A stretch of DNA of 64,000 nt, taken from the IMG/VR virus record IMGVR_UViG_644736364_000008. One strand, 5' to 3'. The notes beneath the pieces are model-generated. The model made no database searches. It was not told where the DNA came from and saw only the letters and a program-made list of their open reading frames with translations. How positions within the stretch are numbered: the first letter of the stretch is position 1; every line of letters starts with the position of its first letter. Below, one piece after another: positions 1-64,000 of this stretch. The DNA comes from a virus. Taxonomy: Duplodnaviria; Heunggongvirae; Uroviricota; Caudoviricetes. The position numbers were made by a program, and so were the translations under genes.

Positions 1-483
1 ATGACGAAGAAAAAAGCACATAAACCTGGTTCAGCGACCATCGCGCTTAACAAGCGCGCCCGTCACGAATACTTTATCGAAGAAGAGTTCGAAGCGGGAC
101 TTGCCCTGCAAGGCTGGGAGGTTAAATCCCTGCGCGCAGGAAAAGCCAATATCAGCGACAGCTATGTCCTTCTGCGCGACGGAGAGGCATTTCTGTTTGG
201 CGCTAACATCACGCCAATGGCTGTGGCCTCCACGCATGTGGTGTGCGATCCTACCCGTACCCGCAAGTTACTTCTCAACCAGCGCGAACTGGACTCATTG
301 TACGGTCGCGTCAATCGAGAAGGCTATACCGTAGTGGCGCTCTCCCTGTACTGGAAAAATGCCTGGTGCAAAGTGAAAATCGGCGTCGCCAAAGGTAAGA
401 AACAGCACGATAAACGTTCAGATATCAAAGAACGCGAATGGCAGGTGGATAAAGCGCGTATCATGAAAAATGCCCACCGTTAA
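1..483 (+). CDS. smpB: SsrA-binding protein SmpB
   Basis: 160-aa ORF starting [47 protein letters not shown], recognised as enterobacterial SmpB; sits immediately upstream of tmRNA as in the conserved smpB-ssrA locus. Confidence 0.95.
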
Positions 484-697
484 ACCTATATAAGCGATAC
501 TAATCAAATCCTCACCGCGCCTCCCTATCCGGTGGCGCGAATGAACATCTTATCGACTGTCAAATCTGACACAGATGTAGCCATCCCATTGCTTAATCGA
601 AAAAAAATCATACTATGCAGGCGCTAATTCCAGGATGATAACGCCTTTTGGGCTAGTCATGCTGCTCATAAATCTGGTATACTTACCGTTACACATT

Positions 698-1060
698 GGG
701 GCTGATTCTGGATTCGACGGGATTTGCGAAACCCAAGGTGCATGCCGAGGGGCGGTTGGCCTCGTAAAAAGCCGCAAAAAATAGTCGCAAACGACGAAAA
801 CTACGCTTTAGCAGCTTAATAACCTGCTTAGAGCCCTCTCTCCCTAGCCTCCGCTCTTAGGACGGGGATCAAGAGAGGTCAAACCCAAAAGAGATCGCGT
901 GGAAGCCCTGCCTGGGGTTGAAGCGTTAAAACTTAATCAGGCTAGTTTGTTAGTGGCGTGTCCGTCCGCAGCTGGCAAGCGAATGTAAAGACTGACTAAG
1001 CATGTAGTACCGAGGATGTAGGAATTTCGGACGCGGGTTCAACTCCCGCCAGCTCCACCA
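698..1060 (+). ncRNA. ssrA: tmRNA (transfer-messenger RNA, 363 nt)
   Basis: Begins GGGGCTGATTCTGGATTCGACGGG and ends GGTTCAACTCCCGCCAGCTCCACCA; internal tag-coding region (GCAAACGACGAAAACTACGCTTTAGCAGCTTAA) present; directly downstream of smpB. Confidence 0.93.
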
Positions 1061-1061
1061 A
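1016..1061. repeat. attL: 46-bp direct repeat (3' end of ssrA) flanking the P2-like prophage
   Basis: ATGTAGGAATTTCGGACGCGGGTTCAACTCCCGCCAGCTCCACCAA is repeated exactly at 35112-35157. Confidence 0.8.
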
Positions 1062-1070
1062 ATAAATCAA

Positions 1071-1103
1071 GGGGTTACGTAAAAGCGTAGCCCCTTTTTC
1101 TTT
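1071..1103 (+). terminator. Rho-independent terminator after ssrA
   Basis: GGGGTTACG / CGTAGCCCC stem followed by TTTTTCTTT. Confidence 0.5.
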
Positions 1104-1183
1104 GGTAGTGGCGGCAAAATGGCGACAGACTTTTGCGTCCATCTTGCCTGTCGCCATCTTGAAATCATGCAAAGAGGTTTCAC

Positions 1184-1666
1184 ATGGAAGAACTTCACTT
1201 TGTTTACATCAATGCAAATGGTCGTATCGGAGTTCACTCAATACAGAGCATCAGTTATAGCGAAAATCATATACAGGGCATTTGTAAGAACACCGATCGA
1301 ATAAAAACCTTCCGAAAAGACCGCATTCTTAAACAGTACGATTCACCAGAACAAGCCATTCAGGAATGCGCGTCATTCCTCCCCGAAAACTACTCACATC
1401 TCACTAAGCAGTCTGGTCCGAAAAAAAATACATTCGATGTGTGTTTCACCGGATTTAAGAAAGCAGATAAAGAAAGATTGGTTGATAAGGCGAATGAACA
1501 AGGATTAACGGTAAGAACCTCTGTAACCCAAAGCCTTCAGATGCTCTGTTGCGGTTACAATGCAGGCCCATCAAAAGTATCGGCAGCCAGGATGAAAGGC
1601 ACAATCATCATAGATGAGCCTGGCTTTATACATTTTCTTGAAACGGGTGAGATCCCAGATGAATAA
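1184..1666 (+). CDS. Hypothetical cargo protein with C-terminal BRCT-like domain
   Basis: ATG with AGAGG RBS; C-terminal 75 aa (CFTGFKKADKERLVDKANEQGLTVRTSVTQSLQMLCCGYNAGPSKVSAARMKGTIIIDEPGFIHFLETG) resembles the BRCT domain of NAD-dependent DNA ligase; lies between ogr and attL. Confidence 0.55.
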   Translation: MEELHFVYINANGRIGVHSIQSISYSENHIQGICKNTDRIKTFRKDRILKQYDSPEQAIQECASFLPENYSHLTKQSGPKKNTFDVCFTGFKKADKERLVDKANEQGLTVRTSVTQSLQMLCCGYNAGPSKVSAARMKGTIIIDEPGFIHFLETGEIPDE

Positions 1667-1692
1667 AAACCTGCCGTAGCAGGTTCTCTTTC

Positions 1693-1908
1693 TCAAAAAT
1701 TCATATGCCCCTGACCACCTGGCAATGGATGTGGAGGAGCAGTAGCAATCAGTGCGGGTGTCACAATAAACCGGACCACTGTTTCATGGGTAACAAAAGT
1801 GCTCCCGCAGTTAATATTTTGGCACTGGCAGTAACGCTCTTTGGTGCTTTCAGTTACTTGAAAACTGCTCCTTGTGTGTGCCGCATGACCACACTTTGGA
1901 CAATTCAT
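1693..1908 (-). CDS. ogr: Ogr/Delta-family zinc-finger late transcription activator
   Basis: MNCPKCGHAAHTRSS...TKERYCQCQNINCGSTF...PHPLPGGQ matches P2 Ogr (CxxC...CxxxxC pattern); start taken at internal Met of the 87-aa ORF. Confidence 0.8.
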   Translation of the reverse strand: MNCPKCGHAAHTRSSFQVTESTKERYCQCQNINCGSTFVTHETVVRFIVTPALIATAPPHPLPGGQGHMNF

Positions 1909-1979
1909 CATATCCAGATCCCTACCTTTGCTATCAGAATCATTGTAATGATACACAAAATATCAATATTGAGAACACT

Positions 1980-3080
1980 TTATTCCATTTCAAGATCATC
2001 AATCTTCACTTCGAGTTCAATACTGGTCGTAAAACCATTATCCGGGCTGACGGTATGAGTCAGAGTCGTAATGGTCCATTCCGCATCATCTATCGGTTGT
2101 TTAAAGCCACTAACTTTCACTGGCATTTCCGTGTAAAGATCTGCCCGCCCTTCCGCCAGTTGTAGCGAGAATGACGCAACGCCGCGTTGCAGGCGTTCCC
2201 ACTGCATTTTCGCTGCCCGTTCAGCGTTGCTCCGGTTGGCATAAGTGCGATTAAGTACCAGCACGTTTTCATCCGTACCCACCAGGTAATCGCCCTGCTT
2301 CGCTTCCGGCTCTTTCTTCTGCTTCTTAGTTCTGCGCTTACGCTTCACCGTGGTGCTTTCTTTCTTCGCAGGTTCGCGGGTATGCAACCAGCTGGCAATT
2401 ACGCCCGTGTAGGCTCCGCGATCTGCCAGGGTAAATCGGTGACTGTCGCCGTCCTTGCGTGTGATAGTGATCACTGGCAGAGGTTTACCAGTGGCGCTTT
2501 TGCCCTGCCCCTGCCGGATGAATAACAGATTGCCATTTTTCACCGACGCGATGGCACCGTACTGTCGCGCCAGCCGCATCAGAAAACTGCCGTCACTCTC
2601 ATTAGTCTGGTCTATATGCTCCACGGGCTTATCCGACAGGTCTTTACCCAGTGCCATCTTCAGCTTGTGCCGCGCGGCTATTTCCTTCACCACTTCCCCG
2701 ACGGTGGTCTTATGCCACGATTTTTCACGGCGGGTATTCAGCGTTTCCCGAAAATCAGCACTTCGCGCCCGGATAGTCAGGCGGTCCGGTGCGCCAGTGT
2801 GTTCAATCTCGTCCACTGTGAATGCCCCTTTCGGGAAAAGCGGCTGCCCCTTCCAGCCCAGCGCCAGCGTAATAACCGCACCACGGCGCGGCAGCACGAT
2901 TTTTCCGTCAGCGTCATCCAGCTCCAGATCAAGCTGGTCCGCTTCAAAGCCCCGGTTATCCGTCAGCGTCAAACTCATCAGGCGGTTATCCAGCACAGTG
3001 GTGATATCCCTGCCCTCAATACTGATGCTGAATGCGGGAGTTTTGTTGCCTTTGTTAAGCAGTTCAGAGCTGAAATTCAC
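1980..3080 (-). CDS. Tail protein D (P2 gpD-like)
   Basis: 366-aa ORF at the end of the tail operon, downstream of U and upstream of ogr as in P2. Confidence 0.85.
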   Translation of the reverse strand: MNFSSELLNKGNKTPAFSISIEGRDITTVLDNRLMSLTLTDNRGFEADQLDLELDDADGKIVLPRRGAVITLALGWKGQPLFPKGAFTVDEIEHTGAPDRLTIRARSADFRETLNTRREKSWHKTTVGEVVKEIAARHKLKMALGKDLSDKPVEHIDQTNESDGSFLMRLARQYGAIASVKNGNLLFIRQGQGKSATGKPLPVITITRKDGDSHRFTLADRGAYTGVIASWLHTREPAKKESTTVKRKRRTKKQKKEPEAKQGDYLVGTDENVLVLNRTYANRSNAERAAKMQWERLQRGVASFSLQLAEGRADLYTEMPVKVSGFKQPIDDAEWTITTLTHTVSPDNGFTTSIELEVKIDDLEME

Positions 3081-3562
3081 GACAGCAGCCCTCCCACCGT
3101 TTTACTGATATCGCTTAAGGCAGACGTTGCCGTGTCCTGCAGATTATTCAGTTGCGCACTGAGATCACCGAACATATCGGACAGGGATTCATCCACTCGT
3201 TTGAGCGACAGGGTGAACTCAATCCGGCGCGGCATACCGTCGCGGAAAAACTCCGTTTTAGTCTGATTCAGTCCCTCAATCACATACATGCCGTAAATCG
3301 TGCCGCTGCCTTCAATCAGGGGCCATGCTTTCCCCTGTTCTGCCATCTGCTCCAGTGCCAGCAACGACAGCCTGCCGCCTGTTATTTCCGGCATAAGAAC
3401 ACCGGAAAGCGTCAGCATGTCGTTTTCCGGTCCCAGAAACTGCGTGGACGGACGTCGGTTTACCCGACTGTTTGCCGCATGTCGCCAGCTGCGTTGATAC
3501 TGCAGTTCCTGATACGGAACGGTGCGCAGCATAAACACGTACAATCCCAGCACCATCATCAT
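3077..3562 (-). CDS. Tail protein U (P2 gpU-like)
   Basis: 161-aa ORF between tape measure and gpD, overlapping 4 bp with each neighbour. Confidence 0.8.
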   Translation of the reverse strand: MMMVLGLYVFMLRTVPYQELQYQRSWRHAANSRVNRRPSTQFLGPENDMLTLSGVLMPEITGGRLSLLALEQMAEQGKAWPLIEGSGTIYGMYVIEGLNQTKTEFFRDGMPRRIEFTLSLKRVDESLSDMFGDLSAQLNNLQDTATSALSDISKTVGGLLS

Positions 3563-6500
3563 GCGTCGTATCCCCCCTGATCGCTGTAGTTACTCCTGGC
3601 TTTTGCCTTCAGCCTGCGTTCACGTTCATCAAGCTGGCGTGCCACCTCCCGCGCAATATCCTGCGCACTTTGTCCTGGCTGCGTCTGAATGATGATCTGC
3701 GTCGGTGCCTCAATCCGTTGAACGAGTGGCACAGTGGCTGCGCGACTCACAATTGCTTCTCCACCTTTCGCGGGAAGTGCCAAGGGGTGCAACGGTGGAA
3801 GCTCTGCTGGCGCGGCAGCAACGCCCATCATTCCGGCAACAACGGCAGCCAGTGCAGCTGTATTTCTCCGGCTGGTCACATTTGCCGGGCCGTTAACAAT
3901 TTCCGGCCCGTTTTCACCGACGATGCCAAACTGCCCGCGCGGGATATACCCGCCGCTGTCATACATCCCCGCAAAGCCATATCCCCATGATGGAAAACCA
4001 CCCGATGGCATCATCACTTTACCGTCTGCATTCACCGTCGCAGGTTGCTGACGCGTCACGCTTTCCGGCAGTTTTGCCTTTGCGGCCTCTTTACTGACAA
4101 TGCCGAGCTTCTCCAGCAACCAGGAAACGCCGGATTTCAGGGAGTCCAGCGGATGCATGACCATATTCAGCCCTTCCGCCAGTGCCTCCCCGAATCGCCG
4201 CCCCATTGCCGCTGCGCTCTGCAGTTCGGCAGAGGTCGACTTAACGGGCGTCAGTAGATCAGTAAACCAGCCCCACAGCGCCTGCACTTTGTCGCCAATC
4301 CACTGGAACACGGGCTTAAGCGGTTCGAACGCTGCACTGATGGGACCTGCCGCCGCTTTGAATCCTTCCACCACGCCACCGAGAAATGCGGTGATAGGTT
4401 GCCAGTATTTCCAGACAACCAGCGCCACGCCCGCCAGTGCAGTAACCACAAGACCTATCGGACTGAGCAGAGCACCTAACAGACCAGATATGGCATACAG
4501 GGCAACGCGCAGCATCGCCAGTGGACCAGATGCCAGTACTCGCAGCACCGTGCCTGCGGCGGCCAGTCCACCGCGCAGTACCGCCAGAGGATTCATAAAC
4601 ATCACAGCAACAGCACGTAAACCGGATAATCCAGACCGCAAAAGTGCAACCGGCGCACCTGCTACAGTTTTCAGGACATTTCCCGTCAGTGATGCCGTGC
4701 GGCGCAAAGACGACAACGGCGCAGTAAGTAAACCTGCGGCGTTGCCCGATGAAGCAAGCCCGCGTCGCAGCAGTGCCAGTGGTGCGCCAGCCAGCCAGGA
4801 CAACGCGCTGCTGGTTCGAGTTACTGCTGCCGTAACGGAAGATAACGTTTTGATACCCAACACAGAGAATCCCAGACGGATCACTGCCAGCGGCCCCAGC
4901 ACTGCAGCCAGCGCCACCGCTAAGGTGCCGAGGCCGACGGTAACCGCAGCCACAACAGCCGATGCTTTCATCAGTGTGCCTGTCAGTTCCGGGTTAGCTT
5001 CCACCCAGCGACGCAACGCCCCCGTGACGCTTTTCACCGTGTACAGAATATCCATCAGCGGCTGGCGCAGCGTTTCGCCCAGGCTGCTGAAGGTGTTCTG
5101 CGCTCCGGTTTTGACCAGCAACCACTGCGCAGAAAGTGAATCCTTGTTAATGTCGGATTCTTTCTGCATGGAGCCAAGCGCATCATTGCCCGCTGTCAGT
5201 TTTAACTGACGCTGCAGTTCCGGCAGGTTGTTTGCCAGTTTCGCCGCGTCATCGCCAAACTCTTTACCAAACAACATAGTCATGGCAGACAGGCGCTTGT
5301 CCTGCGGCAGCGCGTTTACCTTCTCCAGCACGCGCTGGATGGTTCCCATCGCATCCTTCGTCATCTGCTTTTCAATCACTTCAGGATTGAGTTTCAGCAG
5401 ATTCATCCCTTCAAAGAAACTCTTGCTTTGCATGGTGGCAATGGACAATTCACGCACCATCGCGTTTGCTGCACTGGCTGCAACCTCTGGCGCAGCGCCC
5501 AGTGTCAGGAAGGTGGAACCCAGCGCCGCCGCTTTACGATAATCCAGACGGTCAGCCACACCGCCCAGACGTTGCATCACATCAATGATGTCTGCCCCTT
5601 TCGACATGGCGTTATCATCCAGATAGTTCAGCGCATCACCGAGCTGTTCAATATTGCGGGTGGGGATTTTGTAGAGCTGGGCGATTTTCCCCAGACTTTC
5701 TGACAGTTCATCCGCTGGCAGCTCAAAGGCTGTTGCCGCCTTTGCTGCCGTACTGGCGAAGGCCAGCAGGTCACGTTTCTGATCTTCCCAGCTGTCGTCA
5801 GGGTTTGCGACGTTCATGCGCGCACCACCTTCAACCAGTGCAGCGAAGTCCACCGCACCGTTTTCCATCGGCAACTGTTCGCTGGCAGCCTTGATGGCAT
5901 CCTGCATTTCATAAAAACGTGCAGTGCGGTTGCCATTATCGTCACGCAGACCACTGACCTGCTTTGCCACACCTTTCATGGCATCTTCCATGCTGGTATA
6001 GCTTTTTACTGCCGCCATCACTGGCGCACCCATTGCCAGCCCTGCAGCCGTGGTGGTGGCTCCGGCACCTGCAATACGATCACGCACCTCCAGCGAACGG
6101 GCATAACTGGCACGCGCTGCATTCATCCTGCGCTGAGCTTCCCCCAGTCGCTTCAGCCGCGCCTCCTGTTTCGAAAGTTCCTGGTTATAACGTGATGTTT
6201 CACGGGCTAAACGGGCAGTTGCTCCCGCATCGTCTTTCGCAGAAATTCCCGCCCGGTACAGTTCAGCACGCACAAGCGCCGTCTGCCGCTGCAGCTTTTT
6301 CTGGCGTTCTTCCAGGCGCTGAACAGCCAGCCGTTGACGGCCCAGAGCAACAACCTGACGTTGCGAAGGCGGCCCCATCGCTCCCAGTTCCTGACTGAGC
6401 AAATTTGCACGCTGGCGGGCATAGTTCAGCCTGTCGCCTAATTTCTGATTTTCTGCCTGCAGCTTTCGGAAGCTGTCCAGACTGCTCCCGGCCTGATCAA

Positions 6501-6636
6501 GCTGCTTTATTGCATCGCGGGATTTTTTGACAGCAGCAGCCAGTTCTCTTGAACTGGCCTGCGCAGATCGAAATGGGCGGGTGAGCTTGTCAACCGCATT
6601 AAGAATGACCTGCAGACGCAGGTTGTTATCACTCAT
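3559..6636 (-). CDS. Tail tape measure protein (P2 gpT-like)
   Basis: 1025-aa ORF with Ala/Gly-rich hydrophobic repeats and coiled-coil N-terminus, downstream of E. Confidence 0.85.
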   Translation of the reverse strand: MSDNNLRLQVILNAVDKLTRPFRSAQASSRELAAAVKKSRDAIKQLDQAGSSLDSFRKLQAENQKLGDRLNYARQRANLLSQELGAMGPPSQRQVVALGRQRLAVQRLEERQKKLQRQTALVRAELYRAGISAKDDAGATARLARETSRYNQELSKQEARLKRLGEAQRRMNAARASYARSLEVRDRIAGAGATTTAAGLAMGAPVMAAVKSYTSMEDAMKGVAKQVSGLRDDNGNRTARFYEMQDAIKAASEQLPMENGAVDFAALVEGGARMNVANPDDSWEDQKRDLLAFASTAAKAATAFELPADELSESLGKIAQLYKIPTRNIEQLGDALNYLDDNAMSKGADIIDVMQRLGGVADRLDYRKAAALGSTFLTLGAAPEVAASAANAMVRELSIATMQSKSFFEGMNLLKLNPEVIEKQMTKDAMGTIQRVLEKVNALPQDKRLSAMTMLFGKEFGDDAAKLANNLPELQRQLKLTAGNDALGSMQKESDINKDSLSAQWLLVKTGAQNTFSSLGETLRQPLMDILYTVKSVTGALRRWVEANPELTGTLMKASAVVAAVTVGLGTLAVALAAVLGPLAVIRLGFSVLGIKTLSSVTAAVTRTSSALSWLAGAPLALLRRGLASSGNAAGLLTAPLSSLRRTASLTGNVLKTVAGAPVALLRSGLSGLRAVAVMFMNPLAVLRGGLAAAGTVLRVLASGPLAMLRVALYAISGLLGALLSPIGLVVTALAGVALVVWKYWQPITAFLGGVVEGFKAAAGPISAAFEPLKPVFQWIGDKVQALWGWFTDLLTPVKSTSAELQSAAAMGRRFGEALAEGLNMVMHPLDSLKSGVSWLLEKLGIVSKEAAKAKLPESVTRQQPATVNADGKVMMPSGGFPSWGYGFAGMYDSGGYIPRGQFGIVGENGPEIVNGPANVTSRRNTAALAAVVAGMMGVAAAPAELPPLHPLALPAKGGEAIVSRAATVPLVQRIEAPTQIIIQTQPGQSAQDIAREVARQLDERERRLKAKARSNYSDQGGYDA

Positions 6637-6762
6637 CGTTGGCCCCGCTTCTCTGAATCGCTTTATACCGCCATTCCAGCACTTCGGTCAGCGGCATAAC
6701 GTCAGTAACGGATGGCGGCCAGTGAAAAATGGTGGCGATATCTGCCACCAGATCGTCAACCG

Positions 6763-7065
6763 TCAGGCTGTCGGTAAACCGGCAAGCACCGACTTCTTCA
6801 ATAAAAAAGTGACAACCTCAACCGACATGGCAGTGAGATCTGCCGGGTCCATCTCTGCAATTTCCTGTGCAGTCAGTGCCGGACTGGAGATGCGGGAGAT
6901 CACGGTCATCATCGCGTTTACATCCATATCCATAATGGCCTGCAGGCGTGTACCGCGCAGCGCACCGGACTGCGGTTTACGCAGCACAATTTCGGTGATT
7001 TCTGTTTTACCGCGCTTGATGGGGGTATCCAGTTGAATGGTCTTTTCAGTCTGCTTATCGCTCAT
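6763..7065 (-). CDS. Tail assembly chaperone E (P2 gpE-like), with likely -1 frameshift extension E'
   Basis: 100-aa ORF between tail tube and tape measure; slippery T TTT TTA heptamer near its 3' end and a 126-bp apparently non-coding gap before T. Confidence 0.75.
   Translation of the reverse strand: MSDKQTEKTIQLDTPIKRGKTEITEIVLRKPQSGALRGTRLQAIMDMDVNAMMTVISRISSPALTAQEIAEMDPADLTAMSVEVVTFLLKKSVLAGLPTA
6802..6808 (-). other. Candidate -1 programmed frameshift site (TTTTTTA) for E+E'
   Basis: Heptamer in XXXYYYZ register of gene E codons ACT TTT TTA, 13 codons before the E stop; P2 E/E' uses the same mechanism. Confidence 0.5.
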
Positions 7066-7119
7066 TTTGCTGTCCTGTCAATTGGGTTCTGGCGCGGTAT
7101 CCCGCGCCGTTCAGATATA

Positions 7120-7635
7120 TCAGAGGCCGAGGGCGTTGCGGTGCGCTTCCATCAGGTCCACACCGTCCACAATTTCCACCATGTTGATAAGGTCCACTTC
7201 ATAGAGCACCTCACCATTGATGGTCAGCTTCGCGTAGCTGTTGGTACTGGTCACTTTGGTGGTGTTGCTTTCGCCCGTCTTCCACTCGCCGGAATCCACT
7301 TCTTTGTGACGTCCACGCACGACAAGCTCCACGGCCTGCACTTCCCCGGTATCGTCACGCTGAATAGAGCCGGTAAAGCGCAGCTGGATGCCATCCACCG
7401 TGGCTTTACCCATCTGTTTAAACAGCAGCAATTCAGTACCACCAATGGAAAATTCTGTGTCCAGCGCACTGTCATCAAGCCCCAGATCCACATCCACCGC
7501 ACCCGGCATTCCGCCGCCGCGATACTTCTCATATTTGCGGGTAAATTTCGGCAGCGTCAGCGACTCAACGATCCCCTGCCAGTTGTTCCCGTCGTTAAAC
7601 AGGTTCAGGTGTTTTAATTTGCGTGGTAAAGCCAT
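7120..7635 (-). CDS. Tail tube protein (P2 FII-like)
   Basis: 171-aa ORF directly downstream of the sheath gene. Confidence 0.85.
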   Translation of the reverse strand: MALPRKLKHLNLFNDGNNWQGIVESLTLPKFTRKYEKYRGGGMPGAVDVDLGLDDSALDTEFSIGGTELLLFKQMGKATVDGIQLRFTGSIQRDDTGEVQAVELVVRGRHKEVDSGEWKTGESNTTKVTSTNSYAKLTINGEVLYEVDLINMVEIVDGVDLMEAHRNALGL

Positions 7636-7644
7636 GTTGTCCCC

Positions 7645-8817
7645 TTACGCGCTGACCTGGCTGGCGAAATTCACCAGGTACTGATCGGTGATGCGCTGAC
7701 GCAGCATCAGGTTTTCAAGTGGCGGCACTGGCGTGTAGTCGTAGTCGATGGTGAGTTTTCCGGCTTTCAGCGTGTCTTTGTCGTTCACCGACTCATCCAG
7801 CCAGCAATCACCACCAATGAGATAGCCCTGACTGACCAGGCTGCGCATTTTGGCGCGGATACCTTCGATAATGTCGCGGGCCAGCGACGGGTTAAGCGGT
7901 TTATCCACCGCCCACATGTGTGCTTCTGCCATCGTGTCCATCAGCACCTGCGCCGTGCGGGTGTAGTTTTCGAAGGCAAAGAGCGGGTCATCACTCAGGC
8001 AGCGGGAACCCCAGAAGCGGAAACCGTCTTTACGCACAAGCGTGGTGACGTCGTTCTGGTTCAGCAGACCTGCATCGGTTGCCGGGTCCTGCAGATCCCA
8101 GAACACATCTGCAGAAATTCCGGTGACACCGTTCACGCCCACGTTGGACAGGCTTTTGTGCCATCCGGTCTGCTCGTCAATTTTGGCGCGCAGACCAAGC
8201 GCACGGGCGGTGGCATATGCCGTTGCTTCGGCATTCAGCACCGTGTCCCAGCCAGTAAAGTCAGGCCAGATCAGCATCCCTTCGCGCTGGCTGAAGTTTT
8301 CACGGTAAGTGATCGCCTCCTGTATCGTCTTGCAGCCATACGCTGACAGGTAAGCAAACCCACGCAGGCTTTGCGCCACGCTCAGCAACTCAGTAGCTAC
8401 CGCCTTGGTGTCGTGACCAGGTACACCCAGAATGCGCGGTTTAACGCCGAGCTGTGACTGGGCAGATAACAGGGCTTTCATACCTGTTTTTTTACCTTCA
8501 GCAGTCACTGCGCCGATGATATTGGTCGTGGTTTCGTCTTCCGTTTCACCCTGCGGCACACGCACAACAACGGTCACGGGTTTTGCCTGGTCAGCGATGG
8601 CATCCAGCGAACGGGCCAGCGTGCCGGACTCACCCGCTTTACCGCTGGCAGTCAGCACATCAGTGATCAGTACGGGTTTATTAAGAGGAAACATTTTTGC
8701 ATCGGCATCATCGCCCGTGCAGACCATGCCCACGATGGCGGTGCTCACCGTGGTAATGGATCGGGTGCCTTCGTTGACTTCAACAACGCGCACCCCGTGG
8801 TGGTAATCCTGAGCCAT
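7645..8817 (-). CDS. Contractile tail sheath protein (P2 FI-like)
   Basis: 390-aa ORF starting [21 protein letters not shown], first gene of the FI-FII-E-T-U-D operon. Confidence 0.9.
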
Positions 8818-8951
8818 AAGGCAGTCTCTCCGGTTGTAGAGGGGGTCTGCCTATGTTCTGGTTGATACACGCAGGGTGCACGCGATGGGTTTTGTATGGA
8901 AAATGGCACAACGACGGGGCGAAAAAATCCCCGCAGGCGCGGGGCAGGAAT

Positions 8952-9554
8952 TTAAATTTCTGGTAGTTTGGGCCAGTTAATATCAGGGGCTGTGCTGATA
9001 TCTATTGCTGCTACCACGTCGATATAGTCAAGAACGGAATCGAGCTTTACTGTTTCTTCCGCAGTTAATTTTCTTCCCGCCTGCAATTTTAGTTGAATCA
9101 GAACAATGGAAGACATGGCATCATCAATCAGTGACTGGCGTTGCAGTTCAGCCCCTTCCACTGCTGCGTTATGTTGCGCTTTGGTATCCGTCACCCATTT
9201 CTCACCATCCCACTTATCGTATGGTGTTAACGGAGCAATAGTGGTTGTCTTTTCAGGGTAATCTCCCGGCACTGTGATTTCTTTTGAGTCCCCCGTTTCG
9301 GTGTTATAGACGATTTCACCGCGATGGTCTGGCACATATTCCCATGATCTCAAATCCAGAGTTCGACAGGACACATAACCTGACTTATATGAACCAGGAG
9401 CATCTAAACACGAATGTGCGGGAATACCGACGCCAACAGCAAGATATTCAGTTGATTCAGAAATATATTCCCGTGTTTCACCATCATAGTTATAGACGGT
9501 AATATTCCCCGCCTTCGTGGCAATAAGTTCGCTATTTAATACGGCTTTATCCAT
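8952..9554 (-). CDS. Tail fibre assembly protein (P2 gpG-like)
   Basis: 200-aa ORF downstream of the tail fibre gene; about 85 percent identical to the second copy at 41993-42595. Confidence 0.8.
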   Translation of the reverse strand: MDKAVLNSELIATKAGNITVYNYDGETREYISESTEYLAVGVGIPAHSCLDAPGSYKSGYVSCRTLDLRSWEYVPDHRGEIVYNTETGDSKEITVPGDYPEKTTTIAPLTPYDKWDGEKWVTDTKAQHNAAVEGAELQRQSLIDDAMSSIVLIQLKLQAGRKLTAEETVKLDSVLDYIDVVAAIDISTAPDINWPKLPEI

Positions 9555-11179
9555 TACGCAGCTCTCACGATATAGTTAAATGCAATATTTCGTGGACGGG
9601 TTTCGCTCCCACCTGTGTTACCAATACTCCCTCGTGTATGTAGCGTTGGTGATGGAATCAGAGTCCCTCCGGCATCGGCAGCATCAAGCCCCCGGCCTTG
9701 CGTATATGCTTTTCTGAAGATTGCCGCCAGTTCCCATTCCTCTTTTGAATCATACCCATCGTTGGCTACAACCATATGGCGGTGTTTTTCCAGCATTCCA
9801 GCCTGAAGGCTCAATAAAGCACGCCCAGCATCAATACCACGCCCATCATCCCAGCCACGAATAAACTCACCACGTAAATCAGGCAATTTATTTGTCGGAT
9901 AAACCTTTGCCAGTTTGGGATATTCTTCAGCCGAAAAAGCCGCTCCGTTGCATTTCAGCCAGCCTGTCGGTGGAGTGGCAGAAGGCCACGGAACAGGGAC
10001 ACCAACAGGTAATGCAGAGCCATCCCCTAAACCAAGATAATCAAGAACGCCCTGTGCGCTGGGCCTGCTAAGAATGGTACGCCCAACACTTGTCAGTGCA
10101 GTTAAGGCAGCTCGATCTTCCCCTGTAAAATAAGGGAGTTTATCTTTTGATGTAGAAAGCCCTGCCAACGCCGTTAAAGTAGCATCCTTTGGCTGCTTCC
10201 CCGCAAGGGAGTTAGTTATTGTCGTGGCAAAGTTCGGATCATTCCCCAGCGCCGCTGCCAGTTCGTTCAGCGTATCCAGTGCCGCAGGTGCAGAACCCAC
10301 CATTGCTGCAATTGCCGATTTCACAAAAGCGGTAGTGGCAATCTGTGTATTGTTGACCGACTGCGCCGCCGTGGGAGCTGTTGGCGTTCCGGTGAGTGCC
10401 GGACTCGACAGCGGCGCTTTTTGTGCCAGTGCATTGTTAATGGTGGTACTGAATTTCGGATCATTGTTAATGGCTGCGGCTATTTCTTTCAGCGTGTCCA
10501 GGGTGGCTGGCGCACCATTAATAAGAGCCGTCAGAGCCGCCTGAACAAACGCGGTGGTCGCAATCTGCGTGGTGTTATTCCCTGCTGCTGGCGTTGGCGC
10601 TTTGGGTGTCCCGGTAAACGTCGGACTTTCTTTGGGTGCATACTGTGAATGCGGGTCCGGTGCGGCAAGATGTTTTGCCATCAGGTCATCCACGTACACC
10701 TTCAGCTCCAGTACCTTATCATCCACATACTTGCGGGTTGCCAGCACGACGGCAGGGTCGATTTTCAGGGTGATATTGTCCGTGCTGCTGGTTATCAGCA
10801 CCATGCGCACGGTCTGGGTACGTCCGCTGCCTTCAGCCAGTTGCGGCTTATAGCTTTCCGGGCAGTTTCCCACGGCAATCAATGCCCCGGACTCATCAAA
10901 CAGGCCCACTTCACGTATCCACCAACCGCCCTCGTTTTCAGGGATCACCTGTTCAGCAATAATCTGGCTGCTGTTCTGCGGGTCGATATAGAGCATATTC
11001 AGCGCAGCCCGGCGTTTCTCATTTACCAATGCTGTCTGCTTGGCGTCCGGCGTTGGCAATGTTCCGCCGCCATCGCCGACCGCCATATGGGTAATTTTTA
11101 AAGGCACACCGAGCGCGGCGGCGCTGGCAAGTTTCGCCGCGCCAATATCCGTCAGCAGGGTATAAAATTTTGTGCTCAT
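9554..11179 (-). CDS. Tail fibre protein (P2 gpH-like)
   Basis: 541-aa ORF with Ala/Thr-rich repeats; C-terminal block [35 protein letters not shown]...[15 protein letters not shown] shared with the tail fibre at 42595-43338. Confidence 0.8.
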   Translation of the reverse strand: MSTKFYTLLTDIGAAKLASAAALGVPLKITHMAVGDGGGTLPTPDAKQTALVNEKRRAALNMLYIDPQNSSQIIAEQVIPENEGGWWIREVGLFDESGALIAVGNCPESYKPQLAEGSGRTQTVRMVLITSSTDNITLKIDPAVVLATRKYVDDKVLELKVYVDDLMAKHLAAPDPHSQYAPKESPTFTGTPKAPTPAAGNNTTQIATTAFVQAALTALINGAPATLDTLKEIAAAINNDPKFSTTINNALAQKAPLSSPALTGTPTAPTAAQSVNNTQIATTAFVKSAIAAMVGSAPAALDTLNELAAALGNDPNFATTITNSLAGKQPKDATLTALAGLSTSKDKLPYFTGEDRAALTALTSVGRTILSRPSAQGVLDYLGLGDGSALPVGVPVPWPSATPPTGWLKCNGAAFSAEEYPKLAKVYPTNKLPDLRGEFIRGWDDGRGIDAGRALLSLQAGMLEKHRHMVVANDGYDSKEEWELAAIFRKAYTQGRGLDAADAGGTLIPSPTLHTRGSIGNTGGSETRPRNIAFNYIVRAA

Positions 11180-11781
11180 GGATTCACTCTCATTGTGTCA
11201 ATAACATGGACCGCCCCGCCTTCATGCGCGGTGCCGCCGGAAATAATTGTTTCGTTGATATACGGATAGATCGTGATTTCTTCGCCAAGATAGCTGGCGG
11301 CTCCCACCCAATGCGGGCCGCTGGTCTGCAGGTTGATGGACATGCCGATCATGTGACGGCTACATGGTTTGGCATCGCTTATCAGTCGCTCAAGTTCCAG
11401 ATAGGTATCTTCAGTGATGCCCTGGTCCTGCACGCCGATATCCAGACGAAACGTGCCCGGTGTCTCTCCGGTCTGCCACCACTCAATAATGCGGATCAGA
11501 AAGCCGAACGGCTCCACCACCCGCCGCACGGCACTGGTGGTCCCTTTATGCTGATGAATATAAAAAGCATCCTTCACCACCTGGCGCTTGACGCTTTCTG
11601 TCCAGCCCTCATCCCAGCGATCCACAGAGAACGCCCAGGCGAGATAAGGTAGGAAACTGACCGGACAGGTTGCCGGATTCCACAAGTCACGCAGCGGCAC
11701 CTGCAGATCAGAAATCCCGCTACAGGTCTGCGCCAGTCGGCGCTCCAGTGAAGTTGAACCCGGTGGCAGCAGACTATTCAT
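11176..11781 (-). CDS. Baseplate protein I (P2 gpI-like)
   Basis: 201-aa ORF between J and H in P2 order. Confidence 0.75.
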   Translation of the reverse strand: MNSLLPPGSTSLERRLAQTCSGISDLQVPLRDLWNPATCPVSFLPYLAWAFSVDRWDEGWTESVKRQVVKDAFYIHQHKGTTSAVRRVVEPFGFLIRIIEWWQTGETPGTFRLDIGVQDQGITEDTYLELERLISDAKPCSRHMIGMSINLQTSGPHWVGAASYLGEEITIYPYINETIISGGTAHEGGAVHVIDTMRVNP

Positions 11782-12682
11782 CCGTTCCTCCGTTGGTTAC
11801 GCTCCACTGCGTACATGATGCGGCCTGTGTTTTGTTCAGGACCACATCAGCCAGCGGTGAAGCCAGCTCCACACGTTGAACCCCCTCAACATGCAGCGCG
11901 GCAAAAATGGCACTACGGCGAATATCCCGACCAAGCCGCGTCTGACTGGCGATGTACTTCTGCAGGCTGGCTTTTGCCGCTGCCATTACCGGCTCTGCTT
12001 CGGGCCCCGGATAGAGAAAAATGGTGGCTTCCACGCGGTACGGGATGATTTCTGCGCTGCGAACCGTAAGACGGTCAGCCACCGGGCGGACGTTCTCACT
12101 GTTCAGGGCTTTCTCCACCACATCCAGCAGGTCTTTTTCTGCTGTTCCGTCGCCTTCGCGGCTAAGGACAGTCAGCACCACCTCTGCAGGTGCCGGGCTG
12201 GTTGCACTGGCATCCGCCACCCGACCGTCGGCGCTTCGGGCATGAAATTCATAAGCTGCAGTTGGCCCCGCAACTGAAAGCCCTTCAAAGGCTGCAGGCA
12301 CACGCAGGCGTAACGCTTCATCACTTTCCATCACTGCCGCAACGGGCGGCACAGCGTCATTATCAGCAGGCGTCACCGTCAGGCGTTTCACGTTGTAATT
12401 GGCAGCGAGCTGGTCCAGATCGCTCCCTATGGCATAAGCCGCCATCACCGCCTGCGCGGCTTCGTTAATGCGCTGGCGCAGAAGCAACTCACGATAAGCG
12501 TTCTCCTGCAACAATTTGGTGACGGGTTCAGATTCCAGTTCCAGCGTGCGGATCACTGCTTCCTGCTCATCTTTCGGATGAAGCGCCACAAATTCTGCCT
12601 TGCGTTCGGCAAGCAGCGTCTCAAAGTCCGGCACATCCACAATCTGCGGTGCAGGCAACTGCGAAAGGTCAATCACTGCCAT
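11774..12682 (-). CDS. Baseplate protein J (P2 gpJ-like)
   Basis: ORF 11774-12721; start placed at internal Met (MAVIDLSQLPAPQIV), which matches the P2 gpJ N-terminus. Confidence 0.8.
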   Translation of the reverse strand: MAVIDLSQLPAPQIVDVPDFETLLAERKAEFVALHPKDEQEAVIRTLELESEPVTKLLQENAYRELLLRQRINEAAQAVMAAYAIGSDLDQLAANYNVKRLTVTPADNDAVPPVAAVMESDEALRLRVPAAFEGLSVAGPTAAYEFHARSADGRVADASATSPAPAEVVLTVLSREGDGTAEKDLLDVVEKALNSENVRPVADRLTVRSAEIIPYRVEATIFLYPGPEAEPVMAAAKASLQKYIASQTRLGRDIRRSAIFAALHVEGVQRVELASPLADVVLNKTQAASCTQWSVTNGGTDE

Positions 12683-13028
12683 TCTCTGCTCCTGTTGATA
12701 CGGAAAGGGACACAGGTACACCGTTATTCCGCCGCCCGGTCAGCTCCACCATCATTGAACCGTCAAAATTGCTGTTGATGGTGATGGAATCCAGCATCAG
12801 CCGTGGCTCCCAGCGACTCAGCGCCACATACACTGCCGACATGACCTGCAGGCGTAATGCCGGATTTTGTGGCTGATCTATCAGTGCCGACAGCAGGGAA
12901 CCATATTCCCGGCGAGCAATGCGGCTACCCTGCGGTGTCAGCAGAATGTCCCGCACCGACTGGCGCAGATGGTCAATATCAGTAATGGCTTTACCGCTGG
13001 TATTGTTCATCCCGCTATAAAGCGTCAT
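12669..13028 (-). CDS. Baseplate wedge protein W (gp25-like)
   Basis: 119-aa ORF between V and J. Confidence 0.75.
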   Translation of the reverse strand: MTLYSGMNNTSGKAITDIDHLRQSVRDILLTPQGSRIARREYGSLLSALIDQPQNPALRLQVMSAVYVALSRWEPRLMLDSITINSNFDGSMMVELTGRRNNGVPVSLSVSTGAENGSD

Positions 13029-13603
13029 ACCGGGCCTCCGGTTGTATCGCCGCCTTTCAGGACGCCAGTATGCTGATGCGCATCAACCACGATCCCGTTA
13101 GAACTCATCGCACCGCCGCCCTGGGTAACGCCGCCATTGATCACTACTTCACTATTAATACGCGTGCGGTCAGCCTCCAGCACAAACTCACTGGTTTTCA
13201 GGGTGATATTGTCGGCAGCCTCAATAACCATGGATTTGATGCCCCTGACATACCAGCGCCCGGTGGCGGGTTCGTATTCAAACCAGCCACCGTCAGGATG
13301 TTCTGTCACGCAGGCGTCCGCCGACGTCGACGGTGGTGCGAACTGATTCGAATAGACAGCGGGCAGCGCAAAGGCGGTCTCCAGATTGCCGCCCAGACTC
13401 AGCAGCACCACCTGCTCACCTTCCGATGGTCGCCACCATGTCCGGGCATTCCCGGCACGCAGGGTCAGCCAGCTGATCCAGTTGGTTTCTAAGTCGCCTG
13501 TTTTCACCCGACAAAGCCAGTTTTCCCGGTCCACTTCGGTGACTACCCCAGTGCGGATCAGGTTGGTGATAAGGCGCATGATTTCGGTTAGTTGTGTGTT
13601 CAT
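13025..13603 (-). CDS. Baseplate spike/assembly protein V
   Basis: 192-aa ORF, first gene of the V-W-J-I-H-G operon. Confidence 0.8.
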   Translation of the reverse strand: MNTQLTEIMRLITNLIRTGVVTEVDRENWLCRVKTGDLETNWISWLTLRAGNARTWWRPSEGEQVVLLSLGGNLETAFALPAVYSNQFAPPSTSADACVTEHPDGGWFEYEPATGRWYVRGIKSMVIEAADNITLKTSEFVLEADRTRINSEVVINGGVTQGGGAMSSNGIVVDAHQHTGVLKGGDTTGGPV

Positions 13604-13741
13604 GAAAATAGACTGCTATATCTCAAAATTGAGAAGTAGCTTTGATAGTTGTATCACGGCTGTCACAAACAACTGGCAAAAAACGACTACTATCTATAAA
13701 TTATTGAGAGTTATCTCATTAACAAAAAAGAAGCTTGGTAA

Positions 13742-15442
13742 ATGGAACACTTAAGACAACTGCAAAATAAAACTTCCCTGTTAGAAAAGTACGGGACTAG
13801 TAACGCACATCTTTTATGGTCATTAGGTCTTTACTTAGATGAATCCGATTTTGATAAGCTAGCATCTGATGGACTTACTGATGGTGGAAACGATAAGAAA
13901 ATAGACTTCATTACCGTAATTAATTCAACGTTATTTATTGCTCAGGGTTACTACTGCAATCAGCAAGCACTTAAAATAGTTGCGCCTGCAAATAAAGCTT
14001 CTGACTTAAACACTGCTTTAGCGTGGATTATGGCAGGCTCAGGAGAGTCTCCAAATGCAAAATTAAGAGCAAAAATTTCTGAGGTTAGAAAATTAATTGA
14101 TGATAACGAAATTGAAGCTGTTGAATTATTATATATCCATAATTGTGCCGAATCTGAGCAGGTTAAAACTGAGCTTGAAACTTGTCGTGACTATCTAGCA
14201 GGTAGATTTGCAGACAAAGAAATTGAGGTAACTTACAGAGAACTTGGTGTTAATAGTCTTGAAAAATTGTATATTGCGCTATCACAACAAATTGTTGTGA
14301 CTGACAATATAAAGTTCAATGGCGAACTTATAAATTCTGTACAAGGTGATGGCTGGACTTCACATGTTGGCTTTGCAAACGGCACTTGGCTAAATTATTT
14401 ATACAAAAATTATGGAGCAGAATTATTTTCTGCTAATTATAGGGGGTTCATGGGATTAAATAAGAGAAGAAAAATAAACTCATCAATTAAGAATACCGCA
14501 GAAACATCCCCAAAAGACTTCTTTGTCTTTAACAATGGTGTATCAATCCTAACAACAAAATTCAACAAAGAAAAAGGGTTGTTGGAAGGAGTTTCAATCA
14601 TAAATGGAGCTCAAACCACTGGTTCTATTGGTTCAGTTCAAGATATACAAAAATTAGATGGCCTAAAAGTCCTTTGTAAGGTTATTGAATGTAATGATGC
14701 GGACAAAGTAAAAAAAATAGTCCAGTATAATAATACTCAGAATCATATTACAACCTGGGATCACTACTCTAACAGCACAGAACAAAAACAGGTGGCAGAA
14801 GAATTTTCCACTCTTGGTTATACATATTCACTGAAACGCGGCTTCGAAAATACTGGTTCTTTATTTGGCATTGAGTCTGTTGCTCAACCGCTGATAGCGT
14901 TACATGGGGATTATGTTAGCGCCAATAGAGGTAAAAACTACGTTTTCGATACAAAATCAGCCTATGACAATGCCTTTCATGATTCGAAAGCCCAGCATAT
15001 TTTATGTGCTTACACTATTTCAAAAGCTATAGAAAAAGTAAAATCTCAAATCCGTGCAAAAGAGAATAAAATTAAAGTAGATGAGGATAACTTATTATTC
15101 CTCCAAAATTTAAAGTCTCGATTCTTTTTAATATCCGTCATCGGAGAAATACTTGAAGAATTAACAGATAAACCTTTGAACAAGAAGAAAATAAAATATA
15201 AATATGATACAGCATTATCTAAAAATAACTCTCTGGATGATTTAATCGACCTTTGGACACCAGTTATAACTGCGATATTACCACATGTTATCCGTGTTTC
15301 AGGTCAAGATTTAACCACCTACTTATCTGTAACAGACAACCCGTTATCTATCGTATCAAAGGAAGTTAAAAACATATTAACATCCTTAAAAGCGTTCCAA
15401 CCGATTGAGCCATTAATTACTCTTTCAAATCACCTTGAATAA
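13742..15442 (+). CDS. Cargo protein, 566 aa, candidate abortive-infection (AIPR-like) protein
   Basis: Low-GC ORF on the opposite strand between V and S; contains FFVFNNGVSILTT...INGAQTTGSIG, reminiscent of an NGxQT core; own AT-rich upstream region. Confidence 0.6.
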   Translation: MEHLRQLQNKTSLLEKYGTSNAHLLWSLGLYLDESDFDKLASDGLTDGGNDKKIDFITVINSTLFIAQGYYCNQQALKIVAPANKASDLNTALAWIMAGSGESPNAKLRAKISEVRKLIDDNEIEAVELLYIHNCAESEQVKTELETCRDYLAGRFADKEIEVTYRELGVNSLEKLYIALSQQIVVTDNIKFNGELINSVQGDGWTSHVGFANGTWLNYLYKNYGAELFSANYRGFMGLNKRRKINSSIKNTAETSPKDFFVFNNGVSILTTKFNKEKGLLEGVSIINGAQTTGSIGSVQDIQKLDGLKVLCKVIECNDADKVKKIVQYNNTQNHITTWDHYSNSTEQKQVAEEFSTLGYTYSLKRGFENTGSLFGIESVAQPLIALHGDYVSANRGKNYVFDTKSAYDNAFHDSKAQHILCAYTISKAIEKVKSQIRAKENKIKVDEDNLLFLQNLKSRFFLISVIGEILEELTDKPLNKKKIKYKYDTALSKNNSLDDLIDLWTPVITAILPHVIRVSGQDLTTYLSVTDNPLSIVSKEVKNILTSLKAFQPIEPLITLSNHLE

Positions 15443-15447
15443 ATAAC

Positions 15448-15474
15448 GGGTGGCCTCCTAGGCCACCCGTTCAT
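15448..15474. terminator. Bidirectional hairpin terminator between the 566-aa cargo gene and S
   Basis: AACGGGTGGCC-TCCTA-GGCCACCCGTT perfect 11-bp stem between convergent stops. Confidence 0.5.
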
Positions 15475-15497
15475 AACTTATTTTTAATCTAAAATTT

Positions 15498-15956
15498 TTA
15501 CGGCTTATTGTTATTAATTAACCATTGATAAAAAACATTCTTAACGTTGTTCTCAATATCATTGTTAATACCCAACAAACGCCGCTCTGCATACCGTACG
15601 TCCGGTCCTTTGCGACTGACGCGATCACGCAGACCGTAATGGTGAACACGGGCAATGCGCTGTACCTTACCTTCAAACTGCACGCTGGCAGAGTCGGCGC
15701 TGGCGGCAGTTTTCAGGTATTTTGTGGTGCGCAGCTTTGCAAACATCTGACGTTTGATACGGCCTTTTTTACTGCGTGCTGTTACCCGTCGCGGTTCATA
15801 GCTGCTGCCGTCAGGGTTGCGCTGCATCCTGATATTCTGCTGCTGTGTCCGGCGAAGTTCCTGCGCCAGCTGGCGCATCATGCGGCTTCTCGAGGCTGGT
15901 TCCAGATTCGCCAGCAAGGCACTCAGCCAGTCGTCCACCTTCTGCAGTTCAGCCAC
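15498..15956 (-). CDS. Tail completion protein S (P2 gpS-like)
   Basis: 152-aa ORF overlapping R; P2 R-S order. Confidence 0.75.
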   Translation of the reverse strand: MAELQKVDDWLSALLANLEPASRSRMMRQLAQELRRTQQQNIRMQRNPDGSSYEPRRVTARSKKGRIKRQMFAKLRTTKYLKTAASADSASVQFEGKVQRIARVHHYGLRDRVSRKGPDVRYAERRLLGINNDIENNVKNVFYQWLINNNKP

Positions 15957-16401
15957 ATTTCACCGTCCACATTTCTTCAGGTGCATCAGGTTCCGCTATA
16001 GCTTCAACGCTCGACACACTGCCGTCAGTGCTGACCAGCACACGTTCCGTCAGTTGCAGGTTCAGGCTGATATCACAGACATCGTTGCGCAGAATATCCA
16101 CCTCAAAGGTGAATAGCTTTTCCCGTAACGCCGGGTTATTGATGGCATCGGGCTGGTTATCCCTCAGCCACAGCAAAACCGGGGCCATCAGCAGATTCTG
16201 GTCGCCGCTGAAATCCTCAATCACCGCGTTCAGTGTGTAACGGTACTCCCACGACATGGAGCTGGCCCCCGTGGCAACCAGCGAACCGTTATCCACAAAC
16301 AGATGCAGTTTGTCCGGGTTATTGCGGACATAAGGCACCGCTTTATTGAGGGCGTGGCGCAGGGATTGTGGTTTGTTCACTGTTTCGCTCCTGACACGCA
16401 A
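15949..16401 (-). CDS. Tail completion protein R (P2 gpR-like)
   Basis: 150-aa ORF downstream of the lysis cassette. Confidence 0.75.
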   Translation of the reverse strand: MRVRSETVNKPQSLRHALNKAVPYVRNNPDKLHLFVDNGSLVATGASSMSWEYRYTLNAVIEDFSGDQNLLMAPVLLWLRDNQPDAINNPALREKLFTFEVDILRNDVCDISLNLQLTERVLVSTDGSVSSVEAIAEPDAPEEMWTVKCG

Positions 16402-16633
16402 TAATCATGTCCACTTTGTCTGCACAGACCGCCCAGGCGGCCTCCGTTTCATCCAGCAACGCGTTCAGATCACCGTTAGTGCGCGGCGTTGCCTGATCCA
16501 GCCGACACGGCGTCACTCGCGGACAACCACTGACGGTAAGCCATACCTCCGGTGAGTGCCGGACGTTTCCGCAGCCGGATAATGTCAGCAGGCAAAGGAG
16601 TATCAGCCCAGCGGCGTAAATCCTCGTTCTCAC
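16343..16633 (-). CDS. LysC-like outer-membrane spanin lipoprotein
   Basis: Signal peptide plus lipobox-like LTLSGC; overlaps the 3' end of LysB in another frame, as for Rz/Rz1-type pairs. Confidence 0.55.
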   Translation of the reverse strand: MRTRIYAAGLILLCLLTLSGCGNVRHSPEVWLTVSGCPRVTPCRLDQATPRTNGDLNALLDETEAAWAVCADKVDMIIACQERNSEQTTIPAPRPQ

Positions 16634-16904
16634 GTTTCAGTTCCTCGATCCGGTGTTGTCGTTGTCTCAGCAGCGTGCTGGTCTGTTCTGCTTCGGCATA
16701 GAGCCGCGCCTGCTCCCGGTTATTGGTTTCAGTCAGAATGGACAGGCTGATAAGCTGGCTATTGCTCTTTGCCAGTGCCTGGCTTTTGCTCTGCAGCTCG
16801 TCTGCCTGCGTGCTGATGGTCTGGCTGGCATCAGCCAGCCGCCACGTCTGCCAGCCCAGCGCCGCCAGTAATAACGTCAGCACAACCAGCAGCAACCGGT
16901 TCAT
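16476..16904 (-). CDS. LysB-like inner-membrane spanin
   Basis: 142-aa ORF with N-terminal TM helix and coiled-coil; follows lysA. Confidence 0.7.
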   Translation of the reverse strand: MNRLLLVVLTLLLAALGWQTWRLADASQTISTQADELQSKSQALAKSNSQLISLSILTETNNREQARLYAEAEQTSTLLRQRQHRIEELKRENEDLRRWADTPLPADIIRLRKRPALTGGMAYRQWLSASDAVSAGSGNAAH

Positions 16905-17350
16905 GCTGCTACCTGTTGCGCCATCTGATTACGGGTGATCCAGAAGGCAATAACGGTCAGTAGATAAAAGACCAGGGTAATAGCCCACCCCGTCCAGGCG
17001 AGACTTACAACAATCAGCAATCGCATCACCCAACTGGTAAATACGTTTTCTTTTCGAGTAATTGTCTTCAGCAAAGATGCCCTTAACTCCTGCCAGAGCG
17101 GGCCATTCTTAATTAACGCAGCCAGTGCTACCGGAATTACCGCCCATGTCAGCAAACAGGCTACCCAAACGCCGGACGCTGCCAGTACCGGAAAAATCCC
17201 CTGCGGATACACCATTGCTGCGATTAACAGCGCCATCCATAACATCAGAAACAGTCCGCTGATTAATTTCTTTTTCATTTCAGTTTGCTCCCTGTAAACA
17301 CCAGGCCATCTCCCGCGCACGGCGGTTATCCAGCCCCTGATTAAAAACAC
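16901..17350 (-). CDS. LysA-like membrane protein (lysis timing)
   Basis: 149-aa ORF with several hydrophobic helices between endolysin and lysB. Confidence 0.6.
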   Translation of the reverse strand: MFLIRGWITAVRGRWPGVYREQTEMKKKLISGLFLMLWMALLIAAMVYPQGIFPVLAASGVWVACLLTWAVIPVALAALIKNGPLWQELRASLLKTITRKENVFTSWVMRLLIVVSLAWTGWAITLVFYLLTVIAFWITRNQMAQQVAA

Positions 17351-17792
17351 CTTTCACATAAACCCAGCGCGGCAACTGTCGGCATGCATCCGCCCAGCGC
17401 CGCTGATTGAGCAATTTCACCAGCGTGGAACTACAGGCATTGCCCGTCCCCACGTTGAAGGCAAACGACACCGTAGCGTCATACACCTTCTGCGGCGGCT
17501 GTTGCTTCACACACCTTTCCAACGCCCGCTCCACTCGTAGCACGTTGGAGATCAGCCCTTCAGCTGCCTGTCGTTCCGTAATAATTTTGCCGGGAATGAC
17601 GCCCGACGTATTACCAATGCCGTCGGTCCAGACACCCGCGCTGCACTGATACGGCTGCAGACGACAGCCTTCATAATCAGCGATCAGTTTCAGTCCCTCC
17701 TCGGAGGTGTGAAGCTGCTGAAACCCCGGCAGCGTGGCAGCAATAGCCAGCACGGCCCCGACAAGGCAGCGTTTAACGATTGATGGATTCAT
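17280..17792 (-). CDS. Endolysin (lysozyme, P2 gpK-like, N-terminal signal-anchor type)
   Basis: 170 aa with hydrophobic N-terminus then LKLIADYEGCRLQPYQCSAGVWTDGIG lysozyme core. Confidence 0.85.
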   Translation of the reverse strand: MNPSIVKRCLVGAVLAIAATLPGFQQLHTSEEGLKLIADYEGCRLQPYQCSAGVWTDGIGNTSGVIPGKIITERQAAEGLISNVLRVERALERCVKQQPPQKVYDATVSFAFNVGTGNACSSTLVKLLNQRRWADACRQLPRWVYVKGVFNQGLDNRRAREMAWCLQGAN

Positions 17793-17988
17793 AGTCCTCC
17801 CGCGAGATCTGCCCGTCGCGCAGAAGCTGGTAGGCTTTGTGTTTGTAGTACCAGTTGATAGCCAGCATCAGCACACCGATCATCAGGCCGCCCAGCGTTG
17901 AGGCATCCTTGATGGACAAATCGCCCAGCCAGGCCAGCACGACGGCGATGCAATACGTGATAAAGGCGCTGATTCGCTCAAGCGTCAT
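17773..17988 (-). CDS. Holin (P2 gpY-like)
   Basis: 71-aa protein with two TM segments and charged C-terminus immediately upstream of the endolysin. Confidence 0.7.
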   Translation of the reverse strand: MTLERISAFITYCIAVVLAWLGDLSIKDASTLGGLMIGVLMLAINWYYKHKAYQLLRDGQISREDYESINR

Positions 17989-17991
17989 AAT

Positions 17992-18195
17992 TCAGTCCCA
18001 TAGCTGGACGGTCTGCACGGTGGTGGTGGTCGGAATGTCCGGCAGCTCCACCTGCAGCCCGTGAGGTAAAAAGGGGCCGTATTCGGCAAGCCCCGGATTT
18101 GCCTTCAGTACCTGCTCCGTGACACCCTGCGTGCGCCCGTAATGACGCCAGCAAAGTGCGTCCACCGTGTCATACTGATGCGCACGCACTTTCAT
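17992..18195 (-). CDS. Tail protein X
   Basis: 67-aa ORF between L and the holin, P2 order. Confidence 0.7.
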   Translation of the reverse strand: MKVRAHQYDTVDALCWRHYGRTQGVTEQVLKANPGLAEYGPFLPHGLQVELPDIPTTTTVQTVQLWD

Positions 18196-18722
18196 CAGAT
18201 AAGCTCCACTGTGCAGTGCGGCGCATCCTGCACCCGGCTGATGGCCCAGCGGGCGTCACGCCATAAATCACCGCTTGCTTCCGCCAGTTCCTCGCCTCGC
18301 TTCGCACCGGATGCCGTGGCGTCATAGTCCTGGTAACGTTCGTTGAGCATGGCGCGTGCCCAGCAGTAAACCGCGTTGAAATAGTGCTGAATGCGCTCGC
18401 TTTTGCCGTCCAGTTGTTCCGCCGGGACTTCTGCCAGCGAGGCATACCCCAGCATCTGCTGGCGTCTGCGAAACTCATACAGCTCTGCGTTGACCTCCGA
18501 AATTGCCGACAGGGCAACCTGTTTTAAACGCGGCTGCGTCACCGTGCCGTCAGTGCGCATCACACTGCGAAACTCCGACAGGTCCACATCAGGCCAGAAC
18601 GGCGTATTCCTGATGATTTCCGCCTGTTCCGGTGCCTGTTCTGGCGCAACAAACTTCATGCTGCTTTCTCCTGAAATAGAGGGCGGTGGACGGGGTTTTG
18701 ATGTGGCAGTGCCTTTCGCCAC
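18195..18722 (-). CDS. Head completion/stabilisation protein (P2 gpL-like)
   Basis: 175-aa ORF downstream of M. Confidence 0.75.
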   Translation of the reverse strand: MAKGTATSKPRPPPSISGESSMKFVAPEQAPEQAEIIRNTPFWPDVDLSEFRSVMRTDGTVTQPRLKQVALSAISEVNAELYEFRRRQQMLGYASLAEVPAEQLDGKSERIQHYFNAVYCWARAMLNERYQDYDATASGAKRGEELAEASGDLWRDARWAISRVQDAPHCTVELI

Positions 18723-18754
18723 CCCGTGCCGCCCGTGCGCGGGGGCACGTTCTG

Positions 18755-19405
18755 TCAGCGGCTGTCATTGCGCAGTCTGCGCTCTAGCTGCTGTTTGTCT
18801 TTTTTCACGCCACAGCGGGGATCGAGCTGTAACGCATGGTTGAGATGATTAAGGGCAGACGCCGGATTTCTTTCACTCAGGACAGCGCCAATCGCTTTAT
18901 GCAGACGCGCCCGTGACTGGTCCGGCATATCCATACCGTCTGTCAGCTCCAGGGTCTTCAGCAACAGATCGGTATCAAAGCCGGTGGCGGCAAGCATTGC
19001 GCTCTGGGCTGCATCTGCCATTTCCTCTGCCAGCACGGTCTGCACGTTGCGGTTACCTAACGGCATCACCCAGCCATGACGCAGGGCGTGACGCCCGATC
19101 TCCAGCGCCCCGGCATAATCTCCGGCATCAATGCGCCACAGCATCACGTACATCAGCACGTCATCCTGTTGAGCGCCTCCGGCAGCCAGGACACCCTCCG
19201 CCCAGGCGGCGTACTTCGGCAGCAGCTCCACCTTGATTTCCGCTTTTTTGACCGTGGACTGAACGCCCTTGAGACGGCGGCGGTCTTCCGCCAGTTGCAG
19301 CAGCATCAGGTCATAGCCCGACGCGTGGCGAACGCTGCCGCCCTCGCGGGCGGCCTGTTCAGCCTGAACGCGCAGGCGATGCTGCCGTGCGGGACTCAGG
19401 CTCAT
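18755..19405 (-). CDS. Terminase small (endonuclease) subunit (P2 gpM-like)
   Basis: 216-aa ORF downstream of the capsid gene N. Confidence 0.75.
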   Translation of the reverse strand: MSLSPARQHRLRVQAEQAAREGGSVRHASGYDLMLLQLAEDRRRLKGVQSTVKKAEIKVELLPKYAAWAEGVLAAGGAQQDDVLMYVMLWRIDAGDYAGALEIGRHALRHGWVMPLGNRNVQTVLAEEMADAAQSAMLAATGFDTDLLLKTLELTDGMDMPDQSRARLHKAIGAVLSERNPASALNHLNHALQLDPRCGVKKDKQQLERRLRNDSR

Positions 19406-19408
19406 GAA

Positions 19409-20467
19409 TTACGCTCCGGTTTCTGCTGCTGCGGCGCTGAAGTCGCCAATCTGGATGTTTTCCACCAGTGCGGCGCAGCGGTAGTCCTCAACCACATAGG
19501 CTTCGTTAACGGATTCAAAGTTTTCAATCCGGTCACGTTTCGGGTTGTCGATAACTGAGCGGCGGCGGGTGTCTTCCTGCCAGTAGATGGACAGGTTATC
19601 CAGACGGGTGATCAGCAGTGCATTCGGCGGGAAGAACGGCGCACGCACGGCCTGCAGGCCACCCATGCGTTTCTGACTGATGATCATATCAGCAGCCAGT
19701 TTTTCACTGTTTTCCTGCTCTTTGTTGACCAGCGGGAAATACTTGTCAGACAGCAGTTCACGACCGCAAATCACCACCAGATCGTCATCGTCCTGGTAGA
19801 CCACATCGATAAGCTCATTGACGGCATCCATCACCACGGCGTCCAGGTTGGCATATTCGCCACCTTTCCCGACTTTCACCGCACCCGGTGTGGTTTCACC
19901 GCCCGTGGTGGTGCTGCCCATGACGTGATCCGGTGCATCTTCACGGATTTTCTGCAGCCAGCCTTTGTTCACATCCTGCAGCAGCGGGTTTTCGCTACGG
20001 TTGGAGGTTTTCGCACGCTTCACGCCGTTAAAGCCGATCATGATGCGGTCCAGAGCCTGACGTTTCACGATGGCGTCACGGATGCGCACCTGGAAATCCT
20101 GAAACTTCGCCCACAGGTCCAGCTTCGCGTAGGTCAGCACCGTGTCAAAGTTGGTCTGCTCGCATTTATATTCCACATCGACCATCAGCGTCGGATCGAC
20201 AGGTTCACGCTCTTTCGCGGTGGTGTCAGTGGTTCCGGCAATGGTGCTGCCAACTCCCAGCCCCAGCAGCTGACCGGACTGCTCAGTCACTGGCGTGACG
20301 TTAATCAGCGTCAGGAAAGCGGCGGACTGCTGGATCTGGTCTTCCAGCGTCTGCTGCACAGACGGCTCCACGGTGAACTTGCTGGACAGTTCTTCAACTG
20401 CCACACCGTTCAGACGCGCCAGCTGCTGCAGGTAAGCGTTAAAAGCAAAGCGGGTATTCTTCTTCAT
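19409..20467 (-). CDS. Major capsid protein (P2 gpN-like)
   Basis: 352-aa ORF downstream of scaffold. Confidence 0.9.
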   Translation of the reverse strand: MKKNTRFAFNAYLQQLARLNGVAVEELSSKFTVEPSVQQTLEDQIQQSAAFLTLINVTPVTEQSGQLLGLGVGSTIAGTTDTTAKEREPVDPTLMVDVEYKCEQTNFDTVLTYAKLDLWAKFQDFQVRIRDAIVKRQALDRIMIGFNGVKRAKTSNRSENPLLQDVNKGWLQKIREDAPDHVMGSTTTGGETTPGAVKVGKGGEYANLDAVVMDAVNELIDVVYQDDDDLVVICGRELLSDKYFPLVNKEQENSEKLAADMIISQKRMGGLQAVRAPFFPPNALLITRLDNLSIYWQEDTRRRSVIDNPKRDRIENFESVNEAYVVEDYRCAALVENIQIGDFSAAAAETGA

Positions 20468-20483
20468 CGGGTTTTGTGCTCCA

Positions 20484-21317
20484 TCAGCAATTGGTCAGAG
20501 TGTCAGCGGGGGCGTTACCGCCTGTTGCACGCTGGCGGTAGTCCTGGCGACTGTCTTCATGACTCAGCTTGTCCACCAGTTCGTTAAAGGCGGTTTGCTG
20601 TGCCTGCAGGGCAGTCTCCAGCTCAGACAGGCGTTCTTCCTGCTCAGACAGGGATTTTTCGGTGCGTGCGCTCAGGTTCTGCTGCTCAGTGGCGACCAGC
20701 TCCACGGCCTTATGCACATCAGAGAACCGGGCGTCATCGGACTGCTCTTTTTTGGTAAACAGCGCCGTGACGCGGGCAAACAGGGACGGTTTGTCGTCCT
20801 GGATTTCTTCCAGTTCGATCACCGTTTCCTCTGCAGCGGTAAAGAGATTGGCAGGATTCTGCTTGCGGTTTGCCAGCAGGTTATGGGCTGCACTGGCGCT
20901 GAATGTCAGCATTTCCGTACCCAGACTGGCAGGGTCATCAGTGGCAGCCAGGCCGACCAGATAGGCTTTGCCCGTATCAGCGAACTTCGGGCTGACTTCC
21001 ATAGAGGTGAATAATTTCTGGCCTTTTTTCACCAGTTCCACCAGGGACTCCGTTGGCTCAACGTCGGCATACAGCGCCATCTTGCCTGCCAGCGGACCTT
21101 CCGTGATTTCTTCAGCAAACAGCGCCGTCACCTTGCCGTAGCGGTTAAAGGTGCTGTCCGGCAGATAAGACTTGATGTGCTCAAGGTTAATCAGCGCGGT
21201 ATACACCGCCGGGTTGTAGCTGGCTGCCATCTGTTCCAGCCATTCACGCTGGATTTCGCGTCCGTCGGTGGTGGCACCTTCCACCCCGATGCGAAAACGC
21301 TTTGCTTTCACTGTCAT
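20484..21317 (-). CDS. Capsid scaffolding protein (P2 gpO-like)
   Basis: 277-aa acidic coiled-coil-rich ORF divergent from P. Confidence 0.8.
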   Translation of the reverse strand: MTVKAKRFRIGVEGATTDGREIQREWLEQMAASYNPAVYTALINLEHIKSYLPDSTFNRYGKVTALFAEEITEGPLAGKMALYADVEPTESLVELVKKGQKLFTSMEVSPKFADTGKAYLVGLAATDDPASLGTEMLTFSASAAHNLLANRKQNPANLFTAAEETVIELEEIQDDKPSLFARVTALFTKKEQSDDARFSDVHKAVELVATEQQNLSARTEKSLSEQEERLSELETALQAQQTAFNELVDKLSHEDSRQDYRQRATGGNAPADTLTNC

Positions 21318-21459
21318 GAGCCGTGCTCCGTTAGAAAAAACTTACTGGAGCCTTATGGTTGCGGTGATGGGGGCAGTGAAACAATGCGCGGTATTTGTAC
21401 CGACAACCACACAAACCGCAGGCGGGGAAAGCCTTCATTCAAGGCTGTAGGTTTGTGCC

Positions 21460-23226
21460 ATGAACACCACACTGACACCCGCAGATCTCGATCCCCGTCG
21501 GCAGGCCATGCTGCTGTACTTTCAGGGATACCGCGTAGCCCGCATTGCTGAAATGCTGGGCGAGAAAGTTGCAACCGTTCACAGCTGGAAAAAACGCGAC
21601 AAGTGGGGTGACTATGGGCCGCTGGATCAGATGCAGCTCACCACCGCCGCACGCTACTGCCAGCTCATTATGAAGGAGCACAAAGAAGGGAAAGATTTCA
21701 AAGAGATTGACCTGCTGGCGCGCCAGTCGGAGCGCCATGCGCGGATCGGCAAGTTTAACAATGGCGGCAACGAAGCCGACTTAAACCCTAACGTCGCCAA
21801 CCGCAACAAAGGCCCGCGCCGTCAGCCGGAAAAGAACGTTTTCACCGATGAACAGATTGAGAAGCTGGAAGAAATCTTCCATTCCTCCATGTTCAACTAC
21901 CAGCGCCACTGGTGGGAAGCCGGAAAAACCAACCGCATCCGCAACCTGCTGAAGTCACGCCAGATCGGCGCGACCTTCTATTTTGCCCGTGAAGCCCTGA
22001 TTGACGCCCTGCTAACCGGGCGTAACCAGATTTTCCTTTCCGCCAGCAAGGCTCAGGCCCACGTCTTTAAGCAGTACATCATCGACTTCGCCAAAGAAGT
22101 GGAGGTGGAGCTGAAAGGCGATCCGATGGTGCTTCCTAACGGGGCCACGCTGTACTTCCTCGGCACCAATGCCCGCACGGCCCAGAGTTACCACGGCAAC
22201 CTGTATCTGGATGAATATTTCTGGATACCGAAATTCCAGGAGCTGCGCAAAGTGGCTTCCGGTATGGCTATTCACAAAAAATGGCGACAAACCTATTTTT
22301 CCACGCCATCCAGCCTGACACACAGTGCTTATCCGTTCTGGTCCGGTGCGCTGTTCAACCGAGGGCGCAACAAAGCCGATAAGGTGGACATCGACCTGTC
22401 CCACAGCAATCTGGCCCCCGGCCTGCTGTGCGCAGACGGGCAGTACCGCCAGATAGTCACTGTGGAAGATGCGGTGCGCGGCGGCTGTAACCTGTTCGAC
22501 CTCGACCAGTTGCGCATGGAGTACAGCCCGGACGAATACCAGAACCTGCTGATGTGTGAGTTCGTGGACGATCTCGCGTCTGTGTTCCCACTCAGCGAGC
22601 TGCAGGCGTGCATGGTGGACAGTTGGGAAGTCTGGACCGACTTTCATGCACTGGCCCTGCGCCCGTTTGGCTGGCGCGAAGTGTGGATCGGATATGACCC
22701 GGCGAAAGGTACGCAGAACGGCGACAGCGCCGGATGCGTGGTGGTGGCGCCGCCAGCCGTGCCGGGCGGTAAGTTCCGCATTCTTGAGCGTCACCAGTGG
22801 CGCGGAATGGACTTCCGCGCCCAGGCTGACGCCATCAAAAAACTGACCGAACAGTACAACGTGACCTATATCGGTATCGACTCAACCGGCGTTGGTCACG
22901 GGGTTTACGAGAACGTGAAAGCGTTTTTTCCTGCCGTCCGGGAGTTTGTCTACAACCCCAACGTTAAAAACGCCCTGGTACTCAAGGCCTACGACATTAT
23001 CAGCCACCGCCGTCTGGAGTTTGACGCCGGACACACCGACATAGCGCAGTCCTTTATGGCAATCCGCCGCGCCACCACCGCCAGTGGCAACCGCCCGACC
23101 TATGAAGCCAGCCGCAGCGAAGAAGCCAGCCACGCCGATCTGGCCTGGGCAACGATGCACGCACTGTTTAACGAACCGCTGCAGGGCGAATCCGCCAATA
23201 CCAGCAATATTGTGGAGATTTTTTGA
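21460..23226 (+). CDS. Terminase large (ATPase) subunit (P2 gpP-like)
   Basis: 588-aa ORF divergent from O, upstream of portal. Confidence 0.9.
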   Translation: MNTTLTPADLDPRRQAMLLYFQGYRVARIAEMLGEKVATVHSWKKRDKWGDYGPLDQMQLTTAARYCQLIMKEHKEGKDFKEIDLLARQSERHARIGKFNNGGNEADLNPNVANRNKGPRRQPEKNVFTDEQIEKLEEIFHSSMFNYQRHWWEAGKTNRIRNLLKSRQIGATFYFAREALIDALLTGRNQIFLSASKAQAHVFKQYIIDFAKEVEVELKGDPMVLPNGATLYFLGTNARTAQSYHGNLYLDEYFWIPKFQELRKVASGMAIHKKWRQTYFSTPSSLTHSAYPFWSGALFNRGRNKADKVDIDLSHSNLAPGLLCADGQYRQIVTVEDAVRGGCNLFDLDQLRMEYSPDEYQNLLMCEFVDDLASVFPLSELQACMVDSWEVWTDFHALALRPFGWREVWIGYDPAKGTQNGDSAGCVVVAPPAVPGGKFRILERHQWRGMDFRAQADAIKKLTEQYNVTYIGIDSTGVGHGVYENVKAFFPAVREFVYNPNVKNALVLKAYDIISHRRLEFDAGHTDIAQSFMAIRRATTASGNRPTYEASRSEEASHADLAWATMHALFNEPLQGESANTSNIVEIF

Positions 23227-24260
23227 TGGGAAAGAGTAAGAAGAACCGCGCTGCGGCGACGAAACAGATCCAGCTTAAAAGTCAAACTACAGCCGAAGCA
23301 TTCAGCTTCGGCGATCCCGTTCCTGTTCTGGACCGCCGAGAACTGCTGGATTATGTGGAATGCGTACAGATGGACCGCTGGTATGAGCCGCCCGTCAGCT
23401 TTGACGGACTGGCGCGCACCTTCCGCGCTGCCGTTCATCATAGTTCCCCGATTGCAGTAAAGTGCAACATTCTGACCAGCACCTACATCCCTCACCCGCT
23501 GCTCAGCCAGCAGGCTTTTTCGCGTTTTGTGCAGGACTATCTGGTATTTGGTAACGCCTACCTGGAGAAACGCACGAACCGCTTCGGTGAAGTTATCGCC
23601 CTTGAACCTGCCTTGGCAAAATACACCCGACGCGGGTTAGACCTGGATACCTACTGGTTTGTGCAATACGGTATGACCACGCAGCCATATCAGTTCACGA
23701 AAGGCAGCATCTTTCATCTGATGGAACCGGACATCAACCAGGAGATCTACGGCCTGCCCGGTTATCTTTCTGCTATTCCATCCGCCCTGCTCAACGAGTC
23801 TGCCACGCTGTTCCGCCGCAAGTATTACATTAACGGCAGTCATGCAGGCTTCATCATGTATATGACCGACGCCGCGCAGAACCAGGAAGATGTGAACAAC
23901 CTCCGCAACGCGATGAAAAGCGCCAAAGGCCCTGGCAACTTCCGCAACCTGTTTATGTACTCGCCTAACGGCAAAAAGGACGGGCTTCAGATCATCCCGT
24001 TGTCAGAAGTCGCAGCGAAAGATGAATTTCTGAACATCAAGAACGTGAGCCGGGACGACATGATGGCTGCACACCGCGTACCGCCTCAGATGATGGGAAT
24101 TTTGCCGAATAATGTTGGGGGGTTTGGGGATGTGGAGAAGGCAAGTCGGGTATTTGTTCGTAATGAATTAATACCTTTGCAAAAACGTTTCGAAGAATTA
24201 AATTTATGGCTAAAAAATAATATTATTACATTCAAAGAATATCAACTATCCCTAGACTAA
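23223..24260 (+). CDS. Portal protein (P2 gpQ-like)
   Basis: 345-aa ORF overlapping P stop by 4 bp, adjacent to the cos region. Confidence 0.9.
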   Translation: MMGKSKKNRAAATKQIQLKSQTTAEAFSFGDPVPVLDRRELLDYVECVQMDRWYEPPVSFDGLARTFRAAVHHSSPIAVKCNILTSTYIPHPLLSQQAFSRFVQDYLVFGNAYLEKRTNRFGEVIALEPALAKYTRRGLDLDTYWFVQYGMTTQPYQFTKGSIFHLMEPDINQEIYGLPGYLSAIPSALLNESATLFRRKYYINGSHAGFIMYMTDAAQNQEDVNNLRNAMKSAKGPGNFRNLFMYSPNGKKDGLQIIPLSEVAAKDEFLNIKNVSRDDMMAAHRVPPQMMGILPNNVGGFGDVEKASRVFVRNELIPLQKRFEELNLWLKNNIITFKEYQLSLD

Positions 24261-24265
24261 TTAAT

Positions 24266-24288
24266 AACCACCTCTATGAGGTGGTTAA
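24266..24288. terminator. Hairpin terminator between Q and the convergent 469-aa cargo gene
   Basis: AACCACCTC-TATG-AGGTGGTT stem-loop. Confidence 0.5.
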
Positions 24289-24307
24289 CAAGAATAAACC
24301 TAATTAA

Positions 24308-25717
24308 TTACTCATCTACTCTGATTTTTTGTTTTTTATTATTTTGAGTTAAGACATTTATGGTAATAGATGTATACGGATGAAAGTCAGGCACTATACT
24401 TTTAACCTCTCCATTTTCAAGAAAATGATGTGCTATTGAAGGAAATAAATCAGGATCTACAGGATATTTAGCATTAGGATTATGATACATATTTAAACCT
24501 TCTGCCCATGTTTCTGTAATATCGCCTTCTTTCACTTCAAAACTAAATGCTGCTGGATATAATGCCTCTGGGTCATGATCATGGCAGTAACCACTCCTAA
24601 ATAATCTAAGGTCACTTCTTCCAAAACCAGCCAGTTTTCCCATCCGATTAAACTTCGATATAGTACCACTATTAGAACTAAGGACGGCCGAAATATTTTC
24701 AGACTCATCCAAGAAGAAAAAGCCTGAAGGAATTTCCTTTTTCTCAAATTGATGCGATATAATTTTCTTAGTTGCTAAACTGTAACATCCATCTTCAGAT
24801 TTAACATGCTCATAGCGAATACCATAAAGATACTGCCAAAGTGCACTATGGGACCAAATCATAGAGTTTGGTTCATGAAAATCAGCAATTGCGAAAATTA
24901 AAGGATTCCCCTTAACATGTTCTAGATCCCAGTATCGAGTTTTCTTTTTCAGTTTAGAATAGAGAGAACTTCCAAATTTAATCGGCATATAATTCTCTAT
25001 TTTCTCTAGCAATTCTTCCTTACTTTTAGGTTCAGATAGCATTTCAGATGATTGATTAATATCATTCCCTGTTGGATTAACCGTTACAGCTTCAATGCAA
25101 ATAGTATTACCATACTTACGTGCCACATAATCAGGGGCATTAAACTGCCTATCTAGCCAAAAGTGTTCCTCTCGTAAATATGCGAAAAGATATAACTCCC
25201 ATAGCCGGGCATCAAAACCTGTTGTCTGAAACTGCTCTATAAAATTCCCGTCGACATCCTCAAAATGATTCATCATTTCCTTGATTATCCCTGTTGCAGG
25301 CGACCAGTTCGCATATTTACCAAATAATGAAAAATGATGATGAAGTTTATCTGGTGTAACTATAGGTGTGAATAAATCCATTGCTTTATAAGTTTCATCA
25401 CCTTGTGGAAATACTTTTACGTTTAATTTAGTATGCTTCCGCATTAATTTCTTTAGTTTTGCTCGTGCAGAATTCATTTCTGAAACACTAGTAAATAGGT
25501 CAATACATCTATATCTCCCACTTAAGTCTCTTGCTAAAACAATACCGCTATAATCTTCATCGATTTGATCCAATAATAGTGCCCCTAGCAGGAACTCTCT
25601 CGGACTACAGTACCACTCAAACTCATAGCCTAAAAGTTCAGTATTTGGCATTCTGGTCCAATCAACAAAAGCATTAAACCTCTCTTTACTCATTTTTTTT
25701 ATATCAAGAAAAGACAT
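24308..25717 (-). CDS. Hypothetical cargo protein, 469 aa (no recognisable motif)
   Basis: Low-GC ORF between portal gene Q and cos; no P-loop or nuclease motif detectable by eye. Confidence 0.6.
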   Translation of the reverse strand: MSFLDIKKMSKERFNAFVDWTRMPNTELLGYEFEWYCSPREFLLGALLLDQIDEDYSGIVLARDLSGRYRCIDLFTSVSEMNSARAKLKKLMRKHTKLNVKVFPQGDETYKAMDLFTPIVTPDKLHHHFSLFGKYANWSPATGIIKEMMNHFEDVDGNFIEQFQTTGFDARLWELYLFAYLREEHFWLDRQFNAPDYVARKYGNTICIEAVTVNPTGNDINQSSEMLSEPKSKEELLEKIENYMPIKFGSSLYSKLKKKTRYWDLEHVKGNPLIFAIADFHEPNSMIWSHSALWQYLYGIRYEHVKSEDGCYSLATKKIISHQFEKKEIPSGFFFLDESENISAVLSSNSGTISKFNRMGKLAGFGRSDLRLFRSGYCHDHDPEALYPAAFSFEVKEGDITETWAEGLNMYHNPNAKYPVDPDLFPSIAHHFLENGEVKSIVPDFHPYTSITINVLTQNNKKQKIRVDE

Positions 25718-25815
25718 CTTTCTACCTCATCACGAAAAAATATTTTTTCCTAAAAAGACTTAAGTTAGCTTAATCTATTGATAAAAAAAAGCTAAGTAAC
25801 GACCAAATACGCGCG

Positions 25816-25834
25816 CTCGTATCCCCGCCACGCC
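25816..25834. other. Putative cos site (cohesive end)
   Basis: Reverse complement reads GGCGTGGCGGGGATACGAG, closely resembling the P2 cohesive end GGCGAGGCGGGGAAAGCAC as I recall it; located between Q side and A side as in P2. Confidence 0.5.
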
Positions 25835-26038
25835 TGCCCGCTTTATGTAGTGGTTTTCATGCACCTGCATGATCTACGCAAAAGCCCGCCAGTTCTGGCG
25901 GGCCTTAGCAAAAACGATCCTCAAACGATCATGCGATCTCATGCGGCATAGACATGCACTACAGAGCTAACGCCTCGCAAGGGCTCGTTGTTCAACCTTG
26001 CTGACGCCAGAAGCAAGTTCAGACGCCAGCAACGTTTC

Positions 26039-26272
26039 TTAATGCAGCCAGCTGTCGTCTTCCCACACCTTCTGCATAATTTTCATCACTTGTTTTCTTT
26101 CTTCGTCCAGTTGCAGTCCGGTTAGTTCCACACCGTTAGAGCTACCTTTGCGAATGCGAATTACCGTTTTGGGATACAGGGGGCGCAGATTGCGGTAAAG
26201 CTCGGATTCAAGGGCGTCCAGGGTAGACTGGCTAATCTTCTGCTCTTTATCGATCATTATTTCAATGCGCAT
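26039..26272 (-). CDS. DinI-family protein
   Basis: MRIEIMIDKEQKISQSTLDALESEL...DSWLH resembles DinI (MRIEVTIAK...); start taken at internal Met of the 101-aa ORF. Confidence 0.65.
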   Translation of the reverse strand: MRIEIMIDKEQKISQSTLDALESELYRNLRPLYPKTVIRIRKGSSNGVELTGLQLDEERKQVMKIMQKVWEDDSWLH

Positions 26273-26282
26273 AAAAGTCACC

Positions 26283-26471
26283 TCAGCTGATGACATCCAT
26301 TGAGCGGTTGTATTCGTGGGTTCTGATTTTTGCCATGAGTTCATCAGTCAATTCAGAAACCCACTGCAGAGCCAGCCCCTTCTCTTCATCACTACACTCA
26401 CTAGCCGCTACAAGCTTAAGAAAAAAATCAATGCGCTGGAGCTTCAAAGACTCCAAAAAATAGTCCTGCAT
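26283..26471 (-). CDS. Small SOS-regulated protein (62 aa), possible antirepressor
   Basis: Internal ATG preceded by AGGAGG RBS; LexA box 45 bp upstream; upstream of dinI-like gene. Confidence 0.5.
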   Translation of the reverse strand: MQDYFLESLKLQRIDFFLKLVAASECSDEEKGLALQWVSELTDELMAKIRTHEYNRSMDVIS

Positions 26472-26512
26472 CTTTCCTCCTATGACACCACACGCAATGC
26501 TGTATGCATAAC

Positions 26513-26532
26513 CACTGTTTATATTTACAGTA
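26513..26532 (-). promoter_or_regulatory. LexA (SOS) box
   Basis: CACTGTTTATATTTACAGTA matches the CTGT-N8-ACAG consensus (TACTGTATATATATACAGTA); overlaps a promoter-like AT-rich region. Confidence 0.6.
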
Positions 26533-26624
26533 TATAATAATCTTACTGATGTAAAACGATTTTTTACGTTCATCAGCCTGATATGCCTGGTATTATTAAG
26601 AGCACGAATTGTTAACCCGCGTAA

Positions 26625-26981
26625 TTAATACAGGTTCCGCCACTGATCATCTTCCTGCAAACGCTGGTTCCGATAGAAGATACGCAGGCCTGCTCCTGAC
26701 GGAATACTGCCTCCGCGAAGGAGTAAATCGACCTCTTTCTCGCTGCCATCAAATCCTCTGGACTTCAGCTCATACACGAGCTGCAGTCGCTGATGGTCTG
26801 TAATTCGCTGTTTGTAGTCTTTACGCCGTTTCGGTTTCACCAGGCGTAACCTTGCTGCCAGTTCCCGGCGCTCTTTTTTGCTCATACTGTGCAGGTAATC
26901 GTGCAACTCCTTGTCATCCATGCTGGTAATGTCCGTTCTGGGGTCCCCATCAGCTGATTTATCTTTCTCCTGTTGGTTCAA
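26625..26981 (-). CDS. 118-aa ORF, possibly the displaced C-terminal part of replication protein A
   Basis: Begins at a TTG right at the A stop; becomes in-frame with A if one copy of the 26-bp tandem repeat is removed. Confidence 0.45.
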
Positions 26982-29065
26982 ATTTTCAGCAAGGGGACAG
27001 TTATTGCCACGAGTCCAAGGGGACAGTTATTGCCACGAGTCCAAGGGGCGCAAGCGCCCTGGTCGGCTGCCGCCTCCTGAATGTCAACGGCCTTACGAAC
27101 CATTTTCCACTTCACCGCATGAGTGCAGATCTTGCCCTCTGCAATGGGTGACCAGATGCCATAAATACGAATACCGTGATCGCCATAGGCGGTCGGCTCT
27201 TCGTTGATTTCATAAGCGGTTCTGATGAGGTGATATTTGCGGGGAACCAGTACGCCGCCCTGCTTCATGATGTAGGTGGCAAAACAACCAGCATCAGCAG
27301 CGGCTAGGATGGCATCAAGGCGCGGGTTATCCAGTACCGGCGCACCTGCTTTTTTGTCCCCCTGTTGCCTTGCCGCCTGACCAGCCAGCAATCGCAGTTC
27401 ACGGTAAGCCTGACGCCCCGGAATGCCAAAGAAGCGGAATTGCTGAACACGATGCAGAGACGCCCAGGCATTAACGTATTCAGCGTTATCACGCAGGGAT
27501 TTACCCGTTTCCTTGCTGATCTCGCCAGCCAGACCACGCCCGTCAATGTTCTTACTGATGTATTTCGCGATGTAGCTTGTTGGCGTACCTTTGCGCGGGT
27601 TTATCAGCTCAGACTTAAAGCGTGGTTCCGTGTTATTACCCAGCTCCTCGCGGTCTTCACGAATGGCAAACTTACGCAACAAAGCAGTAATGGCGCGGCG
27701 ATCTTTTTTGCGCATAAAACACAACAGGTGCCAGTGAACTGTACCGTCATGATGCGGCTCAGCCACCCGCACGCCATACCAGCGTAATCCGGCTTTGTGC
27801 ATCGCCTTACGAAATGCAGCAAACATACCGACCAGATAATCACTGCTTTGTCTTACCGTCGCATTTGTCCAGGTCGGGTTGGGCCTGCCGTTATTTAGCG
27901 TGGAATGGAAACGTGACGGACAGGTGATGGTGTAGAAAACGGCGCAGTCACCGCGCATTTCCGCGATAAGCTCCAGACCTTTAACACAGGCCATCATCTC
28001 ATTGCGGCGATGCGCAGGGTTGCTGCTGCTGGCGTTTACCACGTCTTCCATATCCAGCGTGTCGCCGTCTTCGTTCACCAGTTCATGAGAACGGAAAAAC
28101 TCCAGCGACTTACGGCGCTGCTCACGTTTATGCATCACGGCTTCATAGCTGACATAGGGAGATGCTTTTTTGCTGACCAGGCAAACAGCACGCAACTGCT
28201 CTTCCCGCCATTCGCAACGCATCTTCCATAATTTCCGATACCACCAGTCGGCGCATAACATACGCGCCAGCGAACCCGGAATGAGTTCATAAGGCACGGG
28301 TTTACGGCGGTTTCTTTTCCGACGGAGTTGCTCAAACGCAGGCGGGATAACATCCAGACGCAGGGTTTCCGCTGCCACCTTTTCCCATGTTTTGCGGATT
28401 TCTTCTGGCTTAATGTCATCGGTGGCATACAAATCACCACAAGCTGCATCAAGGCACATGCTCATATGCGCGGCGACAAGGGTAGACAGGCGCTTCACCT
28501 GATCCTGACTCATTTCAGGCAGGATCAGCAGGCCGTCCAGCCCTTCATGGCTTGCCATAAAGCGAAAAGAAGTGGATAGCTGACAGTCGCGTACATGCTC
28601 CAGTCGTTCCAGACATGGCTTAATCGTCTCACGCAAATAGCGGGAATAAGCCTTTGGCCTGCCCAGGCTGCTGAAGTATTCAATACGTTGCATCAGCGGC
28701 TTGCTGATATGGGAAGGCTGGGCGTTAACGTCCGCCAGAATGACCATGTCTGGATTAAAACGCTGCTGCTCATGCGCCAGCTTTGCCCGGCTAATGAGCT
28801 TATCCTGCTCCATTTCGCGTTGGACAGGATCACGGGATTCATTAAAGAAATAACGCTCCCAGGCCTGATCACTCAGTGCCTCGCGGCGCAGCTGTTCCTG
28901 CTCGTTATCGGCAGCGTACAGAGTGATCAGGTTTGAAAGCGCAGAAACCGGCGCGACTTCCGCCGGGTCCAGATAAGGGTTAATGGCCTTTTTCGGGCTG
29001 TTCCATGAGAACGCTGCGGCAGCCTCGTTAAAGCCGCAGCAGTTGTTCATATCGGCATGACTCAT
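26978..29065 (-). CDS. Replication initiation endonuclease A (rolling-circle, P2 gpA-like)
   Basis: 695-aa ORF containing the YIAKYISK active-site tyrosine pair. Confidence 0.85.
26991..27048. repeat. Perfect 26-bp tandem duplication (2.2 copies) at the 3' end of gene A
   Basis: AAGGGGACAGTTATTGCCACGAGTCC repeated head-to-tail, then AAGGGG. Confidence 0.85.
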
Positions 29066-29919
29066 GCACGTACTCCGTACACGGCTGAACTATCCACGCC
29101 ACGCGAATAATCAAATCCCACCCAGCAGCGTGTCCCGGAAACAGCGATGATTTCTGTTGCAGATTTACTCTCACCAGCTGCTACGCCGATGCTGCGTTTT
29201 GCCTTGATGTAGTGGTGAGTAAAATTGCGATACAGCGAACGGATCAGGGATGTGTCACTGTTAGAAACAATGACCGGATGTCCTTCTGATGACCGATGTT
29301 CAAGAAGGGATGCCAGGTGATACTGGTCATCTTCAGTGAAGCCGTCAGTGTGATAGTCGGAAAACGTACCGTCATAAGGCGGATCGCAATACACCACATC
29401 CCCCGCCTTCAACATCGCCAGCGTTTCATCAAAGCTGGCGCATATAAACGTTGCCCGCTGGGCTTTCTCTGCAAATGCGCGAATTTCTTTTTCAGGGAAA
29501 TACGGATTTTTATAATTACCGTACGGAATGTTGAAATGCCCGCTCTTGTTATAGCGACATAACCCACGGTAACCATGACGATTGAGATACAGGAAATATA
29601 CCGCTTTCATGAAATCAGTAATTTCAATGGAGTAATTAAACTCCTGCCTTATGTTGTAATAAGCCACATCCCTGTTTGCTTCCTCAAATAAAGCTCTGGC
29701 ACGAGATATAAACGCCTCGCAATCAGCAGCAACCTTTTTATAGAGGTTGATTAAATCAGGATTAATATCCGCAACAAGATAGCTGGGGTAATCCGTCTCC
29801 ATCATCACAGCACAGGAACCCGCGAAAGGTTCAACCAGTCGCGAGCCAGCAGGAAGATGTTTTTTCAGTTCGGACATAATGGCGGTTTTATTTCCCGCCC
29901 ATTTCAGGATGGTGCTCAT
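29062..29919 (-). CDS. DNA adenine methyltransferase (Dam-like, orphan)
   Basis: [11 protein letters not shown]...FAGSCAV (AdoMet motif) ... DPPY (motif IV); ATGA overlap with the upstream gene and 4-bp overlap with A. Confidence 0.85.
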
Positions 29920-30143
29920 ACAACACCTCCGTTGTAATGTTTGCCTTTCAGCTCTGCGATTTCCTGACAGGTAATGCAAAGCTGCACTCCAGGAATGGCG
30001 CGGCGTCGTGCTGGCGGAATTGGCGCTTCACATTCAATACAAAGCACACGAGACACGCCCGGTGTTTTGGCACGGGCAGCACGGATATAGCGCTGGCGTT
30101 CTTCTTCAACGCGCTGCTGTACGAGATCCATTGCATCTGCCAT
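29916..30143 (-). CDS. TraR/DksA-family C4 zinc-finger protein
   Basis: CIECEAPIPPARRRAIPGVQLCITCQ. Confidence 0.6.
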   Translation of the reverse strand: MADAMDLVQQRVEEERQRYIRAARAKTPGVSRVLCIECEAPIPPARRRAIPGVQLCITCQEIAELKGKHYNGGVV

Positions 30144-30382
30144 TAGTGGATCTCCTGCGCTTCGTTCTGGATTGCTTCAGCAGTCACACGCAGCAGTTCT
30201 GCCGCTTCGACGTGGTTTAGCTGGCGGGATGTGATATGACACGCCAGGCTATCAAGGCGAGCTGCCATTGCTTCAGCCCTTGCCCGGCGTTCTTCCAGAC
30301 GAGCCTCTGTCAGTAAAATATTAAGCCCTGCATCATCCGGTCCGGTTTTAGTCGTGAGGGTTTCAATATTACGCATAATCAA
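30143..30382 (-). CDS. Hypothetical early protein
   Basis: 79-aa ORF in the early operon. Confidence 0.45.
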   Translation of the reverse strand: MIMRNIETLTTKTGPDDAGLNILLTEARLEERRARAEAMAARLDSLACHITSRQLNHVEAAELLRVTAEAIQNEAQEIH

Positions 30383-30443
30383 TTCTCCTGAATTTAGATA
30401 AAGGGATGCCCGGCGGGTTTACGCCATTAATTTCATTAGTTGC

Positions 30444-30785
30444 TTAATTCGGCATGGTTAGCCGTCTGGGAAATAAGCTCACCACTGCACGAAAATGATT
30501 CATTGCTTTAATCAACTCCCGCTTTTCGTCAGTGGTCAGCTCATTAATGCTGATGCTATGACGTTCAGCTGGAATTTTTGCCATAAAGAATATGGCAGCC
30601 AGTGCTCGTTTATTTTGTTCGTTATTGATATCCCGTGGATCACGCATATCTTTAATAAACCGCTCAAGCTCTGACTCAATATTCAGGCCAAATACTTTCG
30701 CCCTTAACTCCGCAATGTGATTAAGTCCATTCAGGCGTTCACCGGGGCTTAATGGAACAGTCGCCGCAGCGCCATTAATTGCCAT
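30444..30785 (-). CDS. Hypothetical early protein
   Basis: 113-aa ORF in the early operon downstream of cII. Confidence 0.5.
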   Translation of the reverse strand: MAINGAAATVPLSPGERLNGLNHIAELRAKVFGLNIESELERFIKDMRDPRDINNEQNKRALAAIFFMAKIPAERHSISINELTTDEKRELIKAMNHFRAVVSLFPRRLTMPN

Positions 30786-30807
30786 AATTCATATCCCCAA
30801 AACGCAA

Positions 30808-31032
30808 CTATCGTTCTTTGTTCTTACGGTAACGTTCAAGAGGAGATACATTTTTTCGTATCGTCTCTTTAACCTGCTCTCCCCGTAAAAACGTCCCATC
30901 CCTTAGCGTGAAAAAGTAACTGCCATCGCCCGACAACGACGGATAACAACAGAGCAAATCATCTTCAGGTACTGAATAACTCTCCCCTCTGTAACGAAAC
31001 TGATAAACCACTTCACTTTCCGCTGCATACAT
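30808..31032 (-). CDS. Hypothetical early protein
   Basis: 74-aa ORF; an overlapping alternative-frame ORF (30903-31229) makes the exact gene model uncertain. Confidence 0.4.
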   Translation of the reverse strand: MYAAESEVVYQFRYRGESYSVPEDDLLCCYPSLSGDGSYFFTLRDGTFLRGEQVKETIRKNVSPLERYRKNKER

Positions 31033-31206
31033 TTTGACTTTCTCCGTTTCCTCGTGGTCAATTCAGACAGCAATTCATCTTGTGAATGACATGGATGCCA
31101 GCGTTTACCATCCTCACCCATGATCCAGCCGTGACCGTAGTGCATTGCCGGGCTTTGTTTTACCAGCAGCGATGCAAATGATGGTTCTTTCGTCAGCATA
31201 AGCACC

Positions 31207-31716
31207 TCACAGCAAACCGAATGAAGCACCGAGGCCAGTCACGGTATCAACTGCACTCACCATCGCAGGATTAGCCTGTAAACGGGCCTGCAATGAAACA
31301 GCCGCCAGCGCCATCAGTCGTGTTACAGAGTTAATGCTGCTGATAGCATCACGACGACCGGCACTAGTTTTTACATCACCAGATACCGCACCTGCTGCAA
31401 CACGCCCGATCTCTGCAGTTGCGCTCATGACGTAATGCGGCAGTTTCTCTTTTGCCACCTCATTAATCGGTACACATGGCAGACAATGAATCTGTGCCAG
31501 AAAACCATCTACCAGCGTTGAATCTTCAGTCAGATCGGTAAGCAGCCAGATTTCTGGTGCGGTTAATAAATGAGGCTGAGCTGGGTTCAGCTTGTTCCGC
31601 AGAATCTGCACATTCATGCCTGCACGTTCTGCCAGTTGCACCAGGTTGTGACGCAGTGCAAAAGCCCTACAGGCTTCATCGAAATGCGGATGTTTGGAAA
31701 TCTTGTAATCAAACAT
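31207..31716 (-). CDS. cII: Phage regulatory protein CII (186 type)
   Basis: 169 aa, the length I recall for 186 CII; position right after apl. Confidence 0.7.
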
Positions 31717-31748
31717 GGTGCCCCCTTAGAAAGTTCCCATAATTGAAC

Positions 31749-31991
31749 TTACTTACCAACAATGACGCGGAAGTTGGAATGACCGAGGGATTCACGGACC
31801 TGATCAGTTTTGTACATCAGATAACGAAGGCTTACGCGGCCTTTATTTTTTTCTTTCTTGACCATGTACTTAGCAAGTTGACCATGGTGAATTTTTTGGT
31901 AAACAGAGCCACGGGAAATGCCCTCCCACTCTGCGAACTCTGCAGGCGTAGCCATCTCTTTTGGTACACGAATTGAAATATCAGTACTCAT
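31749..31991 (-). CDS. apl: Apl/Cox-like excisionase and switch regulator
   Basis: 80-aa HTH protein, first gene of the lytic operon divergent from cI. Confidence 0.65.
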   Translation of the reverse strand: MSTDISIRVPKEMATPAEFAEWEGISRGSVYQKIHHGQLAKYMVKKEKNKGRVSLRYLMYKTDQVRESLGHSNFRVIVGK

Positions 31992-32112
31992 AGTGCAGTA
32001 TCTCTTACTTTGTGTGCGTGTTAGTTCGTTTTAGCTCGTCTCTTTAACTCTCACATCAAGAGACACGAAGACATTACGATCTTGATTCAAGATTGTCAAA
32101 TGGAGATTACCA
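31992..32112. promoter_or_regulatory. Lysis-lysogeny switch region (divergent promoters and operators)
   Basis: 121-bp intergenic between apl and cI; inverted repeat ATCAAGA-N18-TCTTGAT and direct repeats TAGTTCGTT / TAGCTCGTC. Confidence 0.45.
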
Positions 32113-32745
32113 ATGTTAAACATCAGAATGGGTTCCGATACGGGAGGTAAGGCAGCTATTGAGAGGCTGCTTGAGGCTTATGGATTCACAACTAAGCAGG
32201 CATTAAGCGAGCACCTGAATGTCTCAAAAAGTACTATGGCAAACAGAGTGTTACGTGACAGTTTTCCTGCTGACTGGATAATTCAGTGTGCACTAGAAAC
32301 CGGTGTTTCGTTACTTTGGTTAGCCACTGGACAGGGAAGCATGAAAGAAGGATACGAGTCTGAGAAAAGATCTCATAACGAGAACAAACAAGCAATTAAA
32401 CCGTTATCCAAACTCATAACTCCATCTATTCCTAAAGGAACCTTGGAAAATGGACAACTCAGTATTGATGAAGAGATTTTCCTAGACCACAGCATATTAC
32501 CTGCAGATTATGAAGAATCGATGTTCTTAGAAACCCCTACTGATTGTTATCTCATCGATAAATCAGTTAAACAAGTCAGCAATGGATTCTGGCTTATCAA
32601 TATTGATGGAATGATTATTATTGCAAAAATCATGCGGATTCCCGGCAATAAGATTGTAGTAAATCAAGATGAAGCGTCTTTCGAGTGCTCTGCCGATGAT
32701 GTGGAAGTTATTGGGCGTGCAGTCAAAGTAATAAAGAGTATCTAA
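32113..32745 (+). CDS. cI: CI immunity repressor (186 type)
   Basis: 210-aa ORF with N-terminal HTH-like region, upstream of int. Confidence 0.75.
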   Translation: MLNIRMGSDTGGKAAIERLLEAYGFTTKQALSEHLNVSKSTMANRVLRDSFPADWIIQCALETGVSLLWLATGQGSMKEGYESEKRSHNENKQAIKPLSKLITPSIPKGTLENGQLSIDEEIFLDHSILPADYEESMFLETPTDCYLIDKSVKQVSNGFWLINIDGMIIIAKIMRIPGNKIVVNQDEASFECSADDVEVIGRAVKVIKSI

Positions 32746-32747
32746 AC

Positions 32748-33767
32748 ATGACTGTCAGAAAACAGCCAAACGGTAAATGGTTGTGCGAGTGCTATCCCAA
32801 TGGACGCAATGGCAAGCGCGTGCGTAAGCAATTTGCTACGAAAGGCGAAGCCATTGCTTTTGAAAGCTTCACAATGGAAGAAGTGAACAAAAAACCATGG
32901 CTGGGGGAAAAGGAAGATCGGCGACACCTATCAGAATTAATTGAGCAGTGGTATTCCCTGTATGGTCAAACACTCGCAGACCCCAAGCGCCTCATAGCGA
33001 AACTTAGAATTATCTGTAATGGTCTAGGCGATCCCATCGCTTCAGAACTGACAGCCGGTGACTTTACGAAATACCGCGAAGCACGGTTAAAAGGTGAAGT
33101 ACGAAATGAAGATGGCACGTTTATGTCGCCCGTTAAGCCCCGCACGGTAAACCTTGAACAGCGCAATCTATCATCTGTTTTTGGTACACTGAAAAAGCTG
33201 GGCCACTGGTCAGCCCCCAACCCGCTTGCTGGGCTGCCAACATTTAAAATTGCTGAGAGTGAATTGGCGTTCCTGACCCCGGAAGAAATTAAACGTCTGC
33301 TGGATGCCTGCGCCGATTCTCAAAGCTCCAGCCTGCTTTTGATTGCAAAAATATGCCTGGCCACCGGCGCACGCTGGAGCGAAGCCGAAAACCTGCAGAG
33401 TCATCAGGTATCAAAATACCGTATCACTTATACCAAGACCAAAGGCAAGAAAAACCGAACTGTGCCTATTTCTAAGGATTTATATGAAGAACTGCCTAAG
33501 AATAGGGGGAAGTTATTCACCCCATGCAGAAAAGCCTTTGAGCGTGCAGTAAAGCGAGCCGGTTTAGAACTACCAGAAGGCCAATGTACCCATGTTCTGC
33601 GCCATACATTTGCCAGTCATTTTATGATGAACGGTGGAAATATACTGGTACTGCGCGATATTCTTGGACATGCCGATATAAAAATGACGATGATTTACGC
33701 TCATTTTTCCCCAGATCATCTTGAAGATGCAGTAACTAAAAACCCATTAGCAACCTTGATGGATTAA
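32748..33767 (+). CDS. int: Tyrosine integrase
   Basis: 339 aa with HVLRHTFASH...LGHADIKMTMIYAHF catalytic-region motifs. Confidence 0.9.
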   Translation: MTVRKQPNGKWLCECYPNGRNGKRVRKQFATKGEAIAFESFTMEEVNKKPWLGEKEDRRHLSELIEQWYSLYGQTLADPKRLIAKLRIICNGLGDPIASELTAGDFTKYREARLKGEVRNEDGTFMSPVKPRTVNLEQRNLSSVFGTLKKLGHWSAPNPLAGLPTFKIAESELAFLTPEEIKRLLDACADSQSSSLLLIAKICLATGARWSEAENLQSHQVSKYRITYTKTKGKKNRTVPISKDLYEELPKNRGKLFTPCRKAFERAVKRAGLELPEGQCTHVLRHTFASHFMMNGGNILVLRDILGHADIKMTMIYAHFSPDHLEDAVTKNPLATLMD

Positions 33768-33771
33768 GCAC

Positions 33772-34995
33772 ATGCGCAACATTATCGAATTAGAACAGAT
33801 ATCGGAAGAACTAAAAAAACATGAACTATTGCAACCCCCATTCATTGCCGAGGGAAAACTAATTTCTGACTTTTCTAAGAGAGTCGAGTGCTATTTAGAA
33901 TTAATTGACTCCATTAGAAATAAATATCCTGACAACGAGATAATTAAACAAGTAAAGATTCGCACAAAATCAATAATATATTTATCTGATAAAATAATAG
34001 AAACTCTTAAGCTATTTTTAATAGGAAATGTTAAAGAAGCTTATAAAAAATTCGATTTGGCAATTACCAAGTCATCAATGCATACTCATCTTTATAAGAT
34101 GACTGTTCCTCTAACTAAATTATGCAACCCACACACCCCTTTATTTCGCGTAAGGAAAAGTGAGTGCATCCTAAAACAAAGAGAAGAATTATTTCATATA
34201 CCATTTAAAAATAGACATTTAGTTAGCGCACAAAGATTTTCTGTATCCGGTCTTCCATGTTTATATCTTGGAACATCAATATTTGTATGTTGGCAAGAAA
34301 TGGGAAAACCTGACTTTGATAAACTTTACATATCTTCCTTCATATCCGATAAAGAAAATTCAAATATAAGAATTTTAGATCTTGGGTACAATTTAACATC
34401 TGCACTTCGTACAAAACCGGGAGATCTTTGGTATTCATTCGAACAAGGTTCAGATGATGATTACGATCTAAATAATGATAATTTCATGGATCAAATTAAT
34501 GATAAAATTTCAAAGTTGATTGCATGGCCTTTAGTCCTTGCATGTAACTATACAAAAGATAATGAAAACGCAAGTTTTAATAAAGAATACATAATACCAA
34601 ACCTATTAATGCAATGGATTAGTAGTGACAGAAACAAAAATATATCAGGGATATCGTATCGATCAACAAAGATATTAAACCAAAAAGATAGCGATATTGG
34701 GATTAATGTAATTATCCCCCCAAAAATAGAAAACATAGTTGAAACCAATGATACCCACTGTCCTGTTTTAAAAAAAATATTTAGAGTTACAAACCCTGTT
34801 TCCTGGACTGTGTTTAGTACACTAGAAGCCACCCCCTATCTATACAAAAATAATTTTAATTTTTCGACCTATAATCCCGCAAAAGGATGGATTGAAGACT
34901 TTGATGAATCCCTTGTTGAACATTATGAAAATACCACTTTTAGAAAAGTTGAACTCCTTATTCATCAAATGATGAAGTATGAATATTTAAAATAA
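33772..34995 (+). CDS. RES-domain protein (407 aa), candidate NAD+-targeting toxin/abortive-infection effector
   Basis: LFRVRK...AQRFSVSGLPCLYLGTSIFVCWQE...IRILDLGYNLTS parallels RES toxin motifs (YRY...GGRWNPP..FPAIYLADS...E...LAVLDLT in MbcT); low-GC; 4 bp after int stop. Confidence 0.6.
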   Translation: MRNIIELEQISEELKKHELLQPPFIAEGKLISDFSKRVECYLELIDSIRNKYPDNEIIKQVKIRTKSIIYLSDKIIETLKLFLIGNVKEAYKKFDLAITKSSMHTHLYKMTVPLTKLCNPHTPLFRVRKSECILKQREELFHIPFKNRHLVSAQRFSVSGLPCLYLGTSIFVCWQEMGKPDFDKLYISSFISDKENSNIRILDLGYNLTSALRTKPGDLWYSFEQGSDDDYDLNNDNFMDQINDKISKLIAWPLVLACNYTKDNENASFNKEYIIPNLLMQWISSDRNKNISGISYRSTKILNQKDSDIGINVIIPPKIENIVETNDTHCPVLKKIFRVTNPVSWTVFSTLEATPYLYKNNFNFSTYNPAKGWIEDFDESLVEHYENTTFRKVELLIHQMMKYEYLK

Positions 34996-35111
34996 GAGTG
35001 GCGGCATAATGGCGGCAAAGAGTTAAAAACACATAAAACAAGGTAATACATCGTAAACTTAAGTGATTGAAAATTAACATAAATAGTTGTTTTGCAACAT
35101 GTTATAATGGT

Positions 35112-35157
35112 ATGTAGGAATTTCGGACGCGGGTTCAACTCCCGCCAGCTCCACCAA
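35112..35157. repeat. attR: second copy of the 46-bp ssrA 3'-end repeat
   Basis: Exact repeat of 1016-1061. Confidence 0.8.
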
Positions 35158-35284
35158 TCATGATTGGACGGTGTAAGGACAACACCAACAAAAACAGGAA
35201 GTTAGAAGTCTCAGCAGGACACCGACCAGACGGTGAGGAGACATAAAAGGATACGCAAAGGAGCCGCGGCTCCGAAGTGAAATG

Positions 35285-35310
35285 AAAGCCCGCTGATGCG
35301 GGCTTTTTTG
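35285..35310 (+). terminator. Rho-independent terminator
   Basis: GCCCGC-TGAT-GCGGGC followed by TTTTTT. Confidence 0.5.
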
Positions 35311-35735
35311 CTTCTTCTCTTTAGCCTGATTCGACACTCTCAATGCGGCCATAAACAACAACCCACTTTTCTTATACCGTAGCCTGTCCCCCTCTTCCTG
35401 CTTTCTAACCATAACAGATGTGAGCGTTTGCTATGAGCGATATATAGTCATTCGTACCCTCCGATACTAATCATCACAGAAATTAATATATTCATTCCTT
35501 ACTGAAAAGCTATGAAGTAGATATATAGGATTGGGGCGCGTATGGCACTGGACAGTTATGCATCTCCGAATATTATTCCGGAGCTAAGACAACCGAATGC
35601 CGCAGCAGGTAAGATCACGCTAGGGGGGCTGGACAGAATGGCTGTTACGCCCAGTGTGAAGAAAAGAAGGCTAAGTATGGTAGAATTTCCATACGCACAG
35701 ACCTTGTTATCCGACTATACAGCCTGGAAGGCACT

Positions 35736-36524
35736 ATGACAAATCTACAACTGGAAGAAAGATTTAGGGCGCTTGAGAAAGATTACGATGCGCTCATTTC
35801 CACAAAATATACTGCGCAGAACGTTCTCACTCACACTATGGAAACCTATGTTGATTCTGGTAAATATAAAAACTGGATCGCCAGAGTGAAAAAGTTAATA
35901 GAGGACAGCTACGGAAAAGAGTCTGATTATTACAATGACTTCAATACTGTAAACAGCAGGTGGTCTTCTAATTACAATACACTGATCAAAAGTTATAAAC
36001 CGTTGTTTGATGCGGCGAGAGATGATCTTGCGCACTCTGCTGTCAGTACTAATACTCCTCAAGAAGGTTCGCCGCTGAGCCTCGTACTTAATATTCTTAA
36101 CAGGTTTCCGACCTTTGTTCGCCAGTTAAAGAGGCGGTACAACGGCCGTGCGCCGCTTGAAGTTAATGATGAGTATGACGTACAGGATTTGATTTATGCA
36201 CTGCTGACGCTTCATTTTAATGATATTAGGGCGGAAGAGTATACCCCCAGCTTTGCGGGCGCGGCCTCAAGACAGGACTTTCTTTTGAAAAAAGAGAAAA
36301 TTGTGATAGAGGTGAAGAAAACCCGTGAATCTCTGGGAGCGGGTAAAGTTGGTGGAGAGTTGCTTATTGATATGGCGCGCTACCGCGCTCACCAAGACTG
36401 CGATACGTTGATCTTGTTTGTATATGACCCGGATTGCTACATAAATAATCCTTTGGGCGTGAAAACCGATCTGGAATCTAAAGACGCGGAAGGAAAAGTG
36501 AAGGTTGTTATTGCGCAGTTCTGA
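35736..36524 (+). CDS. Hypothetical protein with PD-(D/E)xK-like nuclease signature
   Basis: 262 aa; GGAAGG RBS; C-terminal half has DIRAEEYTP ... KIVIEVKKT (D...E-x-K pattern); N-terminal coiled-coil. Confidence 0.5.
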   Translation: MTNLQLEERFRALEKDYDALISTKYTAQNVLTHTMETYVDSGKYKNWIARVKKLIEDSYGKESDYYNDFNTVNSRWSSNYNTLIKSYKPLFDAARDDLAHSAVSTNTPQEGSPLSLVLNILNRFPTFVRQLKRRYNGRAPLEVNDEYDVQDLIYALLTLHFNDIRAEEYTPSFAGAASRQDFLLKKEKIVIEVKKTRESLGAGKVGGELLIDMARYRAHQDCDTLILFVYDPDCYINNPLGVKTDLESKDAEGKVKVVIAQF

Positions 36525-36557
36525 CACGCTTAAGTGTCACCTTACAGGATTAGGTTT

Positions 36558-36606
36558 GCGGCCGTGCCAGCAGGACGAGCATGAAAAAGGCCGCTGGCAC
36601 GGCCGG
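36558..36606. terminator. Long hairpin between convergent genes
   Basis: 12-bp perfect inverted repeat GGCCGTGCCAGC ... GCTGGCACGGCC. Confidence 0.4.
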
Positions 36607-36611
36607 ATTTG

Positions 36612-36905
36612 TCATCTTTGCCAGGTCAAATCAAAATCTACGTGAAAATCCGCAGGCTTAAGCTCGCAACTGCCACCACGCCCAATTAACGACGTTATGT
36701 TTACAACGTTTGAACCTGTTGAGATGGCAAGTTGAGTGTCATCTGTAAACGTGATGATTAGCATTTCAGTCTGATGAACCTGTACTCCAGTTTTCTGAAA
36801 ACCAATCTGGACAGATTTCACCGTTTTCCCAACCATTTCACGGGCTTGATTGATAGAGTAATTAGCTTCAACTTGTAGGTCATTCCTGAACTTGGGTAGT
36901 GTCAT
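36612..36905 (-). CDS. Hypothetical small protein (97 aa)
   Basis: ORF downstream of, and same strand as, the GIY-YIG gene. Confidence 0.45.
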   Translation of the reverse strand: MTLPKFRNDLQVEANYSINQAREMVGKTVKSVQIGFQKTGVQVHQTEMLIITFTDDTQLAISTGSNVVNITSLIGRGGSCELKPADFHVDFDLTWQR

Positions 36906-37115
36906 TTTACATCCTCTTTAGTGAAGTTTTCGCTATTTAAATCAGCAGCATTCCTTTTAAATCACTGGCATGTCAGCAGTGGATAGTCTGAGTGTAACGT
37001 CCAGTGAGGGGAATAAATATTGGTCAGACTTTGCACAAAAGAGCCAACTATCGCGGGCTCTCTCTCATCATGTGCGAAAATTGACCACAATATGAAATCC
37101 AGTTCCATTCCGAAA

Positions 37116-37940
<825 letters not shown>

Positions 37941-38043
37941 TCAATTGACAACTTATAATCCCTACTAGTTAGCATTATGATTTCCAGAGTGAGGAATATA
38001 AAAATCTCTGTTTCTGGCACATAACAGCCCTTAAGATCGTAGC

Positions 38044-38096
38044 TCGCCATCATGGGGTGTCGGGGGGCGGAGGTTCAAATCCTCTCGTGCCGACCA
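38044..38096 (+). tRNA. Partial tRNA-Pro (3' fragment only; anticodon region to CCA)
   Basis: CATGGGGTGTCGGGGGGCGGAGGTTCAAATCCTCTCGTGCCGACCA matches the 3' part of tRNA-Pro(GGG); no complementary 5' acceptor strand (CGGCACG) upstream. Confidence 0.6.
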
Positions 38097-38110
38097 AAAA
38101 TCCCTTAAGA

Positions 38111-38137
38111 ACCAGCCTATTATGGCTGGTTTTTTTA
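38111..38137 (+). terminator. Rho-independent terminator after the tRNA fragment
   Basis: ACCAGCC-TATTAT-GGCTGGT followed by TTTTTTT. Confidence 0.55.
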
Positions 38138-38337
38138 TGATTGTTTTTTATGCGGAGAAATACCGGGGAATAATTGGGGTAAAACACCTTTAGGCTATTC
38201 ACTTAGCCTACCACCATCAAAATCTTTCCGAATGTATCCATCTCTTTTTTCTTATGCAGCTAAAACGAAGTCTTGATACTGTTTATTTACACAGATAAGA
38301 ATAATACTGTCTACAAACGCAGTACAAAAGAAGTGTT

Positions 38338-38517
38338 ATGCGTATTGAGATCTCCATAGCCAAAGACAAAATGACCAAATGCCAAACGGCGCTGTGGACG
38401 CGTTAAAGGAAGAATTAACCCAACACATTGGCAAGCGTTATGACGATGTGGAGATGATCGTAAAAGCCACCAGCAACGATAGTTTTTCAGTTAGACATAC
38501 TGCAGATAAAGATTGAG
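38338..38517 (+). pseudogene. dinI-like gene interrupted by a frameshift
   Basis: Frame 1 [16 protein letters not shown]... stops after 22 codons; a shifted frame continues ...[32 protein letters not shown], together resembling DinI. Confidence 0.45.
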
Positions 38518-38880
38518 CTAAAACTTTCGTTCAGGAAACTCTGAATGATACCTGAGAGTCTACTGAAGAGTTGTTTGTTCACTAGTTAGCACGTAGGAAA
38601 TCATTCAATACTCGCACTATCGGAAGTTCACCAGCCAGTCGTAGCACGTCCTTGCAAACGACGTGCCTACGGTTTCAATCACCTCTCACCATCAATTCTA
38701 TCAATAATAATTAAACAGCGCCTAGACAAAATAAATAACAACAAGTCAACAACCTCGACAGGATGCCGATGGGATGATGAAGAGATAAGAAAGAATAACC
38801 AGTAAAGCCCTAAAACGTCAGCGTTCAGACGCGTTTTTTACTTAATCGGTAACAAATACGTTGTATCATAGCAAAATAAA

Positions 38881-40830
38881 ATGATTGTTCTAAATCAGAT
38901 TAACTCCTCACTTTTGTACAATGTCGCTTACAGGTATACCATGAAATCCGAGACGCTAACTGTCCAACAACTTTTTCAAGACCGCCGACAATACTGTGTT
39001 CCATTCTATCAACGTGCCTATGTATGGACTCAGCAAGACCAGTGGTCAGCTCTACTGGAGGATATCCTAGAGAAAGTACAATCCCGGCTCTCGGGTACAA
39101 AACCAACTCCCCATTTCCTTGGTGCGGTTGTACTGGAACCTCAATCAAAAAAAGGATTATTAGGTGTAGATTCCATACATATTATTGATGGTCAGCAACG
39201 ATTGACCACTCTTCAATATGTTCTGGCATCCATCCGATTAGCATTACGTGCTACGGATCTTTCCAGCTTAGAGGCTCTCATTTCGCCTTGCCTGAAAAAC
39301 TCAAACGAAGACACAATGCGAAATAAAGAAGTAGAACGCTTCAAACTGTGGCCAACTTTTCGGGATCAAACTCATTTTATTCAAAGTTTTAATGTTGAAA
39401 ATATTGACGATCTCCGGGACGTATTCTCTGATAGTTTCACGCAGCATGGTACGTTGCGTAAGCATTTTAATCACCCGCCATCACTAGAAGCATTATGTTT
39501 TTTTACTGAAGCCTTTATAAAATGGATTAAAATAGAAAACCACTCACCACAAGAAAATGCTGTAGCTCTAATTGAGGCTGTCTTAACAGATCTGAAACTG
39601 GTAAGCATATTTCTCGAAGCTGAAGATGATGCCCAAATAATTTTTGAAACATTAAATGGGCGAGGGGCGGAACTTCATGCTACGGATCTTATTCGCAACT
39701 ATATCTTTATGTGCGCTGAGCATGAAAATATTAATGCTATTGAATTATATGAAAATGAGTGGAAGAGCTTTGAAGATAAATACTGGTCGGAAAAACAACG
39801 CCGTGGACGTATTAATAAACCACGCATGGAGTGGCTAGTACATGCGACATTGCAATCAGAAAGGCAACGTGAAATTGATCTGTCTCGCCTTTACAATGAG
39901 TATCGTGATTATGTAAGTAAGGACTTGTCTTCACAACGAGCAGATCTGCAAGTAAAGCGCCTCAAACAATATGCATCACAATATAAAGAATTGGTTGATG
40001 GTTTTGGCACAACCCCCATCTCACACTTTGGATATCGCATCGCAGACTATGATGTGACGACACTTTATCCGCTTGCTTTGTTCATTTCGATAGCTAACAT
40101 CGCTGATGATGAGAAAGCAGCCATGTATAATGATCTTGTCTCCTACGTAGTACGAAGAGCCGTATGTGGCCTGACGCCAAAGAATTACAACAATGTATTT
40201 ATGAATGTATTGCGGCACTTGGCTAAAACGGAAATTTCCAGTGTTGAGTTACGTAATATCCTCAATAACTTAAATGGCGAAGCCTCACGTTGGCCTGGTG
40301 ACTCAGAATTTCTCAACGCTTGCATCAATGCTCCACTTTATCCTGGCAGGCTCGACGCACCGAAAATGCGCTCAATGTTAACGGAACTTGAAAGAGAACT
40401 TTGTCGCCAAGTAAAGACAGAAAAGCCTGATGTTCCAAATCTTTCTAATCTCGATATCGATCATCTTATGCCTCAAAGTTGGTATTCCTGTTGGCCTCTC
40501 GAAAATGGTCGTATGGTGACAAATTCAGATGCTACGGTATTGAACCAAATTGTTCTGTCTGGAACCGATCTTACCCCTGAACAGCTACTGGTAAGGAAAC
40601 GGCAACAAGCGATATCTACTTTGGGAAATCTAACTTTGCTTAACCTTAGCGTAAACCGTTCTGTTCAGAATGCTGTATTTCTGAAAAAACGTGATGCTCT
40701 CATCGTCCACACCAATCTACGACTGAACATTCCACTTATAGTTAAGGATAAATGGGATGAGGATGAAATCCTGGAGCGGGGTAAAAAGTTGGGGGAAATT
40801 GCATTGAAAGTATGGCCAAAACACGATTAA
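38881..40830 (+). CDS. GmrSD-family type IV restriction endonuclease (DUF262 + DUF1524/HNH-like)
   Basis: N-terminal IIDGQQRLTTLQY (DGQQR motif) and C-terminal DIDHLMPQSW ... GNLTLLNLSVNRSVQN His-Me finger motifs; alternative start at 38941. Confidence 0.75.
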   Translation: MIVLNQINSSLLYNVAYRYTMKSETLTVQQLFQDRRQYCVPFYQRAYVWTQQDQWSALLEDILEKVQSRLSGTKPTPHFLGAVVLEPQSKKGLLGVDSIHIIDGQQRLTTLQYVLASIRLALRATDLSSLEALISPCLKNSNEDTMRNKEVERFKLWPTFRDQTHFIQSFNVENIDDLRDVFSDSFTQHGTLRKHFNHPPSLEALCFFTEAFIKWIKIENHSPQENAVALIEAVLTDLKLVSIFLEAEDDAQIIFETLNGRGAELHATDLIRNYIFMCAEHENINAIELYENEWKSFEDKYWSEKQRRGRINKPRMEWLVHATLQSERQREIDLSRLYNEYRDYVSKDLSSQRADLQVKRLKQYASQYKELVDGFGTTPISHFGYRIADYDVTTLYPLALFISIANIADDEKAAMYNDLVSYVVRRAVCGLTPKNYNNVFMNVLRHLAKTEISSVELRNILNNLNGEASRWPGDSEFLNACINAPLYPGRLDAPKMRSMLTELERELCRQVKTEKPDVPNLSNLDIDHLMPQSWYSCWPLENGRMVTNSDATVLNQIVLSGTDLTPEQLLVRKRQQAISTLGNLTLLNLSVNRSVQNAVFLKKRDALIVHTNLRLNIPLIVKDKWDEDEILERGKKLGEIALKVWPKHD

Positions 40831-41080
40831 TGCAATTAATAAAATGATTATAGTGGCCTTACATTAGTAAGGCCGCTACTCACTATTAAATACTTTAATT
40901 TGCATCAAGAACAGCAGTGTCAGCCCTAGGTCTCGGACTTTGTACCGCTTATCTTGTCTTCAAAAATCAGCTCGCATCCTGCACAGTTCAGCGCATTACG
41001 TTGTAGATCTGTGTTCTGGTCATTTGTTGACACACGTACATAGCCAATAAGCATGGTAGATCTCCCTGACAAAAGCAGGA

Positions 41081-41575
41081 ATGATGCCATTTGCTCGTTA
41101 TTTCTGCATTTTCATAAACGTTGGTTTGGGAGAAGCGGCAAAACGGAATGTGGGCAACGGGGAAAACCAAATCCCTGATATGTCTTTCTGGACGGTTACT
41201 GGTGGCAATGGAAATTTTGTGATTCGTCAACCTGACGGGCTAATCATTCAGATGGTTACTGTAAGTATAAGCGGCCCAGTGGCGATGAATGGAATGACTG
41301 ATAATGCTTATGCCATCACAGGTTCTAATAAGTCTTATATTGCCACAGCCACATTGCCCTTTGTATTTCCTAATAAGGTGCTGGGCGTTATCCCTCTGGT
41401 ATCAACAACAGCTTATGGTGGTGTATCCAGTAATATTACAGGTTCATACGCGACGGCGGTTTGTTCTTTTGCCGCTGTCAGGGGGAATAATACGATTGTG
41501 TTCAAAGTCGACAAACCACTGAATGCAGCCTTTCCTTCAGATACCAGCGTCTCAGCGTTAATCATTGGACGGTAA
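41081..41575 (+). CDS. Alternative tail-fibre C-terminal cassette (S'v-like)
   Basis: Gly/Ser/Thr-rich 164-aa ORF in inverted orientation; its codons 11-18 (FINVGLGE) carry the crossover site. Confidence 0.55.
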   Translation: MMPFARYFCIFINVGLGEAAKRNVGNGENQIPDMSFWTVTGGNGNFVIRQPDGLIIQMVTVSISGPVAMNGMTDNAYAITGSNKSYIATATLPFVFPNKVLGVIPLVSTTAYGGVSSNITGSYATAVCSFAAVRGNNTIVFKVDKPLNAAFPSDTSVSALIIGR

Positions 41576-41577
41576 TA

Positions 41578-42021
41578 ATGAACTCAGTATTCTTTTCACC
41601 CGGAAGTAAAAGTTTTTATCTGCAAGAATTGTTTCCAGAATATGAGGATGCGGGAACGCTTCCTGATGATGTTATTGAAATTACCAGAGAAACATATGAG
41701 CAATTTCTTGGTCTGCATCCAGAAGGGAAAGAAATTGGCGCTGACAGTTCAGGACGGCCAGTATGGATTAATTCCCCACCCCCTTCAAAAGAGGATGAGG
41801 TGTTGACGGCTGAAATGAAAAAAATATCTTTGGTTTCAGAAGTCAATACCTACATCAATACCCATCAGTGGCCTGGCAAAGCTGCTATTGGTCGTCTGAA
41901 AGGCGAGGAACTGGCGCAATATAATTCGTGGCTGGATTATCTGGACGCACTGGAACTGGTCGATACTTCCTGTGCGCCAGATATTGAATGGCCTACGCCT
42001 CCGGCAGTTCAGGCCAGATGA
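41578..42021 (+). CDS. Alternative tail-fibre assembly protein (U'-like)
   Basis: 147-aa ORF following S'v; 3' end overlaps the convergent tfa gene. Confidence 0.6.
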   Translation: MNSVFFSPGSKSFYLQELFPEYEDAGTLPDDVIEITRETYEQFLGLHPEGKEIGADSSGRPVWINSPPPSKEDEVLTAEMKKISLVSEVNTYINTHQWPGKAAIGRLKGEELAQYNSWLDYLDALELVDTSCAPDIEWPTPPAVQAR

Positions 42022-42595
42022 CATCCGGCGCTGTGCTGGTATTTGTTGCCGTCACCGCGTCAATGTAATCCAGCACAGCGTTAAGCCGGGTTGTTTCTGC
42101 CTGCATCAGCTTCCGTCCGGCCTGTAATTTCAGCTGAATCAGACCGATGGAAGCCATTGCAGCATCAATCAGTGACTGACGCTGTGCTTCTGCCGCGTCT
42201 ACTGCGGCGCTATGCTGTGCCTCAGTATCGGTCACCCATTTCTCACCATCCCATTTATCGTATGGCGTTAATGGGGCAATAGTGGTTGTATTTTCGGGGT
42301 AATCACCCGGTGCTGTGATTTGTTTTGATTCTCCCGTTTCGGTGTTATAGACGATTTCACCGCGATGGTCTGGCACATATTCCCATGAATTTAAATTCAC
42401 AGAACGACAGATAGCATAACCCGCCTTATGTATACCTGGTGCATCCAGACAGGAATATGCCGGGATACCAACACCAACGGCAAGATATTCACTTGAAGTG
42501 GAAATATATTCCCGAGTTTCACCATCATAGTTATAAACGGTAATATCCCCTGCCTTTGTAGCAACAAGTCCACTATTTAATATTGCTTTATCCAT
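41993..42595 (-). CDS. Tail fibre assembly protein (U/Tfa)
   Basis: 200 aa, about 85 percent identical to the P2-like copy at 8952-9554. Confidence 0.8.
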   Translation of the reverse strand: MDKAILNSGLVATKAGDITVYNYDGETREYISTSSEYLAVGVGIPAYSCLDAPGIHKAGYAICRSVNLNSWEYVPDHRGEIVYNTETGESKQITAPGDYPENTTTIAPLTPYDKWDGEKWVTDTEAQHSAAVDAAEAQRQSLIDAAMASIGLIQLKLQAGRKLMQAETTRLNAVLDYIDAVTATNTSTAPDVIWPELPEA

Positions 42596-43338
42596 TATGC
42601 TGCTCTCACGATATAGTTAAATGCAATGTTGCGTGGACGGGTATCGACGGGGTTAACGGCCACTGTACCCGACACGGACTGGTCATTACCGTTGCTAACG
42701 GTAATGTTACTACTGGTTGATCCAATCCCTACTGAATCGGTAAATTTAGCACCTGAGCCGCTCAAAGTTCCCGAGATGATAGCTAGCTCCACATAAAAAG
42801 TACCTACAGTTGGCTCTTGTGTTGACAGCACCGCACGCCTTGAATCAACGCCGCGCCCATCATCCCAGCCACGAATAAACTCACCACGTAAATCAGGCAA
42901 TTTATTTGTCGGATAAGCCTTTGCCAGTTCCGGGTATTCTTCAGCAGAAAAAGCCGCACCGTTGCATTTCAGCCAGCCTGTTGGCGGTGTGGCTGAAGGC
43001 CATGGAACAGGCACACCAACAGGTAATGCAGAGCCTTCTCCCAAACCAAGGTTTTCGAGAGCCGTTTTCACCGTGCCGTCCGATTTGATATCGCTAAACG
43101 GATTCTTGCGGCTTAACAGCAGCGCACGAAGCGCGGTAAGCAGCTGGTCGTGCCGCGCCTTCTCCAGACTGGCACCGGATGCCTCCACCACGCTGCAGAG
43201 TTCTTCCTGCAACATGTCAAAGTAGTCATCATCCAGATCGGTGGCAGGCGTGCCTGTCTGGGGGTTACCACGGGTAAAACCGTTCTTACCCGCGCCGAAC
43301 TTATCCTTCTGCGCGGTTTTCGTGTCTATACGATGCAT
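42595..43338 (-). CDS. Tail fibre protein (constant N-terminus plus variable C-terminus)
   Basis: 247 aa; shares [40 protein letters not shown]...[15 protein letters not shown] with P2-like H. Confidence 0.8.
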
Positions 43339-43341
43339 GGA

Positions 43342-43926
43342 TTACTCCGGATATTTAAAAATTACGTAGGTATGCGAAGGGCAGAGTTTGTTAAGCACAC
43401 ATTCGACGACGGTGTCGCCCCAGATACGCAGCGCGGAATCACAGGGATCGCCACATGTCATCCAGGTGCTGTTGGTGGCGGCTGGCATGTTGACCTGCCA
43501 GTAATACCGCCATTCCGGCGCATTCACCGCGTCAGTACAGGCCGATGAGCAGGTGAACGTGCTTTTGTCGTATCGCGTGATGGTGGCGTCTGGTCTGCCC
43601 AGGGCAGCAAGCTGTGCAAGGTAAAAATCCTCATTGATGCCGCCCGCCAGGTTAACCTTCGCATCCAGTCGTTGCTGACGCTGGCGAAGGGTCTGTGTTC
43701 CTGCGGGAATACATTCATCCGGCAGGCCGCACAGACGCTCCCAGCGATTTATCAGTTCGGTGGTGGTGCGCGGATCCAGCTCCCGCATCAGGGCATCCGC
43801 ACGCTGATGAACGCGGGTTAATGACTGTGCCGCACCGGCAATCGCCGGATCGCTGGCTGACCACGCCGGACCGGGCGGCAGCAGTGCCGACAACAGACGG
43901 ATGTAATCATCGTTTGTCACGCCCAT
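43342..43926 (-). CDS. Baseplate protein (Mu gp48 / e14 YmfQ-like)
   Basis: 194-aa ORF between baseplate J-like gene and tail fibre. Confidence 0.6.
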
Positions 43927-44975
43927 GAAATCGTCCCCAGAACCGCCAGTTCATTTTTTGCAATGGAGATATTTTCCGCCGGTGCAAGCAATTGATGGCT
44001 GTATTCCCCGTTCGCACCGGAAATCGCTTCACTGATACGCGACACCTTCAGTTCTCCCTGCGGATAACCATCACGCAGCAGGAACGAACGCAACTCCGCG
44101 GTGATGGCAGCCCGTATTTCCGGTGTATCCGGCGTCACACGGATATGAAAATCCACCGTATGCGCCACCGGCCTGAACACATACAAATCAGAGCCTGCCA
44201 CCGGGGCCAGTGGCCCGATATGTTGTCTTGCCGCCGTTTCCGTTGATTCTTCCGGAATGGGATTAATCAGGTCACTGCTGGCAATCATCACACCGACAGT
44301 CCCCGTTCCCATCCAGTGACGGTATGCCCATGCGCGGGTAATGCCGGGCAATTCTTTAGCCCAGACAACATAGTCCCCGTCAGCCCCGCCCTGAGGCGTC
44401 CAGTAATACCGCTCAATGACGCGGGCGCGCCACGTTTCCAGCTCTTCAGTATCAAATCCACCTGTCAGAGTGTCTGCCACGCCGGAAGACGGCAGACCAT
44501 TAACCGGCGTGACCAGGATTAATGACGTACCGTCGTCAGCGTTACCGACCGCGCCTGCACTTGAGCAGGCGATCGGCACGCGCAGGACACCACCGGCGCT
44601 GGTTGCATCGGCAGTTGCCGTGTACTGAATCAGGTCATCGCGCTGAATAACACTCCCGGCGGTCACCTTCAGGCCATCGCTGACGCCTTCCCAGCGCATA
44701 TACCCGCTGGCAGTCGTGGCCCCCTTGCGCGGACACCGTTTCATCGCAGCATGTCGCGCCAGCCAGGACTCATCGCACAGGTCAGGCAGCATGTTCATTG
44801 CCAGATAATCGATGTACCCGTAAACCGTATGCAGCGCCGCCGCATACACCTTTGCCCGCACGTCTTCATCCATGCGCCGGAGCGTGTCGCTGACGTCCAG
44901 CCTGGCGAATAAATCGTTACGGAGCATACTGATATTTTCTGCCAGCGTCGGGCGCTGAAATTCACTGTCCGCCAT
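43917..44975 (-). CDS. Baseplate J-like protein (Mu gp47-like)
   Basis: 352-aa ORF in Mu-type baseplate order. Confidence 0.7.
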
Positions 44976-45390
44976 GCGTTATCGCACTCCACAGATCATC
45001 TAAAGAAATCATTACCGGTCCGTCACGACGCCAGAGAGTGATACTGTTACCCAGTTCATTAATCCCGGTGCGGAGGATATCCAGATCAATACGGGACACC
45101 ACGCCGTCATCAATCATCCATTGCAGGCATTCGCGGATATACCCCCTTACCGTCTGCACCAGCTGATTGGTCAGTTTGCTGCGCTGAAGCAGCCACAGTC
45201 GGGAGCCGTAACGGTCATTCTGTACCGCAGGCCAGGTATCCCCCCACCATCCCATCGGGACGTCGGCGTTGTCATCAGGCTCCGCCCGCCGCCAGGTAAA
45301 CAGGGAAATCACCACGGCGCGGGTCAGCGGATCCAGCGGTGCGCTGGCGCAGGTGCGTTTACCGTTCACCGTCAGCCACAGTTCCATCAT
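44962..45390 (-). CDS. Baseplate wedge protein (gp25/W-like, Mu gp46-like)
   Basis: 142-aa ORF between the V-like and J-like genes. Confidence 0.6.
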   Translation of the reverse strand: MMELWLTVNGKRTCASAPLDPLTRAVVISLFTWRRAEPDDNADVPMGWWGDTWPAVQNDRYGSRLWLLQRSKLTNQLVQTVRGYIRECLQWMIDDGVVSRIDLDILRTGINELGNSITLWRRDGPVMISLDDLWSAITHGGQ

Positions 45391-45935
45391 GCCTCCATCG
45401 CTTTATCAGGTTTGTCGGTGTTACTGCCCTGACCGTTCTCTCTGTGACGATGCCCGTTATAGGCAAGCCGCATCGCTGACATGGTGGTGCCGCTGGAGTC
45501 GCACAGGTCTTTCACCTGTCCTGTCACTTCCAGGTCCATTTCAAAACGTGCTTCAGGTGCATTGCGAAACGTGATCGTTTTACCTGCACCGTCCACCACG
45601 ATCCCCTCCCGGGTCAGCGTCACAGACTGCCCCTGATCGTCATAGACCGCCACCTCACCCGTCTGCAGCCCTTTCAGGCGGTAGCGCCGGTCCGACACCG
45701 TAACAACCACCGCATGAGAACGGTCACCATCCGGAAACAACACCACCGCTTCCGCACCGCTGTTTGCCCTTGCGGTAAAACCGTAGGGTTCAAGATGTTC
45801 AACCCCGGCTTTGGGTTCACCGGCAATCAGGGACACATCCACGGTCTGACATTTCGTGGCGGCACTGATGCTTTTCACCACTGCCCGCCCAATCAGGCCG
45901 AGGAGTTGTCGCTGCATGGCTTCAATCGTACTCAT
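45387..45935 (-). CDS. Baseplate assembly protein V-like (Mu gp45-like)
   Basis: 182-aa ORF downstream of the hub gene. Confidence 0.65.
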   Translation of the reverse strand: MSTIEAMQRQLLGLIGRAVVKSISAATKCQTVDVSLIAGEPKAGVEHLEPYGFTARANSGAEAVVLFPDGDRSHAVVVTVSDRRYRLKGLQTGEVAVYDDQGQSVTLTREGIVVDGAGKTITFRNAPEARFEMDLEVTGQVKDLCDSSGTTMSAMRLAYNGHRHRENGQGSNTDKPDKAMEA

Positions 45936-47014
45936 CAGAACGGGTCCTCCTGTACTCTGGCTTTTTTCTTTTTCCGCGCGCCGGGGGCTTCGGGTTCAGG
46001 CAGATAAGCATCAGGTGGGCCGACACGGATTTCCGTCAGGGTGCCGTTCTGGTCCTGAGTAAACGTGACTTCCGAGACAAGCAGTTCGGTATTGTCGAAA
46101 CCACAGACCGGATCGAAGACAATCACCCGCTGGTTGGGCTGCCACAGCGTACCGTTACCCTGTCGCCAGCCCTGCACCACATAGGTGGTTTCATCCGTCC
46201 GCGCCGCCCGTTGTCGGGCTTCAAAGTCAGCACGCGCAATACAGCCTGCCCCCGTAGCCTGCCCTGTCTGCCTGATATACATCGGACGGTAACGGGCAAT
46301 AAATGCGTCCTCTGTGCGGGCCCGCAGCGCGCTGGTGGTGGCCTCACCGAAATCATCGTCGTTTCCAGCACGCTGCCCCGCCACCTGGTAAACAGAAAAC
46401 CGCTCCCGGATACTCTTCTCCGTATCGCAGGAAAGGATGTTTTCCCCGAGTACCAGCGCAGTATGTGCCCGCGTTGAGCCAATACCGCCAATCACCAGCC
46501 TGCCGTGTGGGTCGTCGTAAGCCAGTGCCTGCTGCTGACCGAGTATTTTGTTGATTACCTCAATCACCGTTTCACCGTGATCGGGCTGGACGTCAGGAAT
46601 AACACCCGACGGCGCACCGTTGTTCACCACCTCAATGCCGAAAGGCGCAGCAAGCGCCTGCGCAATCTGTACCAGCGATCGTCCGTTAAACTGTGTCGGT
46701 TCGGCTGCACAGTCAATCAGGTCAGCGGTCAGACTGCGTCCGGCAATACCGGTGCTGACCGAACGGGCATCGTAACGAACGGGCGTCGCCTCCACCCAGC
46801 CGGTGATCACCAGCTCATCACCAATCAGCACCTCCACTTTTGAACCGTTTTTAATGCGCGGCTGAAGCGTGGTGATACCCTCATCACCCGGCCACTGGCG
46901 GGTGATCTCCACACTGAAATCCCGCGCCAGCCGTTCAATACCGGCACCGATGCGCACCGATGTCCAGCCATTCCACTCCCGGCCATTTACCCGTAGCGTG
47001 ACGTTATCGTTCAT
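45935..47014 (-). CDS. Baseplate hub / tail protein (gpD-like, Mu gp44-like)
   Basis: 359-aa ORF after the DNA circularisation gene. Confidence 0.65.
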   Translation of the reverse strand: MNDNVTLRVNGREWNGWTSVRIGAGIERLARDFSVEITRQWPGDEGITTLQPRIKNGSKVEVLIGDELVITGWVEATPVRYDARSVSTGIAGRSLTADLIDCAAEPTQFNGRSLVQIAQALAAPFGIEVVNNGAPSGVIPDVQPDHGETVIEVINKILGQQQALAYDDPHGRLVIGGIGSTRAHTALVLGENILSCDTEKSIRERFSVYQVAGQRAGNDDDFGEATTSALRARTEDAFIARYRPMYIRQTGQATGAGCIARADFEARQRAARTDETTYVVQGWRQGNGTLWQPNQRVIVFDPVCGFDNTELLVSEVTFTQDQNGTLTEIRVGPPDAYLPEPEAPGARKKKKARVQEDPF

Positions 47015-48381
47015 TGCACTGGCACCTTCAGAGGGATCACCGGCACAAAGCCGGGATGCGTAATGGCATTACGCCGGATAATGTCCGCGTCACGCGCCGC
47101 GTTATCAAACCAGGTCGCCGCCAGCACCAGCGCGGGTAAAACCTCATCCGGTGTGCGCTGAATGATCCGTGCAGACTGTTCAAGGCGCGTGTTGATATCC
47201 GCATTCAGATCTGCTTTCACCCGGCGCAGCGCCAGAAACAGCACATCACTGGTTGTACGGGACAACTCCTTATCAATTGCCGTATTCAGTGTGTCGCGAA
47301 TGTCGGTCAGTTCTTCCCACGTTGGCAGGTCAACCGTGTTTTTCACCGCCGGTGCATTGTTCAGTGCCGGATGCGTGACAGAAGGCCAGCCGGTGCTCTG
47401 CGCGGGTGTTGTTGACTGCCCCACTGTGGCATTCTGCATCACCGCGGAAGTTGTGGGCGCAGGCAATCGTGTGACGGCATACGCCGCTTCGCTGATTGCG
47501 GTCGTACGAAGGGTGCTGGCAACCACGTTACGCTGCTGCGTCGCCGTGGCGGTGGTTTTACTGTCCGTTTTCCAGACGCCGCGCGGTTGCAGATCGCTGC
47601 CGAGGCTGACACCGGAAAGCGTTTTGATCATGGTGACCAGGTCGCTGGCGTTACCATAAAGGCGTTTCCCGGTACGCCACATTTTCTGCACCTGCTCAAC
47701 GAAATTTTTGCCTGACGATGGCGGCGGCAGAAGTACCGAGATATCCCCCTGCAACAGCCTGGCGGCATCCGATACGGCAGAATCCACCACTTTCATCGCA
47801 TCAGAAACATACCCAAGCATTGTGCTGGCATTACCGACGACGTCGTTCTGCACAAAATCTGCCACGCCATCGATACTGAAACCACTGAAGCTGTCACTGA
47901 TGCAGTCATCCAGTGCAGAACAGGATGACATCAGCGTCTGCGCCGTCGCCGCACCTGAAGTGGGGTAAGAGAGTTCTCCCGCTTCGACAAACTTCAGGTC
48001 AAAGCGGACAATACGCCCTTCACTCTTCGATGTGCTGACCCGAACTTCCCCGTCAACACAGACTTTCAGCTCACCGTAAGTCGGATGGACAAGCGTGCCG
48101 GGACCGGGTTTATTCAGCGCGTCAATCAGGCGATCGCGCTGGTCAAAGCAGTCATCTCCCACCACATAAGCTGTGATGGACGGGCGGAAAGTGATTTTCC
48201 CCAGGTCTTCGGTATAGGGTTTGTCGCGGTTCGGGTATTCGTGCGTTTCCACACGACGACCGGTTCCCGCACTTTCTTCTTCAACCTTAAACGGCACACC
48301 GCGAAATGACGCGTCCTGAAGTCTGTCTTTCCACGTCATATAAACTCCGTACATAAAAAATCCCACCGGAGTGGGACTCAT
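47011..48381 (-). CDS. DNA circularisation protein N-like (Mu gp43-like)
   Basis: 456-aa ORF containing MTWKDRLQDASFRGVPF, downstream of tape measure. Confidence 0.65.
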   Translation of the reverse strand: MSPTPVGFFMYGVYMTWKDRLQDASFRGVPFKVEEESAGTGRRVETHEYPNRDKPYTEDLGKITFRPSITAYVVGDDCFDQRDRLIDALNKPGPGTLVHPTYGELKVCVDGEVRVSTSKSEGRIVRFDLKFVEAGELSYPTSGAATAQTLMSSCSALDDCISDSFSGFSIDGVADFVQNDVVGNASTMLGYVSDAMKVVDSAVSDAARLLQGDISVLLPPPSSGKNFVEQVQKMWRTGKRLYGNASDLVTMIKTLSGVSLGSDLQPRGVWKTDSKTTATATQQRNVVASTLRTTAISEAAYAVTRLPAPTTSAVMQNATVGQSTTPAQSTGWPSVTHPALNNAPAVKNTVDLPTWEELTDIRDTLNTAIDKELSRTTSDVLFLALRRVKADLNADINTRLEQSARIIQRTPDEVLPALVLAATWFDNAARDADIIRRNAITHPGFVPVIPLKVPVQ

Positions 48382-48399
48382 TAACAGATTAATTTTTCA

Positions 48400-50235
48400 T
48401 TACCTGCCAAAGCGCGTATAGCCAACATCATGGCTGACATCAAAACCGCTGGATCGCGTTTCCATAACCCGCATACCCGGAGGTGAATTCACAAAAGAGA
48501 CCTTGATCTCACCATCAACTTTTGGCGCAGAAGCTTTGTTAATCATGAAGGGATTCGGGCCTGTGGCACCGGAGGCGTTGTTTGACTGAGCCGGATCCAC
48601 CGCCTGATAAGGTGTGTATCCCCGTGCCGGTATTCCCGTCCCATAAGCATCATAAGCACCCGCGCCCCACTGCGCAGAGTTAATGGCATCGACCGTGTCA
48701 CCGGAACTGTCGGTAAACCACTCAATAATTGGCTTCAGCTTGTCCCACATATCCTGAAACCACTTAACAACCGGTCCCCAGTTATTGATTACCATCCCCA
48801 GCGGCGACCAGGCAAAAACCTTCTTCAGAAGTTCCCGGCCAGCCTCAAAATAAGGACCAATGGTTTCCCAGAGCTTCTTGAAATAAGGTCCGACAACATC
48901 CCAGTTAGTGATAATTAATCCCGCAGCCAGGGCTATCGCCGTCGCAATCATGCCAATCGGCGTCATCGACATGATCCTGCTGACAATACTGATGGCACCG
49001 CCAACGCCCATCAATCCCAGTTTCAGAATCGCAAGACCGGCAGCAAGCCCGACGACGCCGCGAATAACCCGGGGATTTTCATCCGCAAACTTCGTGAATT
49101 TCTCCCCCAACTCCCCCAGCCATTGCGTGATATTTTTAGCGTCACCAGAAAATGCGCCGCCAATAGCCGCAAGGCCGTTAGTTGCGGTCCCTGTCATTGC
49201 CTCCCACAGGTTGGACAGCGTACCAAGCTGTGCCTGAACACGTTTATTCAGACTGGCCTGTTTATTCATCTTCTGCTGGATCTGGTCGTAGCCATCCTTT
49301 CCTTTATCGATTAGTGCATTGACCACCTGAAGGGTTTCGGCATCATCACCAAATATTGCCTTAAGTACACCAGTTCGCTTAACGTCGGTCAGTTTTCGCA
49401 GCTTTGCCAGTTGCCTGAACATGTTATCAAGACCGCCAAAACTCCCTTTGCCGTCAGTAAAATCGAGCTGTACCCCGAGTTTCTGGCGGGCCATGACTTT
49501 ATTGACGTCCCTGATTTTCTTAACGCTTAATCCGGACTGGATAACTTTTCGCAGGGCGTTACCTGCCGACTCCCCGTTCATCCCCATCTGATCCATCATG
49601 ACGCTGATGGGGGCAAGGCTCTGTGCAGCCTGAAGACCGTCCTTGTTCACCATCTTCAGAACAGAGCTGGTTTTAGTGAAGAAGGACAACATGTTGGTAT
49701 CGTCAACGCCCAGATAAAACGCCTTCTGGATAGTGTCGAACAGCCCCATCATGTCTTCTGACGCCGTTCCGGTAGCATCCTGCATCTTTGCGGCAAACTC
49801 GGCAGCCGCTTCCGGTGTTTTTTTCAGTTGTACCGCAAGATAAGCTGTCGCTTTACCCACACCGCCAAGAATGTTTTCTGCCGGGATCCCCTGACGCACC
49901 AGCATCTGCATCATGTTCTGGAAATCAGCCGTTGTACCGGGTAGCTGGTTACCCAGACCAATAGCCAGTTTATTGATGTCCTGAAAGCGCTTTCCGACCT
50001 CACCGTTCGCATCCATCATGGCAACTTTCAGCCCGGTGGCGGCGTTTTCCTGATCGGCATAAGATTTCAGGGAAAGCGTCAGACCCGCAGCCAGTCCGCC
50101 ACCAAGCGCCAGCCCACCCTGTGACGCTTCTTCCGCCTGGCGTTTAAATCCCCGGATTTTCTTTTGCATTTTCGACAGCGCGGGAGAAAGCCTGTCGACA
50201 CCGGTGATCAACGCCTTAAGCTCAAATTCAGCCAT
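48400..50235 (-). CDS. Tail tape measure protein
   Basis: 611-aa ORF with hydrophobic Gly/Ala-rich central segment, downstream of the chaperone pair. Confidence 0.8.
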   Translation of the reverse strand: MAEFELKALITGVDRLSPALSKMQKKIRGFKRQAEEASQGGLALGGGLAAGLTLSLKSYADQENAATGLKVAMMDANGEVGKRFQDINKLAIGLGNQLPGTTADFQNMMQMLVRQGIPAENILGGVGKATAYLAVQLKKTPEAAAEFAAKMQDATGTASEDMMGLFDTIQKAFYLGVDDTNMLSFFTKTSSVLKMVNKDGLQAAQSLAPISVMMDQMGMNGESAGNALRKVIQSGLSVKKIRDVNKVMARQKLGVQLDFTDGKGSFGGLDNMFRQLAKLRKLTDVKRTGVLKAIFGDDAETLQVVNALIDKGKDGYDQIQQKMNKQASLNKRVQAQLGTLSNLWEAMTGTATNGLAAIGGAFSGDAKNITQWLGELGEKFTKFADENPRVIRGVVGLAAGLAILKLGLMGVGGAISIVSRIMSMTPIGMIATAIALAAGLIITNWDVVGPYFKKLWETIGPYFEAGRELLKKVFAWSPLGMVINNWGPVVKWFQDMWDKLKPIIEWFTDSSGDTVDAINSAQWGAGAYDAYGTGIPARGYTPYQAVDPAQSNNASGATGPNPFMINKASAPKVDGEIKVSFVNSPPGMRVMETRSSGFDVSHDVGYTRFGR

Positions 50236-50376
50236 GTGTGCGTTTCTCCTGCTCTATCCTGTTTGCCTGACTGACCAGCAAGGGAATTTCACTGATCGGC
50301 ATATTCAGCAATTCGAAGGGATTAATGCGCCAGTAGCTGGCGCAGTCAAAGAAGCGATCAGTGAGGTATTCAGCCG

Positions 50377-50646
50377 TCAGGCCTGGAGGAAAAAACCAGC
50401 CACAAGCCACGCCGCAGCATTCAGGTCTGCCGGAGACATCTGGTCGACAGAGTTTTGCGGCACTTTCGCCAGCCGCACAATGTATTTCGATACCACATGC
50501 GCCAGAAGTCTGACGGACTCATCCTGATTCATCTGGTAGGGATACCCCAGCTCGCGGACATCTTTCCCGGTGGGCTCATCAAACTCCAGTACGGAGAGTG
50601 TCTCGCCATGAGCGGTAATCGGTTTCTTTAACTCAAGCTCTTTCAT
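50377..50646 (-). CDS. Tail assembly chaperone (with probable -1 frameshift extension, 50228-50410)
   Basis: 89-aa ORF between tube and tape measure; T TTT TTC heptamer at 50389-50395 and an overlapping open -1 frame. Confidence 0.6.
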   Translation of the reverse strand: MKELELKKPITAHGETLSVLEFDEPTGKDVRELGYPYQMNQDESVRLLAHVVSKYIVRLAKVPQNSVDQMSPADLNAAAWLVAGFFLQA

Positions 50647-51002
50647 TACTGGTAATCCCCTTCTTCACCGTGGAACTCAAGATCAACCGTCCCTTCTTCG
50701 GCATTATGGTTCGCTTCGCCGTGCAGCCAGGCAGACGACAGTACATAGACCTGACCGTTCGCCAGCTCGGCAGTGATGGTCATCTCATCAGACGAGGTGA
50801 TTTTGCTCACCGGAAAATTCTTCGGCACCTTGAAGGTCCCTTTAACATAAGGCGCACGGTGAGTTTCCTTGCGGTCCACTGAACCGTCCAGGCCGATGAT
50901 GTCATCATTGACCGTCCTGTTCATGGGCACCTCAATGCCGCCGGTCAGCGATAGCTGCTGACCGTCAATTTTGAAATAACAGGTTCCCCCGATACGGGCC
51001 AT
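50646..51002 (-). CDS. Tail tube protein (Mu-like)
   Basis: 118-aa ORF immediately after the sheath gene. Confidence 0.7.
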   Translation of the reverse strand: MARIGGTCYFKIDGQQLSLTGGIEVPMNRTVNDDIIGLDGSVDRKETHRAPYVKGTFKVPKNFPVSKITSSDEMTITAELANGQVYVLSSAWLHGEANHNAEEGTVDLEFHGEEGDYQ

Positions 51003-52498
51003 TATGCGGACTCCTCTGAATACTGAAGACGGAACTGGTTAACCACGGCAAAGACACGCAACTGGTTAACATAGTCAGGCGGGAACAGCGTGTTCAGGCG
51101 GTTCGGATCGCTGGCATCACGCTCCACAACCAGGTACTGCTTAAAAAGTTCGTAGTTTTCCACGATCCCCGCACGCTCAAGCTGACGGTAGGTTGCCAGC
51201 AGTTCCCCTTTGATCACCGCCGGGGTGACAATCGCCTGACCGGGACCAAAGCGGGTACCGTCGCTGGCAAGCTTGTGACGCCCGTACTTACTGGTAATGA
51301 CGGATTTCAGTTTGCGCAGTACATACGCACTGGTATGCAGCGTCTCGCTGTCGAGGTAGCTGTTATCCGCAACCCCGTAAGCGTTTTTCCTGTACGTGGT
51401 GACATCACGCTGAATGCGCAGTACCCCGCTTTCGACATACGCCGTTGCCACGCCATGAGACAGCAGGGTCTTTTGTTCGGTCATCGTGAACCGTTTCCCC
51501 TTCGGCGCAGGCAGCATACCCACCAGCTCACCGGTCTGCGTGGGACGTGCCGGATCGTTGCGGATAAACACCGCTGCGCGGGCGGTACGGCTTGCCGCCA
51601 GCTCGTCGGCAGGCGTCTGGGTGTCTTTTTCGTACCCCGCCAGGGTAATGTGCTGCTGGTTAAACTGGTCACCTGCGGTCACCAGTTCTGACAGCGTGCC
51701 GGTCTTTGCCGTATACACATGACCATACAGCTGACGCGCATAGCTCCAGCGACCGCTGGTATCGTTCATCTCGGTCACCAGCGTGTTAACGGAGGCCGTG
51801 TCGTTGAACGGCAGGCCGATATAATCAAACGGCTCATCCGCCATTGCAGCCACAGCGCCGGTGAGAACCGGAGCACCCGTTCCGGCGGTACCCGTCACCA
51901 CGGCAATCTGTACGCCCGCTGGCAGCACTTCGCCCCCACCAAAGCCGTAGTAATTGAGGCTGACAGGAATTTCATTCCCGCAAAGCCCCTTATGACGCGC
52001 GGTCAGTGTGACCACGCCTGCCGAAGATGAAGCCGTAAACGGCAGGGTCGGAACGGCATTGATGGCATCCTGGATACTGCTGGCAATCATCGTAACGTTA
52101 TCGCCGTTAGTCACCGGTACCTGCACGCGGGTACGTCCCACATACACATTCACCGTGCCGGTTTCGGTTGCCGCCCCGGTCACCGTCAGCGTAACCGTTG
52201 CCGCCGCGCCTGTGGATTCAGGAACGGCAATCACATACAGCTCGCCAAACGGGTCAGTCTGGCGATAAGCCTCGACCATACGCGCCAGCTGACTTCCCGC
52301 ACCACAAATCTGGCGTGCATAGTCTGCCGACGGCATCAGTACCAGACTGTTGGCAACAATCTCTGCACCGTTATTGGCATGACCAATCAGCAGCGATGCT
52401 CCGCTGTCCTGTGCAGTATTCGCAGCCTGGTTATCCATTTCCGCATAAAACAGCGGAACCAGCGTATTCGACGGAATGGTGTTAAAGCTTATCGTCAT
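51002..52498 (-). CDS. Contractile tail sheath protein (Mu-like)
   Basis: 498-aa ORF upstream of tube/chaperone/tape measure. Confidence 0.8.
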   Translation of the reverse strand: MTISFNTIPSNTLVPLFYAEMDNQAANTAQDSGASLLIGHANNGAEIVANSLVLMPSADYARQICGAGSQLARMVEAYRQTDPFGELYVIAVPESTGAAATVTLTVTGAATETGTVNVYVGRTRVQVPVTNGDNVTMIASSIQDAINAVPTLPFTASSSAGVVTLTARHKGLCGNEIPVSLNYYGFGGGEVLPAGVQIAVVTGTAGTGAPVLTGAVAAMADEPFDYIGLPFNDTASVNTLVTEMNDTSGRWSYARQLYGHVYTAKTGTLSELVTAGDQFNQQHITLAGYEKDTQTPADELAASRTARAAVFIRNDPARPTQTGELVGMLPAPKGKRFTMTEQKTLLSHGVATAYVESGVLRIQRDVTTYRKNAYGVADNSYLDSETLHTSAYVLRKLKSVITSKYGRHKLASDGTRFGPGQAIVTPAVIKGELLATYRQLERAGIVENYELFKQYLVVERDASDPNRLNTLFPPDYVNQLRVFAVVNQFRLQYSEESA

Positions 52499-52660
52499 CG
52501 GTGTTCACCTTTTTATTCACGCGCCGGATATCACCCGCTGCTTCACGGCGCAGCCAGTAGTTGTTCTCATCAACATTTCGCCCTTCGGCGGGCAAAAGGT
52601 CGCCGCGGGCAGGGTCAGGCACTGACCGCCCTTTAACAGGTTTCACAAACATGATGATCC

Positions 52661-53221
52661 TCAGGAAGGAAGGGGTATTTCGGTGTGATGTTCGATATCG
52701 CCGTCAGACCCGTTACCGGGATCGAGATAATCAACATCAATCGCCAGCGTTCGCAGTTCATCCAGACTGTTCAGGTCATCCTGCTGGCGGGTATCGTCTT
52801 CGGTCAGCTCTCTGATGACCGAAAAATCGAACTGATAAATCAGCTCATGACGATTCAGATCCAGCAGCGTGCCGCCGTCATAGGTAATCGGGTTACCGCA
52901 CGCTTCCGGGTTCCAGCCCAGCAGGGCCTTAAAGAGCATCTGCCGGACATCGTCCACCACATCATACGAGGCAAACTGACCGCGCTCATCACGTCCGTTA
53001 CTCAGTATGACAACCACGGAGAAGCCCTCTTTCAGCTCCTGCCAGTAGTCGGTCTGGCTTTTGTTTTCTCCCGGAGAGTCATCACCCGGTACCACATATG
53101 CCGCCGGGAGTCTCAGCTTTCCGACCTCCGGCAGATTTTTGAACTGTGCCGCGCCTGCCACCCGGTTTTCAAAATACGGGCAGCGGGCACGCAGCGCAGC
53201 AATAACAGGCGTCAGTTTCAT
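52661..53221 (-). CDS. Virion protein (Mu gp37-like, putative tail completion)
   Basis: 186-aa ORF between head and tail modules. Confidence 0.45.
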   Translation of the reverse strand: MKLTPVIAALRARCPYFENRVAGAAQFKNLPEVGKLRLPAAYVVPGDDSPGENKSQTDYWQELKEGFSVVVILSNGRDERGQFASYDVVDDVRQMLFKALLGWNPEACGNPITYDGGTLLDLNRHELIYQFDFSVIRELTEDDTRQQDDLNSLDELRTLAIDVDYLDPGNGSDGDIEHHTEIPLPS

Positions 53222-53724
53222 CTGCGTCGTCGCTCCGGCTTCAGTGATTTACGTAATTCCCGCGCCAGAAAATAGCGTGTCCAGCTGCGGTTCTTTTCAA
53301 GCGTTTCCACCATAAAGTTATTACGTGGAGCCAGTCGCCAGCCGCTGCCACCGGATGCACCACGATGATGGCTGCGACGACGCTTTGCCCCTCGCCTCAC
53401 GCCATAGAACAAAAAAGCCGGATAAAAATCACCGGTGATACGGCGGTTTCCCTCTCCATTACGCTGGTTAGGGGCTATACGTGCCATAAAACCAGGGCGA
53501 TGTTTACTGGCTCTGGGTACCATGTAACCAATCGAACGAGCCAGGCGTCCGGTCTGATAACCGGGGTTTTCACCCGGTGCCGACCGCGCACGGCGCATCA
53601 CCAGCCGACGGGCATCACGCATATGACGCTGACCAATCGTGACAAACGCCCGCCGGACACGGGCGCGGTTAAAGCGCATCTCCGCGGGCTGCTGAAAATC
53701 AACGTGCAAAAAGGAAGTCGTCAT
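53218..53724 (-). CDS. Virion morphogenesis-type protein (putative neck)
   Basis: 168-aa basic ORF in the head-tail joining region. Confidence 0.4.
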   Translation of the reverse strand: MTTSFLHVDFQQPAEMRFNRARVRRAFVTIGQRHMRDARRLVMRRARSAPGENPGYQTGRLARSIGYMVPRASKHRPGFMARIAPNQRNGEGNRRITGDFYPAFLFYGVRRGAKRRRSHHRGASGGSGWRLAPRNNFMVETLEKNRSWTRYFLARELRKSLKPERRRR

Positions 53725-54109
53725 TGTTGCCTCCGTGACTCTGCCTACATTCGCCCAGCTCCGTACACTCCAGCAGCAGAAAGCGCCGCGCCCCGTTCAG
53801 ATCGCGCTGACGTTTCACCCGGTACACACTGTCACCGCAGACCACCTCATAATCAGCGGTAATCCCCCGGCGGTAACGAATGGTGATGTAATGGGTGATG
53901 GCGTCCCCGGTCTGCGCGGTTTCCTGCCAGGTGGTGGCACTGGTCTGGATAACCTTCGCCCATGTCCGGAACGTAATCAGGTATTGAGGCTCCACGCCAA
54001 AGTTATCCGCGGGCATATCCACCCGCAGGCGGATCAGGACGCGTTTATTCAGTTCACCGGGGTCCGGCAGAATGTAGGTTGCGCTGGTCTGCGCCTGACG
54101 AATTTTCAT
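53699..54109 (-). CDS. Head-tail adaptor-like protein
   Basis: 136-aa ORF in the head-tail joining region. Confidence 0.4.
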   Translation of the reverse strand: MKIRQAQTSATYILPDPGELNKRVLIRLRVDMPADNFGVEPQYLITFRTWAKVIQTSATTWQETAQTGDAITHYITIRYRRGITADYEVVCGDSVYRVKRQRDLNGARRFLLLECTELGECRQSHGGNNDDFLFAR

Positions 54110-54429
54110 TGCGGAAAGTACCTGTACGGGCCGACAAGCCAGCCAAAACTCTGCGGCATGTCGAGTTTCTCCACTTCCGTAACCGACGAGCGGTTTTCGT
54201 AAAAATGGCTGATAAGCATCAGCATCCCCAGACGAATATCATCCGGCAGGTGCAGCCCGTCCGGATCGCTGTCCGGAATGGTTTCATCCGGTGCATAGAG
54301 CTTCCGGTTCAGATACGTTTCCGTCCGCTTTTGTGCCGCACAGGCCAGCAGTTGCAGATGGCGGTCATCAGCATCGAAATCCTCATCCAGCCGGAGTTGG
54401 GCTTTAATCTCTTCCATTGTCAGAAGCAT
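54106..54429 (-). CDS. Head-tail connector (gp6-like) protein
   Basis: 107-aa ORF starting MLLTMEEIKAQLRLDEDFDADD, typical of gp6-like connectors. Confidence 0.5.
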   Translation of the reverse strand: MLLTMEEIKAQLRLDEDFDADDRHLQLLACAAQKRTETYLNRKLYAPDETIPDSDPDGLHLPDDIRLGMLMLISHFYENRSSVTEVEKLDMPQSFGWLVGPYRYFPQ

Positions 54430-54431
54430 AC

Positions 54432-54632
54432 TCAGCCCTCTTTACTGGTCGTGGCTTTTTTCTCTTTTGCCGCTTTACTGCTTTTTGCACTGATTCCGCG
54501 CTCTGCTAACCCGGCCTGAAGTGCAATCTCCTGCACCCGGGCAGGAAGCGCCCCATCGTCATACTCACCGGCCCGAATGACCTCAACACGCATACCGTCC
54601 GGTGACCATTTCAGATCTTGTTTCAGGATCAT
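54432..54632 (-). CDS. Small hypothetical head-region protein
   Basis: 66-aa ORF between capsid and connector. Confidence 0.35.
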   Translation of the reverse strand: MILKQDLKWSPDGMRVEVIRAGEYDDGALPARVQEIALQAGLAERGISAKSSKAAKEKKATTSKEG

Positions 54633-54681
54633 GATTCTTCACCCGTCAGAACAGGGGGCGCGGTTCCGCGCCCCTGAGTGA

Positions 54682-55887
54682 TTACGCCGCTGCAATCTTC
54701 AGCAGTTTGATGGCCTGCGAATCGACCAGCATCCCGCCGGTGCGCTTGGTGGTATAAAAACCGACAAACGGTTTATTGGTGTACGGGTCACGCAGAATGC
54801 GGGTGCCGATACGGTCAACGATGGTGTAACCCCGTTTGAAGTTACCAAATGCAATGGCTTTCGCATCAGCGGCGATATCCGGCATCTGTTCGTTTTCAGC
54901 GATACCGTAACCCGCCAGAGAGGACGGCTGCCCCAGTTCCAGCCCCGGACGCCACAGATAGTTACCCTCGCTGTCTTTAAGCAGACGGATGGCAAACAGG
55001 CTGTTGTTGTTCATCATGAACTTCGCGCCAGTGCGGTGTGCCTTACGCAGCGTGTAAATCAGTTTGATAATGGCGTCTGCGGTCACCGCCGTCGCTTCGC
55101 CGGATACAATATGCTGAAGTTTGCCGAACGCCCGGACCTTATCGGTTTCATCAGTGGATTCATACGCCAGGAACCCTTTCGGCTTCTTGGTACCATCGCC
55201 GGTGGTAAAGGCAATTTCTTCCTGTTCGGCAAATTCGGTTGCCAGCTCGCTGTTGATCCATGCTTCCACGTTGAAAAAGGCATCATCCAGCATTTTCTGG
55301 GTGGCCTGCGGGTTACCGTAGATTTCCCCCATGAAAGGTTCAATCAGGCCCAGTTTTGAGGTGGCAGTCTGGGAGCGCGCGTCAGTCTCGCCAACCCATC
55401 CGGAAGCCGTGCCGCCCAGATTCACCAGTTTTTTGTAGTCGGAACCACCAACGGTGATCACCGTGGCTTCCTGGCGCATCACCACTTCATCTTTCAGCAG
55501 GGTGAGAATGTTGCGATCCAGTGCTTCCGGCACGGCATAGCCGCCGTCTTCATCGGTGCCCACCTGCAATGCCTTGCGCTCCAGATCGCGCAGACCATCT
55601 TCACGGCCTTTACGCAGGAAGCCCACAAACGCTTCTTTATGCTCGGTGGCCAGTTTATTTTGCGCACCACCTGCCGGACGTTTCAGCTCAAGCAGCTCTT
55701 TTTCAAGATCGCTTTTGAGGTTTTCCAGCTCGCTGAGTTTCCCGTTCAGGGTTTCCACCTGCCCGGCAAGTTTGCCTTTTTCCTGCTCAATCGCATCCAC
55801 GCGCTTGTCGTTCTTTGCTTTGAAGTCGTCAAACTTCTGCTGCAGCTCCTGCGCGACCTGTTCGACATCTTTAATATCAACCGCCAT
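54682..55887 (-). CDS. Major capsid protein (HK97 fold)
   Basis: 401-aa ORF with N-terminal coiled-coil delta-like region, directly after the prohead protease. Confidence 0.85.
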   Translation of the reverse strand: MAVDIKDVEQVAQELQQKFDDFKAKNDKRVDAIEQEKGKLAGQVETLNGKLSELENLKSDLEKELLELKRPAGGAQNKLATEHKEAFVGFLRKGREDGLRDLERKALQVGTDEDGGYAVPEALDRNILTLLKDEVVMRQEATVITVGGSDYKKLVNLGGTASGWVGETDARSQTATSKLGLIEPFMGEIYGNPQATQKMLDDAFFNVEAWINSELATEFAEQEEIAFTTGDGTKKPKGFLAYESTDETDKVRAFGKLQHIVSGEATAVTADAIIKLIYTLRKAHRTGAKFMMNNNSLFAIRLLKDSEGNYLWRPGLELGQPSSLAGYGIAENEQMPDIAADAKAIAFGNFKRGYTIVDRIGTRILRDPYTNKPFVGFYTTKRTGGMLVDSQAIKLLKIAAA

Positions 55888-55901
55888 CGTATTTCTCCTG
55901 A

Positions 55902-56588
55902 TTAGAAGTTCAGATTTTTCAGTGCATTCAGTGCAGAGCCCACATCCTCAGCGTCGCGCAGGGACAGTGCGCCATAGCCCCCGGCCATGAATGCTTTGGC
56001 CTGGGTACGGGAGAGTCCGACATCACGCAGGACTCTTTCGATTTTTTTCTGTTCGGGGATTTCCCCGCGGGCCAGTGCGTTCTTGACGTCGCTGATCCGC
56101 GCCTCGTCGTTAGACGGGAACGTCACCAGGCTGACTTCCCAGAGGTCGATTTCTTTCAGCAGAAAGGCTTCTTTGCTCCGGTCGTATTCCCAGTCTTTCA
56201 GGACGTACCCAATAGAAAGGCCGGTTAACGAACCGGCCTTCATGTGTGCATGTGCGCGTTTTGCGAGGGGATCATCATCAATAAGCAACCGTCCCCTGAC
56301 GTAAAGCCCGACATCGTCTTCCTTCATTTCGGTGTAAACACCGATGGGTTCATCCATGCGGTGCTGCCAGAGCAGCGCAGGTAACGCTTTTCTGTCACTC
56401 CACGCCCGCAGGGAAGCAGCAAATGCCCCGGACATCACCACATCATCGTGGCTGTCCTTTACACCAAAGACGGAGCCATACCCTTCAAACTCACCGGAGT
56501 CACTGACAGATTTCAGACTCAGCGGTACATCAAGACGTTGTTTCGTCTGCATTGGCGTTATCCTTCTGCTTACCGGCTTTACTGCCAT
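55902..56588 (-). CDS. Prohead serine protease (HK97 family)
   Basis: 228-aa ORF between portal and capsid. Confidence 0.8.
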   Translation of the reverse strand: MAVKPVSRRITPMQTKQRLDVPLSLKSVSDSGEFEGYGSVFGVKDSHDDVVMSGAFAASLRAWSDRKALPALLWQHRMDEPIGVYTEMKEDDVGLYVRGRLLIDDDPLAKRAHAHMKAGSLTGLSIGYVLKDWEYDRSKEAFLLKEIDLWEVSLVTFPSNDEARISDVKNALARGEIPEQKKIERVLRDVGLSRTQAKAFMAGGYGALSLRDAEDVGSALNALKNLNF

Positions 56589-57771
56589 CGGAGGGTTTCG
56601 TGGTCATGTTCATCGGTGTGAGATAGACATCCCCACCGGGACGGGGATTCATATCTTCCAGGTCGCGGCAGTCATTGGGAGAGTAAATTCCCCAGTTAAT
56701 CCCGGTGGCGTAGGCTTCAAAACGGGACTTCATATCCCCGCGCAGTAACGCCCCGGCGTTAAATTTGGCGTAATAAACGCCCTGCTTACTTTTTCGAACC
56801 AGTCCGGTGTTGATCCGCTGCTCGATGCGGGTCAGATACGGCACCAGTGAATAGTTGATAAATCCCAGCCCCAGCTCTTCAATATTGTTGAAGGTGGCGC
56901 GATCGGTGTTCTGCACCATGTGCAACGGCACCCGGAACAGACGACAGATTTCTTCAAGCTGAAACTTGCGGGTTTCCAGGAACTGGCTGTCCTCGGCGTT
57001 CAGCGCCATCGACTTCCAGTCCAGCCCCATCTCAAGGATCATCGGGCGGTGAGCATTACCAAGCCCGGTGTGACGCTCCTCAAAATCTTTCTTCAGGCGC
57101 TCGTAAGCCTGATCTGACAGCGTCTGCTCTGTACGCAACACACCCGACGTCACCGCACCATTGCTGAACAGTCTGGCCCCGTGCTCTTCGGTCGCAGCTG
57201 CCAGCGATATTGCCTCGCGGGCATAGGCGATGGGATTCAGCCCCACCAGACCGTCCAGCGTCAGCGTGCGCACATGCCAGATATCTTCCTGGCTCAGCAC
57301 ATCCGTGGAGCCGTCCGAGAATGTGACCTGATAGACCGGCTCCCAGCTACTGTTAAGCTTCGGTACCACACAGCCAGGATCGACGGGCAGCAGTTCAGCC
57401 ACTTCGCCAAATGCTTTCACTTTGTAGGCGTAAAAGTTTCCCCGCAGGCACAGACAGGTGACCACCAGCTCCCAGAACTCCTGCGGCGTCATATAGCCAT
57501 TGGGATGCGTGGAGATCAGCTTATGCAGACGTTCGCCGGTGGCCCTCTGTTTCAGGCTGCCGTTCAGGTGATACAGATTGCAGGGCAACATCCCGACCGA
57601 CTCTGCCAGCACCCTGACGCAGGAAAAAACCGCCGTCAGTCGCATGGCCCGCTGGCTGCTGATCTGCTTTCCGGTATAGGTGTCGTATGACAGCCCGATA
57701 GCCTCCGCCAGCTCTGCTGGCGTGGTCACCGGCGCGTCACTTTTTCGTTGAAATAATCCCGAAAAGAACAC
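56530..57771 (-). CDS. Portal protein (HK97 family)
   Basis: 413-aa ORF downstream of terminase large subunit. Confidence 0.8.
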   Translation of the reverse strand: MFFSGLFQRKSDAPVTTPAELAEAIGLSYDTYTGKQISSQRAMRLTAVFSCVRVLAESVGMLPCNLYHLNGSLKQRATGERLHKLISTHPNGYMTPQEFWELVVTCLCLRGNFYAYKVKAFGEVAELLPVDPGCVVPKLNSSWEPVYQVTFSDGSTDVLSQEDIWHVRTLTLDGLVGLNPIAYAREAISLAAATEEHGARLFSNGAVTSGVLRTEQTLSDQAYERLKKDFEERHTGLGNAHRPMILEMGLDWKSMALNAEDSQFLETRKFQLEEICRLFRVPLHMVQNTDRATFNNIEELGLGFINYSLVPYLTRIEQRINTGLVRKSKQGVYYAKFNAGALLRGDMKSRFEAYATGINWGIYSPNDCRDLEDMNPRPGGDVYLTPMNMTTKPSDGSKAGKQKDNANADETTS

Positions 57772-57964
57772 TATTTACCTCCGCCGACAGACAGCTGTGT
57801 ACGATCGAGATATCGCGCCACCAGCCACGACCAGAACAGGCACAGCGCCCCGGCAACAACAAAACCCGCCGGGGGATAAATCAGCCAGGCACCATATGCC
57901 AGCAAAAGCGCACCCAGCACGCCCACCAGAGGCGCGAGAATCAGCATGATCATAATTACCTCAG

Positions 57965-59698
57965 TTAAAGCGAGCGGATCCCGTAGGACTCAATGTGGTC
58001 AGACAGCGTGTCTTCTTTCTCGTACAACATGGCTCTGCCAACCGCCATAATCAGCGCAACTGCACCATCGATTTTGTTTTCCGCCTGCTCTTTGACGGGT
58101 TTCACCACATCATCGTTACCCGGAATGGTTTTGCCGACCACGTTGCCGATACACCAGGTCATGATGGGATTGCCATCATGATGAAAGCGCCCCGATTCAA
58201 TTGCCGCTTCCAGCTCTTTCATCGGGTCGGACATGTTGGTGTAGTTCTGAATGATAGTGATGGGGTTCAGGTCTTCATCAGCAAGGTCATGTGACAACCC
58301 GGTCGCCCCGAAGGGGTCGATGGGTGACTCACTGACCGGGCTGATTTTGTTCGCCGCTTTGGCCTCCTCGAGGATGTAGCGATAATCCACCTCCGCACCA
58401 TCGGTAACGGTCAGAACGCCCATTTCCACCCATTTCTGAAAGCGTTCGGCTGTCCGTCGATCTTCATTTTTCTCGACGCTGTACACCGTGTCATACGGTA
58501 CCCAGAAACGCGGGGCCACACTGTAGTAATGCGTTTTACCGTCAATCTCGCGGGTATAAAGTCGCGCCATGCTGTTCATATCCAGCTTACGCGCCAGGTC
58601 AAAGGCCAGAATGCACGGCTGCCCCTCGAACTGCTCAAGGGTCAGTGATTTATCCTCGCAGCTCTGCCAGCTCACCAGGTTGAAATACGCCGAACGCGCC
58701 GACACCCAGATATTGAGGTGTTTTGTTTTAAAGACGTTTGCCAGACGGGCGTTATTTTTCGCACGCTGCTGCTGACTTAACAAAAATTCGCGATAAACCG
58801 ACACGCCAATATTTGGATTGGCTTTTTCCAGCACCTGCGGGTCGGTCCAGTCGTCACCTTCATCAACGGTATAGATGATCCCGAACAGTTCATCGTTAGG
58901 CACCGAGCCATTGAGCATCTCGATGACTTCCCGCCGCTTGTCGTAGCACGGCCCCTCAATGTTGTACCCGGCGGTGGTGATAGCCCACATCAGTGGCTGA
59001 CGTCGCGCCCCCATCCCGGTAAGCATCGTGGTGTAAAGCGCATCGGTGGCGTGCTCGTGATATTCATCCACCACCGCACAGTGGGGTGATGAACCATCAC
59101 CGGGGTTACCGATCAGCGGTTCAAACCGCGCGCCATCCTCCGGACGGTTCATGTTTGAGGCGTTAACCTCAATCCCGAACGCTTCCGTCAGCATGGGTGT
59201 GCGTTTACACATCAGTCGAGCCGGGCGAAAGACTTCCCACGCCTGTTTCTCTGTCGTGGCACCGGAATACACTTCCGCGCCAAACTCGTTATCACAGGCA
59301 AAACAATACAGGGCAACACCGGCAGAGATTGCCGATTTGCCGTTCTTACGGGGGATTTCGGTATACACCTCCCGGAAGCGGCGCAGCCGGGAGCCTTTAT
59401 TGACCCAGCCAAACGCGCAGCAGATCACAAAGAGCTGCCACGGCTCCAGCGTGATGGGCATCCTCTTAAATGCCCACTCACCCTTGGTGTGCGGCAACAG
59501 CTGAATAAATTTGGCGGCCCGTTCAGCCAGGTCCTTGTCGAAGCGGTAACGAAACGACTTACTTTTTTCCGCCATCAGGTCATCAAGATGGCGCTGGCAG
59601 GCCTGAATCACAAACTGGCAGGCCACAATCTTTCCGCGCACGACATCCCGGGCATACTGATTGGCAGCATTTACGTTGGGGTAAGATTTCCGGCTCAT
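57965..59698 (-). CDS. Terminase large subunit
   Basis: 577-aa ORF upstream of portal, overlapping the small subunit stop. Confidence 0.85.
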
Positions 59699-60198
59699 GA
59701 TTCGATGATTTTCAGAAACGGGTTAGTGGCTTTCTTCTGCCCCGCCAGGCCAATCAGACGCTGACGGCTGCTGGGGTCGAGTCCGAGCATTGCCCCCGTG
59801 CTGCTCATCTCGGACTCCTGTTCTTTTTTGGCTGTCAGCTCCGGATTTTTGACCCTGCCGCCCATTGCGCCGGTGATGGTATTGCCCTGTATGGCAATAT
59901 TTTTCACAGCACGTCGCCAGAACTCATAGGCCACGCACCACCGCTCAAGCACCGCGAGGTCAGTCACGCACAGCAGGCCCTGACCGCAGAGTTCTTTGGT
60001 TGTCAGTTGCCACATGATCGTGGCGAGAGGGAGATCTTCTTCAGCGAACCACTCCGGTGGCTCAACACCTTTGATGGGCGTAAAAACAGGTTCATCTTTG
60101 TTCAGGGCTCGCTTGCCGGGGTTTCCGGCCAGCGCCTTGCGCGCCGTTGGCTTGGGGCGACGCCCGGAACGCCCCGCCGTTCCAGCCATATGCGGCAC
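59695..60198 (-). CDS. Terminase small subunit
   Basis: 167-aa ORF immediately upstream of the large subunit. Confidence 0.65.
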
Positions 60199-60314
60199 TC
60201 CTGGTTAAATTTCATTTTTCGCGGGTATAAAAAAACGATGGGGCGGGCAGTCCGGAAGACGTCAGGTCACAGGGATTTGACCCGCCCCTCCCCTCAGAAA
60301 GTTGAGAATTATTA

Positions 60315-60665
60315 TCACTTCAGTCGTTCACGGGCCGTCTTCGCCTTATGACACGGCCAGCACAGGCTCTGCAGATTGCAGTCTGCATCAGTGCCGCCAT
60401 GCGCTTTAGGGATGATGTGGTCAACGGTTTTCGCCTCACGCACCACACCGACATGCAGGCACAACTGACACAGGCCTTTGTCACGCTTCAGCACGCGCGC
60501 GCGGATAACATCCCACTTCGAACCGTAGCCGCGCTGGTGACGGGATTGTCCTGGCTTGTATTGTTTCCAGCCTTCGCTTTTGTGGCTTTCACAATAGCCT
60601 GACGGATCAGTGGTGGTTTGGCGGCAGCCGCGAACGCGGCAGGCTTTTGGGGTTCGTGGGGGCAT
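60315..60665 (-). CDS. HNH endonuclease (terminase-associated)
   Basis: Cys-rich CxxC ... DHIIPKAHGG ... N ... CWPCH motifs; position just upstream of terminase genes. Confidence 0.85.
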   Translation of the reverse strand: MPPRTPKACRVRGCRQTTTDPSGYCESHKSEGWKQYKPGQSRHQRGYGSKWDVIRARVLKRDKGLCQLCLHVGVVREAKTVDHIIPKAHGGTDADCNLQSLCWPCHKAKTARERLK

Positions 60666-60767
60666 TTAAAGTGGGATCTAACTCTAATAATTTAAAAAAT
60701 TTAATTGGGTCTTGATATTAATCACATAGACTCAATGCTCTTTAGTTCTTACATAGGTGGTTGTATT

Positions 60768-61208
60768 ATGAGTATCCCCAGTTTAGATGTTCATAAAGTT
60801 GTTAAGTGCGCAGAGCATAAAAAGGCTTTAGATGCAATATCTCTCAAACTTAAGAATAACATTATTGACTCAAGCTCTGAATACGATTTTCTTGGCGACA
60901 CAATAATTTTCAATAAAGATAAAAAAAATAGGTTAACCCTCAAACTTTCAACATATGAACTAGAACTTATTTTCAAAGAAACACTGCTAGTCATTGATGA
61001 AGCTCCTGTATTGAAGTTTGCTGCCATTGACCCAACCGATGAAAATAACAACGAGCTGATTGATTTATTTTTATCCAAAGGTGGATTTATTTATATTAGA
61101 GAATACAAATCCGAGCCACATTATGAGTATGGCGACACTTCTCTATTTTTACATATACTTGACGCTACTCTTAAAGAGCTTAAATCTGCAAACAAAATAT
61201 CCTATTAA
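60768..61208 (+). CDS. Hypothetical moron protein
   Basis: AT-rich ORF on the opposite strand (track 60705-61208; AGGTGG RBS before the internal ATG at 60768). Confidence 0.45.
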   Translation: MSIPSLDVHKVVKCAEHKKALDAISLKLKNNIIDSSSEYDFLGDTIIFNKDKKNRLTLKLSTYELELIFKETLLVIDEAPVLKFAAIDPTDENNNELIDLFLSKGGFIYIREYKSEPHYEYGDTSLFLHILDATLKELKSANKISY

Positions 61209-61314
61209 ATAAATTTTTGCTAACATAGCCCCGCGCCATGACAAGATTTTCTGTTCTAGATGCAAGGGCTATGTGTGAATATCTATAAACAAAAACCCCA
61301 TCCGGTGATTTTTG

Positions 61315-61566
61315 TCATTTTTTAGCCATCTCAATTGCGGCATCAAAAAGTCGTTCAAGAATAAAATCAGGGTACTGTAATTTTTCTTGCTCGATATGAA
61401 GCTCATAAATTTTCCCTTCCCACTCCCATTTAAAATTAAATCCAGAAGCAGAAGGTGCGAAATGTGTTTTAGCTTTAGGGTTAGCGTAACCAGCAACAGT
61501 CAACACATCAAACTTAAAATCTTGAGGTTTAATACGCATAATCATATCCTTTGCCAAGTTCATCAT
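61315..61566 (-). CDS. Hypothetical small protein (83 aa)
   Basis: AT-rich ORF between the lysis cassette and the HNH/terminase genes. Confidence 0.4.
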   Translation of the reverse strand: MMNLAKDMIMRIKPQDFKFDVLTVAGYANPKAKTHFAPSASGFNFKWEWEGKIYELHIEQEKLQYPDFILERLFDAAIEMAKK

Positions 61567-61636
61567 TATTCTTCTCGATTATAAAACAATGAATAAAATC
61601 ATTAAAGCATAGACGTTAAATATCCTCAAAATGTGA

Positions 61637-62074
61637 TTAGTTGGGACATTGCGTCCTGATATACTCCTGCAAGTAATTGACCTGTGAGGTTATCTTGTCG
61701 ATTCCACTTCGGAGACGGTAATAATGGAGTTCAGCATCTGCTGTAAGTCTAGGGCTTTCTCCATCGCCCATGCCGCTGGCTCCGGTCGTTGACTTTGTAC
61801 AGGTGGCGGCGACTTGCAGGCGCTTATGCCCAGCAGAAACATCAGCACGAAGACTTTCGATAGTCGCATTAGCATCAGCAAGCTCCTTTGTATATCTGGC
61901 ATCGAGTTCAGCTACATTACGTTGACGCTTCTGCATATCAGCGATGATGGATGTGGCTTTATCGCGCTGTACTTTGTAGACGATGGCGTCATCACGGTAA
62001 TTATCAACAGCCCATGACAAGCAGACGATGATGCAGATAACCAGAGCGGATATAATCACCGTTACTCTGCTCAT
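61637..62074 (-). CDS. Rz: i-spanin Rz
   Basis: [23 protein letters not shown]... closely resembles lambda Rz. Confidence 0.8.
61690..61869 (-). CDS. Rz1: o-spanin Rz1 lipoprotein, embedded in Rz in the +1 frame
   Basis: Embedded ORF with signal peptide and lipobox (FLLGISAC) followed by a Pro-rich segment. Confidence 0.6.
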
Positions 62075-62547
62075 ACCTGAATCTCTTTGACCGTTCCGCC
62101 GGCTTCTTTGAATTTTGCAATCAGGCTGTCAGCCTTATGCTCAAACTGACCATAACCAGCTCCCGGCAGTGAAGCCCAGATATTGCTGCAACGGTCGATA
62201 GCCTGACGAATATCACCGCGATCAATCATCGGTAAAGCACCACGCTCTTTAATCTGCTGCAGTGCAACAGCATCCTGGCTTTTTGGAGAGAAGTCTTTCA
62301 GTCCAAGCTGTTTACGGTATGCATCCCACCAGCGGGAAAGAAGCTGGTAGCGCCCGGCAGCCGTTGATTTGAGTTTTGGGTTTAGCGTGACAAGTCTGCG
62401 AGGGTGATCGGAGTAATCAGTGAATATTTCTCCGCCCACAATGACGTCATAACCATGATTACGTGTCGGTTGTAGCCCATTATCCGTTCCTTCTGACCAG
62501 GCCACCATATCGAGGAAAGCTTTACGCTGAGGATTAAGATTTTGCAT
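62071..62547 (-). CDS. R: Endolysin (lambda R-like lytic transglycosylase)
   Basis: 158 aa; near-identical over most of its length to lambda R ([17 protein letters not shown]...[19 protein letters not shown]). Confidence 0.9.
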
Positions 62548-62839
62548 TTTTCACCCCTGTCAGTCGTTCCCAGAAGTACGTCAGTGCAACCGAACCCATC
62601 GCACCACTAATCCCCGCAGTTGCGAGAATCATGTAAATACTGAATCCACTTTCGATACTGATTAGGCCACCAATAACACCGGTGAATCCTGATACAACTA
62701 TCTGAGCGAGGGCATTTATCCAGCTCCACGTTGCTTTACTCTGCTTCACATCAATCAGGTAACGGACAAGCCCCCCCCAACCTGCGATGATCAGCAAAAC
62801 AAGCCAGAACGCTCCGGCAAGATTCTCTTTTTCGTGCAT
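62534..62839 (-). CDS. Putative holin
   Basis: ORF 62534-62938; internal Met followed by multiple TM segments; overlaps endolysin start. Confidence 0.55.
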   Translation of the reverse strand: MHEKENLAGAFWLVLLIIAGWGGLVRYLIDVKQSKATWSWINALAQIVVSGFTGVIGGLISIESGFSIYMILATAGISGAMGSVALTYFWERLTGVKNAKS

Positions 62840-62990
62840 ATGAATAGCCGCAGTTTCGCCTCCGACAGAAAATCGGAGCGTGAAATGATATGTTGATTTA
62901 TTATTAATTCGAAAATTACATTCTAATTCATCAGGCATTGATGATTTTATAATAATAAAGGCCGTTCGTTACGGCCTTTATTATTGATAT

Positions 62991-63326
62991 TTATTTTACA
63001 TCCCAAGGTAGTTCCTCAAGAGAGAAGACTAATTCATTATCAATAATTTCGTATTCTGCATAACCTTCAACCTCTCCTGAGAAGTTATTGTCAACGCATC
63101 CTTCATAATAGCTATATGGTGCTATAAAGTGAAACCCATATTCATCTATCTCTGTGATTTCAAAATTGTAGTAATCGTAAGAATATCGAATATCATCATC
63201 AGAAATAGAACTAAGTACATAGTTATTAAATTTATCGGAATGCTTAACGATAAGTTCTGACAACGCGTCAAGATTCTCTGGAGAGATATTTCCTAACGGT
63301 AATCTGTACTCAACGGCATTAATCAT
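62991..63326 (-). CDS. Highly acidic 111-aa protein
   Basis: AT-rich ORF between Q and the lysis genes; about 24 Asp/Glu versus 7 basic residues. Confidence 0.5.
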   Translation of the reverse strand: MINAVEYRLPLGNISPENLDALSELIVKHSDKFNNYVLSSISDDDIRYSYDYYNFEITEIDEYGFHFIAPYSYYEGCVDNNFSGEVEGYAEYEIIDNELVFSLEELPWDVK

Positions 63327-63511
63327 ACAACCTCCTTTTTAACTGATATGAGGTTATATAATGTGTTTCAGTACAAGTAAATAAAAACCCGCTCAACAGC
63401 GGGTTCGTGAAAATTATCAACGGCAGACATACAAAGCCCATCGTTGAGAAAATCTTATCCATATTTTTTGAAAAATGCAAGCTTCATGTCACTATCTTCG
63501 GCGAAAATCAC

Positions 63512-63979
63512 TTATCTCGTCACCTTTCTCAATTGTGTTTCAGCATATGCTTCTTCCTGCCAGCACTTTGTTACTAGTTTATCAATTACGTCTGCATATC
63601 CTTTGTACCACTGATAATCAGTCAGGTCTGGAACCAGCTTCTGGACATGACGTCGTGCCAGTGTAGTCGGTAAACGGCTAAACCGGTTTCCATTGCAACG
63701 CCCACAAGTCTTATAAACAGGCGTGCCATGAAGCCGGGTTCTTTTTTCATCCAGGACAATACCTTTACCCTTACACCCTCTGCACGCCGTGCTGACTTCT
63801 CCCTTGCCATGACAATGCTGACACAGTTCCTTCACCCACTCTTCTTTGATAACGGATTCCCCGCTTCTGGAATGTTTCACCACTTCGCGCAATACATTAT
63901 GAAATCCAGTACCAGTACAATGCTCACAGCGAGCCTTACTTGCCGCAGACCTGGAATAATCAGCAAAGGCAAAATTCAC
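63512..63979 (-). CDS. Q: Late-gene antiterminator Q (lambdoid)
   Basis: 155 aa with CEHCTGTG ... CQHCHGKGE ... CRGCKGKG ... CGRCNG zinc-binding motifs; directly upstream of the lysis cassette. Confidence 0.65.
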   Translation of the reverse strand: MNFAFADYSRSAASKARCEHCTGTGFHNVLREVVKHSRSGESVIKEEWVKELCQHCHGKGEVSTACRGCKGKGIVLDEKRTRLHGTPVYKTCGRCNGNRFSRLPTTLARRHVQKLVPDLTDYQWYKGYADVIDKLVTKCWQEEAYAETQLRKVTR

Positions 63980-64000
63980 AAGGTAAGGGATGATCTGTAA

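What the first reader, a model, noticed from the sequence alone, without database searches (positions are those of the whole stretch)
1184..1666. Small BRCT-domain protein at the ogr-attL end of the prophage
A 160-aa ORF between ogr and attL, convergent with ogr and separated from it by a hairpin, ends in a 75-aa segment closely matching the BRCT domain of NAD-dependent DNA ligases (xxFTGxx ... G..V..SV ... AG.SK...A ... IIDE..F..LL). The 80-aa N-terminal domain is unassigned. BRCT modules bind nicked DNA or phosphoproteins; a stand-alone BRCT protein as prophage cargo is unusual and could act on host repair or in superinfection exclusion.
Basis: partly seen in the sequence, partly recalled or inferred. 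Interest (0 to 1): 0.55.

Follow-up and report, generated by a model that had tools for sequence, protein, structure and literature searches.

The report
Prophage WYL–BRCT DNA-sensing accessory protein
The 160-residue gene at the ssrA end of this P2-like E. coli prophage is real phage cargo that joins a WYL (single-stranded-DNA-sensor type) domain to a ligase/RFC1-type BRCT domain; it belongs to a large, functionally untested family usually found just after the repressor gene of temperate phages, where genes that block other phages usually sit.

Summary

The protein is not unusual. It is PHROG 2561, mislabelled "DNA ligase" or "exonuclease". 170 of 5,426 complete E. coli genomes carry it, and about 2,700 50%-identity clusters match the profile. 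Fels-2 and RE2010, which share the attP arm, lack it, so it is accessory cargo.

In many relatives, from P2-like to lambdoid-type prophages, the gene follows the cI repressor on the same strand. About 30% of the best representatives carry membrane-spanning segments, and others are fused or adjacent to an unknown domain.

The BRCT phosphate pocket (T89, G90, K131) and the WYL motif are conserved.

Best reading (inferred, untested): a lysogen-expressed sensor of ssDNA next to a 5'-phosphate end that interferes with incoming or replicating foreign DNA. The main rival is a DNA-damage input to the lysis-lysogeny switch. I found no experimental study.

The parts
698..1060 (+). ssrA (tmRNA), the integration target. 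Its 3' end is rebuilt by phage DNA.
   Evidence: ARAGORN, tag ANDENYALAA; PGAP annotation.
1016..1062 (.). attL core: 47 bp identical to attR at 35112-35158.
   Evidence: The 32-mer matches at 1029-1060 and 35125-35156, with 0 expected by chance. The full extent was read from the sequence.
1069..1096 (+). Phage-supplied ssrA terminator hairpin with a T run. It lies between ssrA and the WYL-BRCT gene.
   Evidence: Terminator scan. dG -19.4, z -5.2. The stem covaries across 7 relatives.
1108..1128 (+). Probable integrase arm-type site (P' arm), GTGGCGGCAAAATGGCGACAG. A related copy, GTGGCGGCATAATGGCGGCAAA, lies at 34998-35019 in the P arm.
   Evidence: Invariant block in the alignment of 7 relatives. 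The repeat was read. Int binding itself is inferred.
1173..1177 (+). Shine-Dalgarno sequence AGAGG, 6 nt before the ATG.
   Evidence: Sequence. A purine-rich block is conserved at this position in relatives.
1184..1666 (+). WYL-BRCT gene: 160 aa, PHROG 2561, WP_000391794.1.
1184..1345 (+). WYL domain, residues 1-54: a five-stranded Sm/SH3-like barrel with the motif K41-T-F-R-K-D-R-I48.
1346..1432 (+). Linker, residues 55-83: two short helices, then a lower-confidence loop.
   Evidence: AF2 secondary structure. pLDDT is 68 for residues 71-80. pTM of 0.52 suggests the two domains are not rigidly packed.
1433..1648 (+). BRCT domain, residues 84-155, with the conserved phosphate-pocket residues T89, G90, K96 and K131.
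1668..1685 (.). Bidirectional terminator hairpin shared with the convergent ogr gene.
1693..1911 (-). ogr (late-gene activator), the first core phage gene at this end.
   Evidence: Pfam Ogr_Delta 1.5e-20; PGAP.
32113..33767 (+). cI repressor (32113-32745) and integrase (32748-33767). In the circular phage this operon points across attP toward the WYL-BRCT gene.
   Evidence: Pfam. The contiguous arrangement is seen in phage Cartapus and in Yersinia phage MLG42.
35112..35158 (.). attR core.

Best explanation
SHOWN:
- The ORF is an accessory (moron-type) gene of a P2/186-like prophage integrated in ssrA.
- It encodes a soluble two-domain protein: an N-terminal WYL domain joined by a flexible linker to a LigA/RFC1-type BRCT domain. 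It has no enzymatic or helix-turn-helix domain.

INFERRED FROM THE DOMAINS:
- The WYL barrel binds single-stranded nucleic acid, as in DriD, PafBC, CapW and Pif1.
- The BRCT pocket (T89-G90...K96...K131) binds a phosphate. By analogy with RFC1 and LigA this would be a DNA 5'-phosphate at a nick or a recessed end.
- Together they would recognise ssDNA next to a 5'-phosphorylated duplex end: gaps, resected or cohesive ends, or rolling-circle intermediates.

INFERRED FROM CONTEXT:
- Across the family the gene sits directly after the phage repressor on the same strand, so it should be made in lysogens.
- About 30% of relatives add membrane-spanning segments, and others add an unknown partner domain.
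- The most likely role is therefore a prophage-encoded exclusion or defence factor. It would bind the DNA of an incoming or replicating phage or other mobile element and block its circularisation, ligation or replication, or in the larger relatives trigger a membrane or partner-domain effector.
- In this lineage the gene has moved across attP. In the prophage it lies 124 nt downstream of ssrA, behind the ssrA terminator. Its expression there would depend on terminator read-through or on an unrecognised promoter.
For: Identity:
- PHROG 2561, 2e-77.
- AF2 model with pLDDT 91.9.

Conserved ligand sites over 167 domains:
- T89 91%, G90 96%, K131 96%, K/R96 92%.
- Y8 87%, [RK]41 83%, T42 82%, R47 78%.

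Accessory status:
- Fels-2 and RE2010 share the attP arm but run straight into ogr.
- Only 170 of 5,426 E. coli genomes carry it.
- It is present in free phage genomes.

Immunity-region position:
- Directly after cI in Vibrio PV94, Mannheimia PHL101 and L062 (cI-WB-int with a 3-nt gap), and in L012, L014 and L027-L029.
- After S24-type repressors in Pseudomonas and in L056, and after an HTH_3 repressor in L055.
- At least 15 of 48 genome loci in a crude survey have a recognisable repressor directly upstream.

Modularity:
- 44 of the 64 longer representatives have hydrophobic TM-like segments.
- Domain X is fused in some relatives and is a separate adjacent gene in L018 and L051.

Defence-type neighbours elsewhere:
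- AbiGi, MrcB_N-HNH and Mrr_cat.
- The same prophage carries PD-T7-1 and an AIPR protein at other cargo sites.
Against: - There is no experimental evidence of any kind. No DNA binding, expression or phenotype has been tested.
- The protein has no effector domain, so a stoichiometric-binding mechanism is assumed.
- It is not in PADLOC. Only its BRCT resembles the C-terminus of the candidate PDC-S48.
- In this window the gene is separated from the cI operon. It sits behind a strong terminator with no consensus promoter, so expression in the lysogen is unproven.
- TM calls rest on a simple hydropathy window.
- The repressor-neighbour survey used a small reference set, and about half of the loci remain unclassified.
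- BRCT pockets can also bind phosphoproteins.
Confidence: 0.4

Rival explanations
1. DNA-damage input to the lysis-lysogeny switch. The WYL domain senses damage-generated ssDNA, as it does in DriD, PafBC and CapW. The BRCT docks onto the repressor, another regulator or the damaged DNA, and so modulates prophage induction or the decision to lysogenise.
For: - The gene is tightly linked to cI on the same strand, often with gaps of 0-30 nt.
- The closest structural relatives of the WYL domain are ssDNA-activated damage regulators.
- A 2026 preprint independently notes cI plus BRCT-protein modules in the lysis-lysogeny regions of Roseobacter prophages. It interprets them, without a test, as DNA-damage responsive.
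Against: - No HTH or other DNA-sequence-reading domain is found in any of 57 extended relatives.
- Many partner repressors are S24 self-cleaving types that already sense RecA*.
- This prophage already has a Tum/DinI-like SOS antirepressor candidate.
- Membrane-spanning variants are hard to fit to a soluble regulator.
- The gene is dispensable in close relatives such as Fels-2.
- Here it is uncoupled from cI by attP.
Confidence: 0.22
2. Host-repair or ligase interference. A LigA-BRCT look-alike competes with host LigA (or with clamp or RecFOR-type factors) at nicks and gaps. This would alter nick sealing or RecA loading, to the benefit of the prophage or its host.
For: - The BRCT is closest in sequence to the LigA and RFC1 BRCTs.
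- BFVD hits are mostly the BRCT parts of NAD-dependent ligases.
- The phosphate pocket is conserved.
Against: - Sequence identity to LigA is low (about 20-25%).
- There is no evidence of interaction with LigA.
- Constant interference with an essential ligase in a lysogen would be costly.
- Context with repressors and with defence-type neighbours does not specifically point to repair.
Confidence: 0.13
3. A conserved chromosomal gene that merely flanks the attachment site, or a spurious ORF.
For: It abuts ssrA, and PGAP calls it 'hypothetical protein' in this strain.
Against: - It lies inside the att repeats.
- It is present in packaged phage genomes.
- It is absent from most E. coli genomes.
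- It is under strong purifying selection.
- It gives a confident two-domain fold.
Confidence: 0.01

Closest known systems
HTH-WYL-WCX regulators (DriD, PafBC, CapW, BrxR)
   Different: It has no HTH and no WCX domain; a BRCT follows the WYL instead. At 160 aa it is a small soluble protein, and it cannot be a sequence-specific transcription factor on its own.
BRCT domains of NAD-dependent DNA ligase (LigA) and of RFC1 (p140)
   Same: Same fold, and these are the best sequence-profile matches. The T-G...K phosphate-pocket residues are conserved. From my own knowledge, the RFC1 BRCT binds 5'-phosphorylated dsDNA ends through T415, G416, R423 and K458.
   Different: There are no ligase catalytic domains (adenylation, OB, Zn, HhH) and no clamp-loader AAA+ module. 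The database label 'DNA ligase' is therefore a misnomer.
Immunity-region exclusion genes of temperate phages (lambda rexAB, lactococcal Sie2009, S. thermophilus Ltp)
   Same: The same kind of genomic position: next to or co-directional with the repressor, accessory, and patchily distributed. A sizeable fraction of family members appear to be membrane proteins.
   Different: There is no sequence or fold relationship. The window's copy is soluble and has been displaced across attP. An exclusion phenotype has not been tested.
PADLOC candidate PDC-S48
   Same: Its C-terminal ~75 residues match this BRCT (E 1.8e-7 for the query; 53 of 54 relatives hit it).
   Different: The match covers only positions 324-406 of a 411-position profile. 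The rest of PDC-S48 is unrelated, so this protein is not a member.
Split NAD-ligase subunit B of T5-like phages (PDB 9hu3_B, Eps7 B2I4G9)
   Different: Those proteins pair with a catalytic subunit A. This prophage has no such partner, and its N-terminal domain is WYL.

Membership tests
BRCT domain (Pfam PF00533), LigA/RFC1 type | beta-alpha-beta-beta-alpha-beta-alpha fold | tested here: met
BRCT domain (Pfam PF00533), LigA/RFC1 type | Sequence-profile match above the curated threshold | tested here: inconclusive
   The query alone scores 19.5 bits against a 21.3 cut-off. 38 of 43 homologues hit the model, best 2e-6. The family profile hits LigA 1dgs at 3.5e-5 and RFC1 at 4e-5.
BRCT domain (Pfam PF00533), LigA/RFC1 type | Phosphate-binding pocket (S/T-G after beta1, Lys at the start of alpha2, a basic residue in alpha1) | tested here: met
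   T89 91%, G90 96%, K131 96% and K/R96 92% over 167 domains. Actual ligand binding was not tested.
WYL domain (Pfam PF13280) | Sm/SH3-like five-stranded barrel closest to known WYL domains | tested here: met
WYL domain (Pfam PF13280) | Sequence-profile match | tested here: inconclusive
   The query itself gives no hit. Pfam WYL hits 8/43 and 22/41 relatives, best 1.2e-8. PADLOC WYL models hit 31/54, best 8e-11. There is one weak PDB hit to a WYL motif (8bnv, E 1.7).
WYL domain (Pfam PF13280) | Binds single-stranded nucleic acid or a nucleotide ligand | not testable with these tools
   Needs EMSA or ITC. Only conservation of the basic motif is shown.
HTH-WYL-WCX transcription regulators | N-terminal (w)HTH DNA-binding domain and C-terminal WCX domain | tested here: not met
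   The protein is 160 aa with WYL at residue 1. No HTH is found in the query or in 57 extended relatives.
NAD-dependent DNA ligase (the database label for PHROG 2561) | Adenylation (KxDG), OB, Zn-finger and HhH domains | tested here: not met
   Only the BRCT part of ligases aligns. The protein is too short to hold the catalytic domains.
Known or candidate anti-phage systems in PADLOC v2 | Full-length match to a system protein | tested here: not met
   There is only a partial BRCT match to PDC-S48 and domain-level WYL matches.
Prophage superinfection-exclusion / immunity-region morons | Accessory gene co-directional with and adjacent to the repressor | tested here: inconclusive
   Met for many relatives. 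In this window the gene is separated from cI-int by orf407 and attP, and in the prophage it lies at the opposite end.
Prophage superinfection-exclusion / immunity-region morons | Expressed in lysogens and reduces infection by other phages | not testable with these tools
   Needs RNA-seq or 5'RACE and plaque assays.

The most novel reading that the evidence does not exclude
WYL-BRCT proteins are a previously unrecognised, widespread class of single-gene prophage immunity factors. They read a DNA structure (ssDNA adjoining a 5'-phosphate end) on invading or replicating foreign DNA. They then either block it directly, as the soluble form in this window would, or actuate a fused membrane or 'domain X' effector. 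In the ssrA-integrating P2-like lineage, integration places the gene behind the highly transcribed host tmRNA gene.
Probability: 0.3. Interest if true: 0.7.

Novelty: new variant of a known kind. Interest (0 to 1): 0.5.

Why it matters
If the inferred role is right, a very small protein with no enzyme would define a new way for prophages to protect their hosts: recognising a DNA structure rather than a sequence or a protein. It would also extend WYL-domain ssDNA sensing from transcription factors to a direct-acting module.

The family is abundant (about 2,700 50%-identity clusters, and 3% of complete E. coli genomes). It is cheap to test and is currently mislabelled as 'DNA ligase' or 'exonuclease' in phage records. 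Even the corrected annotation (WYL-BRCT, immunity-region accessory gene) is useful.

If the rival is right, it would be an SOS-independent damage sensor wired into lysis-lysogeny switches, which is also of interest.

Tried and rejected
- **Rosetta-stone test for HTH fusions.** I asked whether longer relatives are HTH-WYL-BRCT fusions, which would have tied the protein to cI. They are not; Pfam finds only BRCT and WYL in 57 extended relatives.
- **The neighbouring 407-aa ORF as a partner.** I tested whether this ORF (33772-34995) is related to the fused 'domain X' or to PDC-S48. There is no similarity, and the Yersinia phage has WB without it.
- **Domain X.** Its profile finds nothing in the PDB by sequence.
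- **WB-less P2 prophages in E. coli.** I first read the roughly 530 E. coli genomes that match only the first 62-68 nt as P2 prophages lacking WB. Inspection showed these are ends of CP4-57-type islands, so that count was dropped.
- **A promoter for the gene.** None of consensus type lies between the ssrA terminator and the ATG, and none is conserved in relatives. By eye I saw no LexA box.
- **Literature.** Six searches combining BRCT, WYL, prophage, P2-like, superinfection exclusion and lysogen found no functional study. A search for the RFC1 pocket residues found nothing, so those residue numbers rest on my memory.
- **afdb50 fold library.** It was unavailable.

Full report
**What is at the coordinates**

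The window starts with smpB (1-483) and ssrA (tmRNA, 698-1060). The last 47 bp of the ssrA region (1016-1062) recur at 35112-35158. These repeats bracket a roughly 34-kb P2/186-like prophage. It runs ogr, D, U, T, and the tail, lysis and head genes on one side, and A, cII, apl, cI and int on the other.

The window is 100% identical to E. coli MS7163 over the query stretch, and 99% identical to 'Escherichia phage 500465-1'.

The flagged ORF is at 1184-1666 (+) and encodes 160 aa. An AGAGG Shine-Dalgarno lies 6 nt upstream. It converges on ogr (1693-1911) across a hairpin at 1668-1685, which folds well on both strands.

**Is it a real gene, and is it phage or host?**

It is a real gene:
- Homologues at about 70% identity in Klebsiella, Citrobacter, Erwinia, Tatumella, Plesiomonas and a Yersinia phage give dN of about 0.2 with saturated dS. 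dN/dS is 0.06 where it can be computed.
- AlphaFold2 with a 43-sequence alignment gives pLDDT 91.9.

It is phage DNA:
- It lies inside the att repeats.
- It is present in sequenced phage genomes (Cartapus, Yersinia phage MLG42). There it sits between int/attP and ogr/D.

It is accessory:
- Fels-2 and RE2010 share the first 68 nt after ssrA (the terminator plus the start of the arm-type site at 1108-1128), then run straight into ogr.
- Only 170 of 5,426 complete E. coli genomes carry it.

**Domain anatomy**

*C-terminal half.* The query alone is just under Pfam's BRCT threshold. The rest of the evidence is clear:
- 38 of 43 homologues hit BRCT.
- The family profile hits the BRCTs of T. filiformis LigA (3.5e-5) and RFC1 (4e-5).

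It is a WYL domain:
- The model is a five-stranded barrel.
- Pfam WYL hits 8/43 and 22/41 relatives.
- PADLOC's WYL models hit 31/54 relatives, best 8e-11.

The two domains are joined by a linker of lower confidence, and pTM is 0.52, so they are probably mobile relative to each other.

The WYL+BRCT combination is listed as an existing architecture in Makarova et al. 2014 (PMC4012209). No function is given there.

**Conserved sites**

I aligned 167 domains from about 150 representatives clustered at 50% identity.
- The most conserved BRCT positions are T89 (91%), G90 (96%), K131 (96%) and a basic residue at 96 (92%). From established knowledge of BRCT domains, these form the canonical phosphate pocket. 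The equivalent RFC1 residue numbers are from my memory and were not checked here.
- The conserved WYL positions are Y8 and the [RK]41-T-F-[RK]-x-D-R-[IV]48 strand.

Both presumed ligand sites are therefore under selection.

**How common it is, and what it is called**

- The protein matches PHROG 2561 end to end (2e-77). That family is labelled 'DNA ligase'.
- RefSeq phage records call it 'DNA ligase' or 'putative exonuclease'. Newer PGAP runs call it 'BRCT domain-containing protein'.
- A full scan of 1.84 billion representative proteins finds 2,740 clusters at E<=1e-3 and 210 at E<=1e-30.

The family is catalogued and common. The 'ligase' name is wrong, because the catalytic domains are absent.

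**Genomic context across the family**

*P2-like phages.*
- In Vibrio PV94, Mannheimia PHL101, Brenneria, Hafnia, Rahnella, Acerihabitans and a metagenomic contig (L062), the gene directly follows cI on the same strand. It often lies inside a cI-WB-int operon with gaps of 0-15 nt.
- In a Burkholderia P2-like phage it also lies downstream of the XRE repressor on the same strand, with one hypothetical gene between them.
- In the enterobacterial ssrA-integrating lineage the order in the circular genome is cI, int, (orf407), attP, WB, all on one strand. Integration therefore moves the gene to the far end of the prophage, 124 nt after the tmRNA 3' end.
- That ssrA-to-WB arrangement recurs in five genera.

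*Other prophage types.*
- In Pseudomonas and in metagenomic contigs, the gene follows an HTH+S24 (lambda cI-like) repressor divergent from cro, or an HTH_3 repressor.
- A crude survey found a recognisable repressor immediately upstream on the same strand in at least 15 of 48 genome loci. Six more loci were of the ssrA/ogr type. The rest could not be classified with my small reference set.

*Non-prophage neighbours.* A few copies sit next to AbiGi, MrcB_N-HNH or Mrr_cat genes.

**Architectural variation**

Of the best 150 representatives, 86 are stand-alone (<=200 aa) and 64 are longer.
- 44 of the 64 longer ones have one to five hydrophobic, TM-like segments at the N- or C-terminus. This rests on a simple hydropathy window.
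- Two such proteins that I looked up also sit right after a repressor.
- Others carry an unknown ~230-residue 'domain X' (W.F.V...LDIK...WTQGH.F.F). This domain also occurs as a separate adjacent gene in L018 and L051, so the two are functionally linked.
- Some have extra BRCT or WYL-BRCT repeats.
- None has an HTH or a recognisable enzyme domain.

A conserved sensor-like module combined with interchangeable membrane or unknown partner domains is typical of conflict systems. This is an inference.

**Expression in this window**

A strong phage-supplied ssrA terminator lies between ssrA and the gene (1069-1096, dG -19.4, stem covarying in relatives). It is followed by an invariant probable Int arm-type site (1108-1128), about 50 variable nt and the Shine-Dalgarno sequence. 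No consensus sigma-70 promoter is found or conserved there.

Expression in the lysogen would therefore need terminator read-through from ssrA or a non-consensus promoter. This is unresolved, and it weakens any claim about function in this particular prophage.

**Most likely mechanism**

*Shown:* a soluble WYL-BRCT protein that is accessory prophage cargo.

*Inferred from the domains:* WYL binds single-stranded nucleic acid and BRCT binds a phosphate, most plausibly a DNA 5'-phosphate. The pair would recognise gaps, resected or cohesive ends, or rolling-circle intermediates.

*Inferred from context:* a function expressed in the lysogen. The best fit is exclusion or defence against incoming or replicating foreign DNA. 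I put this at about 0.4.

*Rivals:*
- A DNA-damage input to the lysis-lysogeny switch, at about 0.22. A 2026 preprint suggests this, untested, for cI+BRCT modules in Roseobacter prophages. Against it: no HTH in any relative; S24 repressors and a Tum/DinI-like gene (26039-26272) already provide damage sensing; membrane-spanning variants fit poorly.
- Interference with host LigA or gap repair, at about 0.13.
- A chromosomal or spurious ORF is excluded.

The remaining probability is 'something else'.

**Comparison with known families**

- By fold, conserved pocket and profile evidence from relatives, the protein belongs to the BRCT and WYL domain families. The query alone does not reach either Pfam threshold.
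- It is not an HTH-WYL-WCX regulator, not a DNA ligase, and not a member of any PADLOC system. Only its BRCT resembles the C-terminus of the candidate PDC-S48.
- By position it resembles rexAB or Sie2009-type immunity-region genes, but it shares no homology with them.

**Novelty and score**

The domain combination and the family are already catalogued, so the sequence itself is not new. I found no functional study in six literature searches.

What this analysis adds:
- the WYL assignment;
- the link to the repressor/immunity region across unrelated temperate phages;
- the membrane-spanning and domain-X variants;
- the conserved ligand pockets.

I rate it a new variant of a known kind, with interest 0.5. 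It is a tractable and abundant unknown with a concrete, testable hypothesis, but so far nothing about it is surprising at the level of evidence.

Noticed in passing
window 24308-25717 (-): A 469-aa ORF between the portal gene and the DinI-like/replication genes matches PADLOC PD-T7-1 end to end (1.4e-196). It is a known anti-phage gene sitting where P2 carries tin/old (that position is from my memory). PGAP calls it hypothetical.
   Followed up: partly
window 13742-15442 (+): PGAP annotates an AIPR family (abortive-infection-type) protein here. It is inserted on the opposite strand among the baseplate and tail-completion genes, so it is a second defence-type cargo site in the same prophage.
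   Followed up: no
window 33772-34995 (+): A 407-aa ORF lies between int and attR. It matches PHROG 7835 (unknown function, 5e-180) and has no Pfam or PADLOC hit. Phage Cartapus labels it 'putative RES protein, NAD+ binding domain'. It is absent from Yersinia phage MLG42 and unrelated to the WYL-BRCT partner domains. It is another uncharacterised cargo gene flanking attP.
   Followed up: partly
window 26625-29065 (-): The replication endonuclease (gene A) is annotated as frameshifted in MS7163. The ORF listing shows it split into ORFs of 118 and 695 aa. The prophage may be replication-defective.
   Followed up: no
window 26039-26272 (-): A DinI-like ORF (PHROG 189) lies at the position of the 186 Tum antirepressor, which suggests the prophage is of the SOS-inducible 186 type.
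   Followed up: no
window 1108-1128 and 34998-35019: Related repeats, GTGGCGGCAAAATGGCGACAG and GTGGCGGCATAATGGCGGCAAA, flank the att core. The first is invariant in 7 relatives from several genera. They are probably integrase arm-type sites, and the first lies just upstream of the WYL-BRCT start.
   Followed up: partly
window 35100-35108 (+): An extended -10-like element, TGtTATAAT, lies in the P arm about 4 nt before the att core (TGtTATAGT in phage Cartapus). It points across the core. In the circular phage it would point toward the terminator and the WYL-BRCT gene. It was not picked up by the consensus scan because there is no -35 element.
   Followed up: partly
window 35700-50000+: Beyond attR lies a second mobile region: a GIY-YIG protein (37116-37889), a DinI-like pseudogene, a DUF262 protein (38941-40830, a type often linked to restriction), a recombinase fragment, and then Mu-like tail and baseplate genes. 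ssrA therefore carries tandem elements here.
   Followed up: no
L018 6502-7098; L051 4587-5036; proteins P0154, P0183, P0185, P0130, P0177, P0123: An unknown ~230-aa domain (W.F.V...LDIK...WTQGH.F.F..GD) is either fused to the WYL-BRCT module (PHROG 36782 type) or encoded by the adjacent gene. It has no Pfam hit and no PDB sequence match.
   Followed up: partly
L002 4523-4777 (Yersinia phage MLG42 record): The record annotates a + strand 'hypothetical protein' where tblastn shows ogr on the - strand (83% identity). This is probably a strand mis-annotation in that record.
   Followed up: no

Follow-up and report, generated by a model that had tools for sequence, protein, structure and literature searches.

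Two prophages lie next to each other in the stretch of DNA analysed here (the window, 64 kb of the chromosome of E. coli MS7163), and both carry a tail fibre gene followed by a tail fibre assembly (tfa) gene of related sequence, which raises the question of what exactly the two have in common, how old the likeness is and whether the copies still recombine with each other. The first is a P2-like prophage, integrated at the 3' end of ssrA and bounded by a 46-bp direct repeat (att, 1016-1061 and 35112-35157), and directly beyond it lies a nearly full-length e14/SfV-like prophage, whose tail is of the Mu type. The latter looks defective, with a frameshifted holin and a truncated pin. A BLAST search of the window against itself gave exactly two matches between the prophages, both in the fibre/tfa module, and the sole other match was the 46-bp att repeat; the two prophages, called unrelated in the initial annotation, are indeed unrelated, and nothing else is common to them in the 64 kb. 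The shared sequence is the distal tail-fibre module only, i.e. collar, inserted tip, collar-closing strand and Tfa gene.

In the P2-like prophage the module forms the C-terminal part of a gpH type tail fibre gene (9554..11179, minus strand, 541 aa) with a PF12571 N-terminal domain, and this gene is followed by an assembly gene of the gpG/Tfa type (8952..9554, minus strand, 200 aa), recognised as an open reading frame, by the profile PF02413 Caudo_TAP (E 5.5e-30) and by its RefSeq name, 'tail fiber assembly protein'. The e14-like counterparts are a fibre gene of 247 aa (42595..43338, minus strand), whose constant N-terminal part lies outside an invertible segment and is joined at a crossover site to a collar/tip variable part, and an assembly gene of the tfaE type (41993..42595, minus strand, 200 aa) within that segment, 89% identical at the nucleotide level to tfaE of K-12 e14. 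Both assembly genes are thus present as minus-strand reading frames of 200 aa where they had been placed initially, and the stop of each fibre gene overlaps the start of its tfa gene, at 9554 and 42595, respectively, making them translationally coupled neighbours. With PF02413 (cutoff 22.1 bits) the two 200-aa Tfa proteins scored 104.6-105 bits and a 147-aa alternative in the invertible segment 98.1 bits, while the collar profile PF07484 (cutoff 24 bits) scored 52.4 and 57.7 bits for the two fibres. A sequence search for solved structures matching Tfa gave none at E<=0.01.

The pairwise nucleotide alignment of the two regions, suggested beforehand as a check, yielded two blocks in the window self-BLAST. 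The first, 8959-9605 against 42000-42646, covers 648 columns with 80.7% nucleotide identity (E 3e-171), and the second, the collar block (9819..10036 in the P2-like and 42833..43050 in the e14-like fibre, both on the minus strand), covers 218 nt with 90.4% identity (E 4e-81) and 67/73 identical amino acids. A fibre block of 200 bp reaching to 10040 had been proposed, and such a block does exist, but it is 218 bp long and begins at 10036/43050. The final 15 codons of the fibre genes, also listed as common, do encode 15 identical residues. The tfa pair aligns without gaps at 79% nucleotide identity and 78% protein identity (156/200), lower than the approximately 85% first estimated, and holds one local window of 97%. 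Exact matches extend over no more than 56 nt in tfa and 63 nt in the collar block (9840-9902), so that 'long identical nucleotide runs' was an overstatement, and high identity over hundreds of bases was not found anywhere in the repeat pair (80.7% and 90.4% for the two blocks). Nor does the description 'near-identical' fit the substitution rates, with dS 0.86 and dN 0.13 for the tfa pair and dS 0.36 and dN 0.04 for the collar block. Since dS is this high the divergence is old, and judged from these alignments the two copies are old paralogues, 80-90% identical in nucleotides and under purifying selection. In the assembly they stand in direct orientation with an offset of 33,041 nt for tfa and 33,014 nt for the collar block.

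Between the shared pieces lie two stretches that cannot be aligned with each other, one of 70 codons in the P2-like fibre (9606..9818, minus strand), containing one HRH motif, and one of 61 codons in the e14-like fibre (42647..42832, minus strand), Ser/Gly-rich, without HxH and present in only 108/5,426 genomes. When compared with T4 gp37 (2XGF) both fibre C-termini match in two stretches, the collar, which aligns from chain index 27 onwards, and the last ~24 residues. In T4 gp37 domain D10 is made up of residues 811-881 together with 1010-1026, and D11 is an insertion (PMC6957217). By this alignment the 218-bp block, as the N-terminal two-thirds, and the last 15-17 codons (9554..9605, minus strand, in the P2-like fibre, 17 codons), as the collar-closing C-terminal strand, together make up a single collar domain of the gp37 type that is split in two, and for this reason only a '200-bp block' and the last 15 codons appear to be shared. 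The unalignable 61-70 codons encode the inserted distal tip, for which a role in receptor binding may be presumed from the analogy with T4 gp37, although both inserts are much shorter than the 128 aa of T4 and the e14-like one is devoid of HxH motifs; this role would mean that the part determining specificity is not common to both fibres. What the two fibres have in common is probably scaffold and chaperone, and not the receptor.

The e14-like copy is situated in an invertible P-type segment of ~1.93 kb (41121..43049), which holds two alternative sets of fibre variable end and chaperone. The segment ends in two 26-bp pix crossover sites in inverted orientation and with matching core dinucleotide, the left one (TTTTCATAAACG-TT-GGTTTGGGAGAA, 41109..41134) being an inversion breakpoint in strain IHE3034 and the right one (TTCTCCCAAACC-AA-GGTTTTCGAGAG, 43036..43061) lying within the fibre reading frame, and no further pix-type sites were found elsewhere in the window. 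The homology between the e14-like and the P2-like copy stops at the core of the right pix site, and in the P2-like fibre gene the homology with copies in invertible segments begins at a vestigial crossover-site-like sequence (10022..10047), where the inner half matches at 9/12 positions, the outer half is unrelated and no partner was found in the window. The upstream boundary of the module coincides with a crossover site of the Pin/Gin type. The second set consists of a fibre variable end (Sv', 41081..41575, plus strand) with a gp53-like C-terminus (PF21882, E 5e-05, below the cutoff of that profile), which stands unfused beside an invertase remnant here but in IHE3034 is joined to the constant part, and of the 147-aa assembly gene (41578..42021, plus strand), convergent with tfaE and overlapping it by 29 nt. 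Of the Pin serine invertase gene 41 codons are left (40932..41054, minus strand), identical to PinE residues 1-41 and with the C-terminus deleted, so that the first 123 nt are kept and an intact serine invertase was not found next to the segment. Segments of this kind have a Fis-dependent recombinational enhancer in cis, which normally lies towards the 5' end of the invertase gene. The segment adjoins a GmrSD restriction gene.

A base-by-base comparison with IHE3034 showed the segment to be inverted there, with 99.9% identity inside and 100% identical flanks. Junction searches found the native orientation in 78 genomes and the inverted one in 68, all with the same GmrSD/truncated-pin flank, and it is only between these two symmetric junction queries that orientation counts are comparable, other counts given here stemming from different queries. 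Inversion of this segment has been validated by PCR in published work on UTI89, the primers of which ('2.9 Mb phage inversion') map to positions 40317, 42182 and 43899 of the window, and the orientation polymorphism is therefore unlikely to be an assembly artefact. Because the e14-like copy lies inside the segment, its status as a direct repeat depends on the state of the switch: the description of the copies as direct minus-strand repeats about 33 kb apart is true of the assembly but not a fixed property.

The segment, although its own invertase is truncated, still flips in this lineage, most likely by means of an invertase supplied in trans, and PinQ is able to invert the e14 P segment in this way (PMC12529663). 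A search for near homologues on the MS7163 chromosome, at megablast sensitivity, did not find a second Pin-like gene. A query made up of a barcode, pinE and a P2-type invertase hit one extra place in MS7163, most simply the pin remnant, and the native junction query, which includes this remnant, hit a single place. The prophage adjacent to serS that carries an intact invertase in UTI89 is absent from MS7163, and a third P2-like prophage, at pflA, proved to be without invertase when a second Pin-family invertase was sought. Since neither a second Pin-like gene nor the UTI89 invertase prophage was found, the segment may be locked in MS7163.

StfE2 of K-12 e14 blocks adsorption of T2, and the homologous e14 P segment is inverted in trans (Kirigo et al. 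2025), a result that lends itself to the reading that the host keeps the e14-like segment as a decoy against phages, phase-variable and comparable to StfE2, in which case the module would serve defence and not the host range of a virion. The prophage looks defective, yet its segment is intact and common in both orientations, and the neighbouring restriction gene points in the same direction. The tips differ, however, from both stfE and stfP of K-12, and a young ST95-type lineage could alone account for the conservation, which leaves this function improbable for the segment studied here.

With the segment in its present orientation a deletion of 33 kb between the two copies would be mechanistically possible, and is expected to be rare. 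The stronger proposal is that near-identical direct repeats constitute an active recombination hotspot, deleting the 33 kb and fusing the prophages. It could draw on the direct orientation in the assembly and on the uninterrupted matches of 56 and 63 nt, longer than the minimal processing segment for RecA recombination, which is said to be ~25-30 nt. Divergence of the extent seen here (80.7% and 90.4% identity) reportedly suppresses RecA/MutS-controlled recombination strongly, however, and with the e14-like copy in its other state, switchable as it is in the lineage, recombination would invert the intervening DNA instead of deleting it. The junction was searched for with a chimeric query joining the P2 sheath region (7952-8951) to the e14 constant part and ymfQ (43062-44061), for which a fused prophage would show as one place, and the predicted junction was found in 0/5,426 complete genomes, a test of low power because the tandem arrangement occurs in only 2 of them, both intact. 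Given a divergence of 10-20% and exact runs of at most 63 nt the repeat is a poor substrate for a prophage-fusing deletion and not a likely hotspot; the role of deletion substrate first assigned to it is not borne out, and an active hotspot must be regarded as very improbable.

The two-piece match, collar first and then C-terminal strand with tfa, is seen again in P2-like, HK97/HK106 lambdoid, P1-sized, SfIV, Klebsiella and Citrobacter phages. A tract of 419 nt that covers the whole P2-like tip has 99.5% identity with an e14-like invertible segment of strain PigCaeca_1, the tip itself matching inside that segment at 99.6%, and this tract demonstrates exchange between the two types of phage. 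Genomes that have a single locus of this kind contain the P2-like module at 97.5-100% identity, and UTI89 and other genomes without a P2-like copy contain the e14-like module at 100% identity. The module is a mobile cassette and an instance of ordinary phage mosaicism, long known from P2 H/G, Mu S/U, P1, e14 and lambda stf/tfa. Phage types trade tips by homologous recombination inside the conserved collar and tfa arms, as the 419-nt tract shows. The interpretation of the locus as a document of modular exchange of receptor-binding modules is consequently upheld as far as exchange goes, by the recurrent mosaic and the 419-nt tract, but the two copies in the window have not recently exchanged sequence with each other and the presumed receptor-contacting tip is not common to them. 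That the similarity stems from a recent event of exchange or gene conversion involving the two prophages co-resident in MS7163, as their spacing of 33 kb and the local 97% window in tfa might suggest, is scarcely credible and effectively refuted by dS values of 0.86 (tfa) and 0.36 (collar) and by the occurrence of each copy, unchanged, in many genomes without the other, the highly conserved stretches being moreover conserved throughout the family.

Taken together, the locus very probably represents a diverged mobile tip/chaperone cassette with a split collar and an inserted tip, the e14-like copy of which lies in an invertible segment, the two copies being old paralogues subject to exchange across phages and expected to undergo the 33-kb deletion only rarely. 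A wider model may be formulated, in which the conserved collar and tfa blocks serve as homology arms that travel with the cassette, allowing unrelated co-resident or co-infecting phages to swap only the ~200-bp tip cassette and in which, in addition, the P segment of the ST95-type lineage, orphaned of its invertase, is switched in trans and gives the host a phase-variable repertoire of fibre fragments or decoys with an anti-phage role like that of StfE2; as a whole this model is improbable.

As a discovery the cassette carries little weight, since textbooks have covered the mosaicism of fibre tips and chaperones in P2, Mu, P1, e14 and lambdoid phages from the early 1990s onwards and published work on UTI89 already describes the inversion of the segment itself. 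It is useful as a worked example of how a split collar explains sharing in two pieces, with tips swapped via conserved arms, of the fact that a single assembly cannot give the orientation of such repeats and of how a segment can go on inverting after its own invertase is lost, and it may serve in prophage annotation and in the engineering of fibre host range.

Among the closest known systems is the P segment of K-12 e14 (stfP-tfaP / tfaE-stfE / pinE). Both 26-bp pix sites are identical, the gene order ymfQ, fibre, tfa, inverted tfa', inverted Sv', pin is the same, and identity at the nucleotide level amounts to 89% for tfaE, 94% for the collar block, 95.5% for the flank beyond the right pix site (43034-43500, with the start of ymfQ and the constant part of the fibre) and 95% for the flank on the pin side. 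Both have a type IV restriction gene beyond pin, but it is GmrSD here in place of McrA. Furthermore, pin is cut to 41 codons in MS7163, the tip inserts are unlike those of K-12, the prophage is nearly full length and the collar/tfaE set is fused to the constant part, whereas it is unfused in MG1655.

The modules P2 H/G, Mu S/U (G segment) and P1 S/U (C segment) are reportedly the classic example of fibre genes passing horizontally between unrelated phages, and with them the window shares the arrangement in which the C-terminal part of a P2-type fibre, together with its chaperone, is homologous to the invertible variable part of an unrelated phage, the homology starting at a crossover-site-like sequence. 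The collar and tip, however, are here of the gp37/lambda-Stf type and not of the Mu S type; for Mu S (5YVQ) the match, a weak one (E 0.006), is confined to the N-terminal constant part of the e14-like fibre. The lambdoid stf/tfa genes of HK97 and HK106 share 82-89% of their nucleotides with the copies in the window, both in the collar block and in tfa, and show the same two-piece pattern, but these encode siphovirus side fibres and are without an invertible segment. The tip of T4 gp37 resembles both fibres in its split collar with an inserted distal domain, in the conserved C-terminal motif NIAFNYIVR(L/A)A and in the dedicated chaperone gene directly downstream of the fibre gene. It differs in the insert, far longer in T4 (128 aa compared with 61-70 aa), in having seven iron sites where the P2-like insert has a single HxH and the e14-like insert none, and in its chaperone, which is gp38 in T4 and of the Tfa type (PF02413) in both prophages of the window.

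Comparison of the window with itself revealed only two similarities between the P2-like and the e14-like prophage, 8959–9605 against 42000–42646 (80.7% nucleotide identity, 648 columns, E 3e-171) and 9819–10036 against 42833–43050 (90.4% over 218 nt, E 4e-81), both greatly exceeding chance expectation and neither below 70% identity. The minus strand carries both copies, which lie 33,041 nt apart in the case of the tail fibre assembly gene (tfa) and 33,014 nt apart in that of the block in the fibre gene, and the tfa ORFs are situated where the initial annotation placed them (8952–9554, and 41993–42595 for tfaE). The repeat is real but its strength was overstated. The Tfa proteins, proposed to be about 85% identical, share 78% (156/200; 79% ungapped at the nucleotide level), no exact run is longer than 56 nt in tfa or 63 nt in the fibre block, and "near-identical" does not fit the synonymous divergence, which is 0.36 for the fibre block and 0.86 for tfa, where the last 50 codons are saturated. 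dN/dS is ~0.1–0.15, and the copies are old paralogues maintained by selection.

Both fibres (genes at 9554–11179 and 42595–43338) contain a Phage Tail Collar domain (PF07484), and the gene downstream of each is a Caudo_TAP chaperone (PF02413). A search against solved structures gave two separate stretches in which both fibre C-termini match the T4 long tail fibre tip gp37 (2XGF), the first starting at chain index 27 and the second comprising the last ~24 residues, including an 11-residue motif aligned to 11 residues of gp37. In gp37 the collar domain D10 consists of residues 811–881 and 1010–1026, with the needle/tip domain D11 (882–1009) as an insertion into it (Islam et al. 2019, PMC6957217), and both fibres show exactly this arrangement of a split collar with an inserted distal part. 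The shared fibre block, annotated as 200 bp, is in fact 218 bp (9819–10036) or 73 codons, 67 of them identical, and as proposed the genes also end alike, the last 15 of the final 17 codons being identical. Block and final codons are thus the two halves of one domain, and the mutually unalignable stretches between them (70 codons in the P2-like fibre, 9606–9818, and 61 in the e14-like, 42647–42832) correspond to the inserted distal tip; scaffold and chaperone are common to both prophages, and the receptor-contacting part would therefore be the sole part of the module that is not.

In the e14-like prophage a 20-nt inverted repeat (41116–41135 and 43035–43054) encloses four fibre and tfa genes. 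Downstream of tfaE the opposite strand encodes another Tfa, of 147 aa, and another fibre C-terminus, in a 164-aa ORF with a gp53-like C-terminal domain. The 26-bp sites at 41109–41134 and 43036–43061, TTCTCCCAAACC-AA-GGTTTTCGAGAG and TTCTCCCAAACC-AA-CGTTTATGAAAA, equal both pix crossover sites of the K-12 e14 P segment, and no further pix-like sites were found across the window. The 3' ends of the convergent tfaE and 147-aa tfa share 29 nt (41993–42021), and this overlap codes for the conserved C-terminal motif of both chaperones. Of the adjoining invertase gene (40932–41054) 41 codons are left, identical to PinE 1–41 (PF00239), followed by the GmrSD gene.

Both orientations of the segment exist. 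With a synthetic query for the left junction, in which the collar block was attached to GmrSD and truncated pin, the inverted state was found in 68 complete genomes (coverage ≥80%), at least 23 of them, including IHE3034, APEC O1 and PMV-1, with full coverage and ≥99.8% identity, while an equivalent query for the native junction gave 78. IHE3034 carries 41116–43054 in the opposite orientation, differing at 2 of 1,939 nt, between flanks that are 100% identical. Independently, UTI89, identical to the window over 40700–43500, has a PCR-validated "phage inversion at 2.9 Mb" in culture (mSphere 2019, PMC6458436), and the published primers map to 40317–40336 (one indel), 42182–42201 within tfaE and 43880–43899 in ymfQ, exactly a three-primer design around this segment. 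The segment thus inverts within the lineage and, as both orientation classes carry the same truncated pin, inversion postdates the truncation. Orientations near 1:1 despite a linked Pin cut to 41 codons imply inversion by an invertase acting in trans as the likeliest explanation, and inversion of the e14 P segment in trans by PinQ is documented (PMC12529663). The probable source in UTI89 is the intact invertase of a P2/186-like prophage beside serS (0.91 Mb; locus positions 33975–39125), where gix-like sites, TTCCTGTAAACCGAGGTTTTAAATAA and TTCTCGTAAACCGAGGTATTCGATAA, surround its own fibre segment. MS7163 lacks this prophage and a search of its chromosome at megablast sensitivity gave no second Pin-like gene, so the segment is probably locked there.

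The direct repeats of the initial annotation are therefore true of the present assembly but depend on the switch state, the opposite of which would make the copies inverted repeats. The same condition applies to the proposed deletion and prophage fusion, possible but unsupported. RecA-dependent recombination is reportedly inefficient between copies that diverge by 10–20% and share no exact run longer than 63 nt (Shen & Huang 1986; Rayssiguier et al. 1989), and the 33-kb deletion product would lose essential genes of both prophages. The fused junction (query of 1 kb sheath gene and 1 kb fibre constant part/ymfQ, in one place in a fused prophage) was found in 0 of 5,426 genomes, weak evidence since only two carry the tandem.

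The core of the right pix site (10036/43050) marks the start of homology between the prophages, and there the P2-like fibre gene has only a degenerate inner half-site (9/12) and no partner site. A query with the P2-like tip alone found 81 genomes, among them PigCaeca_1 (99.6%, inside an e14-like invertible segment), KOr019 (96.4%, in yet another baseplate type) and ETEC1749 (87.9%, in a P2-like prophage with intact invertase); the e14-like tip was found in only 108. The PigCaeca_1 element contains YmfQ, gp47 and gp46 baseplate genes and a frameshifted recombinase and is integrated at dusA. It aligns with the P2-like module without gaps between the pix core and a point close to the tfa end, and a 419-nt tract (9898–9480) has 2 mismatches, compared with identities of ~86% in the collar-side flank and 60–94% (mostly 70–84%) in the tfa-side flank. 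This is the signature of a recent tip exchange between P2-like and e14-like phages by homologous recombination, with breakpoints in the conserved arms. Phage-database searches gave two-piece matches, conserved in the arms but not in the tip, in P2-like, HK97/HK106, P1-sized and SfIV phages and in Klebsiella, Citrobacter and Salmonella phages.

Over 7000–14000 the window matches the urine isolate E. coli MS7163 (NZ_CP026853.1) at 100% identity, and the gene order was taken from the RefSeq annotation of this strain. After smpB and ssrA (698–1060) follows the P2-like prophage with homologues of ogr, D, U, T, E, FII, FI, G, H, I, J, W and V, an AIPR gene, lysis and head genes, a frameshifted replication gene, C repressor and integrase, and then the e14/SfV-like prophage with cargo genes, GmrSD, truncated recombinase, fibre genes, ymfQ, Mu-type baseplate and sheath, HK97-type head, terminase and lysis genes, extending beyond the window to an integrase ~11 kb further on. 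A 46-bp exact direct repeat (1016–1061 and 35112–35157), the 3' end of ssrA (tmRNA), flanks the P2-like element. The e14-like prophage adjoins ssrA directly in UTI89 and most relatives, and among 5,426 complete E. coli genomes only two, those of MS7163 and N53, have the tandem junction; the P2-like element has integrated next to ssrA, ahead of an e14-like prophage that was already resident. Both prophages are probably defective in MS7163, since the P2-like replication endonuclease gene (26625–29065) and the e14-like holin gene (62534–62838) are annotated as frameshifted pseudogenes, and the e14-like pin is truncated.

The gene at 13742–15442, of the AIPR (abortive infection phage resistance) family, separates baseplate gene V from the tail-completion genes and is read from the opposite strand, and as matches of close P2-like relatives end at 13603 its position is a variable cargo slot. 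Two sizeable hypothetical genes at usual P2 cargo positions, 24308–25717 adjoining the portal gene and 33772–34995 between integrase and attR, are possible defence or moron genes. Near GmrSD are a LEM-3-like GIY-YIG gene (37116–37889) and a DinI-like pseudogene (38338–38555).

Mosaic fibre modules are well known from P2 H/G, Mu, P1, e14 and lambda. The modular exchange initially proposed is right in kind, as seen from the PigCaeca_1 tract and the two-piece matches, but fibre-module exchange, the e14 P segment and the UTI89 inversion were already known. The e14-like prophage shares with K-12 e14 the gene order ymfQ, stfP, tfaP, tfaE, stfE, pinE, including the same 3'-end overlap of tfaP and tfaE, but at the prophage end beyond pin, where K-12 e14 has mcrA, it carries different restriction cargo, a GmrSD-type (DUF262/DUF1524) type IV restriction gene (38881–40830).

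What the first reader, a model, noticed from the sequence alone, without database searches (positions are those of the whole stretch)
13742..15442. 566-aa Abi-like cargo gene inserted between baseplate gene V and tail-completion gene S
A low-GC ORF on the opposite strand interrupts the otherwise contiguous late operon between S and V (the position of nonessential orf30 in P2). It has its own AT-rich promoter region and a perfect 11-bp hairpin terminator shared with S. The segment FFVFNNGVSILTT...INGAQTTGSIG is reminiscent of the NGxQT core I associate with AIPR-type abortive-infection proteins (and distantly of the DGQQR motif of ParB/DUF262 NTPases); this is recollection, not a search result.
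Basis: partly seen in the sequence, partly recalled or inferred. Interest (0 to 1): 0.6.

Follow-up and report, generated by a model that had tools for sequence, protein, structure and literature searches.

The report
AIPR/AbiU defence gene in P2-like prophage

Summary
The 566-aa ORF at 13742-15442 (+) is real. It lies in a low-GC block (about 0.33, against 0.56 in the flanks) between gpV and gpS. Pfam assigns it to AIPR (90.9 bits, cutoff 25), PADLOC to AbiU (1.7e-24) and PHROG 1841 matches end to end. RefSeq already annotates the identical protein as "AIPR family protein". Phages with 95-97% identical flanks have a closed S-V junction. About 40% of a sample of related E. coli prophages, and 48 of 73 loci from other species, carry other low-GC cargo in the slot (Septu, SIR2, TIR, PARIS, GmrSD, a Pycsar-type cyclase, many unknowns). 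The slot is the P2 orf30 position, which is a boundary between the O and V late operons. The terminator hairpin and the P_V activator dyad are both kept. A structure model gives an N-terminal FokI/Mrr/MspJI-like nuclease fold, then the AIPR core, then a helical C-terminus. The suggested ParB/DUF262 link has weak fold support and no profile support. Mechanism (inferred): a lysogen-expressed, single-protein sensor-nuclease that blocks other phages. Known kind, low novelty.

The parts
13025..13603 (-). gpV baseplate spike gene, the first gene of the V late operon and the left anchor of the slot
   Evidence: Pfam Phage_base_V 5e-18 plus Apex; 98% aa identity to phage 500465-1 gpV
13650..13667 (-). 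TGT-N12-ACA dyad (TGTGACAGCCGTGATACA on the - strand), centred 55.5 nt upstream of the V start; inferred to be the Ogr/Delta-type activator site of the P_V late promoter, kept on the V side of the insert
   Evidence: Conserved with closed-junction phages and with L090. P2's annotated 'activator binding site; activation of pV promoter' has the same spacing to the V start, which the record also annotates as the transcription start site. Its function here is inferred.
13673..13700 (+). Candidate promoter for the AIPR gene (CTGGCA-N16-TATAAA), found by eye
   Evidence: Read from the sequence. It was not returned by the consensus scan, which found no + strand promoter. Unverified.
13742..15442 (+). 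AIPR/AbiU-family gene, 566 aa, antisense to the late genes
   Evidence: identical protein WP_000400690.1 is annotated 'AIPR family protein'
13742..14416 (+). N-terminal domain (aa 1 to about 225) with a PD-(D/E)xK-type nuclease fold; invariant D47, D51, D55, Q68, K85, D88, N90, H133, N134, E137
14426..15235 (+). AIPR domain (aa 229-498), with invariant N232-Y233-R234-G235, N264-N265-G266, N288-T293, N330/Q333/N334 and W339-D340
   Evidence: Pfam envelope; invariant columns
15445..15471 (.). Perfect 12-bp GC-rich hairpin between the convergent AIPR and S stop codons; inferred bidirectional terminator that also ends the O operon
   Evidence: P2 annotates a terminator for the O operon at the equivalent place. 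Diverged AIPR alleles carry different hairpins at the same place.
15498..15956 (-). gpS tail-completion gene, the right anchor of the slot. Its last ~17 codons (about 15498-15550) are AT-rich and diverge from closed-junction relatives, so the exchange breakpoint lies inside the 3' end of S
   Evidence: Pfam Phage_tail_S 7.6e-41, aa 3-146; boundary alignment and S C-termini

Best explanation
This is a stand-alone anti-phage defence gene of the AIPR/AbiU family. It is carried as exchangeable cargo (a 'moron') in the S-V (P2 orf30) slot of a P2-like prophage of E. coli. The slot is the boundary between two late operons. The cassette sits between the terminator that ends the O operon and the activator site of the V-operon promoter, so it does not disturb virion gene expression. 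Because the gene is antisense to the late genes, it can be expressed from its own promoter in the lysogen (inferred). The protein has three parts: an N-terminal restriction-endonuclease-like (FokI/Mrr/MspJI-type) fold, the conserved AIPR core, and a helical C-terminal region. The proposed mechanism is inferred, not shown. The AIPR core and/or the C-terminal region sense a superinfecting phage or its nucleic acid. They then activate the N-terminal nuclease, which attacks nucleic acid. That curtails phage gene expression, as reported for lactococcal AbiU (delayed phage transcription), and so aborts or restricts the infection, protecting the lysogen population and with it the prophage. The confidence of 0.8 applies to the identity claim (AIPR/AbiU-family defence cargo in a hotspot). 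For the specific sensor-nuclease mechanism I would give about 0.35.
For: Family: Pfam AIPR 90.9 bits against a cutoff of 25; PADLOC AbiU 1.7e-24 over aa 115-511; PHROG 1841 4.3e-146 over the full length, category moron; PGAP 'AIPR family protein'. More than 1,000 homologues, mostly full-length (~570 aa), occur in many phyla, all with PF10592.

Cargo status: flanks are 95-97% identical in phages and E. coli prophages that have a closed junction of about 70 bp. GC is 0.33 against 0.56. Only 8 of 1,054 E. coli genomes with this V-S lineage carry an AIPR gene there.

Defence hotspot: the same slot holds Septu, SIR2/ThsA-like, a Pycsar-type cyclase, AAA+TIR, FRG and DUF2971 in other species. In E. 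coli it holds TIR, PARIS-like AAA+DUF4435, GmrSD, SIR2, FRG and DUF6216.

Slot anatomy is identical to P2 (S, terminator, antisense orf30, P_V activator site, V).

Stand-alone gene: there is no conserved neighbour in Pantoea, Aeromonas, Salmonella or a metagenomic P2-like contig.

Against: No experiment shows that this protein, or any enterobacterial AIPR protein, protects against phage. Rousset et al. list AIPR among the domains found in P4-hotspot cargo, but it is not among the systems described as validated in the section I read. Lactococcal AbiU gives only a modest 10- to 100-fold effect. At the usual (D/E)xK position the nuclease domain has an invariant Q68 followed by nearly invariant G69 and Y70, so the canonical lysine is missing; catalysis is therefore uncertain. 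No promoter was found by the scan. The trigger, the substrate (DNA or RNA), and whether the outcome is abortive (cell death) or direct restriction are all unknown.
Confidence: 0.8

Rival explanations
1. The protein is a direct-immunity restriction enzyme and not an abortive-infection protein. On this view it is a nucleotide-regulated, possibly modification-dependent (type IV-like) nuclease, in which a ParB/sulfiredoxin-like AIPR core acts as an NTP-binding switch for the N-terminal Mrr/MspJI-like nuclease. That would be a domain-swapped functional analogue of GmrSD, BrxU or SspE.
Confidence: 0.2
2. The gene is a non-defensive or selfish moron. For example, it could be an addiction-type toxin or a DNA-binding protein with a degenerate, inactive nuclease fold, kept for reasons unrelated to phage exclusion.
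For: The canonical catalytic lysine is absent from the nuclease motif. There are no experimental data for this clade. P2 orf30 in the same slot has no known function and no PADLOC match. Many cargo proteins in this slot have no defence annotation.
Against: Polar and charged residues are strictly invariant in both domains across sequences only 41-45% identical and drawn from many phyla, which argues for a maintained active site. The gene matches a family founded on an experimentally shown Abi protein. The slot and the rest of the prophage carry recognised defence genes, including PD-T7-1 at 24308-25717.
Confidence: 0.1
3. The gene is a component of virion assembly or the late programme, that is, a real part of the tail gene cluster.
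For: Only its position between the tail genes S and V.
Against: It is absent from 95-97% identical phages, including deposited phage genomes (Escherichia phage 500465-1, Klebsiella phage 4LV2017), and from most related E. coli prophages. It is on the opposite strand, has foreign GC content, and homologues occur as lone chromosomal genes in Aeromonas.
Confidence: 0.01

Closest known systems
AbiU (AbiUi/AbiU1) of Lactococcus lactis, the founding member of the AbiU1/AIPR family
   Same: It matches the PADLOC AbiU profile (1.7e-24, 376 of 537 profile positions) and contains the Pfam AIPR domain. It is a single protein of similar size. The N-terminal domain of the model superimposes on the FokI nuclease domain, as the FEMS 2026 review reports for AbiUi.
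   Different: The host is Gram-negative, and the carrier is a P2-like prophage and not a lactococcal plasmid. There is no AbiU2-like HEPN partner gene next to it. The phenotype has not been tested.
P2 orf30 / accessory-gene hotspots of P2-like phages (old/tin, Z/fun and 'within the tail genes')
   Same: Same position and anatomy as P2 orf30: S, O-operon terminator, antisense low-GC gene, P_V activator site, V. It shows the same swap-by-recombination behaviour described for P2 and P4 defence hotspots (PMC13586616; PMC9122126).
   Different: The papers I could read characterise the gpA-portal (old/tin), Z/fun and tail-CI hotspots explicitly. The S-V slot is covered only implicitly, as 'downstream of GpL, 16% of systems' and 'within the tail genes'. 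P2 orf30 itself is unrelated to AIPR and has no defence annotation.
MzaE of the MZA anti-phage system (an AIPR-family component)
   Same: It shares the AIPR core: NCBIfam MzaE 1.3e-13 and PADLOC MzaE 5e-9, aa 213-349 only.
   Different: The score of 50 bits is far below the equivalog cutoff of 1050. Only the core aligns. There are no MzaA-D genes nearby, so it is not an MZA system.
GmrSD / DUF262-DUF1524 type IV restriction enzymes (ParB-like NTPase plus nuclease)
   Same: Conceptually similar: a possibly ParB-like domain joined to a nuclease domain in one polypeptide. GmrSD-type cargo uses the same S-V slot.
   Different: The domain order is reversed and the nuclease type differs (PD-(D/E)xK-like, not HNH/DUF1524). 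No profile-level homology was detected.

Membership tests
AIPR (Pfam PF10592) | Whole-protein score above Pfam's gathering threshold | tested here: met
   90.9 bits against a cutoff of 25, E=1.6e-25, aa 229-498 on profile positions 1-289 of 308. All 46 aligned homologues hit PF10592.
AIPR (Pfam PF10592) | Conserved core motifs (NNG ... NGAQT(T)) | tested here: met
   N264, N265, G266 and N288-T293 are invariant in 46 sequences that go down to 41% identity.
AbiU (PADLOC model; L. lactis AbiUi) | Match to the AbiU profile over most of its length | tested here: met
   PDLC02357 E=1.7e-24, protein aa 115-511 on profile positions 138-513 of 537.
AbiU (PADLOC model; L. lactis AbiUi) | Single-gene system with no obligatory partner | tested here: met
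   It is the only ORF in the insert. Homologues have unrelated neighbours in Pantoea, Aeromonas, Salmonella and a metagenome contig.
AbiU (PADLOC model; L. lactis AbiUi) | FokI-like nuclease fold, as reported for the AbiUi model | tested here: met
   [not shown]
AbiU (PADLOC model; L. lactis AbiUi) | Anti-phage phenotype with delayed phage transcription | not testable with these tools
   This needs phage challenge and transcript time-courses.
MZA system (MzaE equivalog, NCBIfam NF041935) | Score above the equivalog cutoff, and MzaA-D neighbours | tested here: not met
   50.3 bits against a cutoff of 1050, core region only. The neighbours are gpV and gpS.
PD-(D/E)xK nuclease superfamily (N-terminal domain) | Restriction-endonuclease-like alpha/beta fold | tested here: met
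   [not shown]
PD-(D/E)xK nuclease superfamily (N-terminal domain) | Canonical D...(D/E/Q)xK catalytic motif | tested here: inconclusive
   Invariant D55 on the first strand and invariant Q68 followed by nearly invariant G69 and Y70 on the second: the Q is kept, as in the Mrr/MspJI-type QxK motif (recalled from memory), but the K is replaced by Y. Invariant K85, D88 and N90 on the next helix could complete the site.
ParB/sulfiredoxin superfamily, including DUF262 (AIPR core) | ParB/Srx-like fold | tested here: inconclusive
   [not shown]
ParB/sulfiredoxin superfamily, including DUF262 (AIPR core) | Detectable sequence or profile homology to DUF262 or ParBc | tested here: not met
   hhalign of A1 against the DUF262 family alignment A4: probability 0.3%, and the aligned region does not involve the motifs. 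0 of 46 members hit PF03235 or PF02195 at E<=1. A profile search of the PDB found nothing.
ParB/sulfiredoxin superfamily, including DUF262 (AIPR core) | Nucleotide (CTP/NTP) binding or hydrolysis | not testable with these tools
   This needs biochemistry.
Prophage moron / defence-hotspot cargo (P2 orf30 slot) | Absent from close relatives, with alternative cargo at the same site | tested here: met
   Closed junction in relatives with 95-97% identical flanks. 25 closed and 48 occupied among 73 loci from other species, with 57 ORF clusters among the occupied loci surveyed. Known defence genes are among the cargo.
Prophage moron / defence-hotspot cargo (P2 orf30 slot) | Foreign base composition and its own transcription signals outside the phage operons | tested here: met
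   GC 0.33 against 0.56. The gene is antisense, and is bounded by the terminator hairpin and the retained P_V dyad. The promoter itself is unverified.

The most novel reading that the evidence does not exclude
AIPR proteins, including this one, may be nucleotide-gated nucleases. On this reading a divergent ParB/sulfiredoxin-like core (NNG...NGAQTT in place of DGQQR/GERRxR) acts as an NTP-dependent clamp or switch that licenses a non-canonical Mrr/MspJI-like nuclease (D...QxY plus a relocated lysine). That would be a domain-inverted analogue of GmrSD/BrxU, and the first mechanistic model for a very widespread but uncharacterised defence family. As a secondary point, the S-V (orf30) slot may be a distinct and largely unmined defence hotspot of P2-like phages, in which most cargo families have no annotation.
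Probability: 0.2. Interest if true: 0.5.

Novelty: already known. Interest (0 to 1): 0.22.

Why it matters
For this locus it matters little. The gene is already named "AIPR family protein" in RefSeq and belongs to PHROG 1841. AbiU-type systems are already reported in P2-like prophages, and accessory-gene hotspots within the P2 tail region are already described. Two modest points remain useful. First, I found no mechanistic or structural study of the AIPR family in the held literature, so the domain model given here yields concrete mutants to test: a FokI/Mrr-like nuclease fold with a non-canonical QxY site, then the AIPR core, then a helical tail. Second, the S-V inter-operon slot behaves as a compact defence hotspot with well-defined anchors (the gpS 3' end plus terminator on one side, the P_V activator site plus gpV on the other). 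It is filled in about 40% of related E. coli prophages and about two-thirds of loci from other species, and most of its cargo is unannotated, so it could be mined for new systems.

Tried and rejected
- **Sequence search of the PDB** with the protein and with the family profile: only chance-level hits.
- **Pfam on the isolated N-terminal (aa 1-225) and C-terminal (aa 416-566) pieces**, and on all 46 family members at E<=1: no family other than AIPR.
- **hhalign of the AIPR family against a DUF262 family** built from a GmrSD-type protein found in the same slot in E. coli C21: no relationship.
- **Promoter scan:** no + strand sigma-70 match upstream of the gene, and overall counts no higher than in shuffles.
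- **MzaE membership:** rejected (50 bits against 1050).
- **Structural-gene hypothesis:** rejected because close relatives have closed junctions.
- **Papers not held:** the original AbiU paper (PMC93294) and the Christie & Calendar P2 review (PMC4836473). Statements on AbiU phenotype therefore come from the FEMS 2026 review. The TGT-N12-ACA consensus and the MspJI/Mrr QxK motif are from my own memory.

Full report
**1. The observation**

It lies in a sharp GC trough, 0.30-0.37 across about 13.6-15.6 kb against 0.55-0.59 on both sides. Pfam identifies the flanking minus-strand genes as gpW (12669-13028), gpV (13025-13603; Phage_base_V + Apex), gpS (15498-15956; Phage_tail_S) and gpR (15949-16401). 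The window is therefore a P2-like prophage.

The window DNA is 100% identical to the chromosome of E. coli MS7163. There PGAP annotates the same tail and lysis genes and calls the ORF "AIPR family protein", WP_000400690.1.

It runs from 15445 to 15471, with a perfect 12-bp stem and a 3-nt loop, -22.6 kcal/mol, z = -5.4, and none of 200 shuffles folds as well. It lies between the convergent stop codons of the ORF and of S.

The promoter claim is weaker. The consensus scan found no sigma-70 match on the + strand upstream of the ORF, and overall counts were no higher than in shuffles. By eye there is a CTGGCA-N16-TATAAA at 13673-13700, which I offer only as a candidate.

**2. What the protein is**

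- Pfam AIPR (PF10592): E=1.6e-25, 90.9 bits against a gathering cutoff of 25, aa 229-498.
- PADLOC AbiU model: 1.7e-24 over aa 115-511.
- PHROG 1841 (category moron, "Abi alpha-like abortive infection mechanism"): 4.3e-146, end to end.
- MzaE models match only the core and fall far below the equivalog cutoff (50 against 1050 bits), so this is not an MZA component.

The large protein database holds more than 1,000 homologues, all with PF10592. Most of those listed are full-length proteins of about 570 aa. The named hosts include Pantoea, Aeromonas, Paraburkholderia, Clostridium, Bacteroidota and cyanobacteria.

The N-terminal region, which Pfam leaves unassigned, has invariant D47, D51, D55, Q68, K85, D88, N90, H133, N134 and E137.

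**3. Structure**

A 2026 review independently reports that an AlphaFold model of lactococcal AbiUi superimposes on FokI, and summarises AbiU as a single-protein system that delays phage transcription and gives modest protection (PMC13064643). Another paper places AbiU-1 in a PD-(D/E)xK tree (PMC13099982).

The nuclease motif here is non-canonical. Invariant D55 lies on the first strand, and invariant Q68 with nearly invariant G69 and Y70 lies on the second, at the position where Mrr/MspJI-type enzymes have QxK (from memory). An invariant K85 on the following helix could substitute for the missing lysine. I could not inspect coordinates, so whether the site is active remains open.

**4. The ParB/DUF262 idea**

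Makarova et al. 2013 state that AbiU1/AIPR/COG1479 contains a ParB-superfamily domain that is often fused to other nucleases (PMC3632139). An earlier paper from the same group instead gives AIPR proteins an N-terminal HEPN domain (PMC3506569). My fold search does not support HEPN for this protein.

I tested the DUF262 link directly. A GmrSD-type protein (DUF262 + AlbA_2) occupies the same prophage slot in E. coli C21. I collected its family, aligned 23 members and compared the two family profiles with hhalign. The result was a probability of 0.3%, with no alignment of the motifs. None of the 46 AIPR proteins hits DUF262 or ParBc in Pfam at E<=1, and a profile search of the PDB found nothing.

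The ParB likeness is therefore a fold-level possibility with literature backing, but it is not demonstrated here.

**5. The slot**

Close relatives lack the gene. Escherichia phage 500465-1, Klebsiella phage 4LV2017 and dozens of Klebsiella prophage records match both flanks at about 95-96% but span only about 2,060 bp, with S and V about 70 bp apart. One record (Kp4865-2) has a different 1.75-kb low-GC insert.

Among complete E. coli genomes, 1,054 of 5,426 carry this V-S lineage. In 60 rows taken at even steps down the ranking, 34 junctions are closed. 23 are occupied (one is the window's own AIPR gene). The other cargo there is annotated as TIR, DUF6216 (including BL21(DE3)), AAA+DUF4435 (PARIS-like), GmrSD, SIR2, FRG, an AAA ATPase or hypothetical protein. 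Only 8 genomes have AIPR there: three are identical to the window, and five carry a diverged allele (about 86% identity over the 3.9-kb query).

I also surveyed 80 loci from other species, found through gpS. Of these, 73 contain both S and V: 25 junctions are closed (77-203 bp) and 48 carry inserts of 0.6-3.9 kb, nearly all at GC 0.32-0.43. The 74 ORFs from the occupied loci fall into 57 clusters, and most are antisense to S and V. Recognisable cargo includes Septu PtuA/PtuB, a SIR2/ThsA-like protein, a Pycsar-type cyclase with an AGS-C domain, AAA+TIR, FRG and DUF2971. Many others have no match.

**6. Why this site tolerates cargo**

The P2 reference record annotates the interval as: S, a "putative rho-independent terminator for O operon", antisense Orf30 (nonessential), an "activator binding site; activation of pV promoter", and then V, whose first base is annotated as the transcription start of the V operon.

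The window keeps both control elements. The hairpin follows S. A TGT-N12-ACA dyad at 13650-13667 is centred 55.5 nt upstream of V, the same spacing as in P2, and it is conserved in closed-junction phages and in a diverged AIPR-bearing phage.

The right-hand breakpoint lies inside the last ~17 codons of S, which are AT-rich and diverged here. This pattern fits cassette exchange by recombination between conserved phage genes, as described for P2 and P4 hotspots (PMC13586616).

**7. History and mobility of the gene**

Orthologues at 84-85% aa identity sit in the same slot and orientation in a metagenomic P2-like contig and in Salmonella prophages. Between the window and that metagenomic contig, the gene (75% nucleotide identity) has diverged about as much as V (78%), R (76%) and S (69%). 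Each allele has its own different GC-rich hairpin. The arrangement is therefore old in some lineages, even though it is patchy among close relatives.

Other homologues are found elsewhere:
- Pantoea (80% identity): beside P2-like genes at a different position.
- Aeromonas (58%): a lone gene between housekeeping genes.
- Klebsiella (80%): next to a KfrA-type gene, which suggests a plasmid.
- Klebsiella Peduoviridae: a distant relative (31%) occupies the classical gpA-portal hotspot.

No partner gene is conserved in any of these contexts, so the gene appears to function alone.

**8. Mechanism**

Shown: family membership, cargo status, slot anatomy and the nuclease-like fold.

Inferred: expression in the lysogen from its own promoter; sensing of a superinfecting phage by the AIPR core and/or the helical C-terminus; nuclease action that curtails phage gene expression, by analogy with AbiU.

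Unknown: whether the outcome is abortive or restrictive, and whether the substrate is DNA or RNA. I found no mechanistic paper on AIPR proteins, and none of the systems described as validated in the section of Rousset et al. that I read is an AIPR protein.

**9. Novelty**

The protein is already annotated, and AbiU-type systems are already reported in P2 and P4 elements. Accessory and defence hotspots within the P2 tail genes are on record, although the papers I could read characterise old/tin, Z/fun and tail-CI explicitly and not the S-V slot.

Noticed in passing
window 24308-25717 (-): A second low-GC island (GC 0.36-0.39) lies between the portal gene gpQ (23223-24260) and gpA (26978-29065). 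It holds a 469-aa ORF that matches PADLOC PD-T7-1 over its full length (E=1.4e-196) and has no Pfam hit. This is the classical cos-adjacent P2 defence hotspot, so the prophage has two defence slots filled.
   Followed up: partly
window 29062-29979 (-): A D12-class N6-adenine DNA methyltransferase (Pfam 1.6e-76) lies directly next to gpA. It appears to be an orphan Dam-like methylase of the prophage. Whether it relates to self-protection against the prophage's own nucleases is unknown.
   Followed up: no
window about 29000-42500: A long stretch of lower GC (0.31-0.48, with a minimum at 34-35 kb) lies beyond gpA. I did not examine it. It may contain the prophage early region or integration end, or further islands.
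   Followed up: no
L024:6457-7920, L048:6449-8197, L017:6466-7812, L053:728-2062, L052:6429-7694, L083:6440-7522, L025:6876-8105, L002:1631-3142: Large low-GC ORFs (340-580 aa) occupy the S-V slot of P2-like prophages in other species and have no significant PADLOC hit. The three checked against Pfam (L002, L024, L048) also have no Pfam hit. Some look membrane-anchored. Given the company they keep, they are candidate uncharacterised defence genes.
   Followed up: partly
E. coli BL21(DE3) NC_012971.2 884182-887027 (hit H70) and a record named DH5alpha, NZ_CP026085.1 3119384-3122425 (H75): Laboratory-strain records carry a related P2-like V-S region with cargo in the same slot: a DUF6216 family protein in BL21(DE3), and a hypothetical protein in the record labelled DH5alpha. 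This could be relevant to phage-sensitivity differences between lab strains.
   Followed up: no
window 15445-15471; L090 about 5699-5751; L092 about 1513-1562: Each diverged AIPR allele carries a different GC-rich hairpin between its stop codon and the S stop codon. The terminator function seems to be conserved while its sequence is replaced.
   Followed up: partly
L084 6001-7701 and L085 6001-7701 (Pantoea); L094 4001-5409 (Klebsiella): The 80%-identical Pantoea homologue lies between the chromosomal gene mug and P2-like genes (Ogr/gpD in one strain, gpA in another), that is, at a prophage edge or a different hotspot. The Klebsiella homologue is next to a KfrA-type gene, which suggests a plasmid. 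The same gene therefore moves between different kinds of mobile element and between slots.
   Followed up: partly
[not shown]
   Followed up: partly

Follow-up and report, generated by a model that had tools for sequence, protein, structure and literature searches.

SOS induction of phage 186 requires Tum, which binds the CI repressor reversibly and prevents it from binding its operators (186 record; PMC7708051). In the 186 record, full-length Tum is described as a protein that 'inhibits CI DNA binding', and the DinI-only product of an internal start as one that 'modulates SOS induction'. The same record gives TACTGT as the -10 hexamer of promoter p95, and this is also the first hexamer of its putative LexA site. 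In the PSP3 record two genes are annotated, a tumA that is 'similar to 5' end 186 tum; UV induction of prophage' and a tumB that is 'similar to dinI and 3' end of 186 tum'. According to Lemire et al. 2011 (PMC3121763), tum is split in two by a stop codon in Fels-2 and PSP3, and the antirepressor activity in PSP3 belongs to the upstream gene, for which they cite the work of Bunny, Liu and Roth 2002 as well as a personal communication from G. Christie. The title of the former attributes the lethality of a lexA-null mutation in Salmonella to the Fels-2 prophage. The split tumA/tumB arrangement is thus already known from the annotation of PSP3 and the description of Fels-2.

The window analyzed here, a stretch of 64 kb, contains a locus that is approximately 97% identical at the DNA level to Fels-2 and 99.5% identical to the E. 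coli phage vB_EcoM-813R9. We read it, with a probability of about 85%, as the module for SOS induction of a prophage of the Fels-2/186 type (Peduoviridae), in the split tumA-tumB form, in which LexA would control TumA and TumA would act on CI. All features of the operon are located on the minus strand. The gene for gpA (Pfam Phage_GPA, 4e-128) lies upstream of tumA on the same strand, and the locus is situated between gene A and cos.

A near-consensus LexA box had been reported in the initial annotation, and motif scoring bears this out. The box, TACTGTAAATATAAACAGTG at 26532..26513 on the minus strand (CACTGTTTATATTTACAGTA when read on the plus strand), matches the 20-mer consensus TACTGTATATATATACAGTA at 17 of 20 positions, with three mismatches and an intact CTGT-N8-ACAG core. 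The palindromic LexA core and the AT-rich spacer of a gammaproteobacterial LexA box are both found in CTGTAAATATAAACAG, which has TA/TG flanks. No other site in the 64-kb window lies within three mismatches of the consensus, and none of 100 dinucleotide-preserving shuffles gave a site at this threshold. The bare CTGT-N8-ACAG core is not significant on its own in the 64-kb window (two found, 0.82 expected). In a comparison that covered nine loci, a LexA box is present upstream of tumA or tum in all nine, including those with diverged flanks, and its retention despite the divergence of the flanks is a phylogenetic footprint. Binding of LexA at 26532..26513 is predicted from these features.

The first six nucleotides of the box, TACTGT (26532..26527), form a putative -10 hexamer. 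They are preceded, across a 17-nt spacer, by a putative -35 hexamer, TTTACA (26555..26550, minus), which matches TTGACA at five of six positions. This SOS promoter would be the equivalent of 186 p95; the hexamers are weak, and the assignment follows from likeness to p95. A strict consensus scanner called no sigma-70 promoter at the operon. Approximately 10 nt 3' of the LexA box, all Fels-2-type loci carry a conserved TACAG(T/C) (26494-26503 minus in the window; also L002, L003, and L015-L017), as in the SopEPhi stretch TATATACAGTA. This could represent an additional LexA half-site or belong to the region where the transcript starts.

The distance from the box to the ATG of tumA is 41 nt, near the initial estimate of about 45 bp. 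The tumA gene (26471..26283 minus, stop codon 26285..26283 included) encodes a protein of 62 residues, and its ATG at 26471 is preceded at a distance of 4 nt by the Shine-Dalgarno sequence AGGAGG (26481..26476), which is also kept in the four diverged Fels-2-type loci that were checked. The tumB gene (26272..26039 minus, stop codon 26041..26039 included) encodes a DinI-family protein of 77 residues. Its ATG at 26272 lies 10 nt past the tumA stop, and its own Shine-Dalgarno sequence, GAGGTG (26284..26279), overlaps the tumA stop codon. The AGGAGG-preceded 62-aa reading frame and the DinI-family gene 10 bp further on are thus as originally described. A weak hairpin, GTCATCAGCTGAGGTGAC, followed by TTTTATG (26294..26277 minus) extends over the stop codon of tumA and the Shine-Dalgarno sequence of tumB. 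Translation of tumB could be coupled or limited by it, or the hairpin could be due to chance.

The 62-aa protein matches phrog_698 (E 3.6e-38) and is 98% identical to STM2728 of Fels-2 and 100% identical to its counterpart in vB_EcoM-813R9. Searches of Pfam and PADLOC and a sequence search of the PDB gave no match. Pairwise BLASTP of the protein against 186 Tum and PSP3 TumA also found nothing, and the link is visible to profile methods only. A profile of the TumA family, built from an alignment of 28 diverse members, aligns with 186 Tum from N terminus to N terminus, residues 3-44 to residues 3-44 (hhalign 94.9%, E 4.5e-8). The first 70 residues of 186 Tum match phrog_698 in register (E 5.9e-6), and both the window TumA and the N-terminal half of 186 Tum match phrog_8554. 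The window TumA furthermore matches phrog_1993, the family of PSP3 TumA (E 0.0022), and the family profile has a weak link to PSP3 TumA itself (E 0.0039, probability 8.6%). The core shared by TumA and Tum consists of a helix, a turn with a conserved Cys, and a second helix with the motif (L/I)A(L/I)xW/L.

The AF2 model of TumA is a two-helix hairpin with a pLDDT of 88.5; a Foldseek search of the PDB with this model yielded nothing but generic helical hairpins, with no match at E <= 0.001. A phmmer search of 1.84 billion representatives with the single sequence as the query reached stand-alone TumA-like proteins and no fused Tum. Judged by the profile matches, the 62-aa protein and the N-terminal half of 186 Tum, which is its non-DinI part, are homologous, and we infer from this homology an antirepressor activity for TumA of the Fels-2 type, in agreement with the minimal antirepressor suggested initially. 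In some database entries (P0018; MK416009, MK422454), the 62-aa protein is named 'levan regulatory (domain) protein', and in nearly all others 'hypothetical protein'. The 'levan regulatory' name appears to be a propagated misannotation.

TumB matches the Pfam family DinI (PF06183) over profile positions 1-63 of 63 with a score of 81.3 bits (cut-off 24.2, E 6.6e-23). The protein is 41% identical to residues 71-145 of 186 Tum, 100% identical to STM2726.1 of Fels-2 and to the vB_EcoM-813R9 protein, and 78% identical to PSP3 TumB. The match to E. coli DinI (1GHH) extends over the full length, residues 1-75 to residues 1-77 (E 2.7e-6). These similarities suggest that TumB would bind RecA filaments and modulate their co-protease function, and the homology to the C-terminal half of Tum and to E. 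coli DinI accords with the RecA-modulating role first proposed for it. The 146 residues of 186 Tum thus correspond to the 62-aa protein and the DinI-like protein fused, which explains why the former is shorter than Tum.

An intrinsic-terminator-like hairpin, AAGGCCCGCCAGAACTGGCGGGCTTTT at 25906..25880 on the minus strand, is predicted by RNA folding and would end the operon. It has an 11-bp GC-rich stem followed by UUUU, and the segment 25925..25860 folds at -28.8 kcal/mol (z -3.2), a stability reached by none of 200 shuffles. A pattern scanner did not call the hairpin at 25906..25880, probably because pairing in the stem can continue into the T run. The cos cohesive end, ggcgtggcggggatacgag (19 nt), is located at approximately 25834..25816 on the minus strand and matches the joined right and left ends of 186; the 186 end junction, cataaagYgggca followed by ggcgtggcgggga, is reproduced at 25847..25822 minus. 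The site lies about 200 bp past the tumB stop, so that the operon is indeed next to cos. With gene A upstream, cos downstream, and the box placed as in p95, this is the cos-proximal SOS operon of a 186-like phage that the initial annotation had proposed.

Gene A contains a perfect 26-bp tandem duplication, two copies of CCCCTTGGACTCGTGGCAATAACTGT at 26997-27048 on the minus strand, which is present in neither Fels-2 nor vB_EcoM-813R9. The duplication shifts the reading frame, so that gpA ends at 695 residues (stop at 26978) and its C-terminal extension becomes a separate 118-aa open reading frame at 26981..26625. The A protein of 186 is naturally about 694 residues long. The shortened gpA may still be functional, or the prophage could be replication-defective, and because of the frameshift induction may not give viable phage even with a working switch.

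Between cos and the portal gene Q, a gene of 469 codons (24308-25717 minus) encodes a PD-T7-1 anti-phage defense protein (PADLOC E 1.3e-196; phrog_8571). Relatives carry other cargo at this position, namely open reading frames of 243 and 565 residues in Fels-2 and a Hypoth_Ymh-domain protein in 813R9. At the att-proximal end of the prophage, a 407-aa open reading frame (33772-34995 plus) begins 5 bp past the stop codon of the integrase gene; it is cargo for which Pfam and PADLOC gave no match. The region beyond the integrase, 35736-40830, looks like a restriction/defense island, with genes for a DpnII/MboI-like REase domain protein (35736-36524 plus), a GIY-YIG protein (37116-37922 minus), and a GmrSD type IV restriction enzyme (38881-40830 plus). 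At 38277-38520 on the plus strand, a second LexA-type box, TACTGTTTATTTACACAGAT, with five mismatches and a weaker box just after it, is found about 45 bp upstream of a DinI-like open reading frame. This frame, at 38.3 kb, is frameshifted after about 14 codons and is without the C-terminal helix; it thus represents a dinI-like, SOS-regulated gene that has decayed and lies outside the prophage. A scan of the prophage revealed no further LexA-boxed gene, and the sole other box of the window is the one outside the prophage.

An immunity region of the 186 style, further along the prophage, contains a CII-like gene (Pfam Phage_CP76), a divergent CI gene, the integrase gene, and, in the apl position, an 80-aa open reading frame with no Pfam match. 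The CI immunity repressor (32113..32745 plus; 210 residues) is the candidate target of TumA. It consists of a Phage_CI_repr helix-turn-helix domain (residues 14-78) and a Phage_CI_C domain (residues 106-204), and the Pfam search found no S24/LexA-like peptidase domain in it. Without a cleavage domain, CI therefore cannot support induction of the lambda type, by repressor self-cleavage, and an antirepressor is needed. The repressors of the window, Fels-2, and 186 have a single N-terminal helix-turn-helix domain, unlike that of PSP3. Two tandem N-terminal copies are encoded by the cI genes of PSP3 (L013:1719-2579) and Klebsiella phage ST258-KPC3phi16.2 (L010:145-1023), whose products are about 290 residues long.

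The 62-aa protein might have another role in the SOS response, as an inhibitor of host division or replication or as an exclusion factor, with induction depending on something else. Such a role could be reconciled with a protein that has no Pfam family and a generic fold, and the near-invariance of TumA while CI varies between 40 and 96% overall would be unusual for an immunity-specific factor. However, the in-register homology is to the N-terminal half of Tum, which is present in the full-length protein and absent from the DinI-only truncation. CI is without a self-cleavage domain, so that an antirepressor is needed, and the prophage has no other LexA-boxed gene. The argument from invariance depends on which part of CI is compared with TumA.

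Phages with CI proteins only 40-60% identical overall to that of the window have TumA proteins that are 98-100% identical. Among six carriers of the window-type TumA, the mean pairwise identity of CI is 72% in the N-terminal domain versus 35% in the C-terminal domain. The N-terminal domains of the five other carriers are 68-81% identical to that of the window, and those of 186 and PSP3 are 39 and 48% identical; the corresponding values for the C-terminal domain are 27-59% for the carriers, 30% for 186, and 32% for PSP3. A domain-wise tblastn search with each of the two CI domains was also performed against the phage collection. Among the matches listed, every record with an N-terminal domain at least 68% identical to that of the window has a TumA that is at least 84% identical, and no record with an N-terminal domain at or below 53% has a TumA at or above 80%. 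The ESSI2 group, with N-terminal domain identities of 50-63%, includes one record with a TumA value, ESSI2_ev015, at about 49%, and the 43-48% found by tblastn for the N-terminal domains of 186 and PSP3 goes with a TumA identity of about 21%. For the C-terminal domain, identities among TumA carriers run from 97% down to 27% and overlap those of the non-carriers Midge (37%), PSP3 (34%), and 186 (30%).

The type of TumA thus co-varies with the N-terminal DNA-binding domain of CI and not with its C-terminal domain. The apparent decoupling of TumA and CI disappears when the N-terminal domain of CI is taken by itself, and another SOS role for the 62-aa protein is unlikely.

The co-variation also hints at a binding interface. 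TumA may contact the N-terminal helix-turn-helix domain of CI, which would fit the wording 'inhibits CI DNA binding' of the 186 record; the relationship is a correlation, with shared ancestry and the slower evolution of DNA-binding domains as confounders. Our tentative proposal, to which we give slightly less than even odds, is that the near-invariant TumA of E. coli, Klebsiella, and Salmonella prophages (98-100% identity) recognizes the N-terminal domain rather than the C-terminal oligomerization domain. In the accessible literature on Tum-type antirepressors, we did not find it stated which CI domain is bound. If the proposal is true, one antirepressor would serve many CI variants with C-terminal domains approximately 27-60% identical, and TumA could also act on other P2-like prophages in the same cell, inducing those with an N-terminal domain of the same class.

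For the split tumA-tumB module as a whole, the following sequence of events is proposed. In an undamaged lysogen, LexA bound to the box over the -10 hexamer would keep the operon off. After DNA damage, activated RecA would promote the self-cleavage of LexA, and the promoter would fire, giving a short transcript that would end at the hairpin before cos and yield two small proteins. TumA would bind the non-cleavable CI, presumably at its N-terminal helix-turn-helix domain, and block its binding to DNA, so that the early lytic promoter pR would be freed. TumB would act on RecA filaments and tune how strong the SOS signal is or how long it lasts, as an accessory and not as the inducer. The anatomy of the locus, the homologies of both proteins, the conservation of the box, and the lack of a cleavage domain in CI were obtained in this analysis, and the literature is the source for what Tum does in 186 and tumA in PSP3. 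Occupancy of the box by LexA, the TumA-CI interaction, and the CI domain involved in it are what we infer.

DinI proteins act directly on RecA filaments. TumB, which is 100% conserved with Fels-2, might accordingly be the real inducer, working through RecA with TumA as the accessory. Against this, the truncated, DinI-only form of 186 Tum is described only as one that 'modulates' induction (186 record), and non-polar deletions of dinI in the Gifsy phages left induction unchanged (Lemire 2011, PMC3121763). CI, moreover, has no RecA-stimulated cleavage domain on which RecA could act. In ESSI2_ev015, a LexA-boxed tumA-like gene (L014:601-813; 70 residues, 49% identical) occurs without a DinI gene; it is directly followed by an opposite-strand regulator and then by the portal gene. 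The antirepressor module can therefore stand alone, and it is very unlikely that TumB is the inducer.

The relative position of the two genes differs between phages. The frame offset from tumA to tumB is 1 in the window, Fels-2, and 813R9, 0 in PSP3 and Yersinia MLG42, and 2 in SopEPhi and Klebsiella phi4.1, with spacers of 3-12 nt and a separate Shine-Dalgarno sequence for each tumB. A length of about 62 residues is usual throughout the diverse TumA family. Of 5426 complete E. coli genomes, 1124 carry the operon, which is annotated there only as 'hypothetical protein' and 'DinI-like family protein', and the split arrangement also occurs in Klebsiella, Salmonella, and Yersinia phages that were isolated as viable phages. 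We conclude that tumA and tumB are truly separate genes. That the 62-aa reading frame is instead a functionless remnant of a broken, pseudogenized fused tum, as might be suggested by the single 146-aa reading frame that spans both halves in 186, by the window DinI frame being open upstream into the 62-aa gene (as a 101-aa open reading frame), and by the wording 'split by a stop codon' (PMC3121763), is rejected as very unlikely on the basis of this variation in frame offset and this conservation. In 186 itself, moreover, an internal start already gives a separate DinI product (186 record).

In the split tumA-tumB module, the window thus carries the standard SOS switch of Fels-2/186-type prophages, found in about a fifth of complete E. 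coli genomes, and it is of little importance as a discovery. On the strength of the profile link to Tum, phrog_698 proteins could justifiably be annotated as TumA-type antirepressors. A modest addition is the co-variation with the N-terminal domain of CI, which provides a testable guess at the binding interface and raises the possibility of cross-induction between co-resident P2-like prophages.

Among known systems, the split tum locus of the Fels-2 prophage of Salmonella LT2 is practically the same as that of the window. Its genes STM2728 and STM2726.1 lie between gpA and cos, as in the window, and have an identical LexA box, the same 41-nt spacing and 10-nt gap, and the same +1 offset. Fels-2 differs in having two more genes (243 and 565 residues) between tumB and the portal gene; in the window, unlike in Fels-2, tumB is followed by the terminator, cos, and the PD-T7-1 defense gene. 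The CI of Fels-2 is 60% identical to that of the window overall, with 73% in the N-terminal and 59% in the C-terminal domain. PSP3 also carries tumA and tumB behind a LexA box at the same position in the genome. Its TumA, however, is of a different type (phrog_1993 versus phrog_698 for the window, with an identity of about 21-22%), its two genes share one frame with the stop and one codon between them, the box is 20 nt from the start, and its CI has a duplicated N-terminal domain, unlike that of the window.

The p95 operon of 186 resembles the window in the LexA box over the -10 hexamer and in being the rightmost transcription unit before cos, and the 186 CI belongs to the same two-domain, non-cleavable family. 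In 186, Tum is a single reading frame with nested internal starts, whereas the window has two genes, and the orf97 that the 186 operon carries downstream has no homologue in the window. The Gifsy loci likewise combine, in a LexA-boxed operon, a small antirepressor and a DinI homologue against a non-cleavable repressor (PMC3121763), but in the reverse order, with the dinI homologue followed by the gfoA/gftA antirepressor and then irsA, and the Gifsy phages are lambdoid phages with another repressor family. Compared with E. coli DinI (1GHH), TumB retains both the initial MRIE and the W-E-x-x-D-x-W motif at the C terminus, and both are under LexA control, which for TumB is predicted. TumB differs in being phage-borne, in sharing its transcript with an antirepressor, and in having diverged in sequence.
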